A stretch of DNA of 61,788 nucleotides. Source: Cyanobacteriota bacterium (GTDB lineage: Bacteria > Cyanobacteriota > Vampirovibrionia > LMEP-6097). Both the position numbers and the translations under genes were made by a program. Positions 1-61,788 of the stretch are shown here, piece after piece. The stretch spans positions 1-61,788 of the forward strand of contig JAQCFG010000002.1 of assembly GCA_027618255.1 (NCBI GenBank), in the 5' to 3' direction. The stretch's first letter is position 1; each line of letters opens with the position of its first letter. The notes under the pieces were generated by a model, which saw nothing but the letters and a program-made list of their open reading frames with translations, did no database searches and had not been told where the DNA came from.

Positions 1-2
1 TG

Positions 3-566
3 ATTCACGCAATGCGCCGCAATATCGACATGACTGATATTGTAATGAACAACTCTATTTATGGATTGACTACAGGTCAGACTTCTCCAACGAGTAACGA
101 AGGAATGAAAACCAAATCTACTCCATTCGGTAACCCTGAAGCTCCGTTAAACCCAATTGCTATGGCGCTTGGATCGGGTGCAAGTTTTGTTGCTAGAGCT
201 TTTTCTGGTAACCCAAAACAAGCAGTTGAGATTTACAAAGCAGCTATCCAGCACAAAGGATTTGCTTTAGTTGATACCTTCTCTCCTTGCGTTACTTTCA
301 ATAAAGTAAACACAGCACAGTTTTATAGAGACAATACTTATGATCTAGCTGCTGAAGGACATGACAAAACTAATCTGGAAGCAGCTTTCACTGTGGCGAC
401 TAGAGATACTTATGCTAGTGGCAGAATCGCTACTGGTATTTTTTATCAAAACCCACGTCCTTGCTACGAAGAGGGCGAGAAAGATACTCTCTCTACTCCG
501 ATCTGTGATCATAAGCTAGGGATTAGTGCTGCTAGAGCTGAAGAGCTCAAAGACGGTTTTAAGTAA
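3..566 (+). CDS. korB: 2-oxoacid (2-oxoglutarate):ferredoxin oxidoreductase beta subunit, C-terminal part; 5' end outside window
   Basis: Frame open from window edge; beta-subunit signatures NNSIYGLTTGQTSPTS and FSPCVTFNK. Confidence 0.8.
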   Translation: MHAMRRNIDMTDIVMNNSIYGLTTGQTSPTSNEGMKTKSTPFGNPEAPLNPIAMALGSGASFVARAFSGNPKQAVEIYKAAIQHKGFALVDTFSPCVTFNKVNTAQFYRDNTYDLAAEGHDKTNLEAAFTVATRDTYASGRIATGIFYQNPRPCYEEGEKDTLSTPICDHKLGISAARAEELKDGFK

Positions 567-601
567 GCATCCATTTGTGATATTATTTATCACTGACTCC
601 A

Positions 602-1597
602 ATGGCGGATACTTCAGCAATTCAATTAAAGCCCATCACTGTTTTTGCAGATAAAATCAACGCTGCTTATGGCGTTAACAATCGTGCTTCTGTTTCAGAG
701 ATCAAACAACTTTTGAGAGAATATAGACAATCAGTGTTGATACCATTGATACCTGACACTTCAAGATCTTCAATAGATCTAAACCATATAGATCCACAAA
801 GTGACCAATATAAAACAATGGTTGCAAAGAGAGCAGCAATGATTGCTTATATGATTGAATGCGAACTGAATCCCATTTTTGATGAGACACATTCGCGTTT
901 TGAGAAGTCATTTACAGCAATGAAAGAGCAGTTAATTAGTTTACAAGCAGGGGAAGAATTTCAATCCTTCGTTCGTAATGCTTATTACAAAGTTGTAAAC
1001 TTTTTTGATGATATTTTGGGAGAAGAAGGTTATGTGCGTCGTGGTTTAACTTCTAATATCAAGTTTTTATTTGGTTTAATTGCAATTTCCCCTCAACTTC
1101 TTAAAAGGCAGGGAGTTGAAATTAGCAATATCTCTAAAGAGACTTTTAAAACATCAATCCTGAATGGATTAAAACTAGTAGGTGAAATAGCAAAATATGA
1201 ACAGTCAGTTTTTACAGACTCGAATCTATTAACTAATATATGGCACAGTTCACCAGATCAGATGACGCCAGAATATTTTGAATTGATTCATCATGGTGAT
1301 GCTTACAATTTTACGGTGAATCAAGATTATATAAGTGCTATGGAGCAAAAAGCAAGTGACGCTCAAGCCAGGTTTGCTGATTTCAGAGAGAGAGGTTTGC
1401 CTGTGCCCAAAAGCACTAGTGCACCTTGTGCAGCCAAATTCGCGCAGGCTAGTGATGGGACAGCTATTATTAACAAGACATGGAATTTCATTGTAACTGT
1501 ATTGGATGATAACAAGTTTTTCGATAAAGCACTTGAGTTTTTTAGAGGTCAAAAGCCTATCGCACTACCTGAACCTGTAGCTCCCCTTCTGGCTTAA
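602..1597 (+). CDS. hypothetical protein (331 aa)
   Basis: Long ATG ORF 35 nt after korB stop; no motif recognised. Confidence 0.5.
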   Translation: MADTSAIQLKPITVFADKINAAYGVNNRASVSEIKQLLREYRQSVLIPLIPDTSRSSIDLNHIDPQSDQYKTMVAKRAAMIAYMIECELNPIFDETHSRFEKSFTAMKEQLISLQAGEEFQSFVRNAYYKVVNFFDDILGEEGYVRRGLTSNIKFLFGLIAISPQLLKRQGVEISNISKETFKTSILNGLKLVGEIAKYEQSVFTDSNLLTNIWHSSPDQMTPEYFELIHHGDAYNFTVNQDYISAMEQKASDAQARFADFRERGLPVPKSTSAPCAAKFAQASDGTAIINKTWNFIVTVLDDNKFFDKALEFFRGQKPIALPEPVAPLLA

Positions 1598-2372
1598 ACC
1601 AAGAACTAATTCCTTGTATCATTCCAGATATTTTGCCCATAATAGTTTGGCTATCATATTCTTCACGCAGATCATCTTTGAGTTCAGCTAACTGACCAAC
1701 GAGACTCTGCTGCTGTTCTTGTTTGAGTTTTTCAAGCACAAAACTCAAACCAGCTCTAGTGAGAGCGGAGACATAGATCTTAGGGTTTTCTAAGGCTTGT
1801 TGTTTGTCGAGCCATTGCATCGCTTGCTCCACTGGCACAGCAAGAATCTTTTCAAAGACTTCGTTTCTTTCGCGTTTATCAATTACTTCATCGGCATTGG
1901 GCAAGAGACCACCAAGCTCAGCAATAGTAAAATGTTGAATCTCTGATGTGATACCAGCACTACTAGCGTGGTTCCAGCCAACTAGATTTACTTTTTTGAT
2001 TTCTCTACCAAGTTCTTCAAGCGCTTCTCTGCCAGCTGCATGTTCTTTGCTTTCGCCTTGCTCCATGGCACCAGCAGCTAGTTCGATACTAAATTGTGCA
2101 CCATGATCAACTTCTAGTGATTTGCGTTTGGTTAGAAGAAATAGAATTGATTTGCCACTGAGCTTGATTGGTTCTTGTGATACTTTGTCTAAGTCCAGGA
2201 CTGTTTGCGGAACTGAAGCGGTTCGGTGCAAATCATTGGTGTCTACGATTGCGGCAACTTGAACTCCACCAGCTATATCTTCACTGCGCCTTTGCGCCCA
2301 GACCCAATTGGACTTACAGTCCTTGACCAAGTTTACAAACTTAGTATGAGCGAGAGTTTGCATTATTATCAT
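1557..2372 (-). CDS. Nudix hydrolase (ADP-ribose pyrophosphatase-like) with coiled-coil C-terminal tail
   Basis: Nudix box GAMEQGESKEHAAGREALEELG fits GX5EX7REUXEEXGU. Confidence 0.75.
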   Translation of the reverse strand: MIIMQTLAHTKFVNLVKDCKSNWVWAQRRSEDIAGGVQVAAIVDTNDLHRTASVPQTVLDLDKVSQEPIKLSGKSILFLLTKRKSLEVDHGAQFSIELAAGAMEQGESKEHAAGREALEELGREIKKVNLVGWNHASSAGITSEIQHFTIAELGGLLPNADEVIDKRERNEVFEKILAVPVEQAMQWLDKQQALENPKIYVSALTRAGLSFVLEKLKQEQQQSLVGQLAELKDDLREEYDSQTIMGKISGMIQGISSWFKPEGELQVQVVR

Positions 2373-2461
2373 AGACCAAGTTTAGCAAATAAACTAGCTT
2401 CAGCAGTAAAAAAATATCTGAGTGAAAGCCCTGTATTGACGTTGGTTTTGCCAGATCAAGA

Positions 2462-3709
2462 CTAAGCAGATTCAGGAATCTGCGTTGCACAGCTGACGAT
2501 GTTTCTATCGAGCAAAAAGTTGATTATATTCACTCTATCTACACCATGACTATCTTTTGCTGTAAAGAATTGATCGCTACTTATAATGAGTTTGCGATAG
2601 TGATCTCTAATTTTGAGTAGAGGCTTATACTCTCGATCTATGGTTTCTTGAGAATTCAGTTGATAACAGACTTGGACATAGATTCTTTCTTCTGCTCGCG
2701 TTGCGACAAAATCTACTTCGCCTTCATCTAGTTCACCGACGTCTACTTTGTAGCCTCTACGCAAAAGTTCTAGATACACGATATTTTCCAGACTACCTGA
2801 AATATCAGTTTCACGGAAACCCAAAATTGCATTACGAATACCATGGTCAGCAAGAAAGTATTTTTCTTTCATTTCAAAGTGTCGCTTACCTTTAATGTCA
2901 TAGCGCAGTACTTTATGTAACAAGAAAGAGGCTTCAATATATTTCAAATAGTTTTGGATCGTGTCTACGCCAACTTTGATTTTTTGAGACTTGAGATATT
3001 TAGCAATAGAATTGGCAGAGAAAATACTTCCTTGATTATCCATGATGAAGACAATGATTTTTTCAAGCAGAGTAACATCTCTAATTTTGTTTCTTGAGAC
3101 AATATCTTTCAGTACTACAGTATTATAAATTGCCCTCAGTGACGGGAATATAGCCTCATCATTCATTGGTAATAGATGTAAAGCAGGAAAACCACCATAA
3201 CGCAAATAGAGTTTAAACTCTTCTTCTAATGACTGATACTCTCCCCTAAACTCCAGAAATTCTTTGAAGCTTAACGGATAAACAGTAAATTCTATATAGC
3301 GACCAGAGAGGTAAGTTGCTAGTTCAGAAGAAAGTAAATTAGCATTAGATCCAGTGATATAAATATCAAAATCACCTTCTGCAAAAAATGACCTGATAGC
3401 CTTCTCCCATTGTTCGATATCCTGAATTTCATCTATGAATAAATATTTTTTACAGCTTTGATTTTCGGCAAAAAAATCTTGGACATAAGCATTTAGATCT
3501 TGGTAATTTTGAATAGAGTCGAATTCTAATAACTCTTTATTGGTGAAACAGATTTGTGATTCAGGTATTTTTTTTGTGCTTTTAATTTCATCAATAATTT
3601 GTTTTAATAAATAGCTTTTGCCAGAACGTCGAATTCCAGTGATGACTTTGATCATTGGACCATCAATGAAGGCTTTGATTTTTTCAAGGTATTCTTGTCG
3701 TAAAATCAT
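2462..3709 (-). CDS. AAA+ ATPase, COG1373-like (AAA_14 plus DUF4143-type C-domain)
   Basis: Walker A GIRRSGKS, Walker B YLFIDEIQ, 415-aa architecture typical of the family. Confidence 0.7.
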   Translation of the reverse strand: MILRQEYLEKIKAFIDGPMIKVITGIRRSGKSYLLKQIIDEIKSTKKIPESQICFTNKELLEFDSIQNYQDLNAYVQDFFAENQSCKKYLFIDEIQDIEQWEKAIRSFFAEGDFDIYITGSNANLLSSELATYLSGRYIEFTVYPLSFKEFLEFRGEYQSLEEEFKLYLRYGGFPALHLLPMNDEAIFPSLRAIYNTVVLKDIVSRNKIRDVTLLEKIIVFIMDNQGSIFSANSIAKYLKSQKIKVGVDTIQNYLKYIEASFLLHKVLRYDIKGKRHFEMKEKYFLADHGIRNAILGFRETDISGSLENIVYLELLRRGYKVDVGELDEGEVDFVATRAEERIYVQVCYQLNSQETIDREYKPLLKIRDHYRKLIISSDQFFTAKDSHGVDRVNIINFLLDRNIVSCATQIPESA

Positions 3710-3799
3710 TGGATATCTCCAATATTATACCACTTTAATATCATTTTATGAGATAGATCATATAAAATGGGCCAAATCTGTTGTTTTATAGGTTATAAC

Positions 3800-4807
3800 C
3801 TATAGGACTAGGGCTAACTTCGAGGCTATTATTTTATAAACCAATTTAGCTACCAAAAAGTCAGCCGCATGAAAACCCTTAATGGGAGCCAACTCTACAA
3901 TATCAGCACCAATTAAATTAGAATCCTTGCAAGCCTCGCGAATTATATTAGTAGGAGTATACCAATCTAAGCCACCAGGTTCTGGAGTGCCGGTACTTGG
4001 CATCAAGGTTGAATCAAGCCCATCGACATCAAAAGTGATATAGAAGTTGTGATTACCGTAGTTTTTGATCGTGCTTATGACGTCTTTAGAGTTCCAGTGT
4101 TTGTGTTTTGATCCAGGTGAGAGTCGTTTGTTAGTTTCTTGCGCAGCAATATCTGTTTTAAATTCTTTGACCACCGACCGGAACGCAAAGGTTTTTTGAA
4201 ACTCGTCTCTTGCATAAAAAATAGTGATAGGCATTTCATCTATCAAATTGTCTTCCACCTGTTTTTCAAGCTCTCTAAGCCAATCACACTCTCCTTTTGA
4301 GATATTGCGAATGCCGACAGAAACTATTTTGATTTTGGGACAGGCTTTGTAGATCGAATAAATTGCACAGGCATGATTGTATGGGTTGCCGTTGTATTCT
4401 TTACGCAAATCAGCATGGGCATCAAAATGTAAGAGCGTGAGTTTGCCTTCTGCCGCTTGGTAGGCTGCCTTGACAGCACCCAGACTAAGAGAATGTTCGC
4501 CCCCTAGCACTATCGGGAATTTGTTTCTGTTGTAGGAATCAGCGCATGCTTGTTCAAGAGCTGCAAATGGCTTTTCTGTGTCTGAGTCTTGCAAGCCGAT
4601 TTCAATAGCGTCAAGTGTTTTGATGCCAAGCTCTGAGGGGTCTAGGCGAAACTCATCATCATAGAACTCTAGTTCTTGGCTGGCTGCTAAGATAGCTGCC
4701 GGTCCAAGACTGGTGCCTTGACCATAGGTGGTGGTCTGTTCATAAGGGCAAGGAATAATCTCAAACTTATGATCCGCTACTACTTCAAAATCTCCGAACT
4801 TGTTCAT
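3800..4807 (-). CDS. ureohydrolase (agmatinase/arginase family), metal ligands intact
   Basis: GGEHSLS, HFDAHADLR and TFDVDGLDS motifs. Confidence 0.8.
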   Translation of the reverse strand: MNKFGDFEVVADHKFEIIPCPYEQTTTYGQGTSLGPAAILAASQELEFYDDEFRLDPSELGIKTLDAIEIGLQDSDTEKPFAALEQACADSYNRNKFPIVLGGEHSLSLGAVKAAYQAAEGKLTLLHFDAHADLRKEYNGNPYNHACAIYSIYKACPKIKIVSVGIRNISKGECDWLRELEKQVEDNLIDEMPITIFYARDEFQKTFAFRSVVKEFKTDIAAQETNKRLSPGSKHKHWNSKDVISTIKNYGNHNFYITFDVDGLDSTLMPSTGTPEPGGLDWYTPTNIIREACKDSNLIGADIVELAPIKGFHAADFLVAKLVYKIIASKLALVL

Positions 4808-4809
4808 AT

Positions 4810-7113
4810 TTAATATCCTGGTGCTGGGTTTTTGAATTTGGTTATATTACTTTGGAATAACAATTCAACCACGCCCACTGGTCCTGATCTATGTTTTGCG
4901 ATTATTACATCAGCAATTCCTGCTTTCTCTGATTCAGGATTATAGTAATCATCTCTGTAAATGAAGACCACGATATCCGCGTCTTGTTCGATAGATCCGC
5001 TGTCACGTAAATCAGAAAGCATCGGTCGCTTGTCTTGCCTTGATTCAACCGCCCTTGACAACTGCGATAGAGCCATTACTGGTACATTGAGTTCACGTGC
5101 CATCATTTTTAAACCCCTAGAAATTTCAGAGATTTGATTAATACGCGTGTCGTTTGATCTTCCTTCAAGGAGCTGCAAATAATCGATTACAACTAAGCCA
5201 AGTTCACCATTGGTCATTGCTTGCAATCTTCGACATTTGCCGCGAAGTTCCATGACTGATACTCCACCTGAATCATCAAGGTAGAGAGGAGCTTCACCAA
5301 GCTCACTCATTGCCGTTCCTAATCTCGCCCAGTCATCAGCATGAAGTTGTCCAGATCTTACTCTTGAACTATCTACTTCTGCTCTTGAACAGAGAAGTCT
5401 TTGAACTAGTTGTTCTTTCGACATCTCTAAACTAAATAGTGCAACTGGTTTTTTGGTGTTGATGGCTACGTTTTCTGCGATGTTCAAAGCAAGTGAGGTA
5501 TTATGCACACAAATATCATTTGCTACAAAATTGTGAGTCTCCGCTATGGTCAAGTCATAGACTTGTTCTGAGCCATGGTGCTCGATTGATACAATCTGGT
5601 CCCAGTAAATGTCACCTTGAGTATTTTTGTTCGGTTCATTTAGCTTGAGTTGTTGGTTGATAGTGTTGAGTGCTTCTTCTTGAGTGAAGATCCCAATTTC
5701 TTCTATGAATGTCTTAATAGAGCTATGTTCTGTAATATCAAGTTGCCAGGTTGTTGCTTGATGGATTGAGGAGATGATCCCAAAGCGTAATAGTAAATGT
5801 TGAATTTGTTTAACTACTGTTTGTGATTGAGAGATAAGAGAAATTTGAGTTTGATTTATGTTTAACGATCCAGTCCAATTATTTGCTGAGAATAGGCGGT
5901 TTATAAATAGAGCCAACTGTTCTTTTGGTAATTGGAAAACATCTTCAGGGATCTTTTCTATAGAAATTGGAGGTTTGCTTGGATTCTTCTGAATCATTTG
6001 ACAAGAGGTGTTGAGAGTATTTGCGACTAGTTGAATGTCTTGTGTTGTAATCTCTTGTTCTACTGTAAATTCAAGCCCCTCTAATGAGTTGTTGCCAATT
6101 GTTAATCCCAATAATTTAGCTTCACAATCCCTAAGCCTCTCCTGACCAAAGACATTAATGATTCTTGGTACAGCCACTTTATCACCAACTTGAAGCTCAG
6201 CAAGTTTTTTCCAACCTTCGATTGTTAGATAAGGATGACTGAGAGTTGTTTTGATGGAGCGACCTGTTTTGGTTTTGACTTCAAAGATAGGCTTGATACC
6301 ATCATCTATGAAAGCAGATGGTTTTGTAAACTTGAAATTCCAATTAGTATCGAGTGTTAAAATCTTGGCATTCTGAGATTTATAAATATCTTCAATTGTT
6401 TTTAAGCTACCATCTTCAAGAATAATCTCAGAGTCTTTATGCAGGCATTTCCCCATAGCCGGCCTTGCAGCAAGAATCAATAAATCACTTTTTTGTAAAC
6501 CAGATGTTAGGACATTAAAGTCGTGATAACCAGTGTCCAAGCCTGATAGCTGGTTTTTATTTGCTTCTCTTTCTTCAAGAATTTTCCAACTCTTGTGAAC
6601 TAGGTCTCCAATATGAATCAATTGATCTTTGGATTTGGATTGCGAAAGATTGAAAATAAGTTGTTCTGCTTTGTCGACAAGTGTATCAAGGTCTTCTTCG
6701 CTTTGATGCCCTAGTTCAACAATTTGATTACCAGCAAGAATCATATTGCGTAGTAGAGATTTGGCTTTGATTATTTTGGCGTAATGAGGAGCGTTGGCTG
6801 CAATTGGTGCGTGGTCAGTAAGCGCAGATAAATAACTGCGACCACCAATCTCTTCAAGTTGATTTTGATCCTTGAGATATTGCGAAGCAGTAAGAATATC
6901 GATATTTTCGCTTTTTTCATTTAATCTCAAAAACGCTTCATATATAAGTTGATGTGCTCGCTTATAAAAGAAGTTGGCACTGTCAATATGTTCAACGACT
7001 TTGTGTAGGGCTTCACCATCTACTAGGATGGCTCCCAATACTGCTTGTTCAGCTTCGATACTGCTCGGCAGTAGTTCGTTATGGTTCTTTTTGTTTGCAA
7101 AGCTGGTGCTCAT
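4810..7113 (-). CDS. dnaB: replicative DNA helicase DnaB interrupted by an intein in the Walker A loop
   Basis: DnaB N-domain (AEQAVLGAIL), split P-loop ARPAMGK|C...HN|TSLALN, Walker B VVIDYLQL, SGSIEQDADIV. Confidence 0.95.
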   Translation of the reverse strand: MSTSFANKKNHNELLPSSIEAEQAVLGAILVDGEALHKVVEHIDSANFFYKRAHQLIYEAFLRLNEKSENIDILTASQYLKDQNQLEEIGGRSYLSALTDHAPIAANAPHYAKIIKAKSLLRNMILAGNQIVELGHQSEEDLDTLVDKAEQLIFNLSQSKSKDQLIHIGDLVHKSWKILEEREANKNQLSGLDTGYHDFNVLTSGLQKSDLLILAARPAMGKCLHKDSEIILEDGSLKTIEDIYKSQNAKILTLDTNWNFKFTKPSAFIDDGIKPIFEVKTKTGRSIKTTLSHPYLTIEGWKKLAELQVGDKVAVPRIINVFGQERLRDCEAKLLGLTIGNNSLEGLEFTVEQEITTQDIQLVANTLNTSCQMIQKNPSKPPISIEKIPEDVFQLPKEQLALFINRLFSANNWTGSLNINQTQISLISQSQTVVKQIQHLLLRFGIISSIHQATTWQLDITEHSSIKTFIEEIGIFTQEEALNTINQQLKLNEPNKNTQGDIYWDQIVSIEHHGSEQVYDLTIAETHNFVANDICVHNTSLALNIAENVAINTKKPVALFSLEMSKEQLVQRLLCSRAEVDSSRVRSGQLHADDWARLGTAMSELGEAPLYLDDSGGVSVMELRGKCRRLQAMTNGELGLVVIDYLQLLEGRSNDTRINQISEISRGLKMMARELNVPVMALSQLSRAVESRQDKRPMLSDLRDSGSIEQDADIVVFIYRDDYYNPESEKAGIADVIIAKHRSGPVGVVELLFQSNITKFKNPAPGY
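5500..6447 (-). mobile_element. DnaB intein, 316 aa (residues 223-538), with degenerate LAGLIDADG-like homing endonuclease core
   Basis: Cys1 (CLHKDSEI; codon 6445-6447), block B TLSHP, block F/G VYDLTIAETHNFVANDICVHN (Asn codon 5500-5502) followed by Thr+1; LLGLTIGNNS and LFINRLFSANNW blocks. Confidence 0.9.
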
Positions 7114-7223
7114 TGGTTTTTAATTATAGCCGCTTAACTAGTTGCTCTTTGAACAAGTTTTAAACATGTCTTTACCAAGTTACTAGCCCGCAAGTGGTAT
7201 ATTAGTCTGGTGTTAACTAATTT

Positions 7224-8315
7224 ATGATTCACCCCTCACTATATGCCAAATTACAAGAGACCGAAGATCGGTACAAAGAGCTGCAAAAAAAACTTGCAGA
7301 TCCTGAGATTTTTCAAAATCAGCCAGAATATCAAAAATTGACACGTACTCTTAAAAAACTCGCAAAAACAGTTGATCAATTCATTGATTACAAAAGACTG
7401 ATCATACAAATTGAAGAAGCTAAGACGATTATCAAAGAGGAAAAAGATCCAGAACTCAAAGAAATGGCACAAATGGAAATTACTGAAGCAGAGCTTGCCA
7501 TTCCCAAGCTCTCTGAAGAGCTCAAAATACTTTTATTGCCAAAGGACGTTAATGATGAAAAAGATATTATTATTGAAATTAGATCAGGTGCTGGTGGAGA
7601 TGAAGCATCTATCTTTGTGGGTGATCTTTATCGTATGTATTGTAGAGCCTGTGATAATCTAGGTTTTAAGTACAGCTTAATAGATGCCAATGTTGCTGAA
7701 CATGGCGGTTATAAAGAGATAGTTTTTGAAATTCACGGTGAAGAAGTCTACAGTAGATTCAAGTATGAGTCTGGTGTACATCGTGTTCAAAGGGTTCCAG
7801 CTACTGAGTCACAAGGACGAGTACACACGAGTACTGCAACTGTTGCAATTATGCCAGAGGCAGATGATGTTGAAATTGAAATTAGACCTGAAGATCTTCT
7901 TCTCACTACTTGCCGGGCTGGCGGGGCTGGTGGACAAAACGTAAACAAAGTTGAGACAGCTGTGAGGCTTGAACATAAACCGACAGGTATAGTTGTTCAA
8001 TGTCGTGAAGAAAGATCACAATTACAAAACCGTGAGAAAGCTTACAAGATGATCAAAGCTAAATTATATGAAGCAGAAATTCAACGCAAGGCTGAAGCAG
8101 AGCGCAGTACCCGCAAAATCCAAGTTGGCACAGGCGGGCGAGAAGAGAAAATAAGAACTTATAACTATAAGGACGATAGAGTCAGTGAGCATCGTATCAA
8201 CCAGAATTTCCCTCTGCGCAAGATTTTAGAAGGTGAGCTTGATGGTGTGTTTAATGCTTTGATTGCTCATGATCAGCAGATGAAGTTGCAGGAGCTAGCT
8301 GAATCCATCAGCTAG
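7224..8315 (+). CDS. prfA: peptide chain release factor 1
   Basis: PAT tripeptide ([10 protein letters not shown]) and GGQ motif ([17 protein letters not shown]). Confidence 0.95.
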
Positions 8316-8365
8316 CTTGAGATTTCCAGAAAGAAGCTTTGGGCTTGACAGGGTATAATATAGCT

Positions 8366-8590
8366 ATGGTAGCAGATCAGCCTAAATCCACAGAAGCTGA
8401 GAAATTCGAATCTGAACTAGACGAATTTTTTAAAGATCGTGCTGAATATAGAGCGGTACAATTTTCTGATAAAGCTAAAAATCAAGCTGCTACTGAAAGG
8501 ACTGAAGGTGAAGAACTAGATGACCCGAGTAAGGGGTCTGGTTGTTGTATGACGGGCTGTCATGATTGTCCATGGCAATACGCAGGCTAG
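8366..8590 (+). CDS. small protein with CCxxGCxxCxW (Oxidored-like) motif
   Basis: C-terminal GCCMTGCHDCPW; ATG at 8366 preferred over TTG at 8339. Confidence 0.5.
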   Translation: MVADQPKSTEAEKFESELDEFFKDRAEYRAVQFSDKAKNQAATERTEGEELDDPSKGSGCCMTGCHDCPWQYAG

Positions 8591-8604
8591 TCTGAGTTCT
8601 CTGC

Positions 8605-8761
8605 TTCGCTGCCTTTGGAGATAATTCCGACTTTCAAAACAAGTCTATTAGACCTCTTTCGAAACCGAAGGTTTCGTGTAATGAGGTCTTACAAAAGACC
8701 CAAAATCGAAGATTTTGGTAGAGTTCTTTCAGTCCCATTTATGGGTTTCGAAAGAACTCTA
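8605..8761 (+). repeat. composite of four nested hairpin elements (family-1 3' end 8605-8647; 8649-8691; 8692-8718; 8719-8761)
   Basis: Near-identical inverted copy at 54309-54467 (about 3 mismatches in the central 120 nt). Confidence 0.9.
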
Positions 8762-10247
8762 TTATAGAACCAGGAGTCGAAGACTCCGTTTGCAGCTCCA
8801 AAGGAGCGTTTGCAGGGTTCAGGGAGAATGGAGAACCTATGTTCGTCGGTGAAGGATCTGAAGCCATGTAGGGATCGACCATTGGCTTTTCAGTTAAAGC
8901 AATGCCGTTATTTAAAGCTATCGCACCATAATAATCATAACTCTTCTTCTTCGTTCTCACAAAACTATTGTGATCTACATGCACTAATCCAAACCTTGGT
9001 TTCATACCCAGTGCCCATTCAAAATTGTCTAACAAGCTCCAATGGAAATAACCTTGGACATTGGCACCCTCATTAATTGCGCGGTGAACAGCTATCAAGT
9101 GATCACGAATAAATTTGATTCTATAATTATCTTCAATATCAAGTTGATCTGCTTCAACCTTGCTATAACCATTTTCGGTAATATAAATTGGTCTGCCTTC
9201 AAGCATTCTTGTTAGTTTCTTGTCAGTGAGCACTTTGTACAAGCCTTCTGGATAAATCTCCCAGCCAAGACTATTAGCTTCTGACTCTGGATAAGGATCT
9301 AGTTCTCCCCAGAAACTTGAATCTACATTGGGATCAGCATTGTCCTTGGCTTTCGGGTTGAGTTTGTAACTGAAGCGAGTATAGTAATTTACTCCAAGGA
9401 AATCAAGTGTGTCCATTTCGATACAAGACTCTATAAAAGCATAGTTGTGCAATTGTTTGCGCAGCGCATTTGGCATTGCATTAGCTGATTGCCATTTTTT
9501 TTCGTGAAGACTTTCGTCCTTGCTTTCATAGGCATATAGGTTTTGTGCAAAGCCAACTTGCGCCTGGGGGTTATGTTCTTTGATGGTTTTGTAAGCGAGT
9601 TGATGCCCAAGAAGCAGACCCTGATAGGCTTTGAAGTATCTATTCCAGTCATTGCTGTAACCAGGCGGCCAGATGCCAGACTCATAACCAAAGCCAAGAA
9701 ATATATTTGGCTCATTATGGGTGACCCAGTTTTTGATTCTGTCACCATAGCGCTTCACCAAAAACTCAGTGAACTTTTGAAACTCATTGGCAGTGTTGGA
9801 ATTCTCCCAACCACCTGCTTTGGCCAGCCAAGTTGGAATTGCAAAATGCACAATTGTTGCAAAAGCTTCGATCCGAGCTTTATGAGCAAGTCCAGCCTTG
9901 TCTTGCAATAACTGATCCAAAAGAGTGTCGTAGAACTTAGCGGCGTTTTCATCAAACTCACCAGGTCCACGATGCAATCTTGCCCAGTTAAAAGAAAAAC
10001 GATAAGCATTATTGTTCATGCCTCGAATCAAATCAACATCTTCTATCATTTGCTCGTAGTGATTCACCGCTCTACCGTCATTAGTCGGCTTTTTGACTTT
10101 GTCTTCTCGTTCTATCCATTCAGACCAATCAGATAATTTGCCAAGAGCTTCCTCTGGGTGACCCTCAATCTGAAATGCAGCTGTAGCCGTACCCCAATAG
10201 AATTTGTTGGGGAATTTCAAGCTATTTGTTCTGGTTTGGCTACTCAC
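8739..10247 (-). CDS. glycoside hydrolase family 1 beta-glucosidase
   Basis: Acid/base THNEPN and nucleophile YITENG motifs; last codons and stop lie in repeat 8719-8761. Confidence 0.85.
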   Translation of the reverse strand: MSSQTRTNSLKFPNKFYWGTATAAFQIEGHPEEALGKLSDWSEWIEREDKVKKPTNDGRAVNHYEQMIEDVDLIRGMNNNAYRFSFNWARLHRGPGEFDENAAKFYDTLLDQLLQDKAGLAHKARIEAFATIVHFAIPTWLAKAGGWENSNTANEFQKFTEFLVKRYGDRIKNWVTHNEPNIFLGFGYESGIWPPGYSNDWNRYFKAYQGLLLGHQLAYKTIKEHNPQAQVGFAQNLYAYESKDESLHEKKWQSANAMPNALRKQLHNYAFIESCIEMDTLDFLGVNYYTRFSYKLNPKAKDNADPNVDSSFWGELDPYPESEANSLGWEIYPEGLYKVLTDKKLTRMLEGRPIYITENGYSKVEADQLDIEDNYRIKFIRDHLIAVHRAINEGANVQGYFHWSLLDNFEWALGMKPRFGLVHVDHNSFVRTKKKSYDYYGAIALNNGIALTEKPMVDPYMASDPSPTNIGSPFSLNPANAPLELQTESSTPGSIIEFFRNP

Positions 10248-10268
10248 TTATGTCAATATACCATGCAA

Positions 10269-10910
10269 TTAGATCAACTCATAGCTAGAGTTTTTAACCC
10301 AACCGAGTGATTCGCCATACTTAATTTGTGACCAGTCTGGACCAGGTTTTACTAGCTGAAGAATTTGTCCATCTAATAATTCAAAGAGTTCGCTATAGGC
10401 TTCGCTGTCTCCAGAATATGCCTTGGTCGAAATATCTGTGACGACAACTCGTTTAATATTTTTCTGCTCATAGCCAAGCCAAGCAAGGTTGGCACTAGAA
10501 ATGACAAGGCATAAAACCACAATGAAATTTAAGCTGCTATTGAACTTGAGTTTATTGCGCATTAAATAAAGAATATTGAAAACCAAGAAGAATATCAATG
10601 ATTCAAAAACACTCAAACCACTATAGGCGAGCATCGGATCTTGACTGAGCTTGATTTCTTCAAGCACGATTGCCAAATTGTTATTTACTTCTTTACTGCG
10701 TGGGCTGATTTTTTTGGCTTGGTAATAATGCTTAATTGCTTTGCCATTGTTTTCTATCTTATATTCACTATTGGCAAGGTTGATTAGGAGCATTGGGTTA
10801 TGCGGATGTTCTTGCACTAGCTCTTGATAGATAGTTTGTGCTAATTGGTAATCAGTGTCCAAATAAGCTTGGTTAGCGTCTTTTAGATTGCTTTCATCTA
10901 GCATTTGCAA
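10269..10910 (-). CDS. TPR / SH3-like membrane protein (BatE-like)
   Basis: TPR-like N-terminus, two hydrophobic helices, C-terminal SH3-like WSQIKYGESLGWV; overlaps upstream gene by 17 nt. Confidence 0.5.
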   Translation of the reverse strand: MQMLDESNLKDANQAYLDTDYQLAQTIYQELVQEHPHNPMLLINLANSEYKIENNGKAIKHYYQAKKISPRSKEVNNNLAIVLEEIKLSQDPMLAYSGLSVFESLIFFLVFNILYLMRNKLKFNSSLNFIVVLCLVISSANLAWLGYEQKNIKRVVVTDISTKAYSGDSEAYSELFELLDGQILQLVKPGPDWSQIKYGESLGWVKNSSYELI

Positions 10911-12645
10911 GCTCCTTTATTAAGTCAATTGCTTTGGTTTTAAAATACTCCAGTTGTTCACCAGAGCCATTGTGGCTGTGTACTGAGTAATTAGCTTTGT
11001 CACTTTCTTCAAAGAAGTCATTGAGCTTGGTGCTAAGATCAGCTTGATTGTTAGCTTTGATTTTTGCTGCAAGTTCTTTGAGTATGATAGAAATTTCTGA
11101 GACCTTATCTGCATTTTTGGTTTTCTTGATATAACTACTGATACTTTGTCCGTTGCTCACAAGATTTTTGATTGGATCAGTTAAGCCTTTGAGATGTTTG
11201 TATGCATTGAAGCAAAAAGCAATGAGGTTAATTAAGATGATTAATAAGACAAGCTCTCTGTTTTTGATTGGTTGTTCTTTGTAGCTGAGGATCTCTGACA
11301 CTGGAACAGTAAAGAGAGTTTTGCTTTCTTTGATTGCTTTTGGTTTAATAAGATCTTTGTTCTCGATCACAGTATCAGTAGCTTTGATAGCGTTGGGATT
11401 AGTTATTACATCCACTTCAAAATTGTTGTTGCCATGAGTCTCGTATTTCTGAGTCTTGGGGTTAAAGCTAATGATAGGTTTGGTTTTGATTGATAGTTTG
11501 CCTTTATCTTTGTTTGCAATAATTGCCGTTGTTCTTGTTGCTTCAAAGTATTTGCGGTTGTTTGCTATTTCCGCAACCAAGTTTTCTTTATCGCCAAAAA
11601 TACTATATTGTTTAGAGTTATAAACCATCTCTGGGCTAAGTGCCGCTGAATTACCATCTCCATTGATTTGAGTTTCTAGACTAATTGCATCACCAGATTT
11701 CACTGTAGTTTCTTTGAGGTTATGAACTACAGCAAGTTCACCAACATAGCCAGTAAAGTCTTTGGGTGCACCTGGCGGGAAGCTTTGCACTGCTACTGTG
11801 ATAGCTTGAGTTAAGAGCTGGCGTTTTTTCTCAACCAAAAATGGATTCATGAATCTAAATGGATCAACTTGTCTCATATTGCGATCCTCAAGTATTACAG
11901 TGTCAATGGCAGTTGCTGGAATGATTGCAGTGCCGGCTTTTACGGGATAGAGGATGAAATCTATCTCGTAGACATAGTACTCATTTCTATTAAATACCTC
12001 TTGGTATTCCTTTGCTTTATTGTCTCGTTCAACTATGAAATTATCGAGTTGTAGCGGCTGTAAATTCAGAGTTCTTAAATTGCCATTGTGATAGATCTTC
12101 AGTTTGAGATTGATTTGTTCATTAGTATAAGGTTTGCTATTGTTTAATTCAAACCTGGCAAAGATATCTTGCTCTCTTGCTTGGGCTGTTGCAGCTTTGC
12201 TTGTGCCTGCTGAATTTTTTGGCAAGTTCGTTGCTGTTTTGACTGGCACTGAGTTAGCAGGACTTGCTGTGTTGACGGTGATCGCCACAGGATCAGTGTC
12301 ATAGGTTAGCGGACCTGCTTTGACTTTGACTGAAGGAATGCTGATTATTCCTGGATGTTTTGGTTTAATCACATACTTATATGTAATTGATTTATCAGAC
12401 TGACCGTTAATTAAGCGAAAACTTTTGGAGCTTGAAGTTGCTGTTACAGTGTAGTCGTCAGTATCCTGTGCAAAATGAACAAACTCGGGATCAAGATTGT
12501 AAATAGCAACGGTCAAGGTGACTAGCTCATTGAGTTTGATGGTTTTGGTGTCGACTAGTGCTTCGATTTTAGAAGTCACAGCAAAGCTAGCTGTGCCAAA
12601 ACACAACAAAGCAAGTGCAATCAAAGATGATCTGATTTTAGTCAT
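10894..12645 (-). CDS. BatD-like (oxygen tolerance family) exported protein with C-terminal TM anchor
   Basis: Start set at ATG 12645 giving signal peptide MTKIRSSLIALALLCFGTASFA; C-terminal helix LVLLIILINLIAFCF; size and layout as BatD. Confidence 0.5.
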   Translation of the reverse strand: MTKIRSSLIALALLCFGTASFAVTSKIEALVDTKTIKLNELVTLTVAIYNLDPEFVHFAQDTDDYTVTATSSSKSFRLINGQSDKSITYKYVIKPKHPGIISIPSVKVKAGPLTYDTDPVAITVNTASPANSVPVKTATNLPKNSAGTSKAATAQAREQDIFARFELNNSKPYTNEQINLKLKIYHNGNLRTLNLQPLQLDNFIVERDNKAKEYQEVFNRNEYYVYEIDFILYPVKAGTAIIPATAIDTVILEDRNMRQVDPFRFMNPFLVEKKRQLLTQAITVAVQSFPPGAPKDFTGYVGELAVVHNLKETTVKSGDAISLETQINGDGNSAALSPEMVYNSKQYSIFGDKENLVAEIANNRKYFEATRTTAIIANKDKGKLSIKTKPIISFNPKTQKYETHGNNNFEVDVITNPNAIKATDTVIENKDLIKPKAIKESKTLFTVPVSEILSYKEQPIKNRELVLLIILINLIAFCFNAYKHLKGLTDPIKNLVSNGQSISSYIKKTKNADKVSEISIILKELAAKIKANNQADLSTKLNDFFEESDKANYSVHSHNGSGEQLEYFKTKAIDLIKELANAR

Positions 12646-13093
12646 TAAGTTTGTCGATAACTGAACTAGTTGATTTGCCATCCACAAGTTCAATTAATTC
12701 TATTTTAGCGCCAATTTCTTGACTTGCAGGAAATTCAGGCAAGCTTTCTGCTTGATAATCGGCTCCTTTGGTATAAATATTGGGTTTGACCAAGCGCAAG
12801 AATTCACTAGCATCAAGCTCATCAAAAATCAGCACATGATCCACCGGTTTCAAACCGAGTAAGAGAGCCGCTCTATCAGCTTCAGGGTTGATTGGTCTTG
12901 ATTCGCCTTTGAGTTGTTTGACACTAGTATCTGAATTCAAACCAACTACTAAGATATCTCCAAGAGCCTTGGATCTTTCCAGATATTTAAGGTGTCCGAG
13001 ATGTAAAATATCAAAACAACCATTGGTCGCTACTACTATTTTGCCTTGAGCTTTGGCAGCTTCGATAATTTTGATTATTTCTGAATTAGTCAT
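12638..13093 (-). CDS. hldC: D-glycero-beta-D-manno-heptose 1-phosphate adenylyltransferase (RfaE/HldE domain II type)
   Basis: VATNGCFDILHLGHLKYL cytidylyltransferase motif and LVVGLNSDTSVKQLKGESRPINP; start set at ATG 13093. Confidence 0.7.
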   Translation of the reverse strand: MTNSEIIKIIEAAKAQGKIVVATNGCFDILHLGHLKYLERSKALGDILVVGLNSDTSVKQLKGESRPINPEADRAALLLGLKPVDHVLIFDELDASEFLRLVKPNIYTKGADYQAESLPEFPASQEIGAKIELIELVDGKSTSSVIDKLND

Positions 13094-13367
13094 TAGTGAA
13101 ACACTTTGTCGCTTGGCAATCATTTGGTAGAGGACATTCCTCTATTGATTTCATTTTAGCCCATTCTTTGCGAAAGCATTCTCTTGCTTCAACATAGTCA
13201 TAAGCAAAATCAAAAATTTCTTCCATGCTTTTTGAATGCATGTCAGCTAGAGCTTTTAATGAATAAAACTCTTCGGTGTAGCCTAAGGCTAGATTCATAT
13301 TAAAAATGCGACGGCAAATCGGCGCCCCTGTTACACAGCAAGTTTGGATATTACTATGTTCGCTCAT
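13086..13367 (-). CDS. Cys-rich hypothetical protein (93 aa)
   Basis: ORF trimmed to ATG 13367 because the upstream part reads through repeats; stop overlaps hldC start in AATGACTAA. Confidence 0.4.
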   Translation of the reverse strand: MSEHSNIQTCCVTGAPICRRIFNMNLALGYTEEFYSLKALADMHSKSMEEIFDFAYDYVEARECFRKEWAKMKSIEECPLPNDCQATKCFTND

Positions 13368-13406
13368 TAGATTTTCTGTGAAAGTTGCTTCTAATATACT
13401 TCCCGC

Positions 13407-13459
13407 GAAAGTCCTCTTTATCTTTACTAACGGAACTAGTGCTTCGCACCGTTCCGACC
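13407..13459 (-). repeat. family D hairpin repeat, copy 1
   Basis: About 46/52 identical to reverse complement of 58616-58667. Confidence 0.8.
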
Positions 13460-13469
13460 TTCTCTGTAT

Positions 13470-13507
13470 CGACATCACTAGCAAAACAAAGTTTTGCAGG
13501 ATGTCTA
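13470..13507 (-). repeat. family-1b single-hairpin mini element
   Basis: CGACATCACTAGCAAAACAAAGTTTTGCAGGATGTCTA matches the hairpin-1 module of 13737-13848. Confidence 0.85.
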
Positions 13508-13705
13508 GTGATCCGAAGAATCATAAATCTTGTTAATTGCTTCAAGTATCGGTTTTGGAGGATCTGGATCTTCCTTGGTATCCTCTTTAATTTGTTTAGC
13601 AATTCTAGCTAAGTCTTTAGTTAACTCATAAATATTTGGCTCTTGGTCTGTTAAGTCACTCAAGAGTGCATGAGTTAGGTGATGTTCGTCGTGCTTTTTG
13701 GTCAT
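13505..13705 (-). CDS. hypothetical small acidic protein (66 aa)
   Basis: ATG ORF; stop codon TAG is the terminal TAG of repeat 13470-13507. Confidence 0.4.
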   Translation of the reverse strand: MTKKHDEHHLTHALLSDLTDQEPNIYELTKDLARIAKQIKEDTKEDPDPPKPILEAINKIYDSSDH

Positions 13706-13736
13706 GACTGATTATTATAGCATAACAGTACTCTAT

Positions 13737-13848
13737 TAGACTTACTGCAAAAGTCGGAATTCTCCTTAAAGCAAACGCAACATTCGTTGCGGTTGCTACC
13801 TTTTTTAAAGCGACATCACTAGCAAAACGGGGTTTTGCAGGATGTCTA
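13737..13848 (-). repeat. family-1b MITE-like three-hairpin element, full length (112 bp)
   Basis: TAGAC...GTCTA ends; nearly identical to 18835-18946. Confidence 0.9.
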
Positions 13849-13969
13849 TTACCTAATTCCTTGCTAACAGCTCTATTATTGTGAATGGTTCAAAGATAGT
13901 GACTTGCTTGTGATTGTGGTTTTTGCGGACAGTGCCTGTTTGATATACGTATTACGACAGCACCCTTAT

Positions 13970-15058
13970 TTAAACCGCCACCAAATCACTAATCATCTCT
14001 TCCACCTCTAGATCTATTAACAGATCAACGGATTGCACGGCTTCTTCACCAGCTAGTTCAACAAGCACACGTCGATTAGATTGGTATTTAAGCTCAGTTT
14101 GGCGCAGGCGGCGTTCAAGATCGCGCACTACCATCCGGGTAAAAAATATAGAGTCGCTGTGATCGTTAGCTAGGGCTTCTGCTGAATCTAGTCTTGCGGG
14201 TTGCAAGTCAAACTTGAGCAGCTCTTGCTCTACTTTGGCATCTTTATATGCGTGGTAAGAATTGCGCAGGCGCTCAGCGACTTCATCTACCATCATAAAC
14301 AAAACTATCAGGTCTGTTTTGGTTACTTGTCTACTGCGGTCTCTTCCATCATGAGTTGAATCAACCACGTCGCCAATTACTCTAGCTCCAACCATCGATC
14401 CACCACTAATCAGTGAATTATTAGCAACCGCTGATACTGCATAGAAAGGTACAAACAGAGCCTTGGACAGTACTTGGGTTATCGCATTGTTTTGCTCGAT
14501 TTCGTTTGGGTTATTAGAAAGTGATTTGATAATGAATTGAATGGTTCTATTGCGAGCTAGTGTTGAGCGCCAGAGTTCTAGTAGTTGTTCTTTTTCACTT
14601 TGATTGAAGAAGTTCTCCTTGTTGAGCTTTTCTTCTTCTGTATCGATACTCGGAAAAATAAACTCTAGAGCCTTTGCCTCATTGGCTTTGAGCTCTTCTC
14701 TGAGCTTGTCTATTTCTGGTCTATCATCTTTTTCGAGAGCTTCTTTTTCTTCAAGTTTGATAGTTTCTATTGCTTCTAGCTCTTGCTTTTTTGCTTTAGC
14801 TTGTTTCTTGCGATCTTTTTTTGCTTGCTTTGCAACTTTCTTGGCGAGCTTCTCAGCTTCTTTGATTGCTTTGTGCTCGGCTTTTTTGCGTTGTTTTTCT
14901 TCTTTGGCGCGTGTCTTTTCTAGGTCGTTGAGTTCTTTTCTGAGGGCATTGATGTCTTGGGTCTGATGTTGAACCTTGGTTTCAATTTGTTCAACATTAA
15001 TAGCCAATACAGAGTTCTGTAGAAGAATCAAAGTTAGTAGAAGTAGTTTTATTTTCAT
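13970..15058 (-). CDS. secreted coiled-coil protein, Lys/Glu-rich (hypothetical)
   Basis: Signal peptide MKIKLLLLTLILLQNSVLA, KEKE-type low-complexity region. Confidence 0.6.
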   Translation of the reverse strand: MKIKLLLLTLILLQNSVLAINVEQIETKVQHQTQDINALRKELNDLEKTRAKEEKQRKKAEHKAIKEAEKLAKKVAKQAKKDRKKQAKAKKQELEAIETIKLEEKEALEKDDRPEIDKLREELKANEAKALEFIFPSIDTEEEKLNKENFFNQSEKEQLLELWRSTLARNRTIQFIIKSLSNNPNEIEQNNAITQVLSKALFVPFYAVSAVANNSLISGGSMVGARVIGDVVDSTHDGRDRSRQVTKTDLIVLFMMVDEVAERLRNSYHAYKDAKVEQELLKFDLQPARLDSAEALANDHSDSIFFTRMVVRDLERRLRQTELKYQSNRRVLVELAGEEAVQSVDLLIDLEVEEMISDLVAV

Positions 15059-15114
15059 TATGAGTCTCAGCTAAGAGCCTGTTTAAAAATTGTCAAATGC
15101 AAGGCTTGAGTTGG

Positions 15115-17772
15115 CTATTTTGGGACAGGCTCACACGCGGCGGATAGTTCTCGTAAGGTATATTGAAGAATGCCACCGTTACGATAGTACTCTACTTCAA
15201 TTGGTGTTTGCAAGAGCACTCTTGCTGGGATTTCAATAATTGAGCCATCATGCTTTGTCACTGATATATGGATCTCTTGATATGGCTTGATATTATCGTC
15301 TAGCGCATCAATACTAAATAATTCAGAACCATCTAACCCATAATCAGCAACTACTTTGCCTTTAACTCCAATTGGCATAATTCCCATGCCGATTAAGTTG
15401 GACCTGTGGATTCTTTCAAAAGATTCTGCAATTACGGCTTTAACGCCCAGGAGTTTTTGTCCTTTGGCAGCCCAATCTCTTGAGCTTCCATTACCAAATA
15501 ATTTCCCGGCAAAAACAACATTGCTCACACCATCTTGATGATATCTGAGTGATGCTTCAAAGACAGACATCTCAGGAGCTTCTGCTGTTGTTTTGTCAGT
15601 GCCATTAAAATATTTAGTTCTTGGACCACTTGATCCAGGTACTAATAAATTACTCAATCTGATATTTGCAAAAGTACCACGAGTCATGACTCTATCATTG
15701 CCGCGGCGTGAGCCATAGCTATTAAAGTCAGTGTCGTCGATACCCTGCTCTCTGAGATAGTTTGCAGCATCAGAGTCCTTGGCTATATTGCCAGCCGGTG
15801 AAATATGGTCAGTCGTAATTGAATCACCCAGGCTAAGTAAAGTGCGAGCATTTTTAATTGATTCAATACGTTCAGTCGCTAATTTAAAGCTATCAAAGTA
15901 AGGTGGCTTTTGAATGTAACTATTGTTTGTGTCCCATTCATAAAGATCACCAGTGCCAGCTTCAATTGCGTCCCACAATTCAGTACCGGCAGAGACTTTA
16001 GCATAGATATTCTCATACATCAGTGGATCCATAACTTCGTCAATTACTTGTTTGATTTCTTCTTTGTTAGGCCAAATGTCTGCTAACATCACATCGCCTT
16101 GAACCGGCTCTGTGTTTGGGTCCCAGTTCATATTGCCTTTGATTGCCATTGCCACTACTAATGGTGGTGACATCAAGAAATTCGCTTTGACATGTGGGCT
16201 AATTCTACCATCGAAGTTACGGTTGCCAGAAAGCACACTTGCAAGTACCTTATTTGGATGAGCTTTTAATTCGTCCATTGCAGCATCAGAAAGTGGTCCA
16301 GTGTTACCTATACAAGTAGTGCAACCATAACCAACTATACTAAAACCAAGTTTCTCTAATGGCTCAAGTAGATTAGCTTTGCGTAAATATTCTGTCACTG
16401 CTTGCGAGCCGGGTCCTAGTGAGGTTTTGACTTTGGGTCCTACTGTGAGTCCTTTCTCGACAGCTTTTTTGGCAAGTAAGCCAGCGCCAATAATTACAGC
16501 TGGGTTAGAGGTGTTCGTGCAACTAGTGATAGCTGCAATAACTACATCACCATGATCTTGTGGATTGTCATTGAGTCCTAAGCCATGTTCTGCGCTTGGT
16601 CTTTTGATAGCTTCAGCAAATTTGTTTTTGAGATCATAAAAATCAATTCTATCTTGCGGTCTTCTTGGTCCAGAGATAGAAGGCTTGATATCAGCTAGAT
16701 CAATCTCATGCAGTTTAGTAAATGACTCTGGATTACGATCCAGTCCCCAAGTGCCTTGTGCTTTGTTGTAAGCTTCAACCGATTCAATTATTTCAGCGCT
16801 TCTACCGGTGCGCTTGAGGTAAGCTAGCACTTCCTTGTCGATAGGAAACATTCCTACTGTGGCGCCATACTCTGGGCACATATTTGAAACAGTAGCTCTT
16901 TCTTCAAGAGTAAGTGATTTACAGCCCTCTCCAAAAAATTCAACTAGTTTACCGACTACATCGAGTCTCCTCAAGAATTCTGTTACGTAAAGTGCCAGGT
17001 CAGTAGCAGTGATACTTGGGTCCAGTTGACCTTTGAGTCTTACGCCAATAACTTCAGGCGTTGGAATTGCAACTGGTTGTCCGAGCATCGCAGCTTCAGC
17101 TTCAAGCCCACCAACTCCAAAACCAAATACACCAAGACCATCAATCATCGTGGTGTGTGAATCTGTGCCAACGCAACTATCAAATAAAAGCTCGCCATCT
17201 CTTTCTATGACTACGCTTGCCAAGTACTCCATATTAACTTGATGAATAATCCCAAACCCAGGAGGTACGATTCTGGTGTTGTCAAAAGCTTGCTGTGACC
17301 ACTTGAGGAATTTGAAACGCTCGTTATTTCTTTCAAACTCAAGCTTCTCATTAATTTCTTTAGAACGTGATTCACCAAAAGAATCCACTTGTATTGAGTG
17401 ATCAATTACTAAATCAATTGGCACTAATGGATTAATTTGTTGTGGATCAAGTCCGACTTCTTTGGCTGCGTCACGCATTGCAGCGAGGTCTACAAATAAA
17501 GGTACTCCCGTGAAGTCTTGCAAAACTACTCTTGCTGGCGAGAAAGGTACTTCACCTTGTTCAGGGTTTTTAGGATTATAAGCAACTAATTGCTTAATGC
17601 TCTCCTCTTGAATTTTTTTGCCATCAAGATTACGCAGCATTCCTTCAAGGACAATTTTGAGACTCACTGGTAATTTACTTAAGTCGCCGTATTTCGTTTC
17701 GGCTTTTGCAAGTGAGTAGTAATTAAACTCTTTGCCGGCAACAGTTAACTTCTCTATAAATTCTTTTTTCAT
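15115..17772 (-). CDS. acnA: aconitate hydratase A
   Basis: 885 aa; Fe-S ligand regions IDHSIQVD, TDSHTTM, ITSCTNTSNP, GCTTCIGN. Confidence 0.95.
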   Translation of the reverse strand: MKKEFIEKLTVAGKEFNYYSLAKAETKYGDLSKLPVSLKIVLEGMLRNLDGKKIQEESIKQLVAYNPKNPEQGEVPFSPARVVLQDFTGVPLFVDLAAMRDAAKEVGLDPQQINPLVPIDLVIDHSIQVDSFGESRSKEINEKLEFERNNERFKFLKWSQQAFDNTRIVPPGFGIIHQVNMEYLASVVIERDGELLFDSCVGTDSHTTMIDGLGVFGFGVGGLEAEAAMLGQPVAIPTPEVIGVRLKGQLDPSITATDLALYVTEFLRRLDVVGKLVEFFGEGCKSLTLEERATVSNMCPEYGATVGMFPIDKEVLAYLKRTGRSAEIIESVEAYNKAQGTWGLDRNPESFTKLHEIDLADIKPSISGPRRPQDRIDFYDLKNKFAEAIKRPSAEHGLGLNDNPQDHGDVVIAAITSCTNTSNPAVIIGAGLLAKKAVEKGLTVGPKVKTSLGPGSQAVTEYLRKANLLEPLEKLGFSIVGYGCTTCIGNTGPLSDAAMDELKAHPNKVLASVLSGNRNFDGRISPHVKANFLMSPPLVVAMAIKGNMNWDPNTEPVQGDVMLADIWPNKEEIKQVIDEVMDPLMYENIYAKVSAGTELWDAIEAGTGDLYEWDTNNSYIQKPPYFDSFKLATERIESIKNARTLLSLGDSITTDHISPAGNIAKDSDAANYLREQGIDDTDFNSYGSRRGNDRVMTRGTFANIRLSNLLVPGSSGPRTKYFNGTDKTTAEAPEMSVFEASLRYHQDGVSNVVFAGKLFGNGSSRDWAAKGQKLLGVKAVIAESFERIHRSNLIGMGIMPIGVKGKVVADYGLDGSELFSIDALDDNIKPYQEIHISVTKHDGSIIEIPARVLLQTPIEVEYYRNGGILQYTLRELSAACEPVPK

Positions 17773-17794
17773 ACATCCTTATTCTACCTGGTTG

Positions 17795-17913
17795 CCCTCC
17801 GGTGCCCCGGGGCCGCGTCTCCCCTGTTCGCTTTTCAACATAATCAACTTATCTACCTTGCATATTATCGTGAAAAGTGAACAGGGGAGACGCGGCCCCG
17901 GGGCACCGGAGGG
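17795..17913. repeat. 119-bp GC-rich near-perfect palindrome (35-bp perfect arms, imperfect extension)
   Basis: 17795-17829 CCCTCCGGTGCCCCGGGGCCGCGTCTCCCCTGTTC is the exact reverse complement of 17879-17913. Confidence 0.95.
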
Positions 17914-17969
17914 CACCTACGTGATTGCCCCTATGGCCATAGCTGACTGACTATAGTAAAATCTAATCA

Positions 17970-18791
17970 ATGGCTGTTGAAGAAAAAATATCTTTATCTG
18001 AAAAGAACTTACAAGGTTTTGTGAATCTTTTACAAGATTCATCAGCTTCTACTTTGAATTTAATGGGGCAGCAGATAAGCAAACTCGATGATGTCAGTCT
18101 TCGTGGCATTGAAGAGATTGTCGGCAAGCTTGATAATGATCAACTTGAAGGGAATTGGTACCACGCTAGCAAAGTTGCTTTGCTTGCACAAATTCAAGAT
18201 TGGAAGAGCGATGGCGATTTAGAACGTGGTTTGTTTTTGATTTCACGTTTGCGTAATCCTGGTTTAGATCTCAAAAAATATCAATCGATTTTAGATGGTT
18301 ACGCTGCCAGAGTCGCTGCTAAGCTCAGTCCTTCTAGTTCAACGACTCACGCAATTGAGGCACTTAACGAAGTACTTTTTAGAGAAGAGGTTTATGTGGG
18401 TAATCAATCTGATTACTATGATCTTGACAACAATTTTTTGCATACTGTCATTGACAACAAAGCTGGTAATCCAATTATGCTCTCGTCAATTTATATTTTA
18501 GTGGGGCGCAGGCTAGGACTTGATATCAAAGGTATTGGCACGCCAGGACATTTTATTGTGACTTTTGAAGATAAATTAATTGATCCATTTTTTCAAGGAA
18601 AAGAAATTACCAAAAATGAATGTGTCCTTAGAGCCCAAGAGCTTAGTGTTTATTGGAGGGAAGAATACCTACATCCAATAGATGATGCGTTTATCATTTC
18701 TCGTTGTATTCGCAATATTGTTGCTATTTACAAAAAACAAAATGAATTTGAAAAAGCTGCTGATGCTACTAATATATTGAAATTAGTTTAA
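17970..18791 (+). CDS. SirB1/YchA-type transglutaminase-like protein
   Basis: GNPIMLSSIYILVGRRLGLDIKGIGTPGHFIV core typical of the family. Confidence 0.65.
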   Translation: MAVEEKISLSEKNLQGFVNLLQDSSASTLNLMGQQISKLDDVSLRGIEEIVGKLDNDQLEGNWYHASKVALLAQIQDWKSDGDLERGLFLISRLRNPGLDLKKYQSILDGYAARVAAKLSPSSSTTHAIEALNEVLFREEVYVGNQSDYYDLDNNFLHTVIDNKAGNPIMLSSIYILVGRRLGLDIKGIGTPGHFIVTFEDKLIDPFFQGKEITKNECVLRAQELSVYWREEYLHPIDDAFIISRCIRNIVAIYKKQNEFEKAADATNILKLV

Positions 18792-18834
18792 GACTTTAGC
18801 GTTATTACCTAGTCCACAAATGGCATTTTCATAA

Positions 18835-18946
18835 TAGACTTACTGCAAAAGTCGGAATTATACTTAAAGCAAACGCAACATTCGTTGCGGTTGCTACCTT
18901 TTTTAAAGCGACATCACTAGCAAAACGGGGTTTTGCAGGATGTCTA
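18835..18946 (-). repeat. family-1b MITE-like element, full length (112 bp)
   Basis: Differs from 13737-13848 only around GGAATTATACTT vs GGAATTCTCCTT. Confidence 0.9.
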
Positions 18947-19162
18947 ATAATATTGTTTTGTTATTTGAGTCTTAACTTAATATTGGTACAAAGTATTTAT
19001 GCACATCGATTCGGGATTTCAGAGTGATGCAGAGGCTGTCGTCAGCTCTGAGAAAAAAGAAACTAAAACAAGTTCATTTAGTGCTGAGCTGCAAGAACTC
19101 AATCGAGAGAGATATATAATCGAGCGCCAGTTGAAAATACAAGAAATGATTTTTAAAGATGA

Positions 19163-19840
19163 TTAACTCACTTGAAGACTCTCAATTAATTGAGGATCTT
19201 CTAATTCAGTAAGCCATTGATAAATTAGTTCGATGCTACCACTGAGCATTGTAGCTATAGTCTCGTGTTCTTTTTTTGGAAAGATACTAAGTACATAGTC
19301 AGCTCTACTTTCACCACCTGGGTCTGGTCCTACACCAGCTTTAAGGCGGTGAAAGTTTTTACCAATACTAGCCATAATATCTTCCACCCCGTGTTGCCCG
19401 CCAGCACCTCTATTGAAAGCCATACGCAGCTTGCCGGTGTCGAGGCTGACATCATCATGAATTACTAGAATGTCTTCAGCTGCGATTTTGTAAAACTTAG
19501 CTAGTTTGGAGACGGCTTTGCCGGAGTTGTTCATGAAGGTAGTCGGTTTCGCTATGATGATTTTGCAGCCTAGCAGCCTAGCTTCATCTTCTGCATTAGC
19601 CCCAGGATCTGGAAGCTTTTCAGCTAGGCTTTTAGTTTTAGGTTTTTTGAGTCTATATTCAACAATCACATCAGCCATCGCCACATCGGCTTCAAACTTT
19701 TTTTCTTTACTAAAACTAAGCCCTCGCTTAAAAGCTAGCTCATCAAGAATTGCAAAACCAATATTGTGCCTAGTCTTGTCGTAGTTCTTTCCTGGGTTGC
19801 CCAGTCCTATTATGAGTTTTGTTTTTTTATCTATCGACAT
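19163..19840 (-). CDS. pth: peptidyl-tRNA hydrolase (with ~30-aa internal insertion)
   Basis: LIIGLGNPGKNYDKTRHNIGF and FMNNSG motifs. Confidence 0.9.
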   Translation of the reverse strand: MSIDKKTKLIIGLGNPGKNYDKTRHNIGFAILDELAFKRGLSFSKEKKFEADVAMADVIVEYRLKKPKTKSLAEKLPDPGANAEDEARLLGCKIIIAKPTTFMNNSGKAVSKLAKFYKIAAEDILVIHDDVSLDTGKLRMAFNRGAGGQHGVEDIMASIGKNFHRLKAGVGPDPGGESRADYVLSIFPKKEHETIATMLSGSIELIYQWLTELEDPQLIESLQVS

Positions 19841-20993
19841 CTGGCAAAATCACATCTAGTGATGAAAATACAGCCACGACATCTGAGATCGGCGTGCCTT
19901 CAGCAAGCTCAGGCAAGTAAGCTGTTGGAAACCAGCTTGGAGAGCGCCATTTGAGTCTGTAAGGTACTTGAGTACCGTCAGCAATTAGATGGACGCCCAT
20001 CTCGCCGCGAGGTGATTCAACAGCCTCATAAGCCTCTCCTGCTGGTGCTTTAAATCCAGGAAGGATTTTTTTAGCTTTGAGTTCTGTTTCAGCTTGTGCG
20101 TGTTCTCCGCCAGGAAGTGCACGGATCTTTTTGATTGCCTGAAGAATGATTTTGCAACTCTCTCTAATTTCTTGCACTCTACATTTATAGCGAGCAAAAA
20201 CATCACCGCGGTCATGAGTGACAACATCAAAATCAAACTCTTCGTATTTAGAATATGGTTTATTGCGGCGCACGTCGTAGTTAACACCAGAAGCACGAAT
20301 ATTAGGACCCGTAAGTCCCCATTCAATTCCTTTCTGCGGCTCGATGACGCCAATACCTTTGGTTCTTACAGCTACAATAGGATTGTTAGTCACAAGATCT
20401 TCGTATTCATCAGTATAGTGAAGTAACTTAGTGTTGATCAATTCTTCAAGTTTGGCGTACCAACCAGTTGGCACATCCATATGTACTCCGCCAATACGCA
20501 TATAGTTAAACATCATTCTTTGTCCAGAGACTTCTTCTAACAGAGAAAGAATTGACTCTCGATCGCGAAAAGCATAAAACGGGAAGCCCATCATCGCACC
20601 AAGGTCAAGCATGAAAATCCCCAAAGACAGTTGGTGAGAGCAAATACGGTTAAGCTCACTCATTAGGATACGTAAGTATTCAGCACGATCCGGGACTTTA
20701 AGATCAGCAAGTTTTTCTACAGCCAGTACATAGGCGTGTGAGTCAGACATTCCAGCAAGATAGTCAACTCTGTCTACCAGCGCTTGGTATTGAACAAAGT
20801 TGCGGTTCTGTGCCAGCCATTCCATACCACGATGCAAGTAACCGATCACTGGCACGCATTTGGTAACAAGCTCACCAGTTGTGGTAATTACCAATCTCAA
20901 AACACCATGTGTTGAAGGGTGTTGAGGCCCCATATTTATAATGAGCTCTTCGGTTTTTAATCCTGTACTAGTATCTTGATCGAGTATCGCCAT
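19827..20993 (-). CDS. nuoD: NADH-quinone oxidoreductase subunit D (NdhH-like), not flanked by other nuo genes
   Basis: NMGPQHPSTHGVLRL, IGYLHRGMEWLA, 49-kDa subunit C-terminus. Confidence 0.9.
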   Translation of the reverse strand: MAILDQDTSTGLKTEELIINMGPQHPSTHGVLRLVITTTGELVTKCVPVIGYLHRGMEWLAQNRNFVQYQALVDRVDYLAGMSDSHAYVLAVEKLADLKVPDRAEYLRILMSELNRICSHQLSLGIFMLDLGAMMGFPFYAFRDRESILSLLEEVSGQRMMFNYMRIGGVHMDVPTGWYAKLEELINTKLLHYTDEYEDLVTNNPIVAVRTKGIGVIEPQKGIEWGLTGPNIRASGVNYDVRRNKPYSKYEEFDFDVVTHDRGDVFARYKCRVQEIRESCKIILQAIKKIRALPGGEHAQAETELKAKKILPGFKAPAGEAYEAVESPRGEMGVHLIADGTQVPYRLKWRSPSWFPTAYLPELAEGTPISDVVAVFSSLDVILPDVDR

Positions 20994-21021
20994 AGCTAGA
21001 TACTATGATACTATTGATTTC

Positions 21022-22071
21022 GTGATTCAAGAAGCTACTACTAACGCAAGAGCAAAGTTAGATAAGACTACTGCCCAGCAGCGTTACCAGCCTTATGAGA
21101 ATTTGGATATTGATCTAATTGCGGCGCCTTGGGGTTTTGGTGGTACTGATAATTTGGCGCAAGAGGGAGCGCATGCACTTTTGGCTGAGCAAGACCTCGT
21201 CAAACAACTTGCTGCAATTGGTGCCAACGCTGTTGAAATTCATCCACCATCACTCGGTCCTTTTGAAATTCAAGAAGAAGCTAATAGAGTGCGCAATCTC
21301 AAGGCGATTCACACAGTTAATAACTGGCTAGCTGACCAAGTTAAGTCATCTCTTAAAGCGGGACATGTGCCGATTACTTTTGGCGGTGATGGTTCACTTT
21401 GTCTTGGTACTGTTGCTGGTCTATTGGAATATTGCATGGAGTCTAACGCGGCAGATGAGACTATTGGAGCTTGCTTCGGGATAATTTGGATTAGTAATCA
21501 CTTGTGCAACAGCTCCCCTCGTGTAACCAAGAGTTGGAATGCCAATCGTATGGTTTTTACTGCTCTAACATTTGATGGTGATCCGAAGCACAATGATTTT
21601 ATTTCTCTGATGACATTCCGCGGGCTTGGCACCAAAACCAAATCAATGATGATGCCAAATCAAATTGTGCATTTTGGTATCAATCACAAATCTGCTCAGG
21701 AAGAAGCTGTTCACGAGTTTTATACCATGGAAGATATTGAAGAGATTGGAGTGCGCAAAGCAATCAACTTTGCAATTGATCATTTCAAAGATTTTGATAA
21801 AGTACATGTGATCCTTGATGTCAACGCATTAGATTTGAGCGCGGTGAGTAATTATTCTTTGGGACAATTGAGTTACCGTGAGGCTATGACCATTGCTCGT
21901 GAGCTTGATCTCAATTTGCGCCGCAAAGGTAAACTAAGTTCAATTGATATTGTCGAGCATTGTCCTAGTCGCGAGGCTTGGGACAAGAAAGGCGAAACTG
22001 CTGAATGGGTTATGGATTTTATAACTAATATTTTTGGTGAGAATATATTTAACGCTGCTAGGAAGTATTAA
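21022..22071 (+). CDS. arginase-fold protein with degenerate metal-binding motifs (probable non-catalytic paralog)
   Basis: GGDGS (for GGDHS), ISNHLCN (for DAHxD), LDVNALD (for DxDxxD); GTG start. Confidence 0.6.
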   Translation: MIQEATTNARAKLDKTTAQQRYQPYENLDIDLIAAPWGFGGTDNLAQEGAHALLAEQDLVKQLAAIGANAVEIHPPSLGPFEIQEEANRVRNLKAIHTVNNWLADQVKSSLKAGHVPITFGGDGSLCLGTVAGLLEYCMESNAADETIGACFGIIWISNHLCNSSPRVTKSWNANRMVFTALTFDGDPKHNDFISLMTFRGLGTKTKSMMMPNQIVHFGINHKSAQEEAVHEFYTMEDIEEIGVRKAINFAIDHFKDFDKVHVILDVNALDLSAVSNYSLGQLSYREAMTIARELDLNLRRKGKLSSIDIVEHCPSREAWDKKGETAEWVMDFITNIFGENIFNAARKY

Positions 22072-22083
22072 AACTTGCTCCTC

Positions 22084-22243
22084 GGAGCTTGTCATCCAGC
22101 CCCACTTTTCAACTAAAAATACTCCAAAATATTAAGAACTCATTTAAGTGGGGCTGAACGCCAAGCTCATAAAATCAATTGCCAACTCCGCTGTGCTCCG
22201 CATGGTAATTGATTTTATTAATATGGGCTGGGTTACACGCTCC
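22084..22243. repeat. structured intergenic element with ~19-nt terminal inverted repeats and two internal hairpins
   Basis: GGAGCTTGTCATCCAGCCCC (22084-22103) vs GGGCTGGGTTACACGCTCC (22225-22243), 16/19 complementary; internal CAGCCCCACTT/AAGTGGGGCTG and AAAATCAATT/AATTGATTTT. Confidence 0.6.
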
Positions 22244-22322
22244 TTGCAGCTCCAATAACAGCGTTGTTCTTCAAGCTCTGGAAACAAATTTGGGTTTGAG
22301 CTAGGTATTTAGTTGATTTTCA

Positions 22323-22904
22323 TTGCTTCTTAACCAAAAGCTAACCTCGCTCTGCTCTAATAGCTACGTGAGCCAAGTAAACCAAAATTCACAACTAAAG
22401 CAACTCAGTTTAGAGGATAAACTGTGCCGTGAAAATCAACTACATAAGCAGTTAGAACCGCTTAAACAGCAGCTTGAAATGGTACGCAAAACAGGCCCTG
22501 TCAACGGTATCTCTGTTGAGAATATCGCAGCTTTAATCGAGACACATCGAGAGCATCTTGGCGACTTGAGATATTTCATTGATGCAGAGATCACACTAGC
22601 TTCAGTAGATGAAATCCCTAATTTGAAATCCAAAGTCGATGACTATTTAGCTAGATATGGCAAGCTTCAAACCAACTCTGAGACGGTATCTCATACTAGA
22701 TTTGATAGTATGTCATCTCGGGAAGCAGTACAAATTAGATTAATACAAGATGCCGTAACCAAGCCTATTTTTTTTGGCAATGGTAAGAAAGACTTTGATT
22801 CATGGGACAAAGGCGGCAAGGGCGAGAGTTATATTCAAAGAACCGAAGACATGAAACAAGGCTTATTCAACTTAATGTCTATTCGTGAACAAAATTTAGC
22901 ATAA
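22323..22904 (+). CDS. hypothetical protein (start uncertain, TTG)
   Basis: 193-aa ORF; no motif recognised. Confidence 0.4.
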   Translation: MLLNQKLTSLCSNSYVSQVNQNSQLKQLSLEDKLCRENQLHKQLEPLKQQLEMVRKTGPVNGISVENIAALIETHREHLGDLRYFIDAEITLASVDEIPNLKSKVDDYLARYGKLQTNSETVSHTRFDSMSSREAVQIRLIQDAVTKPIFFGNGKKDFDSWDKGGKGESYIQRTEDMKQGLFNLMSIREQNLA

Positions 22905-22916
22905 TTATTTCTAACT

Positions 22917-23038
22917 AAATGGAGACCCCGGGTATCGTCATTTTTAATCTTTGATTTCAAAAAACTTTTTAATACAGCCTATAATCACCAAAGAACGAAT
23001 TGATTCTTGAAAAATGGAGATACCCGGGGTCTCCATTT
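22917..23038. repeat. 122-bp element with 20-bp terminal inverted repeats containing CCCGGG
   Basis: AAATGGAGACCCCGGGTATC (22917-22936) vs GATACCCGGGGTCTCCATTT (23019-23038). Confidence 0.9.
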
Positions 23039-23213
23039 TTAATATTGCTTTTTTATTAAAACAAAAGCTTGACTTCTGTCTATACATAATGCTAAGATTC
23101 TATCTTGTAAATACATCTAAATTTTGCTAAGAAATTAGGTGTTTTTACCCAGGTCGTTGTAATATAGATATACGTTACTCAGCATTTATATGCTAAGATG
23201 ATGTAAATCAGTC

Positions 23214-23888
23214 ATGGAGTACCGAGTGAGCACCCCTATAAGCAGCAATTCAGCTATCGATGAGCTTACAACAAGTTCTGCAGTTGGTAGTTTTGGTAAA
23301 GCAAGACTAGACCCACGTGCTGGTGTCGAATCTGTTCGTGCCGGGCAAAAAGCCAGTATTGCAGAAGAATCGCAACAGACTTTGCTTGAACCAGCTATCG
23401 AAGGTGAGGGTGAAATTGAGCTTGAGCTTGACTTACGCAACACCGATGAGTTTGCTCCTTATGACGCTAAGCGCGATAAAGACAAAGACAAAAATCAAGG
23501 TCAGCACAAACGTAGACAACGCCGTATCGGAAAGGCCAAGGGCGCAAACGCTCTTGACGACGAGGATTACGACGAAGAGGATGTGCATGGCTTCCTTGGA
23601 TTTTTAGATCAATTATGGCAACGACTCACGGAATTAGTTGAAGATGTTGCAGAAGAATTTGATAATTGGAACAAATGGTTCAAAAAAGAAAAGGTCAAAC
23701 CACCTGCACCAGACCGTTCTAGAGTTACTTATATCAGAGACGAGTATCAAGCAAATAGAAGTCCTCACCTCTGGAAGTCAGACCCTGACCGCAAGTGGAT
23801 ACTTGCGTTTGGTGCAAACAAGATTAATAATGTAGTCACTTCAATTTTGCATAAGTATCAAAACGAGACTATTTCTAAAGATGCTTAG
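23214..23888 (+). CDS. hypothetical charged protein (224 aa)
   Basis: ATG ORF with acidic and basic low-complexity tracts; no motif. Confidence 0.5.
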   Translation: MEYRVSTPISSNSAIDELTTSSAVGSFGKARLDPRAGVESVRAGQKASIAEESQQTLLEPAIEGEGEIELELDLRNTDEFAPYDAKRDKDKDKNQGQHKRRQRRIGKAKGANALDDEDYDEEDVHGFLGFLDQLWQRLTELVEDVAEEFDNWNKWFKKEKVKPPAPDRSRVTYIRDEYQANRSPHLWKSDPDRKWILAFGANKINNVVTSILHKYQNETISKDA

Positions 23889-23920
23889 TTGAGCCCGTCT
23901 TCGCTGGGCCTACGAGGCGG

Positions 23921-23965
23921 CTAGCCATAATCATATACCCCCGGGGGGTATATGATTATGGCTAG
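23921..23965. repeat. 45-bp perfect palindrome (22-bp arms)
   Basis: CTAGCCATAATCATATACCCCC-G-GGGGGTATATGATTATGGCTAG. Confidence 0.95.
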
Positions 23966-24021
23966 ATTATCGACATTTCTATCAACAATCATGAAGCTAC
24001 TACTATATATAACTGTAAGTC

Positions 24022-24321
24022 ATGACAAACAACACAATTACTAACCTACATAAACAAGCTAAGGAGAACCTATTAAAGAACACCTTAGTACAGGATATCC
24101 GCGCTAGCATCCAGGAGATTGCAAATAAATTGCCTGACCTGATGGGACGCGTGGATATCACTGGGCATTTTAGATTAAAGCAACTCAAACAAACTGCTTT
24201 AAGGCGCATGAACAAAAAGCGCGGCAAATTTAAATTAGCACTCGAGTCTTTGGGCTGGGGTACTCTCGTTGATCTTCTTGAGTCTGCGTTTTGCGGGCAG
24301 GAAGTTGATGTTTGGGTTTAA
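24022..24321 (+). CDS. hypothetical protein (99 aa)
   Basis: ATG ORF; no motif. Confidence 0.4.
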   Translation: MTNNTITNLHKQAKENLLKNTLVQDIRASIQEIANKLPDLMGRVDITGHFRLKQLKQTALRRMNKKRGKFKLALESLGWGTLVDLLESAFCGQEVDVWV

Positions 24322-24342
24322 GTAATCTGCTTGCATAACAAC

Positions 24343-25707
24343 TTACTTCGTAAGTATTTTATTTCTTTTATGCTCTTGTTTCGGTCTTGCAATTGCAAGC
24401 GTGTCTTCAGGCACATCTTTAGTTACAACTGAACCAGCTGCAATTAAACTTCTTTCGCCAATTTTGATCGGTGCAATTAATACTGAGTTGGCACCTGTCG
24501 ACACACCAGCGTTGATAACGGTTTCGTATTTTTCACCAGTACGGTGGTCGTAGTTTGCAATGATAGTCCCTGCGCCTACGTTGACGTCGTTTTTGAGTTT
24601 GGCGTCACCGACATAGCTTAAGTGAGCAGCTGCGCAGTTGTCGCCGATTGCTGAATTTTTGATTTCAACGAAGTTGCCCACTCTTACATTGTCACAGATA
24701 TCAGAGCCGTCACGTATATGTGCAAATGGTCCTACCATTGCGTTTGCACCAATTGTACTTCTTGAAATGTGCGATTGCATTACTTGTGAGTTGTCACCAA
24801 TTTCTGCTGGTCCATAAATACTTGTGTTGGGACCTATTGTGCAGCCTTTGCCGATTACTACTCGTCTTTGTATAAAAGTGTTGGGAAGTATTACCGTATC
24901 TTCACCGATATCAGCATCGGAACTAATAAAAGTCGAAGCTGGATCAACGATGGTGATGCCGTTTTGCATTAAATCGTGGAGAGTTGCTTCGTTTTTGAGT
25001 TTCCAAACAAGCGATAAATCTTCCCTCGTATTTACTCCGAGCACTTCGTATGGATTTTTGAGATTGCATGAGCTAATCTCGTGACCTTGCGAGTCAGCCC
25101 AGCTGATGATATCAGTGAGGTAGTATTCTTCTTGAGCATTATCGTTTTTGAGTTTGTTCAAACCTTCTTCAACGGTGCTCCATTCAAAACAGTAAACTCC
25201 AGCATTAACTTCTTTGATTTGCCTTTCAGCTTCGCTGCAATCCTTATCTTCTTTGATGGCAAGGATGCGTTTGTCTTTGCGAATGACTCTGCCGTATCCA
25301 TCTGGGTGGTTTAGGTGGCAGCTCAGAAAACTTATATCAACAATATTGTCTTGGTGAAATTTGATCATGTCATTGAGGGTTTCTGACCTAATGAGCGGCG
25401 AGTCGCCATTGATGACCAGTACAGTGCCGTCATAGCCTTGAAGTTGTTCTCTGACACACATTAAGGCGTGTCCGGTACCGAGTTGTTCTTCTTGGATCAC
25501 GGTTGAGACTGGGTAGGCATGAAGAAAGCTCTTGACTTCTTCTGCTTGGTGCCCGCAAACCACAATTATTTCTTCACTATCTACTTCTGCTAGGCTTTCC
25601 AAAACCCAAGAAAGTATAGGTTTATCAAAGATTCGGTGCAATACCTTAACTTTGTCTGATTTGAGACGGGTGCCTGTTCCTGCTGCTAATACAACGGTTT
25701 TTACCAT
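24343..25707 (-). CDS. glmU: bifunctional UDP-N-acetylglucosamine pyrophosphorylase / glucosamine-1-phosphate N-acetyltransferase
   Basis: LAAGTGTRLKS N-terminal motif and C-terminal hexapeptide repeats. Confidence 0.95.
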   Translation of the reverse strand: MVKTVVLAAGTGTRLKSDKVKVLHRIFDKPILSWVLESLAEVDSEEIIVVCGHQAEEVKSFLHAYPVSTVIQEEQLGTGHALMCVREQLQGYDGTVLVINGDSPLIRSETLNDMIKFHQDNIVDISFLSCHLNHPDGYGRVIRKDKRILAIKEDKDCSEAERQIKEVNAGVYCFEWSTVEEGLNKLKNDNAQEEYYLTDIISWADSQGHEISSCNLKNPYEVLGVNTREDLSLVWKLKNEATLHDLMQNGITIVDPASTFISSDADIGEDTVILPNTFIQRRVVIGKGCTIGPNTSIYGPAEIGDNSQVMQSHISRSTIGANAMVGPFAHIRDGSDICDNVRVGNFVEIKNSAIGDNCAAAHLSYVGDAKLKNDVNVGAGTIIANYDHRTGEKYETVINAGVSTGANSVLIAPIKIGERSLIAAGSVVTKDVPEDTLAIARPKQEHKRNKILTK

Positions 25708-25738
25708 CTTGCAATATTAGCACGCCTAGTATCACCCC

Positions 25739-25784
25739 AAGCACACCCCGGGTATCACAAATTTGTGATACCCGGGGTGTGCTT
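25739..25784. repeat. 46-bp perfect palindrome sharing ACCCCGGGTATC with 22917-23038
   Basis: AAGCACACCCCGGGTATCACAAA|TTTGTGATACCCGGGGTGTGCTT, followed by TTCTTT. Confidence 0.95.
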
Positions 25785-26037
25785 TTCTTTATAATTTCTT
25801 TATCAAGTAAAGACTAGACACTAGGTTTAGACTCTGTTAGTATGGATAGAACCGACATTCAAGTCCGCATCTTTCCAAGTTTCTGTATCAAACTTGGTTT
25901 CTGGAAGCAATTACGTTTCCTAGAGTAAAAATTTTATTCGACAATTCAACCCGTTGATACGCTAGCAAGTCTTGCGTCAGATTTATTCTGGCGCAGAGGC
26001 TTGATTTCTACGAGATTGAATCATGAATAATCAGTAA

Positions 26038-26150
26038 TAGACCTGTTTCGAAACAAAGTTTCGATGTACAGGTCGATCAAAAAAAGGTAGCAACCGCAAG
26101 GAACGTGCGTGTTGCCTTTGGAGATAGTTTAGGCTTCCAAAACAAGTCTA
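26038..26150 (+). repeat. family-1a MITE-like three-hairpin element, full length (113 bp)
   Basis: Same length and architecture as 39591-39703; TAGACCTGTTTCGAAAC...TTCCAAAACAAGTCTA. Confidence 0.9.
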
Positions 26151-26187
26151 ATATTTATCTGAGGGGATAAGGAAGGAAAGAAGAGAT

Positions 26188-26355
26188 ATGGGCATGGCAA
26201 CATTATTATTAACATCAGCAACATTATTAAGTGGTCTTGCGACAGCAGCGCAAATGCCTGGACGTTGTGAAGATACTTCTTCTTCTGTTGTTGGACGTGC
26301 TACTAGAGGAAATTTTAGTTCAAGAGATATGGGAGTATCTTTAGCTAAGAAATAA
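26188..26355 (+). CDS. possible small membrane/secreted peptide (55 aa), below ORF-track cutoff
   Basis: ATG preceded by purine-rich GGAAGGAAAGAAGAG; hydrophobic N-terminus MGMATLLLTSATLLSGLATAA. Confidence 0.3.
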   Translation: MGMATLLLTSATLLSGLATAAQMPGRCEDTSSSVVGRATRGNFSSRDMGVSLAKK

Positions 26356-26360
26356 GCTGC

Positions 26361-27956
26361 CTAAACAGCAACTGCTTTAGAATCCATTATTTTTTGACCA
26401 TTTAGTTTTTCTGATTTATGAAGTACAACTTGAGGATCTAATCCAGCTTCTTTGAGTTTGGCTTCAAGCATTTTTTCATTACGTTTGGCTTCTAATTTAT
26501 CTTCGTGCGCTGCGACGATTTGATCGAGCTTGGCACGTTTGGCTGCTGAACTGGCTTTGCCCTGTTCTGCTAGGCTATATAATTCTGCAGGAAGTGTGAA
26601 ACATTTTTTGACAAATAAGCCAAGAGCTTTCAGGTAGCCTCCGTCTTGTTCTGATCTTGCTTCATGTTCATGTTTCTGGATATCAACATCGTACATGTTT
26701 TTGATATTGGGATTGAAGATACCACTTTCCATCGCAAATGGAATTGGCATTTTGCTGTAAATATTTTTGGTAAGGAATTTCAACAATGGTTTAGTTACAT
26801 CTTCCATACCCTGAGTAAATGGTTTGAGCAATTTATGACTTAGGAAACTCCATTCATCAGTCATGCGACTTTCTTTGGCAATGCGCATTAAGCCGGATGT
26901 TAAAAAGCTAGCAGGGATTTCAGCAAATACTCTAAATATCATCGCTAAGGTGGCACCATTCATAAAAGGAACTCGGTAAGAGAGAATAGCAGCAGCTGCG
27001 TCACAAAAGTATTGCACCATTGGTACAAAGGTTCTGTTCTGAACAGCTGTCTCCAAGCAGGCGTCGAAGTTTTTGCCTTCAGTGTGAATGCCTGTTGCAC
27101 TGGTAATAATAGTTGAATTTAAACGACAAAAGGTAGTGAAGAGAATAGCACTAAGACCACGTAATGGACTTTTTACAGCGTCAAAACCATAGGCTTGAGT
27201 GTTCTTTGGAAGCAACAACATTGAGCCAAGGAAGGTACTACCTGTAACTCCTCCTAGCCATTTGTAATTAACATGCGGCGCGGACAATAAAGCCTTGCCA
27301 TCTTTTTTGAGAATTTGATTACCCTCTGAATCAATGATTGGAGTACCACTAGTTACACCAAGACAAATAGAAAAGATTTTGTCCATTTTGGTTTTGAGGT
27401 TCTTGTGGAAGAATTCACTGAATTTATCAACCCATTTAATAAATGGTTGTTTCATCACCTCATCCCTAAGTGCTTCTTCTTCTGGACTTAAGTTATGCTT
27501 GGCTGATTTTTTGTCGACGTTAAATTTCTGTGTAACAGTCCTAGCCAATAATACAGAAGGTATTGAGAAGAGTTGATTGGAAAGTTCTGGCATTAAGTAT
27601 GGTATCTTGATCCCCAGAAATGAGGTTTTGCCATTGAAAACTCTAACTGCAAGAGTGTTAACAATGTCACAAAGAAACCTTGATGGCAGATCATTCATAC
27701 AGGTCTTGTAAATGATTTCATCCATCGTTTGCTTAGAGTCTTTGAGTAAATTACTCAAGACAGTTGCAAGAAATGAACCCGACAAAATTTTGGGAATAGT
27801 TTTGAGAATGTCGTAACCAATACCAACAGCAAAATATTTTTCATCAAGACTTGGAGTCTCTGCTTTGCTTGTTTTAGTTGGACTAGATTTAGCCGTGCTA
27901 GTGCCAGAAGACCCAGAGCTCTTTGCTAGGTTTGCAGATTGTAATTTTGGAATCAT
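26361..27956 (-). CDS. hypothetical membrane-associated protein (531 aa)
   Basis: Ser/Thr-rich N-terminus, several hydrophobic segments, Lys-rich coiled-coil C-terminus. Confidence 0.6.
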   Translation of the reverse strand: MIPKLQSANLAKSSGSSGTSTAKSSPTKTSKAETPSLDEKYFAVGIGYDILKTIPKILSGSFLATVLSNLLKDSKQTMDEIIYKTCMNDLPSRFLCDIVNTLAVRVFNGKTSFLGIKIPYLMPELSNQLFSIPSVLLARTVTQKFNVDKKSAKHNLSPEEEALRDEVMKQPFIKWVDKFSEFFHKNLKTKMDKIFSICLGVTSGTPIIDSEGNQILKKDGKALLSAPHVNYKWLGGVTGSTFLGSMLLLPKNTQAYGFDAVKSPLRGLSAILFTTFCRLNSTIITSATGIHTEGKNFDACLETAVQNRTFVPMVQYFCDAAAAILSYRVPFMNGATLAMIFRVFAEIPASFLTSGLMRIAKESRMTDEWSFLSHKLLKPFTQGMEDVTKPLLKFLTKNIYSKMPIPFAMESGIFNPNIKNMYDVDIQKHEHEARSEQDGGYLKALGLFVKKCFTLPAELYSLAEQGKASSAAKRAKLDQIVAAHEDKLEAKRNEKMLEAKLKEAGLDPQVVLHKSEKLNGQKIMDSKAVAV

Positions 27957-28115
27957 AAGACTTCTTGTGAAATCTCTTTTCTCCGTTGATTATGTTCTTT
28001 TGAAATACTTGGCCACTACGCTAGTGCTGGCCAAATACGTATGTATTCAATTGAACTATTCGTCAATACTTACGTGTTGACATGTTTAATTATATAGGAA
28101 TAGAGCCATAATTTG

Positions 28116-28982
28116 CTAGCCTTTAAAATGTTTATAGATTTTAGCTTTAGTTAATAATTCGCCATTGAGGCTAATTTGACCGCTGCCTGCTTGGGCTTTA
28201 CCGATGACCTTGAAGCCATTAGGTGCTTTCATGCATATTGCCACTAGTTCGTAGTCCTCACCGCCGTAGAGCGCTTGTTCAAGGCTAATTCCTTGACTAT
28301 AGGGGATTGCAGTAGAGTCAATCTCTAGGTCAAGCTGGTTTTGCTCAGCTAGTTCAAACAATGCTTGCGCTAAACCATCACTGCTATCCATTAAGGCAGC
28401 TTGAGAATCAGTCTCTAGCAGTGCTTGAGCCTCTTGAAGTCGCGGTTCTGGTCTTAGGTGTTTTGCCGGGCAGGGCTTAGTAGTATTTTGCAAGAAATCT
28501 CCCGTCTCGCCAAAACTACCTGTGACACAAACCAAACTACCTGGCTGAGAGGATTTGCGCATTAGAGCTTTAGTTGCTTTGCCGACTATGGCAATTGAGA
28601 TACTGGTTTTGGCACTTGAGCCACAAATATCTCCACCAATGACTTTGGGATTGCCAAAGGCTGCAGCGCATTGATTGAGCCCGGTATAAAAATCCTTAAC
28701 CCATGTTGTTTTGTCATGAATAGAATCGCTAAGACTAAGCCCAACCAAAATAAACAAGGGTTCACCTGCCATTGCTGCAATGTCTGAAATGTTGACGGCT
28801 AGTGCTTTCCAGCCAATATCTTCTACACTAAAATAATCATTACTATAATGAACATCCTCTACAAAATTGTCCAATGCAAAAAGATATTGCTGGTTGCCAA
28901 GTTCAATGACGGCACAGTCGTCACCGATGAGGCTTGGGTCTTGGACCATGGATTGAATCGTTTGGATTAATTGTTGTTCCAT
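28116..28982 (-). CDS. thiL: thiamine-monophosphate kinase
   Basis: IGDDCAVI N-terminal motif and AIR-synthase-like fold signatures. Confidence 0.8.
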   Translation of the reverse strand: MEQQLIQTIQSMVQDPSLIGDDCAVIELGNQQYLFALDNFVEDVHYSNDYFSVEDIGWKALAVNISDIAAMAGEPLFILVGLSLSDSIHDKTTWVKDFYTGLNQCAAAFGNPKVIGGDICGSSAKTSISIAIVGKATKALMRKSSQPGSLVCVTGSFGETGDFLQNTTKPCPAKHLRPEPRLQEAQALLETDSQAALMDSSDGLAQALFELAEQNQLDLEIDSTAIPYSQGISLEQALYGGEDYELVAICMKAPNGFKVIGKAQAGSGQISLNGELLTKAKIYKHFKG

Positions 28983-28997
28983 TGCTCTTAATTGTAA

Positions 28998-29071
28998 GGC
29001 ATGCGTTTCGCATGGTTGCTACCTTTTTTAAGCGACCTGTATCTTCGAAACGCTGTTTCGAAACAGGTCTA
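28998..29071 (-). repeat. family-1a element, 5' two-thirds only
   Basis: Reverse complement reads TAGACCTGTTTCGAAACAGCGTTTCGAAGATACAGGTCGCTTAAAAAAGGTAGCAACCATGCGAAACGCATGCC. Confidence 0.85.
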
Positions 29072-29101
29072 AGAAACTTAATTAGGAGTTATAATGACCC
29101 C

Positions 29102-29575
29102 ATGAAAGCAATCTATGCAGGAAGTTTTGATCCACTTACCTTGGGACATTTGGATATCATCCAAAGAGCTTCCAAGATTTTTGCTGAGGTATTGGTTTTA
29201 ATTTCAGAGAACAATGACAAGTCTGGGCATATCCCCGTTGAGGACAGGGTTGCATTGATTGATGAAGCAACCAAGGATTTGCCTAATATCAAAGTCGGTG
29301 TACATAGCGGTTTGGTTGTGGAATATGCCAAAGCTAATTCATATGATTGCTTGCTGAGAGGGATGCGTGCAGCTTCGGATTTCGAAGGTGAGCTTGAGTT
29401 GTCCCAGATTAATCATGCGCTTTCTGATGGTTTAGAGACTATCTTTTTGATGACTAATCCAGGATATTCGTTTATGAGAGCGAGCCGGGTTTGGGAATTA
29501 CTCAAATATAGCGATGATTTATCGCTTTTGGTGCCTGAGAATGTTGCACTTTACATAAACACCAAATACAGATAA
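29102..29575 (+). CDS. coaD: phosphopantetheine adenylyltransferase
   Basis: MKAIYAGSFDPLTLGHLDII; start moved to ATG 29102 because the upstream ORF part reads through the repeat. Confidence 0.9.
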   Translation: MKAIYAGSFDPLTLGHLDIIQRASKIFAEVLVLISENNDKSGHIPVEDRVALIDEATKDLPNIKVGVHSGLVVEYAKANSYDCLLRGMRAASDFEGELELSQINHALSDGLETIFLMTNPGYSFMRASRVWELLKYSDDLSLLVPENVALYINTKYR

Positions 29576-29619
29576 ACTATAGTTGTTGGGGATACGGATC
29601 GTTGTAGGAGGCGTGGCAA

Positions 29620-30237
29620 TTGGACATATATCAAAAAATTGATGAGATCGGCGAATACATTGAACAAGCTAAAGTTGTTCCGGTATTAAACCAAAAATTG
29701 TTGGACGTTGATTATTTAATGAGATCTCTTGAAGAACTTTATTCTATGATCCCCTCTGAGATTAAGGAAGCTAAGGCGATGCTTAATCAATTGCAACAAC
29801 GTGAAGCTGATTCTAAAGCCTCAGCTAATGAGTTGATGGAAAAAACAAAATCCGAATGTACTCGTTTAATGGAGATCGCTAGAATCGAGTCACACAAGTT
29901 GATTGATGGACATGAACTTAGATTACAAGCGGAGCAGCAAGCAAAATATATTCAATCTGAAACTATTGAAGAGGTTGAACGCATACGCGCAGAGACCTTA
30001 GTTGAGCTTGAACAAATGAGACGCGAATCTCTTGAGAGAGCCAGAGAACTTGAAGATGCTTCGCAACACAGAGCCCGTGAATTAAGACTTGAAACTGAGC
30101 AATATGCTGATGAAGTTCTAACTCAAATTGAAGGTACTCTCTCTCAAATCAGTACTGTCAGCAAAAACTGCCGTAAATATTTTGCTAATCACCGCGAGAA
30201 GGATATAATGACGCCACGAGCGGCTATGAACAACTAG
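29620..30237 (+). CDS. coiled-coil protein (hypothetical)
   Basis: TTG start 8 nt after TAGGAGG; heptad-rich Glu/Arg sequence. Confidence 0.55.
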   Translation: MDIYQKIDEIGEYIEQAKVVPVLNQKLLDVDYLMRSLEELYSMIPSEIKEAKAMLNQLQQREADSKASANELMEKTKSECTRLMEIARIESHKLIDGHELRLQAEQQAKYIQSETIEEVERIRAETLVELEQMRRESLERARELEDASQHRARELRLETEQYADEVLTQIEGTLSQISTVSKNCRKYFANHREKDIMTPRAAMNN

Positions 30238-30487
30238 AAGCTTGTAGGGAGCCCCAGAACTGCGTTATTTGAGCTTTCATGTGTTATAACACACTTCAAG
30301 CACACCCTTGCGGGCTTCAAATGTCTTGCCTCTGAAGCTCTTGAACTAGAATTAACAGATAAGGGTGAGAAACTTAAAAATTTATATCATGTACCATATT
30401 AAGATGTTTTTTGCTAATATTAAGTTTGAAATGTTGTTAGTTAATAAGAGACATTTTCAGAAATGCGGGATTCAATTAAATAAGGAT

Positions 30488-30562
30488 GCGGAAGTGGCTC
30501 AGTGGTAGAGCATTTCCTTGCCAAGGAAAGGGTCGAGAGTTCGAATCTCTTCTTCCGCTCCA
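30488..30562 (+). tRNA. tRNA-Gly (anticodon GCC), CCA encoded
   Basis: Cloverleaf by hand: acceptor GCGGAAG/CTTCCGC, D arm GCTC-AGTGGTA-GAGC, anticodon stem TTTCC/GGAAA, loop TTGCCAA, T arm GAGAG-TTCGAAT-CTCTT. Confidence 0.95.
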
Positions 30563-30573
30563 TTATAGAAAAA

Positions 30574-30606
30574 GAAAAAATCCCTATCAAGGGATTTTTT
30601 CTTTTT
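30574..30606 (+). terminator. rho-independent terminator after tRNA-Gly
   Basis: GAAAAAATCCC-TATCAA-GGGATTTTTTC followed by T-run. Confidence 0.7.
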
Positions 30607-30766
30607 ACCCTACGGGTCGCTAGGAAGACATCCAGACCTCAAAACCTTAATCAACAATAAAGACCGAGCCCTCAGCCAATGCAAATGCTAGAATTAGCCT
30701 GGTATTTGGTCCTTCTATGCAAGTGCGTAGATGATCTGGGGGCTGACTAAATATAAGGATACAAAA

Positions 30767-31861
30767 ATGGCAATAGAACAAATATTAGACTTAGAAGCAG
30801 AGTTCACAAAACTCTTGAACAAACCAACAAAAAACCAAGATTTTCAACTTGGCCAGATAATTACTGGGAAATTACTTCATTATGAAAAAGACACAGCTTT
30901 AATTGACATTGGTTCAAAAGCAGAAGCGGTACTTCCGTTTAAAGAAATTAACAATAAAGAAGATATCGAAAAACCAACTGATGTACTTTCAGCTGGTGAA
31001 GAATATGAATTTTATATTTTAAGAGAACCAAATGCAAAGGGTCCAATGATTCTTTCATACAAACGTGTAGCTCAAGCGCGCGGTTGGGTTAAGCTCGAAG
31101 AACTTAAGACTAAGGATGACGCCATCACCGGTCAAGTGGTTGCACTTGTGAAGGGTGGAGTTGTTATTGAATCATACGGTGTACGTGGTTTCATTCCTGC
31201 GTCACAACTTAGATTACGTGGTGAAGCTAATAACGCCAAAGGTACAGAGATTGAATTCAAGATTCTTGAACTTGATAAACGCAAGGGTAAATTAATTTGC
31301 TCACAAAAAATTGCAATGGAAGAAGAGAAAGCTGGTCTTAGAGACAAGGCAATCAACGAACTAGAAATTGGACAAGTACTTTCTGGTGAAGTTGTTCGAG
31401 TTGCTGAGTTTGGTGCTTTCATCGATATCGGTGGTATTGATGGTTTGCTTCCAGTTTCAGAAATTTCTTGGCAGCGTATCGCGCATCCTCGTGAGCTTCT
31501 TAGTACTGGCGACAAGATCTCAGTTAAGATTTTGAAGATAGACAAAGCTACTAAAAAAATCTCATTAAGCTACAAGAGACTTCAGCCAGATCCTTGGACT
31601 GAAATCGAAGGCAAGTTTGCAGAAGGAATGGTCGTCAAAGGTAAAGTAGTTAAGTTAGCTGTCTTTGGTGTATTCGTTGAGATCTATCCAGGAGTTGAAG
31701 CATTGCTTCCTGTTTCTGAAATTACAAATGACGAAGAAGACCCAAGTCCAGACAACTACCTCAAGCCTGATGATGAAGTTGAAGTACTGATTAAGAAGTT
31801 CTCTCCTTATGAGAGACGTATTAGTTTGTCACTTAAGGACGTTCAAGCAACTCAGTATTAA
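30767..31861 (+). CDS. rpsA: 30S ribosomal protein S1 (four S1 domains)
   Basis: Repeated S1 OB-fold motifs (G.V..V..FGAF.DIGG.DGLLP.SE); start set at ATG 30767. Confidence 0.9.
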   Translation: MAIEQILDLEAEFTKLLNKPTKNQDFQLGQIITGKLLHYEKDTALIDIGSKAEAVLPFKEINNKEDIEKPTDVLSAGEEYEFYILREPNAKGPMILSYKRVAQARGWVKLEELKTKDDAITGQVVALVKGGVVIESYGVRGFIPASQLRLRGEANNAKGTEIEFKILELDKRKGKLICSQKIAMEEEKAGLRDKAINELEIGQVLSGEVVRVAEFGAFIDIGGIDGLLPVSEISWQRIAHPRELLSTGDKISVKILKIDKATKKISLSYKRLQPDPWTEIEGKFAEGMVVKGKVVKLAVFGVFVEIYPGVEALLPVSEITNDEEDPSPDNYLKPDDEVEVLIKKFSPYERRISLSLKDVQATQY

Positions 31862-31885
31862 TCAAACTCATCGACTAATTCAAAA

Positions 31886-32089
31886 TCACAGCTTTCTATA
31901 GATCTGTTGATTGCTTGCAACGAAGGAGGCTTGTTGCAGCTTACTTTTAGTCAAGGCTGATGATAACTTATCACCGACACCTTTGTTTGCAACAAACAAA
32001 TCTGAGTAGTCAATATCTGGTCTCTGTAGAATTACTACTGAGCTTCTGACGGCCATATTGCCGCCTCTAAATTTGGGTTTTAACGCCAT
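31886..32089 (-). CDS. hypothetical small protein (67 aa)
   Basis: ORF only. Confidence 0.3.
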   Translation of the reverse strand: MALKPKFRGGNMAVRSSVVILQRPDIDYSDLFVANKGVGDKLSSALTKSKLQQASFVASNQQIYRKL

Positions 32090-32104
32090 AATTATATTTT
32101 GCCC

Positions 32105-32356
32105 TTATTCAAGAGCATGCTCCCTCTGTAATTTAGCCCAAATTGCCCAGCTTTGTTCTTCCAAGCTTGAAGCGCTGATTCTTTTGCTTACTTGAATAGC
32201 CGTCTTCATTGTGGCTACTAAAGACAACAAGCTCTCTGGTGCTTTGGTCCAGCTCAATTTATACAAAGCCTGTTTGAAAACAGCTGGATATTGTAATAAA
32301 TTTGCTTCTAATAACTTGTCTTTTGCAGTTCCCTGCGTTAATCCCGTATATGACAT
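32105..32356 (-). CDS. hypothetical small protein (83 aa)
   Basis: ORF only; tandem with 31886-32089. Confidence 0.3.
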   Translation of the reverse strand: MSYTGLTQGTAKDKLLEANLLQYPAVFKQALYKLSWTKAPESLLSLVATMKTAIQVSKRISASSLEEQSWAIWAKLQREHALE

Positions 32357-32453
32357 CCCGATCCCCCCGATTGTGTATAGATAATATATGCCCGGATTTT
32401 GGAGTTTATAACGGTGAATCTCCTAAATTTATAGACAAGGGTATAGTAAGAGG

Positions 32454-33128
32454 ATGAATGAAGCCAGATCTTTACTACGGCAAGAAGCTCATGGAGTTTT
32501 AGCGACTATTTCTTTGGATTTGCCTGGCTATCCTTTTGGCTCTTTGACTCCTTATAGCTTAGACGAGCGATGTAATCCAATAATTCTTGTTAGTGATATT
32601 GCTCAGCATACCAAAAACATTAAAGCTGATTCACGAATATCTCTTACTGTTGTTGAAGACGGTGATCAAAATAGTGGCAGGCTAACTTATGTCGCTGACG
32701 CTATTAGAGTTGAGGATGACTTAGTTGCTGATGGTTATTTCCGTAATTACCCAGCTGCTCGTCAGTATGGACAAGCACATAGTTTTGGTTTTTATCGATT
32801 GGAATTGAAGCGCGCTCGTTATATCGCTGGCTTTGGCAAAATCTTTTGGGTTGAGCCAGATGAGTTTCTGCAGACGAATCCCTTTTGGGGTGAAGCTGAA
32901 AAGCGTGTTGTTGATCACATGAACGCTGATCACGCTGATGCTTTGGTCAAGTACTGCACAAAGTACAAAGAACTGTCTATTACCGAAGAGGATCAACTCG
33001 CAATGACAGGTATTGATGCAGAGGGTTTTGATTTATTACTCAATAAAACGAAGTTGCGTTTTGAGTTTAAAGAAGAGATTAGTACTAGTGATGAGGCTCG
33101 TTCTGTTTTGGTGGCGATGGCGGCTTAA
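32454..33128 (+). CDS. pyridoxamine 5'-phosphate oxidase-fold / DUF2470 protein (HugZ-like)
   Basis: N-terminal split-barrel signature GVLATIS...GYPFGS...YV and C-terminal HMNADHADAL. Confidence 0.65.
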   Translation: MNEARSLLRQEAHGVLATISLDLPGYPFGSLTPYSLDERCNPIILVSDIAQHTKNIKADSRISLTVVEDGDQNSGRLTYVADAIRVEDDLVADGYFRNYPAARQYGQAHSFGFYRLELKRARYIAGFGKIFWVEPDEFLQTNPFWGEAEKRVVDHMNADHADALVKYCTKYKELSITEEDQLAMTGIDAEGFDLLLNKTKLRFEFKEEISTSDEARSVLVAMAA

Positions 33129-34426
33129 CCCTTATACAAACAAACAACTCTATCCAATTTCAATCCCTGATCTTCTTTCAAGAAAGCAGAATTGTAACAA
33201 CTTGTTCTTGGAATGTCATCATTGATAATTAGTTCGACGCTAAAACCAGCAGCTTCTGCTTCTTGAGCAATGATTTCTGCGGTGATGATTTTGTAGGCGC
33301 CGGCTTTGGTCTTTTTGATTACGTCACCCACTACGTAAAAAGCCCAGCGACCAGGTTTGAGGACTTTGTAAGCTTCTTGCAAGTGAATACCAAGAGCTGC
33401 TGAGTATTTGTCCTCAACGGCAGTATGCAAGGTTTGTTTGCGCACTTCTTTAAAATCAAATCCTAAAAACCACTCACGTAACCAATTATCCCAAGCATAA
33501 CTCTGAGCTGTGAAATAAGGTGGGCTAGTGACAATCAAGTCTACCTGCGCTTCTAGGCTTGCTGGCATGTCCATGGCTGAGCCGAGTATTGCTCTGCCTG
33601 CTTTGGTCGTTTCACCATCGCGCATGAGTTTCTGTGAGCGTTTGATGAGACATTCTTTAAGATCACGCACTGGCTTTTCTAAGCCATGTTTTGCAGCGTA
33701 GTTTTGTACATAGTTTGGAGACATGCTGTAACTATGTGAGCAAGGCACAGAGAGACTAATCTCAGAAGATCCGTGCAAGATACCAATCATCACTCCTGCC
33801 CAGTATTGAGCGTGCAACGAGTCTTTGCATTTGCTTTTGGCTTGCTCGTATTGAGGCGCATCAATATAACTTAGATGTCTAAAAGAATAGGCTCCAGACA
33901 GTGCTTCTCTAAATCCAAGGATTTGTTTCAGCACATCTTCATGATAAAAAATCTTGACTTCATTAGGAACTTCATCCAGGGCAGCTTGGCTGACTGGCGG
34001 AAATTTTAGATTACGCAAATATTCAATTGCTTCTTCTTGTTTGATTTTGATTGTCTTCGCTGCAGTCAGTGCATAGGCTTCTGGAGCAACATCAAGACCA
34101 ATACCCAATCTATCTGTCAAGCAAGCTTGTAGTGCCGTTGTGCCCTTACCAGAAAACGGATCAAGTACCGTATCACCTTCAAGACTAAAATTACTGATAA
34201 AATAATCTGCAAGCGCAGGTGGGAAAGATCCAGAGCGTGATGCCATGCCATGAAGGCTATGACCCCAGTTACGCTTTTTGCCTTTCCAAGAATCTTTAAT
34301 TTGATAACTGCTGGTTATCATTCGCCCTTTATGTTCTGTAACATCCGCTTCAGCAACTAGTTCTGCGAGCCCTGTTTTAAGTTTTGGTTTTTCGGTAGTT
34401 TTATTCTTTAATTGAGCTCGGGCCAT
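33125..34426 (-). CDS. DNA methyltransferase (N4-C/N6-A class), motif order I then IV, no partner endonuclease seen
   Basis: Motif I VLDPFSGKGTTALQA near N-terminus, motif IV DLIVTSPPYF about 200 aa later. Confidence 0.8.
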   Translation of the reverse strand: MARAQLKNKTTEKPKLKTGLAELVAEADVTEHKGRMITSSYQIKDSWKGKKRNWGHSLHGMASRSGSFPPALADYFISNFSLEGDTVLDPFSGKGTTALQACLTDRLGIGLDVAPEAYALTAAKTIKIKQEEAIEYLRNLKFPPVSQAALDEVPNEVKIFYHEDVLKQILGFREALSGAYSFRHLSYIDAPQYEQAKSKCKDSLHAQYWAGVMIGILHGSSEISLSVPCSHSYSMSPNYVQNYAAKHGLEKPVRDLKECLIKRSQKLMRDGETTKAGRAILGSAMDMPASLEAQVDLIVTSPPYFTAQSYAWDNWLREWFLGFDFKEVRKQTLHTAVEDKYSAALGIHLQEAYKVLKPGRWAFYVVGDVIKKTKAGAYKIITAEIIAQEAEAAGFSVELIINDDIPRTSCYNSAFLKEDQGLKLDRVVCLYKG

Positions 34427-34493
34427 AGAGTATTAGTCGTTCATTTGGCCCGAAGAGTTCCTCAAAGCGAGCTAGAAAATCCAATAACTTTAT

Positions 34494-34517
34494 TAGACCT
34501 GTTTCGAAACAGGTCTA
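34494..34517. repeat. 24-bp minimal family-1a palindrome
   Basis: TAGACCTGTTTCGAAACAGGTCTA; its last 3 nt are the stop codon of the adjacent gene. Confidence 0.9.
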
Positions 34518-36341
34518 TTGACTATTGTTCTTCGAACGATTAAATAAAGACGGAATAATTTCTTTGTAGTTGGCTCTTATGACATTACGTTTGACTTTGA
34601 GCGTTGGAGTAAGTTCCCCACTTTCAATAGTAAGTTCATTATCCAGGAGATGAAAAGCTTTGATTTGTTCATGTTGATCAAGCTCACGATTAAATCTATT
34701 AACTTCACTCTCTATTAATTCATTAACATCTTTATTGTCACAGAATTTTTGTGCTGGATCATAATTTAGTCTTGTCTCCTCGAGATAAAGCTTGATTGCT
34801 GCCCGGTCTGGGACCAAGAGTGCTGCAAGATATTTTTCTGCTTCGCCGAGTATCACAGCTTGGTTGATATATTTACTTGCAAGCAAGACGGCTTCGACTT
34901 TTTGAGGTGCTATGTTTTTGCCACCAGCAGTAATTATGATGTCTTTTTTGCGTCCCGTGATACTGAGGTAACCATCGCTGTCAAAGCTTCCAAGATCGCC
35001 GGTATGGAACCAACCATCCTCGTCTATCACTTCTCTAGTGGTTTCTGGTTCTTTATAATATTCTTTAAATACAGATTCGCCACGACAAATTATTTCGCCA
35101 TCATCACCAAATTTGATTTCAAAATGAGAGAATGGAATTCCTACTGTGCCGGGTTTGTTTGCCCATGGAGGATTAACGGTGATTGGTGCAGAGGTTTCTG
35201 TTAATCCATAACCTTCTACAACGGCAAAACCAAGAGCTAAGAAAAAGAAAGCAAGTTCTTTAGAAAAAGCAGCTCCGCCAACTACAAAGATTTTGAGATT
35301 GGGAGCAATTTTGGCTTTGACTTTAGACAAGACCATTTTGTAAGCGAGACTATGTTGAAGTTCTAGCTCCCAGCCTATCGTTTCCTTTGCTAGTTTTTTT
35401 TGTTGATAAAGTAAAGCAAGTTCTAATGCTTTATTAAATGCTTTTTGTTGTAATGCACCTTGCTTACTGACGTTGAGAATGATTTTGGCATGTATCTTTT
35501 CAAGCATTCTTGGCACTACGTTGATAATGTGACAATCTGATTCAAGTAAGAGCTTTGGTAATAGCTCGACTTTTTCACAGTAAGAGAAGATGACGCCTTG
35601 ATCAATACCGTAGATTTGACCAGCGATACGTTCAAAAATATGCGCAAGCGGCAAGAAGGAAAGCATGTGCATACCCTCTTCTAGTGGTACGTATTGATAG
35701 AAAGATAGTGCAGCAACTAAGAAGTTACGATGAGTTAAGACTACTCCCTTGGGAATGCCAGTTGTTCCAGATGTATAGATGATACTACAAAGATCATCGA
35801 GCTCTACATAGCTTACTTTGTTGATTATTAATCCTGGGTTTTTCTTTAATGCTTCTTTGCCGATCTTTTGAAACTCAGTGAGTGTAAGGATCTTGGGGTC
35901 ATTTTGTGGAATGTCTCCACGGTCTTCCATTACAATTACGTAACGAAGATTAGGCAGATTTTCCCATGAAGCCCTTAATTTTTGTAATTGGATTTTATTA
36001 TGTACAAATACAATTTCAATTTCGGCATGATTAACTATATATTCAATGGTGTCACTGGTAGAATTGTGATACATCGGCACAGTGCAAGCTCCGAGACTAA
36101 GTATCGCCATGTCGCATGGAAGCCAGTGATGGCAGGTAACAGAAAGAAGTCCAACTTTGGATCCTTTGCCAATATCAAGTTCATCTAGTCCTGCCGCAAT
36201 TTCTTCGATTTTGACGCGCACTTCTTTCCAGGTGGATTGTTCTAGTGGACGATTTGGATGCGTTTTGAAACGCATGAGAACTTTTTTTTCGTTCTTCTCT
36301 GCTTTTTTAAAAAATAAATCGGCTACGTTTTTGTATTTCAT
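34515..36341 (-). CDS. long-chain fatty acid--CoA ligase (AMP-dependent synthetase)
   Basis: AMP-binding motif IIYTSGTTGIPKGVVLTHRN and TGDLG, GRKKDII. Confidence 0.85.
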   Translation of the reverse strand: MKYKNVADLFFKKAEKNEKKVLMRFKTHPNRPLEQSTWKEVRVKIEEIAAGLDELDIGKGSKVGLLSVTCHHWLPCDMAILSLGACTVPMYHNSTSDTIEYIVNHAEIEIVFVHNKIQLQKLRASWENLPNLRYVIVMEDRGDIPQNDPKILTLTEFQKIGKEALKKNPGLIINKVSYVELDDLCSIIYTSGTTGIPKGVVLTHRNFLVAALSFYQYVPLEEGMHMLSFLPLAHIFERIAGQIYGIDQGVIFSYCEKVELLPKLLLESDCHIINVVPRMLEKIHAKIILNVSKQGALQQKAFNKALELALLYQQKKLAKETIGWELELQHSLAYKMVLSKVKAKIAPNLKIFVVGGAAFSKELAFFFLALGFAVVEGYGLTETSAPITVNPPWANKPGTVGIPFSHFEIKFGDDGEIICRGESVFKEYYKEPETTREVIDEDGWFHTGDLGSFDSDGYLSITGRKKDIIITAGGKNIAPQKVEAVLLASKYINQAVILGEAEKYLAALLVPDRAAIKLYLEETRLNYDPAQKFCDNKDVNELIESEVNRFNRELDQHEQIKAFHLLDNELTIESGELTPTLKVKRNVIRANYKEIIPSLFNRSKNNSQ

Positions 36342-36365
36342 TTACTTGCTGGGCTCTGTGATTCC

Positions 36366-36393
36366 TTGATTTGTATGCTTGGACGTTTATAAT
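36366..36393 (+). promoter_or_regulatory. candidate sigma70-type promoter upstream of pilC
   Basis: TTGATT - 16 nt - TATAAT, about 100 nt upstream of ATG 36497. Confidence 0.35.
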
Positions 36394-36496
36394 ATACCAC
36401 TAGCGTATTTTTCTTAAGCGCATTTTTACTGGGATCAATTTCTAATATTTTTCGTCAGCTAGTCTAGGGCAAGCAGTAAGCTTGCTTTGTATATAC

Positions 36497-37729
36497 ATGA
36501 ATAATTACAAATATTTAGCAAGAACCGCCAAGGGAGCAACTAAATCTGGTCAGATAGAAGCCAATAATATTGAGCTTGCCAAGTTCTCGCTGAAGAAGCA
36601 AGGACTTTGGGTGATAAATATCACTTCATTGAGCTCGAAGAAAACGGGTTCGGGTGCAAAGAAACGAGAAGGGCCAGGCTTCTTTGAGAAAAAGATTGAA
36701 CTTAGAGACATGGTGATTTTTTCTCGACAGTTTGCTTCGATGATTGAAGCTGGTATTGCGATGCTTCGTGTGATCACAGTTTTGATTGATCAAACAGAAA
36801 ATCCACGATTAGTAAAAATGCTTGAAGAAGTTAAGATGGATATTGAACAAGGTATTCCACTTTCGGAGTCTTTGGGTAAATTCCCAGAAGCTTTTGATCG
36901 ACTTTATGTTTCGATGGTTAAGGCTGGTGAGGCTGGTGGTGTACTCGACAAAGTACTTAATAGATTAGCTGGTTTCCTTGAATCAAGAAGTAAATTGACT
37001 CACAAAGTTAAAACAGCAATGACTTATCCAATTTCGGTTTTGATTATTTCTACGATTGTTGTTTGGGTGATGTTGACTTTCATCTTGCCGAAGTTTTCTG
37101 CGATTTTTGAAAGTACTGGTAGTGATCTACCTGCCTTCACGCAACTACTTATTGACGCAAGTAATTTTATACGCTCACCTTGGATACTCTTGGTTGGAGT
37201 GATCGTTTGGTTTATTTATAACGCAATTCTATCTTGGTATGAAACTCCTAACGGAAGATACACGCTGGATAATTTAACTCTCAAGCTACCGGTGTTTGGA
37301 GATATTTTTCGCAAAGTTGCGGTTGCTAGATTTACTCGCACCTTTGGAACCTTAATTGAATCTGGAGTGCCCATTATTACAGCGCTTGAAGTTGTTAAAG
37401 AATCAGCCGGCAATGCTGTGCTGGAGCGTGTTGTAGAAGAAATAAAAGCAGAGACGCAAGAGGGTGGGGAAATTTCAACTCAACTTGCCAAGTCTGATAT
37501 TTTTCCGCCGATGGTAACTCAAATGGTTGCAATTGGTGAAGAGTCTGGTGAATTAGAAACTATGCTTTCTAAGATTGCTGATTTTTATGATGATGAAGTT
37601 GATACCGCTGTTGAGTCACTCACTGCATTGATGGAACCAATTTTTATTGTTGTGCTTGGTGGTATCGTTGGTACTATTCTTGTTGCGATGTACTTGCCAA
37701 TCTTTAATGTGATTAAGACGATACAGTAG
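36497..37729 (+). CDS. pilC: type IV pilus assembly platform protein PilC (T2SS-F family)
   Basis: Two T2SSF repeats, three TM segments, conserved GE.SG.L..ML. Confidence 0.85.
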   Translation: MNNYKYLARTAKGATKSGQIEANNIELAKFSLKKQGLWVINITSLSSKKTGSGAKKREGPGFFEKKIELRDMVIFSRQFASMIEAGIAMLRVITVLIDQTENPRLVKMLEEVKMDIEQGIPLSESLGKFPEAFDRLYVSMVKAGEAGGVLDKVLNRLAGFLESRSKLTHKVKTAMTYPISVLIISTIVVWVMLTFILPKFSAIFESTGSDLPAFTQLLIDASNFIRSPWILLVGVIVWFIYNAILSWYETPNGRYTLDNLTLKLPVFGDIFRKVAVARFTRTFGTLIESGVPIITALEVVKESAGNAVLERVVEEIKAETQEGGEISTQLAKSDIFPPMVTQMVAIGEESGELETMLSKIADFYDDEVDTAVESLTALMEPIFIVVLGGIVGTILVAMYLPIFNVIKTIQ

Positions 37730-37740
37730 TAGTTACGTTC

Positions 37741-37763
37741 AAAAAGCAACTCATGCTTTTTGA
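37741..37763 (+). terminator. possible bidirectional hairpin terminator after pilC
   Basis: CAAAAAGCA-ACTCA-TGCTTTTTG. Confidence 0.35.
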
Positions 37764-37828
37764 CTTAGACTTGGGTTTCCCATGCAAGGTGACTTCGTCA
37801 CCCAATTATCGGACTCAGTTCCTTTAAG

Positions 37829-37900
37829 GATTCACTGAAAAATACAAAGTCTCAACCCTTATCTGTCACGTGCTCTGTACGGGCAGAACCTTTTTTCATA
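37829..37900 (-). repeat. family B repeat, partial copy
   Basis: Matches reverse complement of 44093-44165. Confidence 0.8.
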
Positions 37901-37984
37901 ATACTAGGGCAAGGCTTATTTGAAGAGATGCCGCAGCAGCAGGTATTAGTCCGGAAGAATATGAAATGCAGCGTTATGGTTATA

Positions 37985-38740
37985 TCAGCAACGAGTCGAT
38001 ATTTTAGCTTCCAACATCTTCTGTTTAATCTCAGCAATAGTCAATTCTTTGTAATGTAATAATGAGGCGAGCAAGGCGGCGTCAGCACCTACGTTAAATG
38101 CATCTATGATATCTTTGCAATTGCCAGCACCACCACTTGCAATCACTGGGATATTAACTAAGCGAGCTGCTTTAGCAGTAATATCAAGGTCGTAACCAGC
38201 TTTGGTGCCGTCAGCATCCATACTAGTCAGTAAGATCTCACCAGCCCCAAGATCAGTGACTTGTTTGATCCATTCAAGAGCATCAAGTCCAGTGTCTTCA
38301 CGACCACCACGAACAAAAACATTCCAGGACTTACCAACACGTTTAACATCGATTGCAATTACCACACACTGTGAGCCAAAGTGATCAGCGGCTTCTTTAA
38401 TAAGTTGTGGATTGCGCACTGCACCAGAGTTGATACCTACCTTGTCGGCGCCGGCTTGTAAGAGCTTGGCTACATCGTCGCAGCTATTGACACCACCACC
38501 AACCGTGAGTGGAATAAATACTTGATTGGCTGTTGCTTCGATGATTTTATAAGTTGCTTTGCGCTCTTCGTGGCTTGCGGTGATATCAAGAAAGCAAAGC
38601 TCGTCAGCGCCTTCCTTGTAGTAGTGAGCTGCAAGTTCCACTGGGTCACCGGCGTCACGAATCTCTACAAAGTTGGTGCCTTTGACTACTCTTCCTTTAT
38701 CTACGTCTAGGCATGGGATGATGCGTTTGCTTAGCATCAC
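37985..38740 (-). CDS. hisF: imidazole glycerol phosphate synthase cyclase subunit
   Basis: [22 protein letters not shown] motifs. Confidence 0.95.
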
Positions 38741-38844
38741 CCTAGTATATCATTTGCTTGTTTTGAAATTTGTTTTGGCTATACTACGGTGCCGCAAATT
38801 GAAGTTGAGGCAGCTATTCTTTGGTCTTGCTATAATGAATACTA

Positions 38845-40371
38845 ATGAAGGATCTTGGACAATACACAGATATCCACTACGATTCACGACAAGTGAGTCC
38901 AGGTTCTATCTTTGTTGCAATTATTGGTGATGATGTTGATGGTCATGATTATATTAAAGCTGCAATAAATAAAGGAGCAGTTTTAATTATTGCTGAAAAA
39001 CAAATTACTGTGCCAGAGGGGATAGAGCTTTGTGTTGTTGAAGACTCTCGTCAAGAGCTTGCTAGACTTAGTTCTGACTTTTACGGCAAGCCAGATCAAA
39101 CGATTGACTTGATTGCAGTTACTGGTACTAATGGCAAAACTACTATGACGCATCTTTTGCAAGAGCTTTTGCCAAAGACCGCTTTGCTTGGAACCATGGG
39201 CCTCAAAACTTCTGCTAAAGCGGATTATGACGATCTTGGTAATACTACGCCTCAGTCTAAAGAGATTTATCGAATACTGGCTGATCTTGTTAATCACAAC
39301 TTTAAATATCTGGCAATGGAAGTGAGTTCTCACGCACTTGAACAAAAACGTGTCGCTGGACTTCAATACAAGGCGGCTGTGATAACTAATCTAACTCAAG
39401 ATCATTTGGATTATCACGTGACCATGGATAACTATTTTGAAGCGAAAGCCAAACTGTTCAAGCAAGTCAGCGAGTATGTGCTGCTCAATGCCGATGATGA
39501 ATATTACGAGCGTTTCAAAAATAAACTAGGTTCTTTAACAAGTTTTAGTTTCGCGCTGAATGCAGATGCTGATTATCAGGCGATTGATATTAGACCTGTT
39601 TCGAAACACAGTTTCGATGTACAGGTCGCTCAAAAAAAGGTAGCAACCGCGCGGAATGCGCGTGTTGCCTTTGGAGATAATTCCGACTTTCAAAACAAGT
39701 CTATCGAATATAACGCAGCTGGTATGAGCTATACCGTAGTTGCCAAGGGCAATAGGCTCGGCGAAGTGGCTTTGCAACTTAACGGTCAGTTTAATGTTTA
39801 TAATTCACTGGCTGCAATTGCAGTTGCACTTGAGGAAGGAATCAAGTTTGAAGATATTCAAAAACAACTTGCAAAGATTCCACCTGTGGCTGGACGTTTT
39901 GAAGTAATTCAAACTGAAACTAGTCCTACCTGTGTCGTTGACTATGCTCATAGCCCTGATGGATTATTGAATGTACTTCAAGGAGCAAGAGGCTTGGTGG
40001 ATCATGCTAACGACTCACGATTGATTTGTTTATTTGGTTGTGGCGGTGATAGAGACATCACCAAGCGTCCTAAGATGGGCACGATTGCTTATGACTTGGC
40101 TGACTATATTTATGTGACTTCGGACAACCCGCGTAGTGAGGATCCAGATCAAATCATTGCGGATATATTAACGGGGATTCCTGATTTGAATAAAGTCAAA
40201 GTCATTGCTGATAGGCGACAGGCAATTCAAGCTGCCGTTGCAGAAGCTAGGCAGGGAGATGTATTGGTGGTTGCTGGTAAGGGACATGAGGACTATCAAA
40301 TACTTAGAACTGAGACAATTCATTTTGATGATAGAGAAGAAGTAAGGAAGGGAATAGGGATGTGTAGTTAA
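38845..40371 (+). CDS. murE: UDP-N-acetylmuramoyl-L-alanyl-D-glutamate--2,6-diaminopimelate ligase carrying an in-frame repeat insertion
   Basis: VTGTNGKTT P-loop, Mur ligase middle and C-terminal DNPR motif (TSDNPRSEDP). Confidence 0.9.
   Translation: MKDLGQYTDIHYDSRQVSPGSIFVAIIGDDVDGHDYIKAAINKGAVLIIAEKQITVPEGIELCVVEDSRQELARLSSDFYGKPDQTIDLIAVTGTNGKTTMTHLLQELLPKTALLGTMGLKTSAKADYDDLGNTTPQSKEIYRILADLVNHNFKYLAMEVSSHALEQKRVAGLQYKAAVITNLTQDHLDYHVTMDNYFEAKAKLFKQVSEYVLLNADDEYYERFKNKLGSLTSFSFALNADADYQAIDIRPVSKHSFDVQVAQKKVATARNARVAFGDNSDFQNKSIEYNAAGMSYTVVAKGNRLGEVALQLNGQFNVYNSLAAIAVALEEGIKFEDIQKQLAKIPPVAGRFEVIQTETSPTCVVDYAHSPDGLLNVLQGARGLVDHANDSRLICLFGCGGDRDITKRPKMGTIAYDLADYIYVTSDNPRSEDPDQIIADILTGIPDLNKVKVIADRRQAIQAAVAEARQGDVLVVAGKGHEDYQILRTETIHFDDREEVRKGIGMCS
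39591..39703 (+). mobile_element. family-1a MITE-like element inserted in frame inside murE
   Basis: 113 bp, same architecture as intergenic copy 26038-26150; translated as RPVSKHSFDVQVAQKKVATARNARVAFGDNSDFQNKS. Confidence 0.9.
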
Positions 40372-41496
40372 TTAAATTGCCTGTGCCATATGAATATTGT
40401 TTCGATTAGTTACCCTCTTCCCTATGCCCTTCTCCCCATTCCCATCTCCCGCGCTAGCTTGTTTTATGTTTCTATCAGTAGAAAGACTAGACCATAGCAC
40501 TTCAGCAATTGTATTGAGTGCTGTCTTGGCATGATTAAAGATTTCATTAGCGTCTGAGCTTTGAGTAATCCATCTCTGCATGAAGTCCATCATGCTTGGG
40601 ATTAGATAGAAAGATCCAACTAGTTGTTCTTTACGCTTCTCTTCTGGATCGGTTTTTGATGAGAATAAAATGATACTCAGATCGCCCATCAGGCCACCTA
40701 TGGCTCTGACTGAACCAAAGAGCTTGGATGCCCATGAATTCAGGCTATCTCGAGCAAAGAGTAATGCCGGAACTGTACCGGCAATCATTGCCGCGCCGCC
40801 CCCTAAAGCTAGTCCTAGTTTGGTTCTCTCTTTGATATGCACACCGTTGATAAGATCATGAAGCATTGATTTGAAACCATCAATTACTTTTTTATTGTTG
40901 GTTTTGACACTATCATCTTTACTGAGTTCACCAATTCTATCGTTCATATGTTCAAGCACTACGTTGATTCCTGAGGATAAACCGTAAGCTAAGTGGAAAT
41001 TAAAAAATGGTAGCTTGAGTCCTGGAATAATAAATGCTGGCAGGACTCTTGCAATTGCTTCATACATTCTTTTGCCACTGAGGGCTTCAAGACCAGTGTG
41101 AATTTTTACTGCAGATATTCCATAGCGAGAGAATTTAATAGCAAAATCTTTAACTGCTTTACTGACATTTTGTGGTACTACAGAAACAAAAGGTAGCATC
41201 GCACCGAGAGTATGAAGGATCATTGTTGACCAATTGAACCATGAAGGATAATTTTTGCGTATGTAAGCAAGGGTTCCATTGTCTTGTTTGACGTCCTTAG
41301 TAGTTTCTTGTAATGGCTGTTGATTTATTGCAGCCAATTTGAACATAGCTTGCGCCTGACTTTGCTCTGCTGAGTGAGTCTCTGGAGGAATATTAGCCTC
41401 TGCCACGGTTTGCCCAATACTATTATTTGGCTCTGTTGCAGGGCCAATAATCGTATTAGAAACCGGTTCAAGGCTTCTTGTATTTGTTGTTTCCAC
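40372..41496 (-). CDS. hypothetical membrane protein (374 aa)
   Basis: Several hydrophobic helices; no motif. Confidence 0.55.
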   Translation of the reverse strand: METTNTRSLEPVSNTIIGPATEPNNSIGQTVAEANIPPETHSAEQSQAQAMFKLAAINQQPLQETTKDVKQDNGTLAYIRKNYPSWFNWSTMILHTLGAMLPFVSVVPQNVSKAVKDFAIKFSRYGISAVKIHTGLEALSGKRMYEAIARVLPAFIIPGLKLPFFNFHLAYGLSSGINVVLEHMNDRIGELSKDDSVKTNNKKVIDGFKSMLHDLINGVHIKERTKLGLALGGGAAMIAGTVPALLFARDSLNSWASKLFGSVRAIGGLMGDLSIILFSSKTDPEEKRKEQLVGSFYLIPSMMDFMQRWITQSSDANEIFNHAKTALNTIAEVLWSSLSTDRNIKQASAGDGNGEKGIGKRVTNRNNIHMAQAI

Positions 41497-41554
41497 TTAT
41501 TGTGTCTATGCGTATGTACGCAATCTAATATTAGCAAAAAAGTCCTCCGCTATT

Positions 41555-41583
41555 GTTGATATACCCCAGGGGGGTATATCAAC
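41555..41583. repeat. 29-bp palindrome related to 23921-23965
   Basis: GTTGATATACCCC-AGG-GGGGTATATCAAC. Confidence 0.9.
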
Positions 41584-41610
41584 GACATAAACCCTGGCGT
41601 TGATATAGGG

Positions 41611-41731
41611 TAGAGTTGTTGTGTAATGTTCAATAGCAAGGCTTGCGAGCCCGAAGGGTTTATCCGAAGTTTATTACTATAAATGAGGACGAGCGTAACG
41701 CAGCTATTGGGCATTACCCGACAACTCTCTA
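41611..41731 (+). repeat. family C MITE-like element (121 bp)
   Basis: ~28-nt terminal inverted repeats TAGAGTTGTTGTGTAATGTTCAATAGC...; core AAGGCTTGCGAGCCCGAAGGGTTTATCCGAAGTTT shared with 46321-46441. Confidence 0.85.
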
Positions 41732-43099
41732 ACCTAGTTTGGGACTCCTTGCCCAAGTCCCAACACTCCTGCTAAAGAGTATCTTGCGATAAGTCATCAT
41801 GATTATGAGATTCCAGCTCAGTAGAATGTAAGTGATTCCCACTATGGTATTACCAAGAGCTTCCAAGACTTTTTGTTCTTTATATATACGCAAACCATTA
41901 AACATCGAAACACCAATAATGATCGTTAAGCAGATACTTAAATACATTAATGAAGTCAGATAGGTCTCACGTCCATTGGCAAAACGAATCACTTCATAAA
42001 TCACATCTAATGATAACCAAAGAGGAATACTGAATTCTCCTAAGAAAAATAAAGTATCAAAGATTTGATTCAAAGTTAAATTACCTGGTTTGAGCAGTTG
42101 TAAAAAATAATTGAGATATCTTCTCATGCTACCTTCAGCCCAGCGACGACGCTGTTTGATAAAACCATCAAGTGTGGTTACGGCTTCCTCGTAGACTTGG
42201 TTCTCCGGACTAAAACGAATGTCCCAACCATTGACGTGCAGGCAAGTAGAAAGATCAAGATCGTCGGTAATAGTTTCTTCGTTCCAACCACCAACATCTT
42301 CAAGCGCTTCTCGTTTAATCAATTGTCCATTGCCGCGTAATTCGACAGAGCCGCGAATACTATCTCTGCCCATTTGTAAATAAGTATCCATTGCATATTC
42401 ATGGAGTTGCTGGCGTGCTAGCAAATTTGCTTCCGGATTAGAAATTACTTTTTGTGCTTGGACGGCTGCAACTAGTGGATCATCTAGATAGGCAACAATA
42501 TTCTCGATGAAGCCTTCTTTGATTACGGCATCAGCATCCAGCACAAGGATTACCTCTCCCTGAGAGACCTTGAGCGCATCGTTGAGTGCTGCAGCCTTGC
42601 CCGGGAAAGCATCTTGCGGTCTATTAATGGCAATGATCTTACCATTGGAGCTTTTCGCTTTAGAGTCAATGATTTCTTGAGTTTTGTCTTGGCTCCTATC
42701 GTTGATTATATAAATTTGCAAGTTTGTATAACTAAGTTGCAGTAATCTATCGAGGGTTGCAGCAATTACAGTTTCTTCATTGTGCGCAGAAATGAAAATA
42801 TCAATACTTGGCTTATAAGACCCACTTAATTCACGCGGATTACGACGTCTATGATACTGTGCAACAAAAATAAAAATTGCATGGAAGATCATTAGCATTA
42901 TCATCATGCCCAGTAGAGTCAAAGACACATCAGAAGGTAACTTGTCGAGATATTTATTTGGTAGTAATTCCTCAAGCGCTTTAATGAGAAGCCAGATGCC
43001 AGCAATAATTCCAAATAGTGCAAAACGATCTTTATTGTTTCCTCGCCAAAAATTGAAGATTCTTAATTTGCGTGATTTGTTTTTTTTGAGTATTTTCAT
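41729..43099 (-). CDS. membrane glycosyltransferase family 2 (processive, cellulose/PNAG-synthase-like)
   Basis: DIFISAHNEE, VLDADA, QRRRW motifs plus TM helices; start at ATG 43099 overlapping upstream stop (ATGA). Confidence 0.8.
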   Translation of the reverse strand: MKILKKNKSRKLRIFNFWRGNNKDRFALFGIIAGIWLLIKALEELLPNKYLDKLPSDVSLTLLGMMIMLMIFHAIFIFVAQYHRRRNPRELSGSYKPSIDIFISAHNEETVIAATLDRLLQLSYTNLQIYIINDRSQDKTQEIIDSKAKSSNGKIIAINRPQDAFPGKAAALNDALKVSQGEVILVLDADAVIKEGFIENIVAYLDDPLVAAVQAQKVISNPEANLLARQQLHEYAMDTYLQMGRDSIRGSVELRGNGQLIKREALEDVGGWNEETITDDLDLSTCLHVNGWDIRFSPENQVYEEAVTTLDGFIKQRRRWAEGSMRRYLNYFLQLLKPGNLTLNQIFDTLFFLGEFSIPLWLSLDVIYEVIRFANGRETYLTSLMYLSICLTIIIGVSMFNGLRIYKEQKVLEALGNTIVGITYILLSWNLIIMMTYRKILFSRSVGTWARSPKLG

Positions 43100-44007
43100 T
43101 GTTGTTTGATTTCTTTCACCATAGCTTTGAGTTCTGGATATTTTGGTAACCAAGAGCCGTCACTGCTGAAGTTGCCTGGTACTATGTAGCTTTTGAAATC
43201 CCAGGCATCTTCTTTATTGTCTGAGCTTGGTAATAAAGATCTTAGCAAAGTTCCTAGTTCAAATAACTCCCTGAAGCTTAAGTCAGTAGTAAAGGTTTGA
43301 CCTGCTTTGAGTAAGACACTAGGCATTTTAAAGATCATTGCTGGTTCGGAGAGGCGTTTGAGTGCTGCTCTAAAGAAAATATGTTGTCTTTCTATACGCC
43401 CAATATCCCCCTTGTCGATATTCCTATATCTCAAGAAGTTCATAATTTGTGCACCTTTTAATTTTTGTAAGCCTGCTTTAATGTTGATATGTAAGCCAGC
43501 TTTGGAGTCGTGATACTGCATATCAACGGGCACAAAAATTTTAACAGGTCCAATGGTTTCTAATAATTCGATAGCTGATTTCATACTAAAGACAATTACG
43601 TGATCGATTTTTAACCCCAAAAGTTTTTGAACCACTCGCTTACTGAGTTTGTAACCGCCAAGTTGATTGGCGGAATTGATTCTATGAATATCTTTGTGTT
43701 TTTTGAGCTCTATGTAAGTGTCTCGCGGAATACTAATGATGGAGACTTGTTTGGTAAAAGGATTAAAATTGGCAACTACAATGACATCAGACCTGCCGTT
43801 CCAACCTTCTAGTTTGCCTGGAATTAGAGAATCGGCTCCTAATATCATGATGTTAAGCTGCTTTTCAAGTTTGATAGCGTCTGGTTTATCAATTTGCTGG
43901 ATTGGTTGATCTGGTGTAATCTTATTTTCTTCCCAATAAAGGAAATAACTAGCAGTTAATAACATAATGCAGCCAAGAAGAATTAAAATGATGTGACTTC
44001 GTTTCAC
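43096..44007 (-). CDS. LytR-CpsA-Psr (LCP) family protein
   Basis: N-terminal TM anchor, ILGADS...GRSDVIVVANFNP...ISIPRDTY. Confidence 0.8.
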   Translation of the reverse strand: MKRSHIILILLGCIMLLTASYFLYWEENKITPDQPIQQIDKPDAIKLEKQLNIMILGADSLIPGKLEGWNGRSDVIVVANFNPFTKQVSIISIPRDTYIELKKHKDIHRINSANQLGGYKLSKRVVQKLLGLKIDHVIVFSMKSAIELLETIGPVKIFVPVDMQYHDSKAGLHINIKAGLQKLKGAQIMNFLRYRNIDKGDIGRIERQHIFFRAALKRLSEPAMIFKMPSVLLKAGQTFTTDLSFRELFELGTLLRSLLPSSDNKEDAWDFKSYIVPGNFSSDGSWLPKYPELKAMVKEIKQQ

Positions 44008-44057
44008 TCAAATAGTTTAACAGCAGCCAAGACTTAGAACTAGAATTTGTTGCGTAT

Positions 44058-44165
44058 GGACACGCTGAAAAACGAAGTTTTTCTTGTCGGGTCCATGAAA
44101 AAAGGTTCTGTCCGTGCAGAGCACGTGACAGATAAGGGTTGAGACTTTGCATTTTTAGTGCATCC
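44058..44165 (+). repeat. family B repeat, full length (~108 bp)
   Basis: Imperfect ends GGACACGCTGAAAAACG / GCATTTTTAGTGCATCC; copies at 58413-58522 and 37829-37900. Confidence 0.85.
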
Positions 44166-44220
44166 TTATGAAAGACAGTACACTTTCACATGAAGCTTTA
44201 TGCGTATATAATGATAAAGA

Positions 44221-44976
44221 ATGAATTCTGTTCTGAAATTAATTGCGATATTACTTATAATTCAATGCAGCTTAAGTTCTTGTATTGATATTAAGAAAAT
44301 GCTTGGGTTTGATACTTCTGTTGTCGATTTCCCGCCTGGTGATTATCCGGGTACAGCTAAATTGATCACTAACGGAGAAGCTGCTGAAATATCAGAAGCT
44401 ATCAAAGTCACTTTTCTACCAAAGTCAATGGATCTAAAAGATGGCATCGGTGTTTTGCAAATGCATAACAACAGCCAAAGATTTTTTTGGCGTACTGATG
44501 GTAACAATAAAGACTCTTGGAATGTTTTATTTCACAAGGACCAGAACCTCTATACTAGTCTGGAAGAGAGCTTTGAGTTTGATGGTTTAATCAGGACAAC
44601 TGAGATTCAGAATATTCTTGAAGGTAGATTGCATATCAATAACAGTTCTGTGATTCGTGATTATTTTATTGAAGGCTCGCAAGTCTTTCCACCGTCGATT
44701 ATTCCTGGCAAGGATGCTCTTGAAGTTAAAGCGGGTGATGAGTTCTCCATTAATGTTGACAAGATAGGTGAAGATCAAGAGGCAATTAAGGTTTTTTACA
44801 AATCTGCAGAAACTAAAGAATTAGAAACAATGGAAATTCTGAAATTGGAACGAGGTAAAGAAGGCGTCCAATTATTTTTTGCAACTGACAAAAAAATGAA
44901 GAAAGGTACTTATACTCTTTATTTTGAAAGGGGTACGGAATACAAGAGTAATACCATTAGTTTCAATATTATATAG
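44221..44976 (+). CDS. lipoprotein (hypothetical)
   Basis: Signal peptide with lipobox LSSC. Confidence 0.6.
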   Translation: MNSVLKLIAILLIIQCSLSSCIDIKKMLGFDTSVVDFPPGDYPGTAKLITNGEAAEISEAIKVTFLPKSMDLKDGIGVLQMHNNSQRFFWRTDGNNKDSWNVLFHKDQNLYTSLEESFEFDGLIRTTEIQNILEGRLHINNSSVIRDYFIEGSQVFPPSIIPGKDALEVKAGDEFSINVDKIGEDQEAIKVFYKSAETKELETMEILKLERGKEGVQLFFATDKKMKKGTYTLYFERGTEYKSNTISFNII

Positions 44977-45046
44977 TATTACGGATTCGCGCATAATGCT
45001 ATGATTAGCAGCGTTGAGCGTCAGAAAGGAGTTTCAGGAGATTCAA

Positions 45047-46003
45047 ATGAAGATTGCTGTCGTAGGTTGTGGTCATTGGGGTAAGAACTTAGTTCGCAAT
45101 TTTAGCGAGCTTGGGGTTCTGTCATATGTTTGTGATCAAAATCCTAGCACTGTTGAATACATTAAGAATAATTACCGTGGCGTAGAAGTCACTGATTCTA
45201 TCGATGAGCTGCTTGCAAGAGATGATATCGATGGTTTGGTTATTGCAACACCGGCAAGTACTCATTATCAATTAGCTCGTAAGGCTTTACTTGCTGGCAA
45301 GAATGTTTATGTAGAAAAACCATTGGCACAAAACTTTAGTGAAGCTGAAGAGCTACATAGTATCGCTCAAGAAAGGGATATTGTTTTGATGGTTGGACAT
45401 TTGCTTTTGTACCATCCAGCTGTAAATAAACTCAAAAGCCTAATTGAATCCGGTGAGCTTGGACAAATTAATTATCTCAATTCTGATAGACGTAATTTTA
45501 ATCCTAATCATAGAAATGATTCTGACGTGATGTGGGATCTTGCGCCGCATGATCTTTCAATGATGTCTTATATACTTTCTGCTGAACCCACAGATGTTCT
45601 TGCTGCTCGCGCTTGGGCTAGTGATGATGATGGAGTGATTGATGTTGTTCATCTGGATATGCTCTTTCCCAACAATATCGGTGCTCATATCCATAACAGT
45701 TGGCTAGATCCTCAAAAACAAGCTCTCTTAACTGTTAACGGCAGCAAAAAAACAGCCGTGCTCAATGATGTCTTTAAAGAAAACAAACTAGAAATTTATA
45801 GTCGTAACGCTGATGGTTCCTTGACTGTAGAGAAACCAGTTTATTCTAATGATGAACCACTGAGACTTGAGTGTAAGCATTTTCTTGACTGTATTGAAAA
45901 CAAAGCGGTGCCAACCAGCGATGGTAATAACGGCTCTCAAATTGTTAGAACTTTAGAACGATGCCAAAAAATGATGTGCGTTGGGACTCTGAGTCCAGCA
46001 TGA
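45047..46003 (+). CDS. Gfo/Idh/MocA family NAD-dependent oxidoreductase
   Basis: MKIAVVGCGHWGKN Rossmann motif, EKP motif (VYVEKPLA). Confidence 0.8.
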   Translation: MKIAVVGCGHWGKNLVRNFSELGVLSYVCDQNPSTVEYIKNNYRGVEVTDSIDELLARDDIDGLVIATPASTHYQLARKALLAGKNVYVEKPLAQNFSEAEELHSIAQERDIVLMVGHLLLYHPAVNKLKSLIESGELGQINYLNSDRRNFNPNHRNDSDVMWDLAPHDLSMMSYILSAEPTDVLAARAWASDDDGVIDVVHLDMLFPNNIGAHIHNSWLDPQKQALLTVNGSKKTAVLNDVFKENKLEIYSRNADGSLTVEKPVYSNDEPLRLECKHFLDCIENKAVPTSDGNNGSQIVRTLERCQKMMCVGTLSPA

Positions 46004-46323
46004 AAAAGCTAGCTTTGTGGATTTTGTTGTTTGGCATTACTTTTAGTATTGGCATTTATTTTAGTCGTGATTACAAATTTGAACACTACATGATTGAACC
46101 CAAGTCTGATCTTGTTAAGGCTTATAAAATTAATCTCAACCTTGCTGATTGGCGTGAGTACGAAAATCTACCAGGTATCGGTCCTACTTTAGCTCAGCGC
46201 ATTGTTGATGATCGCGCTGCTAATGGGCGCTTTAATGCCATTGAGGAATTGAAGAGGGTGTCAGGGATTGGTGAAGTGAAGTATCAAGTGCTTAGTGAAT
46301 TTATAACTCTTGAAGTACAGTAG
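46000..46323 (+). CDS. comEA: ComEA-type helix-hairpin-helix DNA-binding protein
   Basis: TM anchor plus INLNLADWREYENLPGIGPTLAQRIV; ATGA overlap with upstream gene. Confidence 0.75.
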   Translation: MKKLALWILLFGITFSIGIYFSRDYKFEHYMIEPKSDLVKAYKINLNLADWREYENLPGIGPTLAQRIVDDRAANGRFNAIEELKRVSGIGEVKYQVLSEFITLEVQ

Positions 46324-46441
46324 ACTTGTCCCAGAATGTCCAATAGCTGTGTTATGCTCACCCTTATTTGCTAGAGCAAACTTCGGGTAAACCCTTCGGG
46401 TTCTCGCAAGCCTTGCTCTTGAACATTCTGAAACAAGTCTA
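46321..46441 (-). repeat. family C MITE-like element (121 bp)
   Basis: TAGACTTGTCCCAGAATGTCCAATAGC...GCTCTTGAACATTCTGAAACAAGTCTA; first TAG is the comEA stop codon. Confidence 0.85.
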
Positions 46442-46643
46442 TTGTCCCAGGTATTAATTATAGAAGCATCGCTAAAACAATTCCTCAAAAAAGGTTTTGT
46501 AGCAAAGTGAATAGAGCTCAGCTTCGTAGAAGCTGCTGACTTTGCGAGATTGCTTTTTTGAAAATTTGTTTGAGCTGATGCTTCGGTACTAGAAGTTGAA
46601 TTGGCAGTCATAATGGTTTGTTTCCCATGCTAAAATAGCCAGA

Positions 46644-47606
46644 ATGGCGATCAAAGACCCAGTTATAATCATCGGCTGCCCCCGTTCAGGGACAACGATG
46701 CTATTTAATATCCTTAATCAAAGTAAGGAATTGTTTACGCTTTATCGAGAGAGCTGGAATGTCATCAAAGGCGCTTATCACAAGGGCTTGCTTAATCCAA
46801 TTGCACTTGATGATAGTTTGACAACTGGTGATATGACTCCGGAGCTCAAAGAATATCTTTTGGATCAATTTAATAAATATAGTGTCAATAATGAAGCACT
46901 TTCTTATTGGATTATTAATCACCTCAAAATCAGAGGCTTAACTCATCACTTGCCGATTCCAAACCCATTGGTGGGTCCACTTAAATTATGGAATGCATTT
47001 GTCAAAGATGTTTTTGTTGGAGATTACCGGCTACTTGAAAAAACTCCGCGCAATTGTTTTCGAGTAGCTTTTATGAATCAATTATTTCCTGATGCACGAT
47101 TTGTTTTTATACAAAGAGAAGCCAACGCCAATATCAGTTCACTCATGGAAGGCTGGCGCAAGAACGCTTCCTGGATTAATCATCAACGTTTCCCTCAGCT
47201 TGATGACAGTGATTTTAAGATGAGCAATTTTGACTATGTTAAGTGGGAGTATGTTTTGCCACCTGGCTGGAGAGAATTTAACGGTAAATCTCTTGAAGAA
47301 ACATGCGCGCATCAATGGATTCAATCAAATCAATATGCTCTTCGTGATCTTGATCAGTTGGACTCTTCTAGAGTAATTAAAGTGAAGTATGAAGATTTGG
47401 TCTCTGATCCAGCAACTACTGTTAAATCAATTACTGATTTTATTGAAGTTCCTTATGAAGGCAAGCTCCAGCAATACGCTGAGAAGCCGCCTGTAGTCAG
47501 CACTTCAATGTTTGAAAAACCAAAGCAGGATAAGTGGAAGAAGAACCAAGAGGCGCTTGAGCGTATTGCCCCAATGTTGGCAAATCAACAAGTTGCACTC
47601 AGTTAA
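46644..47606 (+). CDS. sulfotransferase family protein
   Basis: PAPS 5'-phosphosulfate-binding loop IIIGCPRSGTTML. Confidence 0.7.
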   Translation: MAIKDPVIIIGCPRSGTTMLFNILNQSKELFTLYRESWNVIKGAYHKGLLNPIALDDSLTTGDMTPELKEYLLDQFNKYSVNNEALSYWIINHLKIRGLTHHLPIPNPLVGPLKLWNAFVKDVFVGDYRLLEKTPRNCFRVAFMNQLFPDARFVFIQREANANISSLMEGWRKNASWINHQRFPQLDDSDFKMSNFDYVKWEYVLPPGWREFNGKSLEETCAHQWIQSNQYALRDLDQLDSSRVIKVKYEDLVSDPATTVKSITDFIEVPYEGKLQQYAEKPPVVSTSMFEKPKQDKWKKNQEALERIAPMLANQQVALS

Positions 47607-47627
47607 TCATGTTACAATAATAACGAA

Positions 47628-48878
47628 ATGATTAAAAGAGTAGGCGATCAACTAGGATCAAGTCCGCAAACTCAAAAGAATAGCGCTCGGAGAATCCAAG
47701 ACTTGAGTCCTGATCGTATAAACCGTTTACCAAGAGATCAGGCACTGCAAATTGCAAACAGACCGCAGTCTTTTTCTGTTGATTCTGAAGAATATATTTT
47801 AAAACCAACCGAGCGCTATTGGTGGCTGGATTCTTACTGCCCGGTAGAAAAAATACCCCGCAAAAAAATCTTGGGTTTGTTACCAGCTTCTACCATGCAA
47901 TGGCTCACAAGACCAGTCGATAAGCTTTTGCAGAATGGTACTTTCCAGCCCGAAAAGATGGCCAAGCTCAGAGCGCGAGAAGATTTGGATCTGAAAGACA
48001 AAGATCCGCAGTCAGTTTTGCAATATCTCTATGAGCAGGGGATAGAAAATATCAAGCCTGTAAAGATCAAATTTAAAGATAGAACTCAATTAAGCACAGC
48101 GAAGCCGCAAAATCATATAAAAGCAATTTATATTCAATCACCAATTGAGACAGGAAAGAAGAAAGTGTTTGTTTATTGTCCTGGCCGTAGTGGTGGCATT
48201 GGTTATATGAGCGAGGTTGCTTTGCACCAAGCATACCTTGAAGGAGATGACATTTTGCTATTGAGCTATCGTGGTTATGACACCAATATGATGGGATATC
48301 AGCCTAGTCAGGATTCTATGGCTGATGATATTGATGCGGCGATTAATGTCTTGATTCTTGAGAAAAAATATAAACCCGAAGATATTAATTTCACTGCTTG
48401 TTCTTTGGGAGTTGACGCTCTGATCAACGCTCTTGCTTTGCGGGTCAAGCGGCTTGCTGTAGTTGATGCCAAGGAGCATTGGGGTAAATTAGATTTGCGC
48501 TGTCCTTTCAAGGATCTTGGTGCAATCGCTAGAGAGCGAGTCAAGAAGACTATACCTTTGATCGGTGGCTTATTGCAATATCCTGTTTGGGCAGCTGTCA
48601 GGGACAAACCAATCAGTCACCATGATAATTTGGATTTTGTTTATCCCTATGTTGAGTCTATGGACTTCTTAGCAAATATTGAAGGCGAGCAAGGCACCAG
48701 CGATGAACTTATTCCAAGATGGCATACTGAAGCTAATTACCAGCGTGCTCGAGCTTTAGTGAATAGATCTAAGGGCATAGAGCGAGATGACAGGGCAGTG
48801 AGTTTGTTGCATTTGCCGGATGCTAATCATCAAGAGGTTTCTACGGCAGTAGAGGGAATAGGTCGCTTAAAAAGATAG
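47628..48878 (+). CDS. alpha/beta hydrolase-like protein
   Basis: Nucleophile-elbow-like ACSLG, LLLSYRGY, C-terminal His; last codons and stop come from repeat 48860-48936. Confidence 0.45.
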   Translation: MIKRVGDQLGSSPQTQKNSARRIQDLSPDRINRLPRDQALQIANRPQSFSVDSEEYILKPTERYWWLDSYCPVEKIPRKKILGLLPASTMQWLTRPVDKLLQNGTFQPEKMAKLRAREDLDLKDKDPQSVLQYLYEQGIENIKPVKIKFKDRTQLSTAKPQNHIKAIYIQSPIETGKKKVFVYCPGRSGGIGYMSEVALHQAYLEGDDILLLSYRGYDTNMMGYQPSQDSMADDIDAAINVLILEKKYKPEDINFTACSLGVDALINALALRVKRLAVVDAKEHWGKLDLRCPFKDLGAIARERVKKTIPLIGGLLQYPVWAAVRDKPISHHDNLDFVYPYVESMDFLANIEGEQGTSDELIPRWHTEANYQRARALVNRSKGIERDDRAVSLLHLPDANHQEVSTAVEGIGRLKR

Positions 48879-48936
48879 CAACCGCAACGATTTGCGTGTT
48901 GCCTCACTGGATAATTCCTTATTATGCGACAAGTCT
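48860..48936 (+). repeat. family-1a element, 3' two-thirds
   Basis: AGGTCGCTTAAAAAGATAGCAACCGCAACGATTTGCGTGTTGCC...GACAAGTCT. Confidence 0.8.
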
Positions 48937-48952
48937 CTTTGGAACGATGGTG

Positions 48953-49726
48953 CTAATTCGGTTGTAACAACTTTTTGCCAGCCCAATAAATTGGATAAAC
49001 CACATCATAAAACTTCTGTTTACCCTGCAATTTGTCGTAGATCTTATTGGCTTCAGCGTTCCAGAGATTTATTGACTTATCTCTTTTGACTTTGGTCTTG
49101 GTGTCTTTGTTTAGGCAAGTATCTAGTATCTCGGCTGCTCTTGCTTCAGTCACTGGGATACCAATATCATTAGCTATCTCTATGATCTTGGCTTGAGCAT
49201 ATTTGCTATCAGATCTGAATTTATTAAAATCGATTTGGGTTACACCAGGCTCCGTTTTCCACATATCTAAGAACTTAAACAACTTCACTCTTGTTGGTCC
49301 AAAAATTTCAAGATACTTGATGAAATGATCTTGAGCACTGAGGTCACTGTATTGAGTAAACTCATCTTGCATATCACGGCGCACCTCGCGGAACCAATAA
49401 AACTCTGCCTGCATTGCTTCTTTGTGATCGCGAAAAGAATAAATGATTTTGAAATGCTTCATAGCAAAGTCATTCAAGAGCGGTTTTGCGATATGTCCAA
49501 AAACAAACTCGCCAGCTTGCACTGTATAAAGAGCTTGATCTATATTAAGTGGTACTTTGGCTTTGGAGGGAGTGTATTTATTTACCTCCTCTCCAAAAAG
49601 CAAAAGATTTTCTGCGTGATTCTTGGCAACGTGAAGGTGTCTATTCTTTGCGCCAATTTCGCTGAGGATTTCAGCTAAGAAATAAGTGCCGGCTTTAGGG
49701 ATGGTCGTAAGTAAAATAGGTCTCAT
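48953..49726 (-). CDS. sulfotransferase-like protein
   Basis: N-terminal TTIPKAGTYFL resembles the PKSGTT PAPS loop. Confidence 0.45.
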   Translation of the reverse strand: MRPILLTTIPKAGTYFLAEILSEIGAKNRHLHVAKNHAENLLLFGEEVNKYTPSKAKVPLNIDQALYTVQAGEFVFGHIAKPLLNDFAMKHFKIIYSFRDHKEAMQAEFYWFREVRRDMQDEFTQYSDLSAQDHFIKYLEIFGPTRVKLFKFLDMWKTEPGVTQIDFNKFRSDSKYAQAKIIEIANDIGIPVTEARAAEILDTCLNKDTKTKVKRDKSINLWNAEANKIYDKLQGKQKFYDVVYPIYWAGKKLLQPN

Positions 49727-50972
49727 GATTTATCCACCATAGTATTGTAACCCGGATAAACAACGAGCTTCTTTTTAAAACAAGGGAAGAAAAAGCTACT
49801 CTCAAAAGCCCCATCCATAATCAGCTCTCGCTTATCAAAGAAAATATCCAATTGTTGAGTAATTGCTTTGACTAAGCCATCACTATAAAGAATAGTCTTG
49901 CTATTTTCATTGATCTCTAAGCCTGTTAAATCAAGAAACTGATCTAAGTTCTCTTGGTTCAGGAAGATATAGATTCTGTCCTTGGCTTCAAATTTATCCA
50001 TGCTTTGATATTTCTCTAGTGGAAACTCCTGCTGGGCTTTTTTGCCACGAAAGAAATCACATATTGCTTTAAAACCTAATCCAGCATTGGAGTAGTAGCC
50101 ATGCAAAAATAAATATACAGACCAAGCACCAAATTTAGCTAAAACCAAAGGCAGAGCAAGAGGTTTGTGTCTCAAGTATAGATAAAGCAAATTGCGAATA
50201 TTATAATACTTAATCCAAGTAGCTTGCTTGCATTGAAGTGACTCATGAAAAACAATCGATCTTGGATTACAGTAAATTGCCATGCCCTGTTTTGGAGCAC
50301 GCAAGCACCAATCAACATCATCAAAATGAATAAACAAATCATCCCAGTAACCTAGCTTGGTGATTGACTTACGGGTTTTGAGTAGGGAAGCTGCCGCGCA
50401 GTATTCTACCTTACGCTCTTGCAGTAAGTCATCGGTGATTTTTGTGAAATTCTCGCCAGCATTTTGCATATCAACTCGAGCCTTGCCCCAATCCATAAAC
50501 GCACCAATCTCGCTAATAAGTTCTGGTTTATCAAGCTGGAGTATCATTGAACCAGCTGCCGCTGCATCTGGATTCTTTTTGATAGTATCCATTAACCAAT
50601 TAAGAGAGTTGGGGTGTACTACTACATCATTGTCCAGTAGCCAAATATAATCATTACCTAGTTTCTCGATAGCGTAACGCATGCCGGTATTAAAACCACC
50701 AGCCCCACCAAGATTGGCGCCAGTTTGAATTACTGTGATTGCATCTCCAAACTCAGCTCTTAGTTTTTCTTCAGAACCGTCTGCTGATGCGTTGTCTATG
50801 ACAATGATGTTTAAGAGTTTTCTGTCGTAATTCAAGTGCTCAAAAGAGAGAATCAATTCTCTAATATATTTGTGTTTGTTATAAGTCACCATGACGACGG
50901 TCACGGGATCATTGTGAGTAGGAATTGCTACTTGGTCTTTTTCTTTGTAGAGTAGTGCGAGATCAGAGTTGC

Positions 50973-50976
<4 letters not shown>
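49723..50976 (-). CDS. glycosyltransferase family 2
   Basis: VTVVMVTYNK...VIDNASADGS, LLDNDV. Confidence 0.8.
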
Positions 50977-53157
<2,181 letters not shown>

Positions 53158-53170
53158 ATAATAGCTATAG

Positions 53171-54301
53171 ATGGTACTCAGCACTGAACCAAGTCAAGAA
53201 TTATTAGTAGAATTGCACAATTTGCAAGCTGATTTAATTAAGGCCTGCAATCTAATTGAGGAGTCTAGTGAAGCGGAAAAGTTTTACTTAAATCATCAAG
53301 CCCTGATTAGCAATATCGGTAGCTCAACAAGAATAGAAAATGCGGTACTCACCGATAATCAAATTGAATGGATAGACACCCAATTACAAGAAGATGCTAA
53401 GACTACTGCTTTTGAAGAAAAGAAATCCTTTATCTTAGACAAGCTCTCCAAAGACAGGGAGAGAAGTCTTGAAGAGGTAATTGGTTGTAAAGAAATATTA
53501 GAAGTCGTATTTCAACAATTCCGCGAATTGTATCCATTGACTGAAACTATTGTCTGGGGCTTACACTATAAATTATTACAACATTATCCCAAAGCTCAGC
53601 ACTTCGCTGGTCAGTATAAAAGCTCAGAGAATAAAGTTATTTCTCACAATCATGATACTGGTGAGAACAGGACGGTGCTGGAACCTGCTAGCCCAGGTAT
53701 TATCACTGAAACAGCGATGGTGGAACTTGTAAGATGGTATAACCTGCATATTAAAGAGTATCCATGGACAATTCTTTTTAGTACTGAGTTTGTTTTTCGT
53801 TTTCTTGCGATTCATCCGTTTCAAGATGGTAATGGCAGGCTCGGGCGTGCTTTGTTTTTGCTTAGTCTCTTGCAATCTCCCAATAAATATTTAGCAACAG
53901 TCGTTAGCTATATCTCAATTGATCGTCAAATTGAAAAAAACAAGACCCAATACTACAAAGTATTGCAACAAAGCTCCTTGGGTAAGTTTTATGCCGATCC
54001 TCAGCGTTATAACTTGGATTCTTTGCATTGGTTTTTTATCAAAATTATTAAATCAGCTATTGCCGATGTACATTTCTACCATGCTAAATACCAAAAGCTC
54101 CAAAAACTAAGTGAGTCAGCAACGACTGTGCTCATTAGCTTTAAAAACAATCCAAAGCCAAAATTAAAAATCTCAGATCTTGAACTAGACATAGACTTGC
54201 CTCGCAGAACGATACAAAGATCCCTAAAGACCTTAACGGACAAAGAATTTATACAGAAACTAGGAGCTGGTTCTGATACTAAGTATCAACTTGTTTTTTA
54301 A
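53171..54301 (+). CDS. Fic family protein, class II (N-terminal inhibitory helix), C-terminal wHTH-like domain
   Basis: Fic motif HPFQDGNGRLGRAL; inhibitory motif STRIEN fits (S/T)xxxE(G/N). Confidence 0.85.
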   Translation: MVLSTEPSQELLVELHNLQADLIKACNLIEESSEAEKFYLNHQALISNIGSSTRIENAVLTDNQIEWIDTQLQEDAKTTAFEEKKSFILDKLSKDRERSLEEVIGCKEILEVVFQQFRELYPLTETIVWGLHYKLLQHYPKAQHFAGQYKSSENKVISHNHDTGENRTVLEPASPGIITETAMVELVRWYNLHIKEYPWTILFSTEFVFRFLAIHPFQDGNGRLGRALFLLSLLQSPNKYLATVVSYISIDRQIEKNKTQYYKVLQQSSLGKFYADPQRYNLDSLHWFFIKIIKSAIADVHFYHAKYQKLQKLSESATTVLISFKNNPKPKLKISDLELDIDLPRRTIQRSLKTLTDKEFIQKLGAGSDTKYQLVF

Positions 54302-54308
54302 GAACTAA

Positions 54309-54467
54309 TAGAGTTCTTTCGAAACCCATAAATGGGTCCGAAAGAACTCTACCAAAATCTTCGATTTTGGGTCTTTTGTAAGACCTCATTACACGAAACC
54401 TTCGGTTTCCAAAGAGGTCTAATAGACTTGTTTTGAAAGTCGGAATTATCTCCAAAGGCAACAGCGC
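54309..54467 (-). repeat. composite of nested hairpin elements, inverted copy of 8605-8761
   Basis: Same order of four sub-elements in reverse complement; further TAGAC fragments at 54497 and 54516. Confidence 0.9.
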
Positions 54468-54595
54468 CAATAAGCCCTGTCCAGACAGTAGGACCGTTGT
54501 AGACACAGAATTCATTAGACTTGTTTCGTTTAAGTAGAGGGATTTAGCCATGCTTGTGTTATTACTTAGAATCTAATATACTAAGCTCACCCCCT

Positions 54596-56251
54596 ATGCG
54601 TGCTGACTTCCTTGTAGCTTTAATAATGGTGATCTACCTACTAGGTTATTTCCTCTACTCATCTTTTCTTGCTAAAAAAATATTCAAACTAGACGACAGT
54701 CGTAAAAGCCCAGCTCATGAGTTTGAAGACGGTGATGATTTCGTGCCAACTCGCAAATGGGTTTTGTTCGGGCATCACTATGCCTCTATAGCTGGTGTCG
54801 CACCAATCATTGGTCCCTGTATTGCTGTCTATTGGGGCTGGCTACCAGCGCTCACCTGGGTGGTGCTAGGTAATATATTTATGGGTGCAGTTCATGACAT
54901 GGGGATTTTGTTTCTCTCGGTGCGCAATAAGGCTCAGTCACTTGCTGAAGTTGCCGGGCAGTTTTTACCAAAGAAATCCAAAATCGCTTTATTGTTTATT
55001 ATTGTTTTTCTGTTATGGATTGTGACGGCAGCTTTCTCGGTGGTGATAGCCAGACTTTTTGTGACTTATCCAAGTTCGGTTTTGCCTACTATCATCGCTT
55101 CGATTCTTGCACTTATTATGGGACAGATCTTGTACCGGTCCAAGCTGCACGCACTAGTGCCAAGTTTGATTGCGCTTGCTTTATTGTATGCAAGTATCCC
55201 GCTTGGAGTGAAGTATCCAATAGATTTGACTCTTTGGTTTGAACCGGGTATTGCCACTGCCCTTTGGGTTTTGGTTTTGCTTGTCTATGCATTTATTGCT
55301 TCAGTTTTGCCAGTTTGGGTTTTATTGCAGCCGCGCGATTATATCAACTCTCACCAGATTATTGTGGGACTCGGAATTCTTGTTGTTGGAATTTTTGTAA
55401 CTAAGCCAGAGATGGTTGCGCCGATGATTAATTTTGAAGCCGAGCGTTCTTGGTTTCCGTTTTTGTTTATTACTGTTGCTTGCGGCGCGATAAGCGGCGC
55501 ACATGGTTTGGTTGCAAGTGGTACTACCGCTAAGCAAATCAACAAAGAATCTGACATCCGTCCAATTGCTTATGGCGGCATGCTCTTAGAGGGCTTCCTT
55601 GCTTTGCTTGCGGTGATTGCAGCTAGTGCTGGTTTTGCAAACAATGAGGGTTGGTGCGAGCATTACGGTTCTTGGGCACATGCTTCTCGTCACGGGCTTG
55701 ACGCTTTTGTGCAAGGCTCTGTGAGTTTTATGTCTCATTTTAATTTGGGTCCAGAAATTGCAGCAGCTTTTATTGCGGTGATTATAATTTCATTTGCTGC
55801 TACAAGTCTTGATACTTTATTTCGTATCCAAAGATATATGCTTGAAGAGATTTCAGTGCTGATTAATTTCAAACCATTGGGCAATCGTTATATTGCTTCT
55901 TTAGTTGCAGTGCTGACAGTCTCGATGATGGTCTACTCTGATGGCATTACCAAAGTCGAGGGCGCTTTTACTTTGTGGCCGCTCTTTGGAACTACTAATC
56001 AATTACTTGCTTCACTTGCTTTGATGATACTGGCGCTGTTTTTAATGGAGCTTGGCTCAAATAATCTCTATGTACTTATTCCAGGGATTATTCTTACGAT
56101 ACTTACGGTCATTGCAAACACGATGGGAGTGATGGATTTCTGGCACGACGCCAATTATTTACTGGCAGCTTTTGCTGTTTTGGTTTTATTTTTGCAGTTG
56201 TATATTGTTAAAGACATTACTAGGAGTTTGTTGACAAATGAAACAAATTAG
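54596..56251 (+). CDS. cstA: carbon starvation protein A (peptide/pyruvate transporter family)
   Basis: GHHYASIAGVAPIIGP signature and many TM helices; start set at ATG 54596. Confidence 0.85.
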   Translation: MRADFLVALIMVIYLLGYFLYSSFLAKKIFKLDDSRKSPAHEFEDGDDFVPTRKWVLFGHHYASIAGVAPIIGPCIAVYWGWLPALTWVVLGNIFMGAVHDMGILFLSVRNKAQSLAEVAGQFLPKKSKIALLFIIVFLLWIVTAAFSVVIARLFVTYPSSVLPTIIASILALIMGQILYRSKLHALVPSLIALALLYASIPLGVKYPIDLTLWFEPGIATALWVLVLLVYAFIASVLPVWVLLQPRDYINSHQIIVGLGILVVGIFVTKPEMVAPMINFEAERSWFPFLFITVACGAISGAHGLVASGTTAKQINKESDIRPIAYGGMLLEGFLALLAVIAASAGFANNEGWCEHYGSWAHASRHGLDAFVQGSVSFMSHFNLGPEIAAAFIAVIIISFAATSLDTLFRIQRYMLEEISVLINFKPLGNRYIASLVAVLTVSMMVYSDGITKVEGAFTLWPLFGTTNQLLASLALMILALFLMELGSNNLYVLIPGIILTILTVIANTMGVMDFWHDANYLLAAFAVLVLFLQLYIVKDITRSLLTNETN

Positions 56252-57206
56252 TCAATTGGCTTCTCGCAATTTCTTCATCCTCATAATTATTTTTGCCACT
56301 CTTGGTTTATTTCAAGCCCAGTGGCAACAGGATCTTCAACAATATATCGAGCATATGCTTGGTTTGGTGATTTTTGCAATGGCTTTGACTTTGAGCTTTG
56401 GCGATTTTGCCAAAGTTTTTAAGCAGCCTCATCGTTTAGCACTTGGAGTTGCAGCTCAGTATTTAATCATGCCTCTTGCAGCTTTTTTGATCGCAAGACT
56501 AGTCGGACTATCAGCGGAACTTGCTGTAGGATTGGTTTTGGTAGGTTCTTGCCCAGGCGGTACGGTTTCTAATGTACTTGTGTATATCGCCAAGGCTGAT
56601 TTACCACTTTCTGTTTCAATGACTTTCACGTCGACCTTGCTTGCACCATTGATGTTGCCATTAATGATGTGGCTTTATGCATCGCAATGGATAGAAGTGG
56701 ATACTTGGGCTTTGTTTTGGGCAGCAATCAAAATAGTTTTGATTCCGTTAGTTTTAGGCTTGAGTACAAAAGTTTTAATTAAAAACCAAGAAGCGCGACT
56801 AGAGCCCATCGTCTCACTTAGTTCAGTCTTACTTGTTTGCATCATTATTATGATCATGGTTGCCGTTGGCAGCCCGCGGGTGATGATGCTTGAAAATATA
56901 CAAGCGCATTTGCTTCAGGTTATGCTTGCGGTATTTTTACTGACTGCTGTTGGTATGCTCGCTGGTTACTATTTACCAAAACTAGTTGACACAAATTTAA
57001 ACAACAAACAACTTAGAGCAATAGCAATTGAAGTTTCTATGCAAAACTCGGGTCTCGCTTCGGTACTTGCCCTAGTGCATTTTGGTCCACTGGCAGTCGT
57101 ACCAGCTATTTTTGCTGCTACTTGGAACTGTATCGCTGGTTCGCTTTTGGCTAATTATTGGGCACGAACTTCTCTTGCAACTCATCCAAAACCTCTTGAG
57201 CACTAG
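56238..57206 (+). CDS. bile acid:sodium symporter (BASS) family transporter
   Basis: GLVLVGSCPGGTVSNV and EVSMQNSGLA motifs. Confidence 0.8.
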   Translation: MKQISQLASRNFFILIIIFATLGLFQAQWQQDLQQYIEHMLGLVIFAMALTLSFGDFAKVFKQPHRLALGVAAQYLIMPLAAFLIARLVGLSAELAVGLVLVGSCPGGTVSNVLVYIAKADLPLSVSMTFTSTLLAPLMLPLMMWLYASQWIEVDTWALFWAAIKIVLIPLVLGLSTKVLIKNQEARLEPIVSLSSVLLVCIIIMIMVAVGSPRVMMLENIQAHLLQVMLAVFLLTAVGMLAGYYLPKLVDTNLNNKQLRAIAIEVSMQNSGLASVLALVHFGPLAVVPAIFAATWNCIAGSLLANYWARTSLATHPKPLEH

Positions 57207-58401
57207 CTTCCATCCTGAGCATCTTCAAGTAAGCAGCATTGATTTCTCTTTTGTAACGATTTGCAAAAGCGACTTGCGGAAAATAACTTGCATTTGGACT
57301 ATTTGATAATTCAATAAAAATATTGATATAAGGATTTTCATGTCGGCTAAAAAATTCAGCTGAATGATTTTTAAGCGGCGTGAATTTGCCTTGAGCAAGA
57401 GCTAGATATTCTAGGTTCTCTTGTTTATGTAGCCATTTGATAAACTCTTGCGCTTCTTTGGGGTGTTTGGCTTTAAGAGGGATGGCAAGGGCGTCGATGT
57501 TTACTAGAGTTGCTCCGGTCCGTCTTCGCTCTGCTACGACGCGACGACCTTCTACGAAGGTCGGAAACGGCGTAACAACCACTTCCATCTTCGGCGCAAA
57601 AATCCCAGTAAGTCTATGCTCCCAGACACCACTGTTTTCAATTGCTATGCGTCCTGAATAAAATGGATTGTCAGGACTTTGATAAGCATGGAAGCCCTCG
57701 GTAAATGCTGCTAATTTATCGCGCGGAATTTTACTTGCAAAGTTGTCCTGCACCCAAGTCCATGCTGCGATATTTTCTGGCAAGTTTGCCGTCACGCCAT
57801 TAGCGTTGCCCCAACTGCCACCAAAGCTACTAACAATGAACTTGCCAGCCCAAGGAGGCCAGCTCGGCAGCCAGCCGATTTCATCTGAAGAATTCATTTT
57901 GTCAAAAGCTGCAACTATATCATCAAGTGTTTTTGGAATTGCTAAGCCATACTGATCGAGCAATCCTTTATTAATATGCATCGCGTCACAAGTTGGCATC
58001 AAAGGCATTGCATACTGCTTAGCATTGACATTAAGCATCTCTAGATAGATTGGAATATAATCCTCCTTGTCCACATTCCCCAAGTCCAGTAAGCCTCCGC
58101 GCAAGCCAAGATCAATAACCATATCTCCATCAATATGAATCAAGTCAGGCGGCACGCCAGCTGCAATCGCCATTAGGATTTTTTTGCGTGGCATCGAAAT
58201 GCTCAGCATCTCAACTTCAAAGTCATGATCTTCTGAGTTGAATTTTGCCACCAGATCTTCAAGTGGTTTTTTTTCAGTACCGCTCCAATATTGCCAAAAG
58301 ACTACTTTGTTAGCATCATCCTTCTTCTTTTTTGCAAAAACAAAAGGTAGCGCAGCGATGCACAAGAATACAAATATATATAATGTAGTGTTTTTATGCA
58401 A
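57151..58401 (-). CDS. ABC transporter extracellular solute-binding protein (family 1); start uncertain
   Basis: Signal-like KNTTLYIFVFLCIAALPFVFA then VVFWQYWSG; TTG 58401 (or GTG 58407) preferred because the ATG at 58554 reads through repeat B3. Confidence 0.65.
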   Translation of the reverse strand: MHKNTTLYIFVFLCIAALPFVFAKKKKDDANKVVFWQYWSGTEKKPLEDLVAKFNSEDHDFEVEMLSISMPRKKILMAIAAGVPPDLIHIDGDMVIDLGLRGGLLDLGNVDKEDYIPIYLEMLNVNAKQYAMPLMPTCDAMHINKGLLDQYGLAIPKTLDDIVAAFDKMNSSDEIGWLPSWPPWAGKFIVSSFGGSWGNANGVTANLPENIAAWTWVQDNFASKIPRDKLAAFTEGFHAYQSPDNPFYSGRIAIENSGVWEHRLTGIFAPKMEVVVTPFPTFVEGRRVVAERRRTGATLVNIDALAIPLKAKHPKEAQEFIKWLHKQENLEYLALAQGKFTPLKNHSAEFFSRHENPYINIFIELSNSPNASYFPQVAFANRYKREINAAYLKMLRMEASAQEVLDELQEKFVPNN

Positions 58402-58412
58402 AGCCACAATTA

Positions 58413-58522
58413 AGCATACACTGAAAAATAGACTTTCTCGCGCCTTATGTGACACGTGTTCTGCACGGTCACAACCTTTTATCATGGACCCGACTAGAAA
58501 AACTTCGTTTTTCAGCGTGTCC
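58413..58522 (-). repeat. family B repeat, full length
   Basis: Reverse complement aligns with 44058-44165 end to end. Confidence 0.85.
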
Positions 58523-58615
58523 TTAAATGATACCAATGTCATTAATAAAAACATAGTTATGCTGACTCTCAGGGTTCTATTTATCAGTTACCATTGCAAT
58601 GATGTCGACACACAA

Positions 58616-58667
58616 GGTCGGAACGGTGCAAGGCACTAGTTCCGTTAGTGAGATAAAGGAAACTTTT
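58616..58667 (+). repeat. family D hairpin repeat, copy 2, immediately upstream of fabF
   Basis: GGTCGGAACGGTGCAAGGCACTAGTTCCGTTAGTGAGATAAAGGAAACTTTT. Confidence 0.8.
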
Positions 58668-58672
58668 GTAGC

Positions 58673-59962
58673 ATGACTAACGAACGCAGAGTAGTAATCA
58701 CAGGAATCGGACCAGTAACCCCAGTGGGTATTGGGCTTGAGGATTTTTGGTCAAGCCTCAAAGCAGGCAAGTCTGGTATCACTGAGCTTAGCCCTGAAAG
58801 AATGGAGGGCTATGATTGCCCGGTCACTATTGGCGGTGAAATCAAGAACTTCAATGTCGCTGATTATTATGACGACCGTAAAATCCTTCGTAGTTTAACA
58901 AAGGACATGGATCCGGTATCACAATTTGCAGTAATTGCTTCTAAGTATGCAATCGAAGATTCAGGAATTGATTTTGATAAATTAGCTGACTACGGAACAG
59001 ACAGAACCAAGGTCGCTACTTTTGTTGGTACCGGTATTGGTGGAATCTCAACGACTTGTAATGACACCATGATTTTGAATAACCGCGGACTCAAAGCACT
59101 AGGTCTTAGATCTATTATTCGTTTGATGCCTAACGCAGCTTCAGGTCATATTGGGATCATGTGGGGTTTGCAAGGCAGAGCCAAGTCTGATTCTACTGCT
59201 TGCGCATCTGGACTGGATAGTATGATGGATGCTTTTTGGTATATCAAAAACGGCTTAGCTGACATTATGGTGACTGGCGGAAGTGAGGCTTGTCTTAACC
59301 CATTAGCAATTTCTTCTTTTTATAATATGACGGCACTTTCTCGCCGCCAGACGACAGCCGCTGAAGCGAGCTGCCCGTTTGACGCACGTCGTGATGGTTT
59401 TGTAATGTCAGAGGGCGCGATGATTTTCACTCTTGAGGAGTTATCAATAGCCAAGAAACGTGGCGCCAAGATTTACGCTGAGCTAGTTGGCGTTGGTGCA
59501 AGTTGTGATGCGTATCACATTACTGCACCAGCTGAAGACGGTAGCGGCGGAGCTAGAGCAATTGAGATGGCATTAGACTCAGCTGGATTATCTGATAAGC
59601 GCGAATGCATAGATTATATTCACGCTCATGGAACTAGCACGCCGCTCAATGACGCTCGCGAAACCCTCGCAATCAAAAAAGTCTTTGGCGACCACGCCTA
59701 CAAACTTGCAGTAAGTTCAACCAAGTCAATGACGGGTCATATGATCGGTGCAGCTGGACCTACAGGGCTTGCAGCTGCTGCACTTGCTTGCCGCGATGAT
59801 ATTATCGCGCCAACAATCAACTACCAGCAAGCAGATCCAGCCTGTGATCTTGACTATGTACCTAACGTCGCCAGAGAGCGTGAGGTGAACTACGCAATAG
59901 TGCAGGCACTTGGTTTTGGTGGACATAATACCGTGGCGATCGTAAAGAAATTCGCAGACTAA
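58673..59962 (+). CDS. fabF: beta-ketoacyl-ACP synthase II
   Basis: Active-site DSTACASG, HAHGTSTPLND, SSTKSMTGHMIGAAG. Confidence 0.95.
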   Translation: MTNERRVVITGIGPVTPVGIGLEDFWSSLKAGKSGITELSPERMEGYDCPVTIGGEIKNFNVADYYDDRKILRSLTKDMDPVSQFAVIASKYAIEDSGIDFDKLADYGTDRTKVATFVGTGIGGISTTCNDTMILNNRGLKALGLRSIIRLMPNAASGHIGIMWGLQGRAKSDSTACASGLDSMMDAFWYIKNGLADIMVTGGSEACLNPLAISSFYNMTALSRRQTTAAEASCPFDARRDGFVMSEGAMIFTLEELSIAKKRGAKIYAELVGVGASCDAYHITAPAEDGSGGARAIEMALDSAGLSDKRECIDYIHAHGTSTPLNDARETLAIKKVFGDHAYKLAVSSTKSMTGHMIGAAGPTGLAAAALACRDDIIAPTINYQQADPACDLDYVPNVAREREVNYAIVQALGFGGHNTVAIVKKFAD

Positions 59963-60543
59963 TTAGCTATACAAAATCTAACCAACTCTTCGGCGTCATC
60001 CCCAATCTCTTGCTCTCTAGCAAGGCTCAACTTCTTATCAATATCAATTGCAGAAAATCCTAAGTTACTGAGGATGGAATTTACGTCTTCTGCCGAATCA
60101 TAATTATTATCGTTATCAAGAATTTCTGACCTTTTCACATTTGACAATTTGGTTTTTAATTCTAAGATAATTCGCTTGGCACTCTTTTGCCCAACTCCAG
60201 GTGCAACACAAAGTAGTTCATGTTTCTCGCGCAGCACTGCAGAGATAATCTCCTCAACATTTAGCACGTTTAATATATTTAAAGCAGCTTTCGGGCCCAC
60301 GCCACTCACACTAATCAAGCATTCAAACAACTCTTTTTCTGCACGACTAATAAAGCCCCAAAGCCTGATGCCATCCTCTTTTGACTGAGTATGAATTTGC
60401 ACAGAGAGTTTCTGTCCCTTAGTAACTTGTCCAAGTGTTTTTGTGTTAGAAAAAATCAAATAACCAATATTATTTACTTCAAGAATCAAGCTTGAGTTGT
60501 TGTAATTCCGCTCAGTGACTATTCCGTTTAGGTATGCAAACAT
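59959..60543 (-). CDS. ruvA: Holliday junction branch migration complex subunit RuvA
   Basis: MFAYLNGIV start, HhH motifs LISVSGVGPKAAL and LCVAPGVGQKSAKRII. Confidence 0.9.
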   Translation of the reverse strand: MFAYLNGIVTERNYNNSSLILEVNNIGYLIFSNTKTLGQVTKGQKLSVQIHTQSKEDGIRLWGFISRAEKELFECLISVSGVGPKAALNILNVLNVEEIISAVLREKHELLCVAPGVGQKSAKRIILELKTKLSNVKRSEILDNDNNYDSAEDVNSILSNLGFSAIDIDKKLSLAREQEIGDDAEELVRFCIAN

Positions 60544-60828
60544 GTCATTTATTATATAGCCAAAATTAATATTCTTTAATCACATAGCTGGAACTTTTTA
60601 TACAATCTTGCAAGTGCTCACCAGTAGCCAATTCTAATTCGTAATTACAACTCAAGCAATTAAAACAAGAAAATAATGATTTTAAAAATTTGTTAAAAGC
60701 AGTTGACCCAACGCCAGAAATCTGGGACTATAGTTCCTGTATACACGGGGTCCAATCCCTTGGCCTCTGTGTTATGAGAATTTTATATGGAATATAGGGT
60801 GAACAAACGAAATAAAAAAGGAGAAACA

Positions 60829-61788
60829 ATGAGTCTAAGAAAAATTATTTCTTTACTCTTACTCGTATCCTTCGTTTTTACAACGGTCAGTCCAGCATTC
60901 GCGACGACGACTGTTAATCAAAACGGAGTTACATTGCCGACCTTGGCTGAAGACACTGGAACAGTATCTTTGGAAGGTTCAAATATAGATGTTGTCCCAC
61001 TAAAGCTTGAAATTAGAGCTGGTATTGGCGAAATCACTTTCGGTGCTGATGGTGGAGCAATTAATGAACTCCAAGGTGCTGGTAACCAATTGAGAAATGG
61101 TCAAACTTTCATTACAGATGGTAATGGTAAGTTATTCCTAAACAATGGTGACACCATCACTGACCTGAACGAAGTTCAGAGAGTTGCAGGTTTTGCTGCA
61201 CCTACTGGAATGAAGTTCGTTAAACTTACTTCAGCTGGCTATGATGATGCTGCAATGGTCAATGGTGATGTTTTTGCTGGTGCATCTAACGGTTCTGATC
61301 TTTTAAGAAACGTAACAATTAATACTGGAAATTCTCTACCTAGCGGTGGAGCTAACGGTCAAATTATTGTTGCAACTGTTCTTGACCAACAAGCAAGTAC
61401 TGATATTTTTGGTGCTAACGCTTCAAGCCTTCCAGCTGGTAGTTTGGTTCTTAACTTCTTAACTGCTCTTAACGCTGGTGAGTCAATAACAGACAACTCA
61501 ATCATCGTTAACATTGACGGCGTAGGGCTTGCAAGTGATGGTACTGGAGTTCTTGCTGAAACAGGTAATGTCGCTGCTAAGTACATTAAGCCAATTGGTA
61601 CGCATGGTGATGAAGCGCTTACAGGCTTCACTTCTGGATTAACGCAAGATGCTGCTGGTAACCCTATGAACATCGCTACACTTGGACCAAGTGGAGATAA
61701 GTTAGAAGCAATTCTTGTTGGTACTAAGACTGGTAATGATGGTGGTACTGTTGTTACTGAGACTGATGCCAAATCTAATAGTTTATTA
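60829..61788 (+). CDS. secreted Gly/Asn/Thr/Ala-rich protein, N-terminal 320 aa (runs off window end); absent from ORF track
   Basis: AAGGAG 5 nt before ATG 60829; signal peptide MSLRKIISLLLLVSFVFTTVSPAFA; 320 codons with no stop, checked by hand. Confidence 0.75.
   Translation, partial: MSLRKIISLLLLVSFVFTTVSPAFATTTVNQNGVTLPTLAEDTGTVSLEGSNIDVVPLKLEIRAGIGEITFGADGGAINELQGAGNQLRNGQTFITDGNGKLFLNNGDTITDLNEVQRVAGFAAPTGMKFVKLTSAGYDDAAMVNGDVFAGASNGSDLLRNVTINTGNSLPSGGANGQIIVATVLDQQASTDIFGANASSLPAGSLVLNFLTALNAGESITDNSIIVNIDGVGLASDGTGVLAETGNVAAKYIKPIGTHGDEALTGFTSGLTQDAAGNPMNIATLGPSGDKLEAILVGTKTGNDGGTVVTETDAKSNSLL

Follow-up and report, generated by a model that had tools for sequence, protein, structure and literature searches.

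Rickettsia palindromic elements, reportedly described by Ogata et al. in 2000, are palindromic repeats of about 105–150 bp without a transposase of their own. They are found in frame within unrelated, even essential genes, which are left unbroken, the encoded peptide lying in a tolerated loop. Classical non-autonomous DNA transposons (MITEs), such as Correia (CREE) of Neisseria, ERIC, RUP and Nezha of Anabaena and Nostoc, are of similar size, carry terminal inverted repeats, duplicate their target and have a stable predicted fold. They are mostly intergenic with occasional ORF fusions, and filled and empty sites are seen between relatives. Correia and RUP use TA as their target, and Nezha matches ISNpu3. 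In-frame insertion into genes is documented for the Rickettsia elements, and occasional fusions for ERIC, RUP and Anabaena MITEs (PMC10969869, PMC3184786). REPINs are mobile hairpin repeats in which compensatory changes are common, the inverted terminal motifs are themselves palindromic, and distinct subfamilies co-exist (PMC3116915). SPRITE of Streptococcus pneumoniae is a repeat that resembles a Rho-independent terminator (PMC3184786).

The repeats described here, which run from TAGAC to GTCTA, resemble the Rickettsia elements in behavior, with no membership claimed and no relationship in sequence expected. The uncultured host belongs to the Melainabacteria, a non-photosynthetic sister group of the cyanobacteria, and not to Rickettsia; the elements carry clear terminal inverted repeats and a flanking duplication, and most copies are intergenic. 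The likeness to classical MITEs extends to all the features listed above. However, Correia and RUP differ in their TA target, as the ends here are TAGAC and the target is Y-A-W-T-R with the central base duplicated; the left end here has an extra inverted copy of the terminal motif; and, unlike Nezha with ISNpu3, the TAGAC family has no partner insertion sequence in the loci examined. The elements are short and multi-copy, contain no transposase, end in inverted repeats, show a flank duplication and have both filled and empty sites. We propose that they are probably MITEs of the Melainabacteria lineage, spread by an outside transposase. A MITE family with Rickettsia-like tolerance inside genes is a known kind of selfish DNA, of which this is a new example.

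The window, that is, the whole stretch of DNA analyzed, is the complete source contig of 61,788 bp, with a G+C content of about 40%. Three datasets (the window, the NCBI MAG GCA_027622095.1 and an ENA metagenome assembly) yielded this contig in independent assemblies that are 99.99% identical, and the public names of its proteins and their close homologues read "Cyanobacteria bacterium" or "Candidatus Melainabacteria bacterium". The nearest other genome, MAG SI037S4_bin4 (JABHOV01), is about 86% identical and syntenic over window positions 20840–28127, and GCA_028817775.1 (locus L046) is a more distant relative, at about 72–77% nucleotide identity. The gene content is ordinary housekeeping (acnA, glmU, murE, pth, thiL, dnaB and others). 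At the Rfam gathering threshold a tRNA-Gly is the sole match in the window, and the repeats match no RNA family. An intein that includes a LAGLIDADG homing endonuclease (Pfam domains Intein_splicing and LAGLIDADG_3) lies within the dnaB helicase gene (4810–7113, minus strand). Other palindromic families, unrelated to TAGAC, are located at 17786–17922, 22917–23038, 25739–25784 and 23921–23965. One of these palindromes is a 137-nt GC-rich, near-perfect hairpin beside the start of acnA, and several share a core of either CCCCGGGG or ACCCGGGGT; among these is a perfect 46-nt palindrome with a T-run behind it.

Four full TAGAC...GTCTA copies (112–113 nt), one diverged full copy, four fragments and one 24-nt palindrome are present in the window. 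The preliminary description had recognized a dispersed repeat family, which is confirmed by the 18-nt core AAAAAAGGTAGCAACCGC: it occurs six times with up to three mismatches, against 0.02 expected from shuffling. A profile search and the covariance model R1 recovered all copies listed earlier, each in its place. The family amounts to at least nine copies or fragments in these 61.8 kb, with copies at 10 other loci.

Both full copies of subfamily a are 113 nt long and lie on the plus strand. Copy a1 (26038–26150; model score 122 bits) is intergenic, between glmU and a gene for 531 aa. By folding, it consists of hairpin 1 (26040–26074), an A7 run (26079–26085), hairpin 2 (26083–26119) and hairpin 3 (26132–26148). 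Copy a2 (39591–39703) lies in frame within murE. The 112-nt copies of subfamily b are on the minus strand, b1 (13737–13848; 95 bits) between two minus-strand genes and b2 (18835–18946; 96 bits) between the convergent genes 17970–18791 (plus) and pth (minus). Copy c (13395–13507, minus; 79.6 bits) is the diverged one and combines a type-b hairpin 1 with a different hairpin 2 (CGGAAC...GTTCCG). Its TAG terminus (13505–13507) is the stop codon of a small gene (13512–13705, minus). What had been taken for a single minimal hairpin at 13470–13507 is hairpin 1 of this copy.

Truncated copies are also found. The one between thiL and coaD (28968–29071, minus; 63 bits) has kept hairpin 1 and the tip CATGCG/CGCATG, and its right end is gone. 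Another, matched by the covariance model (48858–48936, plus), has no hairpin 1, and the stop codon TAG (48876–48878) of the ORF 47628–48878 lies inside it. Two right-end fragments of subfamily a, at 8605–8647 (plus) and 54423–54467 (minus), were noted before and are indeed present, but it had been missed that each adjoins another 113-nt three-hairpin element. These are e1 (8649–8761, plus; 38.6 bits), which reads TAGACCTC...GAACTCTA and shares the junction TATTA with its neighbor, its terminal inverted repeats matching at 17 of 20 positions, and e2 (54309–54421, minus), a covariance model match. The 157-nt composite of a subfamily-a right end and a whole e element, joined at TATTA, is present twice, at 8605–8761 and 54309–54467, inverted and 45 kb apart. 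This pair suggests either that the ends of existing elements serve as targets for others or that composites are mobilized as one piece.

Element f (44056–44168, plus; 113 nt) has a hairpin 1, an A6 run with GGT, a hairpin 2 and a right repeat, with GGAC-type ends. The covariance model matched a second copy (58411–58525, minus), and a third, partial copy (37824–37899, minus) lies downstream of the gene 36482–37729. The e and f elements, found by the covariance model, have the layout of the TAGAC family and different sequences. The minimal element of 24 nt (34494–34517) consists of two subfamily-a terminal repeats fused into a perfect palindrome, TAGACCTGTTTCGAAACAGGTCTA, and the same palindrome stands in place of hairpin 1 in the copy at L044:6087. 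A separate 121-nt MITE (46321–46441, plus) has 31-nt terminal inverted repeats and a terminus, TAGACTTGT, common to the subfamily-a right end; its TAG (46321–46323) is the stop codon of the ORF 45961–46323 (plus).

The architecture of the element is dominated by its terminal motif. Next to the left terminal repeat (TAGAC and about 12 nt) stands its inverted copy, with which it pairs to form hairpin 1 (a left end reads, for example, TAGACCTGTTTCGAAAC). After an A6–7 run and the GC-rich hairpin 2 comes the right terminal repeat, which contains the small hairpin 3 and, read from the opposite strand, repeats the motif of about 15 nt a third time (TAGACTTGTTTTGAAAG). The terminal inverted repeats are imperfect, with 13–17 of 20 positions matching in subfamilies a, b, d and e. 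Coding capacity is limited to one open frame per strand. In subfamily b the terminal motif is swapped at all three places (TAGACATCCTGCAAAAC and TAGACTTACTGCAAAAG). Since the motif is present three times per element, the a-to-b switch of stems is largely one concerted event and not three. The tip of hairpin 2 has at least five palindromic alleles (CGCGC, CGCAAC, CGCA, CATGCG and CGCGCC), with GGTGC in copy c. The stem sequences of a and b and the first four of these tips read exactly as the preliminary description gave them. Its claim of compensatory change in three independent stems holds for the hairpin-2 tip, the only place with several independent compensatory alleles; it does not hold for hairpin 1 and the right end, which are largely one terminal motif.

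Each copy folds individually into the same three hairpins on either strand. The z-scores of intact copies range from −4.9 to −7.0, and two decayed copies score about −3. In the covariance-model alignment of 20 matches (18 distinct), standard pairs fill 88.3% of the cells, compared with 81.9% in column shuffles (none of 500 reaching the observed value) and 32–42% when partners are slid by 1–3 columns; 13 pairs are changed on both sides, as in 4 of 500 shuffles. With weaker relatives included (24 matches), the values are 86.4% against 73.6%, and 26 pairs have changes in both partners; both alignments are fitted to the model structure and hold few independent events, the a-to-b switch counting as one, so these figures support the fold as pair counts and are no formal test of covariation. 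Pairing in the three main helices amounts to 83–99%. A small fourth helix (GGA/TCC), 57–61% paired, was rejected as unsupported. Within subfamily a, a paired site has on average about 0.13 disruptive changes and an unpaired site about 0.38 changes; in addition, two double changes are compensatory. Copy a1 is kept at the orthologous site of the relative L005 with 5 changes in 113 nt, of which two are in stems, both leading to G-T wobbles. The folding z-scores and pair counts thus bear out the earlier view that the fold is kept while the sequence changes. Compensatory change is known in REPINs (PMC3116915), and therefore it is, by itself, no pointer to a new RNA.

The flanks of the elements carry a further signal. 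At 12 of 16 independent loci, the bases that immediately precede TAGAC and follow GTCTA are identical, both A or both T (p = 0.011 in a binomial and 0.006 in a permutation test), whereas the outer bases are complementary, and not identical, at only one of the 16. This flank base differs between b1 and b2, which are 97% identical, and is therefore target-derived. Farther out, the left flank is Y-A and the right flank T-R. To judge from these sequences, the pattern fits a putative odd-length duplication centered on W, either W alone (1 nt) or A-W-T (3 nt); its length is ambiguous, at 1 nt, 3 nt or, with a poorer fit, 5 nt, since the TA beside W can be assigned to the element or to the target. 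A 5-nt TAWTA duplication was rejected, as its two outer ends do not match at 8 of 14 loci. An origin from TA-duplicating IS630/Tc1-type elements, which had been raised earlier, is not borne out either: a TA is present at each end, but it is the next base outward that is repeated, with the frequencies given above, and a TA duplication in a palindromic target would be expected to make this base complementary on the two sides.

Comparison with relatives provides filled and empty sites. The murE site is filled in the window and empty in L027, the closest relative, and in the nine closest MurE homologues (one of them 87% identical), all of which lack exactly the a2 segment. L027 has GATATTAAATAT at its empty site, and the window has GATAT[TAGAC...GTCTA]TCGAATAT, a net gain of 114 nt; it is the one clean filled/empty pair, and its junction carries two substitutions. 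In L046 (GCA_028817775.1), the site of copy c is empty, and the flanking genes are 4 nt apart. Copy b2 is also absent from L046, its site there not being alignable, and no copy of the TAGAC...GTCTA family was found in 37 kb of that genome. In the relative of about 86% identity, copies are located at orthologous sites and at other sites. One copy that is present in L005 has been reduced in the window (27984) to its right end by an internal deletion, which shows how fragments arise; the extra segment of L005 was accordingly rejected as a clean insertion and left out of the duplication analysis.

Within the species, the window is identical to L030 and L031. An apparent deletion in L042 was rejected as a polymorphism, being a run of N, and differences between L007 and L040 were rejected as polymorphism of this family, being unrelated insertions. 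L040 and L007 are two assemblies of a related strain, 99.3–99.6% identical. A 150-nt insertion with direct TTAT repeat flanks, at the 3′ end of the P0125 gene (L040 9854–10003, compared with L007 1388), is polymorphic between them and represents yet another repeat family.

Y1-type transposases (IS200/IS605, RAYT) leave no target duplication, and the matched flank base at 12 of 16 loci therefore argues against mobilization of these repeats by such enzymes, which had been suggested earlier. A REPIN-like or IS200/IS605-like origin, in which folded single-stranded DNA is moved by a Y1 or RAYT transposase and the fold itself is the substrate, appears unlikely to us. It would account for the hairpins at both ends and for a fold kept through compensatory changes, as in REPINs (PMC3116915), and no DDE transposase was seen in the loci examined. 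Hairpin 2 is longer on the plus strand owing to two G-U pairs, and the stem changes of subfamily a favor G-T over A-C on one strand by 5 to 2, but this bias is not significant. REPINs also differ in their GTAG or CGTC tag. The ends here are TAGAC preceded by A or T, and a G before TAG is found only in the separate element at 46321. Furthermore, copies lie inside genes, and neither a Y1_Tnp gene nor a RAYT flanked by these repeats was found in the window or the fetched related loci.

The scanned ORFs of the window contain no transposase, RAYT or integrase domain, in agreement with the earlier conclusion that the elements are non-autonomous. The window and about 300 kb of related loci yielded no transposase bounded by matching ends. 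A partner transposon was also sought by tabulating all TAGAC-type ends across the related loci, and no pair brackets an ORF. The possibility of integron attC sites was rejected, as AGCAAC...GTTGCC misfits the R″/R′ boxes (RYYYAAC...GTTRRRY), and the copies are dispersed, with no cassette arrays and no integrase.

Public copies amount to a handful, in this lineage only, among 596 Gb of genomes, a metagenome collection and 1.84 billion protein representatives. A scan of the genome collection with the 18-mer gave 21 matches, of which three are real, all from one Melainabacteria MAG, the remainder being at chance level. A gapped-pattern scan of metagenomes gave two real loci, both equal to loci from the genome-collection scan, and six-frame peptide searches recovered a handful of proteins. 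A distant-mode search of a plasmid collection for the repeat returned zero matches. In PMC open-access and bioRxiv texts, the sole paper naming both Melainabacteria and MITEs is a general survey of insertion sequences.

The tolerance of these elements inside genes is best illustrated by the essential cell-wall gene murE (38845–40371, plus; 508 aa). Copy a2 had been listed as a full-length copy; it is present, and its in-frame location in murE had been missed. Despite the insertion, the ORF is intact and retains all three Mur ligase domains. The net 114 nt are translated as 38 residues, IRPVSKHSFDVQVAQKKVATARNARVAFGDNSDFQNKS. In the AlphaFold2 model, residues 253–291 have a pLDDT below 50 and lie between strands 244–251 and 294–300, so that the insert models as a disordered loop between two confident strands. 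Alignments with PDB structures break over residues 252–280. Because a 113-nt form lengthens the gene by 114 nt, which is divisible by three, and has one open frame per strand, copies can survive as in-frame peptides. Besides MurE, three proteins (P0121, P0122 and P0125) carry the same peptide in the same frame; the hosts are a 123-aa protein, a methyltransferase with the peptide at its C-terminus, and a 394-aa protein that has it in the middle. The opposite-strand peptide, part of the same protein query, gave no match. P0123, P0124, P0126, P0127 and P0129 are merely ORFs called over intergenic copies.

Within the murE frame, the heptamer A_AAA_AAG stands directly upstream of the stable hairpin 2 (39631–39665). 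This is a classical −1 slippery heptamer. A −1 shift at this candidate site would lead to a stop 15 codons later, and the frame is common to all in-gene copies.

Several other genes are affected by palindromes. The called starts of coaD (29012–29102) and of a solute-binding-protein gene (58417–58554) are extended upstream through element copies; their true starts are likely downstream of the copies (MKAIYAGSFD in coaD). In L027 (787–925), murE is called with an N-terminal extension of 14+4 residues, which is a translated palindrome of the GGGTCGTATCCTGACA type over the start codon. The N-terminal insert in the MurE of the relative (P0002) was rejected as a TAGAC element, since it is a different palindrome with GGGTCGTATCCTGACA ends. 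Compared with all solved Pth structures, pth (19163–19840) has an insert of about 31 residues (residues 55–86; window 19567–19660, minus). An inverted repeat (19567–19585/19612–19630) is present in its DNA, and a TATAGAC motif with an A6 run after it stands near the start; a palindromic element may have inserted here in frame long ago. In the distant relative L046, the pth product is likewise long (223 aa).

The middle third of the element resembles a terminator, a feature that the preliminary description had missed. On the minus strand, hairpin 2 is followed by ACC and a run of T6–7 in a, b, d and f, despite their different stems. Its folding energy is −13 to −22 kcal/mol in these subfamilies and about −10 to −12 kcal/mol in c and e, in which the T-rich run is shorter or interrupted. 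A simple terminator scanner calls sites in e and f. This arrangement of hairpin and T-run explains the strongly conserved block AAAAAAGGTAGCAAC, and provides one reason why pairing and not sequence is kept in hairpin 2. Judged on sequence features, hairpin 2 with its T-run would plausibly act as an intrinsic terminator. The closest precedent for such a module is SPRITE (PMC3184786), from which the elements differ in that only their middle third is terminator-like, with terminator function and placement bias both putative.

Several intergenic copies are placed just past stop codons in the terminating orientation. In e1, the hairpin and T-run (8718–8700, minus) lie 21 nt past the stop of a GH1 gene; in e2, the site (54352–54370, plus) follows the stop of a Fic gene at 54301; and the third f copy has its hairpin and T-run at 37871–37885 (plus), downstream of the gene 36482–37729. 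In all in-gene copies, the module is antisense to the gene.

Host-functional RNA or DNA modules, such as portable terminators, mRNA stabilizers or small RNAs, whose fold would be kept by host selection with mobility secondary or extinct, would explain the persistence of this module across different stems, as well as the position and orientation of e1, e2, b2, the copy at 48858 and the f copy at 37824. Together with its flanks, a1 is 94% identical to the orthologous region, compared with about 86% for the neighboring genes, which also agrees with host selection, and SPRITE supplies a precedent (PMC3184786). However, convergent genes flank most of the copies in such positions, so that a copy would qualify there in either direction, and between co-directional genes no orientation bias was found, with three copies terminating and three antisense. 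Many copies are truncated or decayed, others lie in coding sequences, where such a role does not apply, and no Rfam family matches. We therefore regard host function as an improbable origin of the family.

Subfamilies a to f share a constant 113-nt three-hairpin layout, with stem sequences that are almost unrelated. That this architecture is the folded single-stranded substrate of an undescribed, co-evolving mobilization system, or represents domesticated portable modules, seems doubtful to us. If the first were true, the system would co-evolve with the elements as RAYTs do with REPINs. If the second were true, the element would be an antisense-safe terminator, and the in-gene A_AAA_AAG with hairpin 2 could cause −1 frameshifting in murE. 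Chance similarity, an assembly artifact or terminal fragments of one annotated insertion sequence can practically be dismissed: the metagenomic source of the assembly is the only point in favor, whereas three independent assemblies agree at 99.99% identity, core-motif matches far exceed the shuffle expectation, copies recur in the relative of about 86% identity at orthologous and other sites, and no insertion sequence is in view.

For a MITE family, we propose the following course of events. A transposase encoded elsewhere in the genome would recognize the TAGAC termini, cut Y-A-W-T-R sites with a short stagger and insert the element there, which would duplicate the central A or T, as 1 nt or as the 3-nt A-W-T. 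Subfamilies may arise when the terminal motif is replaced at three places together and the tip of hairpin 2 is changed on both arms, and further spread would be confined to lineages in which the fold and the matched ends are preserved. The antisense orientation of all in-gene copies could result from the terminator-like module on the minus strand.

These elements also affect annotation, as their copies create "hypothetical proteins", N-terminal extensions (coaD and the solute-binding-protein gene) and stop codons. In a little-studied, free-living lineage, the family is a compact example of three things that are usually shown separately. Essential genes are colonized in frame, as with the Rickettsia palindromic elements; a terminal motif present three times per element is replaced in concert; and the elements carry a terminator-like module whose orientation may decide where copies persist.

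Follow-up and report, generated by a model that had tools for sequence, protein, structure and literature searches.

Small repeats that enter protein-coding genes without breaking their reading frames have been described in several bacteria. Rickettsia palindromic elements (RPEs), first described by Ogata et al. (2000, 2002), encode in-frame peptides within unrelated genes (summarized in PMC10969869, PMC3184786), and outside Rickettsia the ERIC, BOX and QMITE repeats are documented as entering genes in frame (PMC10969869, PMC3184786, PMC5896051). Bacterial MITEs also fuse occasionally with ORFs in frame, either internally or at a terminus (PMC3184786, PMC5896051, PMC10969869).

Here we describe a 113-nt structured repeat that lies in frame inside murE in a window of 61,788 nt (contig JAQCFG010000002.1, positions 1 to 61,788, forward strand) from a Cyanobacteriota bacterium (assembly GCA_027618255.1). 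Other kinds of insertion that leave a host gene working differ from such repeats in size and in how they are dealt with by the cell. MITEs range from ~50 to 500 nt, whereas group I and group II introns have minimum sizes of ~200 nt and ~400 nt, respectively. Inteins have at least ~130 aa and bear splicing motifs, in many cases together with a homing endonuclease; they are excised after translation. Translational bypass of inserts, in turn, is known from T4 gene 60 and from the yeast mitochondrial 'byp' mobile elements.

Results

murE contains an in-frame insertion that is absent from its orthologues

The host gene, the element and their junction are positioned as follows.

38845-40371, + strand: murE ORF (UDP-MurNAc-L-Ala-D-Glu:meso-DAP ligase), host of the element; 508 aa (ORF list, Pfam, PDB, AF2)
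39591-39703, + strand: MITE-like full-length element, TAGACCTGTTTCGAAACA...CAAAACAAGTCTA; 113 nt, 1 nt off the family consensus
39592-39702, + strand: 37 element-encoded codons in the murE frame, RPVSKHSFDVQVAQKKVATARNARVAFGDNSDFQNKS; residues 250-286, no stop
39702-39706, + strand: right junction, from comparison of the DNA with the empty site and from protein alignments; TA at 39702-39703 repeats TA at 39591-39592

In the ORF list, 38845-40371 is the sole long ORF around the 113-nt element. Its 508-aa product contains the Pfam domains Mur_ligase, Mur_ligase_M and Mur_ligase_C and matches MurE proteins in the PDB (E ~1e-91). With these three domains, a P-loop (GTNGKT), a DNPR motif and a neighbourhood (hisF-murE-hypothetical-glycosyltransferase) that has the same order in relatives, the product is assigned as a MurE orthologue, its functional status being predicted from the sequence. 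An earlier sequence-only reading of this DNA had placed the element within the murE ORF, translated without a stop between intact Mur ligase motifs, and had taken the segment to be specific to this lineage. Consistent with that reading, the translated ORF continues through the element as RPVSKH...FQNKS (residues 250-286), VTGTNGKTT and TSDNPRSEDP are intact with one on each side of the insert, and the segment is present in none of 18 aligned MurE orthologues (49-87% identity), among them the syntenic sister at 87% identity. A homologous peptide at this position, which the reading had named as the finding that would speak against it, was looked for in the same alignment and occurs in 0 of the 18.

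The DNA of the sister orthologue (loci L011-L013) has the empty site GATATTA/AATAT, in which the element is absent. Together with the absence of the segment from 18/18 orthologues, this empty site bears out the proposed direction of the event, namely from element into gene. The size of the event had to be corrected. Relative to all orthologues, the gain is 38 residues (114 nt), with a single empty-site comparison, that with the sister murE, behind the 114-nt figure; the earlier estimate had been a net gain of 111 bp, or 37 codons. Likewise, deletion of 39591-39701, which had been proposed to restore a continuous sequence, gives D-I-I-E-Y, whereas the orthologues have D-I-x-Y. Compared with the orthologues, murE has one more Ile codon, ATC (39703-39705), and TAT at 39702-39704 repeats TAT at 39588-39590 at an offset of 114. 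Because the gain is 38 codons, a simple TA duplication is not a full account of the junction. TA opens and closes every copy of the element and may represent a TA duplication or else belong to the inverted ends; in six of eight copies the two bases just outside the element are the same, and a 1-bp duplication model fits 6/8 sites. We rejected 3-bp duplication models (TAT, TAA or TAG flanks, or TNA) as a general rule because only 3/8 sites fit.

Since the repeat is multi-copy and the assemblies are metagenomic, a repeat-induced chimera arising during assembly or binning might have placed the element in murE. However, the same 508-aa protein is called on four contigs, and an ENA contig (L014) is 100% identical across the whole gene, so that an assembly artefact is not indicated. 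Moreover, both junctions are clean, keep the frame and fall at the TA of the orthologous TTAA, where the sister gene is unoccupied, and 113 nt is below typical read or insert lengths. We regard the chance that the insertion is an artefact as close to negligible.

The inserted element resembles a MITE

Four structural features were delineated within the element.

39591-39606, + strand: left terminal inverted repeat, TAGACCTGTTTCGAAA; 14/16 against the reverse complement of the right end
39688-39703, + strand: right terminal inverted repeat, TTTCAAAACAAGTCTA; direct end comparison
39593-39627, + strand: hairpin 1, GACCUGU/UUCGAAAC...GUUUCGA/ACAGGUC; MFE fold, kept in the 8-copy consensus structure
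39636-39672, + strand: hairpin 2, GGUAGCAAC-CGCGC...GCGCG-UGUUGCC; MFE fold and 8-copy consensus structure

Both ends of the element carry TAGACyTGTTTyGAAA (14/16 match in the murE copy), and across eight copies the inverted ends match at 13-16 of 22 positions. These ends were computed by direct comparison; an automated inverted-repeat search reported neither the ends nor the hairpins. A 17-nt end motif occurs eight times in the window against 0.3 occurrences expected. The RNA of the element is predicted to fold with an energy of -45.8 kcal/mol (z = -5.8). Covariation among the eight copies consists of one compensatory pair, a GC to AU change in hairpin 2 within the orthologous pair 26038/L113, and is uninformative because the copies are too similar. 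A terminator scan gave a weak match inside the element (hairpin 2) that was not above shuffle expectation, and Rfam returned nothing relevant for the whole window at gathering thresholds or for 39500-39800 at E <= 10, the best score on the element being that of Leu_leader (20 bits against a threshold of 50). The coding capacity of the element is limited to 37-codon read-through frames, with no transposase. In its size and lack of a transposase, its terminal inverted repeats and its dispersed copies with occupied and empty sites, the element has several of the properties by which MITEs are recognized.

Copies are few, confined to a narrow clade and in one case identical to that in murE

Further copies in the window are listed below.

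26038-26150, + strand: second full-length copy, intergenic; 90% identity to the murE copy over 113 nt; orthologous to L113 and L214
8610-8647, + strand: partial copy consisting of the right arm (100% identical), joined to further palindromic units
54423-54467, - strand: partial copy, right arm; 98-100% identical; same composite as 8610-8647, inverted
29003-29071, - strand: partial copy, left end and central part; 86% identical, intergenic
34494-34517, no strand assigned: solo 24-nt perfect palindrome from two left ends, TAGACCTGTTTCGAAACAGGTCTA; from motif occurrences

The copy at 26038-26150, which the sequence-only reading had also pointed out, is real, intergenic and 90% identical over all 113 nt; the loci L113 and L214, which hold the orthologous copies, belong to the sister species. 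The repeat units in the window are modular and occur in mosaic combinations, so that a classical single-unit MITE is perhaps too simple a description. In all, the family occupies ~7 independent sites, distributed over two related species. Only three of these sites are genic (murE, a ResB-like gene and a gene for a 546-aa hypothetical protein), a low share (3/7) for a window that is 86% coding (P = 0.01).

Pattern scans, with three matches among 185,579 species genomes plus one from the JGI metagenome scan, restrict the family to a narrow Melainabacteria clade, the hosts being MAGs labelled as Melainabacteria or Cyanobacteria. When the 16-nt pattern GTTGCCTTTGGAGATA was run against genome contigs, it gave at least 120 chance matches, with L113 as the sole new real copy. 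A 47-aa peptide profile run against an index of 5.8 billion proteins recovered three short ORFs that overlie intergenic copies but none of the known genic hosts, and an exhaustive search of representative proteins gave nine matches, of which only P0122-P0125 were real. There are few hosts among representative proteins because insert-free cluster representatives hide insert-bearing ones.

The murE copy is identical at 113/113 positions to a copy (L221) that MAG GCA_027622095.1, apparently the window's own organism, carries in its 546-aa gene. Because of this identity, we take the murE insertion to be very recent. An older insertion is that in the 546/550-aa gene, which is common to two species whose host proteins are 89% identical; there the element is 95.6% identical and the flanking CDS 85.5% identical. 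The intergenic copy at 26038 and its counterpart L113 are also 95.6% identical, and the spacer next to them is conserved to the same degree. A generally stronger conservation of the element than of the sequence around it was therefore not relied on, since it holds against CDS flanks and fails at the intergenic locus 26038/L113.

Genic copies share the one open frame of the element

Frame +1 of the element is the only frame that is open in all copies, and all three independent genic copies use it, reading RPVSK...FQN(K/E)S; were the frame immaterial, this would have a probability of (1/6)^3. In-frame genic insertion is thus no one-off event in murE but recurs in two further genes with the same element frame. 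In the murE product, the tryptic peptides expected from the insert sequence include HSFDVQVAQK and VAFGDNSDFQNK.

That one peptide is found in three unrelated proteins raises the possibility that the basic segment has been selected for a common function, such as interaction or localization, in MurE, the ResB-like protein and the 546-aa protein. The copy in the 546-aa gene, kept in two species with higher identity than the CDS around it, would fit this explanation. However, comparison of synonymous with non-synonymous changes among the copies gave no sign of selection on the peptide, the genic copies behaving as the intergenic ones do; the intergenic copies are as well conserved as the genic ones, in a spacer that is itself generally well conserved; the AF2 model has no confident structure for the insert; and the murE copy has arrived too recently for any selection on it to show. 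We therefore think it very unlikely that the segment is an adaptive module.

Frame use also bears on whether the element might be absent from mature MurE, either through translational bypass or through removal from the mRNA. In the former case ribosomes would leave Ile-249 (AUU, 39589-39591), spurred by the AGA that immediately follows this putative take-off codon and by the very stable hairpin that starts 2 nt after the same codon, and land on AUC (39703-39705), leaving the whole 114-nt gain untranslated and giving D-I-E-Y. In accordance with such a hop, the 38-codon gain is bounded by two Ile codons, and skipping it recreates the orthologue-length D-I-x-Y. Nevertheless, no stop follows the take-off codon, and the frame is open throughout the insert; all three independent genic copies lie in the sole open frame, which would be needless if the element were skipped; the flanking codons form no matched pair at the other genic sites; there is no match to an intron or RNA family, and 113 nt is too short for a group I or II intron; nor does a segment of 37 aa that starts with Arg and has no splicing motifs qualify as an intein. 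The missing stop, the open insert and the frame restriction together favour ordinary read-through over bypass, and the restriction of all genic copies to the open frame in particular argues strongly for the former. Loss of the segment by bypass or RNA removal is accordingly hard to credit, and the specific hop from AUU to AUC is equally so. If bypass did occur, the element would represent, on a bacterial chromosome, the equivalent of T4 gene 60 and the mitochondrial 'byp' mobile elements, and the MurE junction peptide would span ...AIDIEYNAAGMSYTVVAK.

The MurE fold is predicted to accommodate the insert

An AF2 model of the insert-bearing MurE has a mean pLDDT of 82.5, with residues 251-285 below 50; this low-confidence insert is flanked by strands at 244-247 and 288-290. 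In Foldseek comparisons the model matches E. coli MurE (1E8C) with TM 0.80-0.82, and thus, at the level of the prediction, the MurE fold is kept despite the insert. Alignment to the PDB MurEs breaks into two stretches in the presence of the insert, whereas its deletion in silico gives one uninterrupted alignment with a higher score. The insertion site aligns with ~K274-E277 of E. coli MurE, within a strand, so that the insert lies inside a predicted β-strand where no obvious loop is seen. In the orthologue alignment MurE length varies in this region, and P0064-type MurEs have a natural insertion of ~24 aa located ~15 residues downstream of the element site.

It could be argued that the insertion has inactivated or crippled murE and that the gene is at the start of decay, the cell being sustained by MurE activity from elsewhere, be it another murE gene or a Mur ligase paralogue. 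The split β-strand of the central domain would be in keeping with this, as would the extreme recency of the insertion (113/113 against the sibling copy) and the fact that, for the murE copy, about one third of insertions would be open by luck. The sequence-only reading had held that the gene does not look like a pseudogene, and on the sequence this stands: the ORF is intact, all columns invariant over 19 MurE sequences are retained, synteny is conserved and dN/dS against the sister gene is 0.12. These signs reflect mostly the history before the insertion, and because the insertion is so recent they cannot show function after it. A second murE, the other finding that the reading had named as speaking against it, was looked for and not found among the matches listed in a MurE search of the genome contigs (listed relatives at <=46% identity). 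Against decay stand the facts that the interrupted gene is the syntenic orthologue; that the next-best MurE matches (P0002, P0009 and P0010) come from other assemblies or samples in orthologous context and are not paralogues; that the identical allele is present on four contigs; that the element has survived in frame through a speciation event in the 546/550-aa gene; and that MurE is naturally variable in length here. Taken together, we consider a murE in decay to be unlikely.

Discussion

We consider it very probable that a small non-autonomous mobile element has inserted in murE and that a working enzyme bears the peptide of the element as an extra loop. The element is MITE-like (113 nt, ~16-nt imperfect inverted ends starting from TA, two strong hairpins, no transposase) and recently transposed to an AT-rich TA site midway along murE, where its landing position and orientation set in the host frame the one element frame that is stop-free in every copy. 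Because this frame is open, the ribosome would read straight through, and MurE would gain 37 element residues (38 relative to the orthologues). The segment is predicted to interrupt a peripheral β-strand or hairpin of the central Mur_ligase_M domain and most likely loops out flexibly, such that the three-domain fold and the catalytic motifs stay intact. We infer that the insert is translated into mature MurE and that the enzyme retains its activity. The element would not target the frame. Rather, insertions in other phases or orientations would cut an essential enzyme short and so disappear, and it may be because of such losses that the surviving genic copies in murE, the ResB-like gene and the 546-aa hypothetical share a frame; purifying selection on phase and orientation alone can yield a pattern in which insertions are always in frame.

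Mobilization would presumably be in trans, by a transposase. The flanks at the ~7 independent sites (W/TA...TA/W, resembling CAW-TA-WTG) suggest one of a TA-targeting, IS630/Tc1-like type. Within the window, no transposase domain was found in any ORF of >=150 aa, and no parent insertion sequence with the ends of the element was found.

The murE insertion opens no new class of mechanism. It does indicate that RPE-like colonization of genes in frame takes place also in an uncultured Melainabacteria-type lineage, and it offers a natural before/after pair near time zero, with a 100% identical sibling copy and an empty site in the sister species. Such a pair provides a gauge of insertion tolerance in the central domain of MurE, which is an essential drug-target enzyme. 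If the enzyme is active, the region of ~K274-E277 (E. coli numbering) would be a permissive Mur ligase site for tagging or loop grafting.

Several systems may be set beside this locus. A group I or group II intron, or any other self-removing RNA, was rejected given the 113-nt length of the element and the absence of any Rfam family near its gathering score. An intein was likewise rejected, the insert having 37 aa that start with Arg-Pro and end with Lys-Ser, followed by Ile, and MurE having no intein Pfam domain, although inteins share with the element that a selfish insertion in an essential gene would leave host function intact. A DnaB intein is present elsewhere in the window (4810-7113; Pfam). 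Bypass elements (T4 gene 60, 'byp') are similar in that a short insert in an essential CDS lies between an AUU...AUC pair of Ile codons with a hairpin after the first. They differ in that the murE insert has no stop after take-off and an open frame, and in that genic copies occur only in the open frame; the insert does not fit the T4 gene 60 type, in that the codon after take-off is AGA rather than a stop and that the gap is an open frame.

There is a resemblance to IS630/Tc1-mariner MITEs, for example the cyanobacterial Nezha (cited in PMC10969869), through TA at the ends, CAW-TA-WTG-like flanks and a TTAA empty site. In contrast to these, for which TA duplication predicts a gain of 111 nt, the sole empty-site comparison gives 114 nt; the base outside the element is identical at both ends in 6/8 copies of the family; and no IS630-type transposase with the element's ends is present in the window. 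With ERIC/YPAL, pneumococcal BOX/RUP/SPRITE, Coxiella QMITE1/2, Anabaena MITEs and Neisseria Correia, the murE element has in common that it is non-autonomous and within ~100-200 nt, with inverted ends, stable hairpins and a mostly intergenic distribution. However, the internal fusions reported for such bacterial MITEs mostly concern hypothetical or non-essential genes or the ends of genes, whereas here the insertion is in murE, mid-domain; in addition, the murE element has no parent insertion sequence found, and its units occur in mosaic combinations.

The RPEs provide a close parallel, as the sequence-only reading had proposed and as the repeated in-frame entry into unrelated genes, the use of one element frame and the intact host ORFs now support. 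Like RPEs, the family consists of short (~105-150 nt), palindromic and strongly structured repeats that are intergenic as well as within unrelated genes, are compatible with the host frame and add a conserved peptide of ~35-50 aa to a host protein that stays intact. Unlike RPEs, it resides in a Melainabacteria-type MAG rather than in Rickettsia, and the murE element is low-copy, has clear TA-initial inverted ends and has moved very recently. We place the murE element outside the RPE families on its host clade and its lack of an Rfam match, rather than on a direct alignment with RPEs; the repeat family appears to be unrelated and undescribed. In-frame repeat insertion is already known from RPEs, ERIC, BOX and QMITE; what is new is this repeat family and the lineage in which it is found.

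A repeat element is inserted in frame in murE

[quoted passage not shown]

38845..40371 (+): murE ORF, 508 aa, containing the element
39591-39703: 113-nt element

The surrounding sequence is ...GATTGATAT/TAGACCTGTTTCGAAACACAGTTTCGATGTACAGGTCGCTCAAAAAAAGGTAGCAACCGCGCGGAATGCGCGTGTTGCCTTTGGAGATAATTCCGACTTTCAAAACAAGTCTA/TCGAATATAAC... and, as the sequence-only reading had proposed, the murE ORF reads through the element without a stop, as RPVSKHSFDVQVAQKKVATARNARVAFGDNSDFQNKS (residues 250-286). The ORF carries the Pfam domains Mur_ligase, Mur_ligase_M and Mur_ligase_C, which identify it as MurE, and aligns with MurEs of known structure at E ~1e-91; the P-loop VTGTNGKTT and the motif TSDNPRSEDP, previously described as intact, are both kept.

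The segment is absent, with a clean gap, from all 18 orthologues in the protein alignment (49-87% identity) and is thus lineage-specific. The closest of these, from a sister species (P0002), has the same gene neighborhood (hisF, murE, a convergent hypothetical gene and a glycosyltransferase), and the synteny downstream of murE is also kept in more distant relatives. In the sister DNA the site is empty, a TTAA, its sequence being GATATTA/AATATAAG as against GATAT-(element)-TCGAATATAAC in the window; together with the 18 orthologues, this upholds the proposed direction of the event, from element into gene. Four contigs encode exactly this 508-aa protein, and across the whole of murE the independent ENA contig L014 shows 100% identity, so the insertion is not an assembly artefact, an explanation to which we give next to no chance.

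The gain had been put at 37 codons. Relative to every orthologue, it is 38 residues (114 nt), the orthologues having D-I-x-Y and the window D-I-(37 aa)-I-E-Y. The element plus duplication of a TA dinucleotide accounts for 111 nt and leaves over one codon at the right junction; the +114 nt at the one empty site compared is not wholly explained by a simple TA duplication.

The element belongs to a narrowly distributed, TA-flanked family

The ends of the element are imperfect inverted repeats, TAGACyTGTTTyGAAA, matching at 14 of 16 positions, and the window contains eight occurrences of the end motif, compared with an expected 0.3. The predicted fold (-45.8 kcal/mol, z = -5.8) includes two strong hairpins, both conserved in every copy; no Rfam family matches the element. 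Pattern scans found the element in one narrow clade alone, which carries the label Melainabacteria/Cyanobacteria: 185,579 species genomes gave three copies, all in the MAG JABHOV01, and JGI metagenomes gave one contig. Short ORFs predicted across copies in ENA/NCBI assemblies led to further examples. MAG GCA_027622095.1 and assemblies ERZ23495042/3 appear to represent the organism of the window. In all, there are about seven independent sites.

Independent sites of the element
murE: genic
26038-26150: second full copy, between genes as first reported, 90% identical to the murE copy; orthologous in the sister species (L113, L214)
L215, L218/219 and L220: three other spacers
L007: ResB-like gene
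L002 (sister) and L221/P0131 (MAG GCA_027622095.1): gene for a hypothetical, secreted-looking protein of 546/550 aa

The flanks, W/TA...TA/W, resemble a CAW-TA-WTG target and, with the TTAA empty site, suggest mobilisation by a TA-targeting transposase (IS630/Tc1-like). In six of eight copies the same base lies outside both ends, which, with the +114 nt, makes a duplication of TA alone less certain. No transposase domain was found in any window ORF of at least 150 aa.

At the element junctions themselves, in-frame 3-nt indels occur in two independent cases: the right junction of murE (39703-39705) holds one Ile codon more than any orthologue, and the 546/550-aa gene has CAA at the left junction in L002 that is missing in L221. 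Between L002 and L221 the outer flanking bases also differ in parallel (A..A versus G..G). These indels may be informative about how long the duplication really is, or about repeated rounds of excision and reinsertion.

Repeats in the window are modular, and dnaB carries an intein

Partial copies and a composite repeat of ~155 nt show the repeats of this genome to be mosaics of modular units that recombine.

8612-8764 (+) and 54309-54465 (-): composite repeat, ~155 nt, two copies 97% identical
13734-13851 and 18832-18949 (also 13451-13512): 118-nt repeat pair, 97% identical
34494-34517: solo 24-nt perfect palindrome TAGACCTGTTTCGAAACAGGTCTA
37824-37899 and 58410-58485: 76-nt direct repeat, 79% identical, ending ...TTTTTTCAT / ...TTTTATCAT
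4810-7113 (-): dnaB with intein

In the composite, 38-46 nt corresponding to the murE element's right arm, at 98-100% identity, are joined to two further palindromic units, TAGACCTCTTTCGAAACC...GAGGTCT and TAGAGTTCTTTC...GAAAGAACTCTA. The 118-nt pair, both copies of which lie between genes, is a sibling family with 77% identity, in inverted orientation, to element positions 35-113. The 24-nt palindrome equals two element left ends back to back and shares 3 nt with the stop end of ORF 34515..36341 (-). At 25745-25790 there is a 42-nt perfect palindrome, GCACACCCCGGGTATCACAAATTTGTGATACCCGGGGTGTGC; the sister (L113) has a different, longer one in its place. Just upstream of the 26038 copy, the intergenic block 25830-26030 is ~97% identical to the sister (L113), compared with 83-86% for neighboring sequence; it has no Rfam match at gathering score and could correspond to a small RNA or short gene that is missing from the annotation. 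On the minus strand the ends of the 76-nt repeat would be start codons, one of a tiny ORF (MKKGSARTEHVTDKG) and the other probably the true start of a solute-binding protein gene, and the two copies may represent a 5' leader common to both. Another essential gene, dnaB for the replicative helicase, also contains a selfish insertion, one unrelated to the murE element: Pfam Intein_splicing and LAGLIDADG_3 lie between its DnaB N- and C-terminal domains.

Genic copies are confined to one reading frame

Only one of the six element frames is stop-free in every copy, and each of the three independent genic copies uses it: in MurE as RPVSKHSFDVQVAQKK..., in the ResB-like protein as RPVSKQRFDVQGAQKK... 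(a stretch that seven ResB homologues either lack or cannot be aligned to), and likewise in the 546/550-aa protein. Were frame irrelevant, the chance of this would be (1/6)^3. Genic sites are also fewer (3 of 7) than expected from a window that is 86% coding (P ~0.01). Both observations are as predicted by purifying selection on translated insertions and argue against any mechanism removing the element from the message. Bypass or RNA-level removal, which the Ile...Ile flanks and 38-codon gain might suggest, is accordingly very improbable given the open frame and its exclusive use in genes. An in-frame copy can persist across speciation, since two species share the one in the 546/550-aa gene, their proteins being 89% identical.

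The insert is predicted to leave the MurE fold intact

The murE insertion is very recent, because its copy is identical to that of L221 (113/113) and differs from the family consensus by a single base. With an insertion so young, the dN/dS of 0.12 against the sister and the retention of all columns invariant across 19 sequences mostly describe the gene before the event. A recent inactivation of murE, masked by another MurE activity, is unlikely; no second murE was seen in the searchable part of the genome.

AlphaFold2 with an orthologue alignment (mean pLDDT 82.5, pTM 0.82) predicts that the fold is kept (TM 0.80-0.82 to E. coli MurE 1E8C), with insert residues 251-285 at pLDDT <50 between strands 244-247 and 288-290. 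Against solved MurEs, the insert-deleted sequence aligns in one stretch with a higher score, and the sequence with the insert in two. The site falls at about K274-E277 of E. coli MurE, on the strand preceding the DSG turn in a central-domain hairpin. About 15 positions downstream, P0064 and other 511-512-aa Melainabacteria MurEs carry ~24 extra residues.

Alignment A1, columns ~350-372: natural MurE insertion, DRLKAKYLAEQNQESDKAKADLDLF...

The length of this central-domain hairpin varies naturally among MurEs.

We consider it likely that a non-autonomous, MITE-like element mobilised in trans landed in murE in the one survivable phase and orientation, and that the insert would be translated as a flexible excursion, leaving MurE in working order. 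The overall interpretation of the sequence-only reading is supported, with corrections that include the 38-codon gain. That the element instead delivered an adaptive peptide module is quite improbable, as no signal of selection on the peptide was found among copies.

Comparison with known systems

Small repeats fused in frame to genes are already known as a kind of event and have been documented for Rickettsia palindromic elements (RPEs), ERIC/YPAL, pneumococcal BOX/RUP/SPRITE, Coxiella QMITEs and Anabaena MITEs (PMC10969869, PMC3184786, PMC5896051). Noteworthy here are the host gene, murE, hit in mid-domain, the age of the event, close to zero, and the availability of an empty-site sister allele. 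The parallel with RPEs drawn earlier holds in that the element, with three in-frame genic copies, works like an RPE; it is, however, not an RPE, and differs in its host, its clear TA-initiated inverted ends, its low copy number and its evidence of current mobility.
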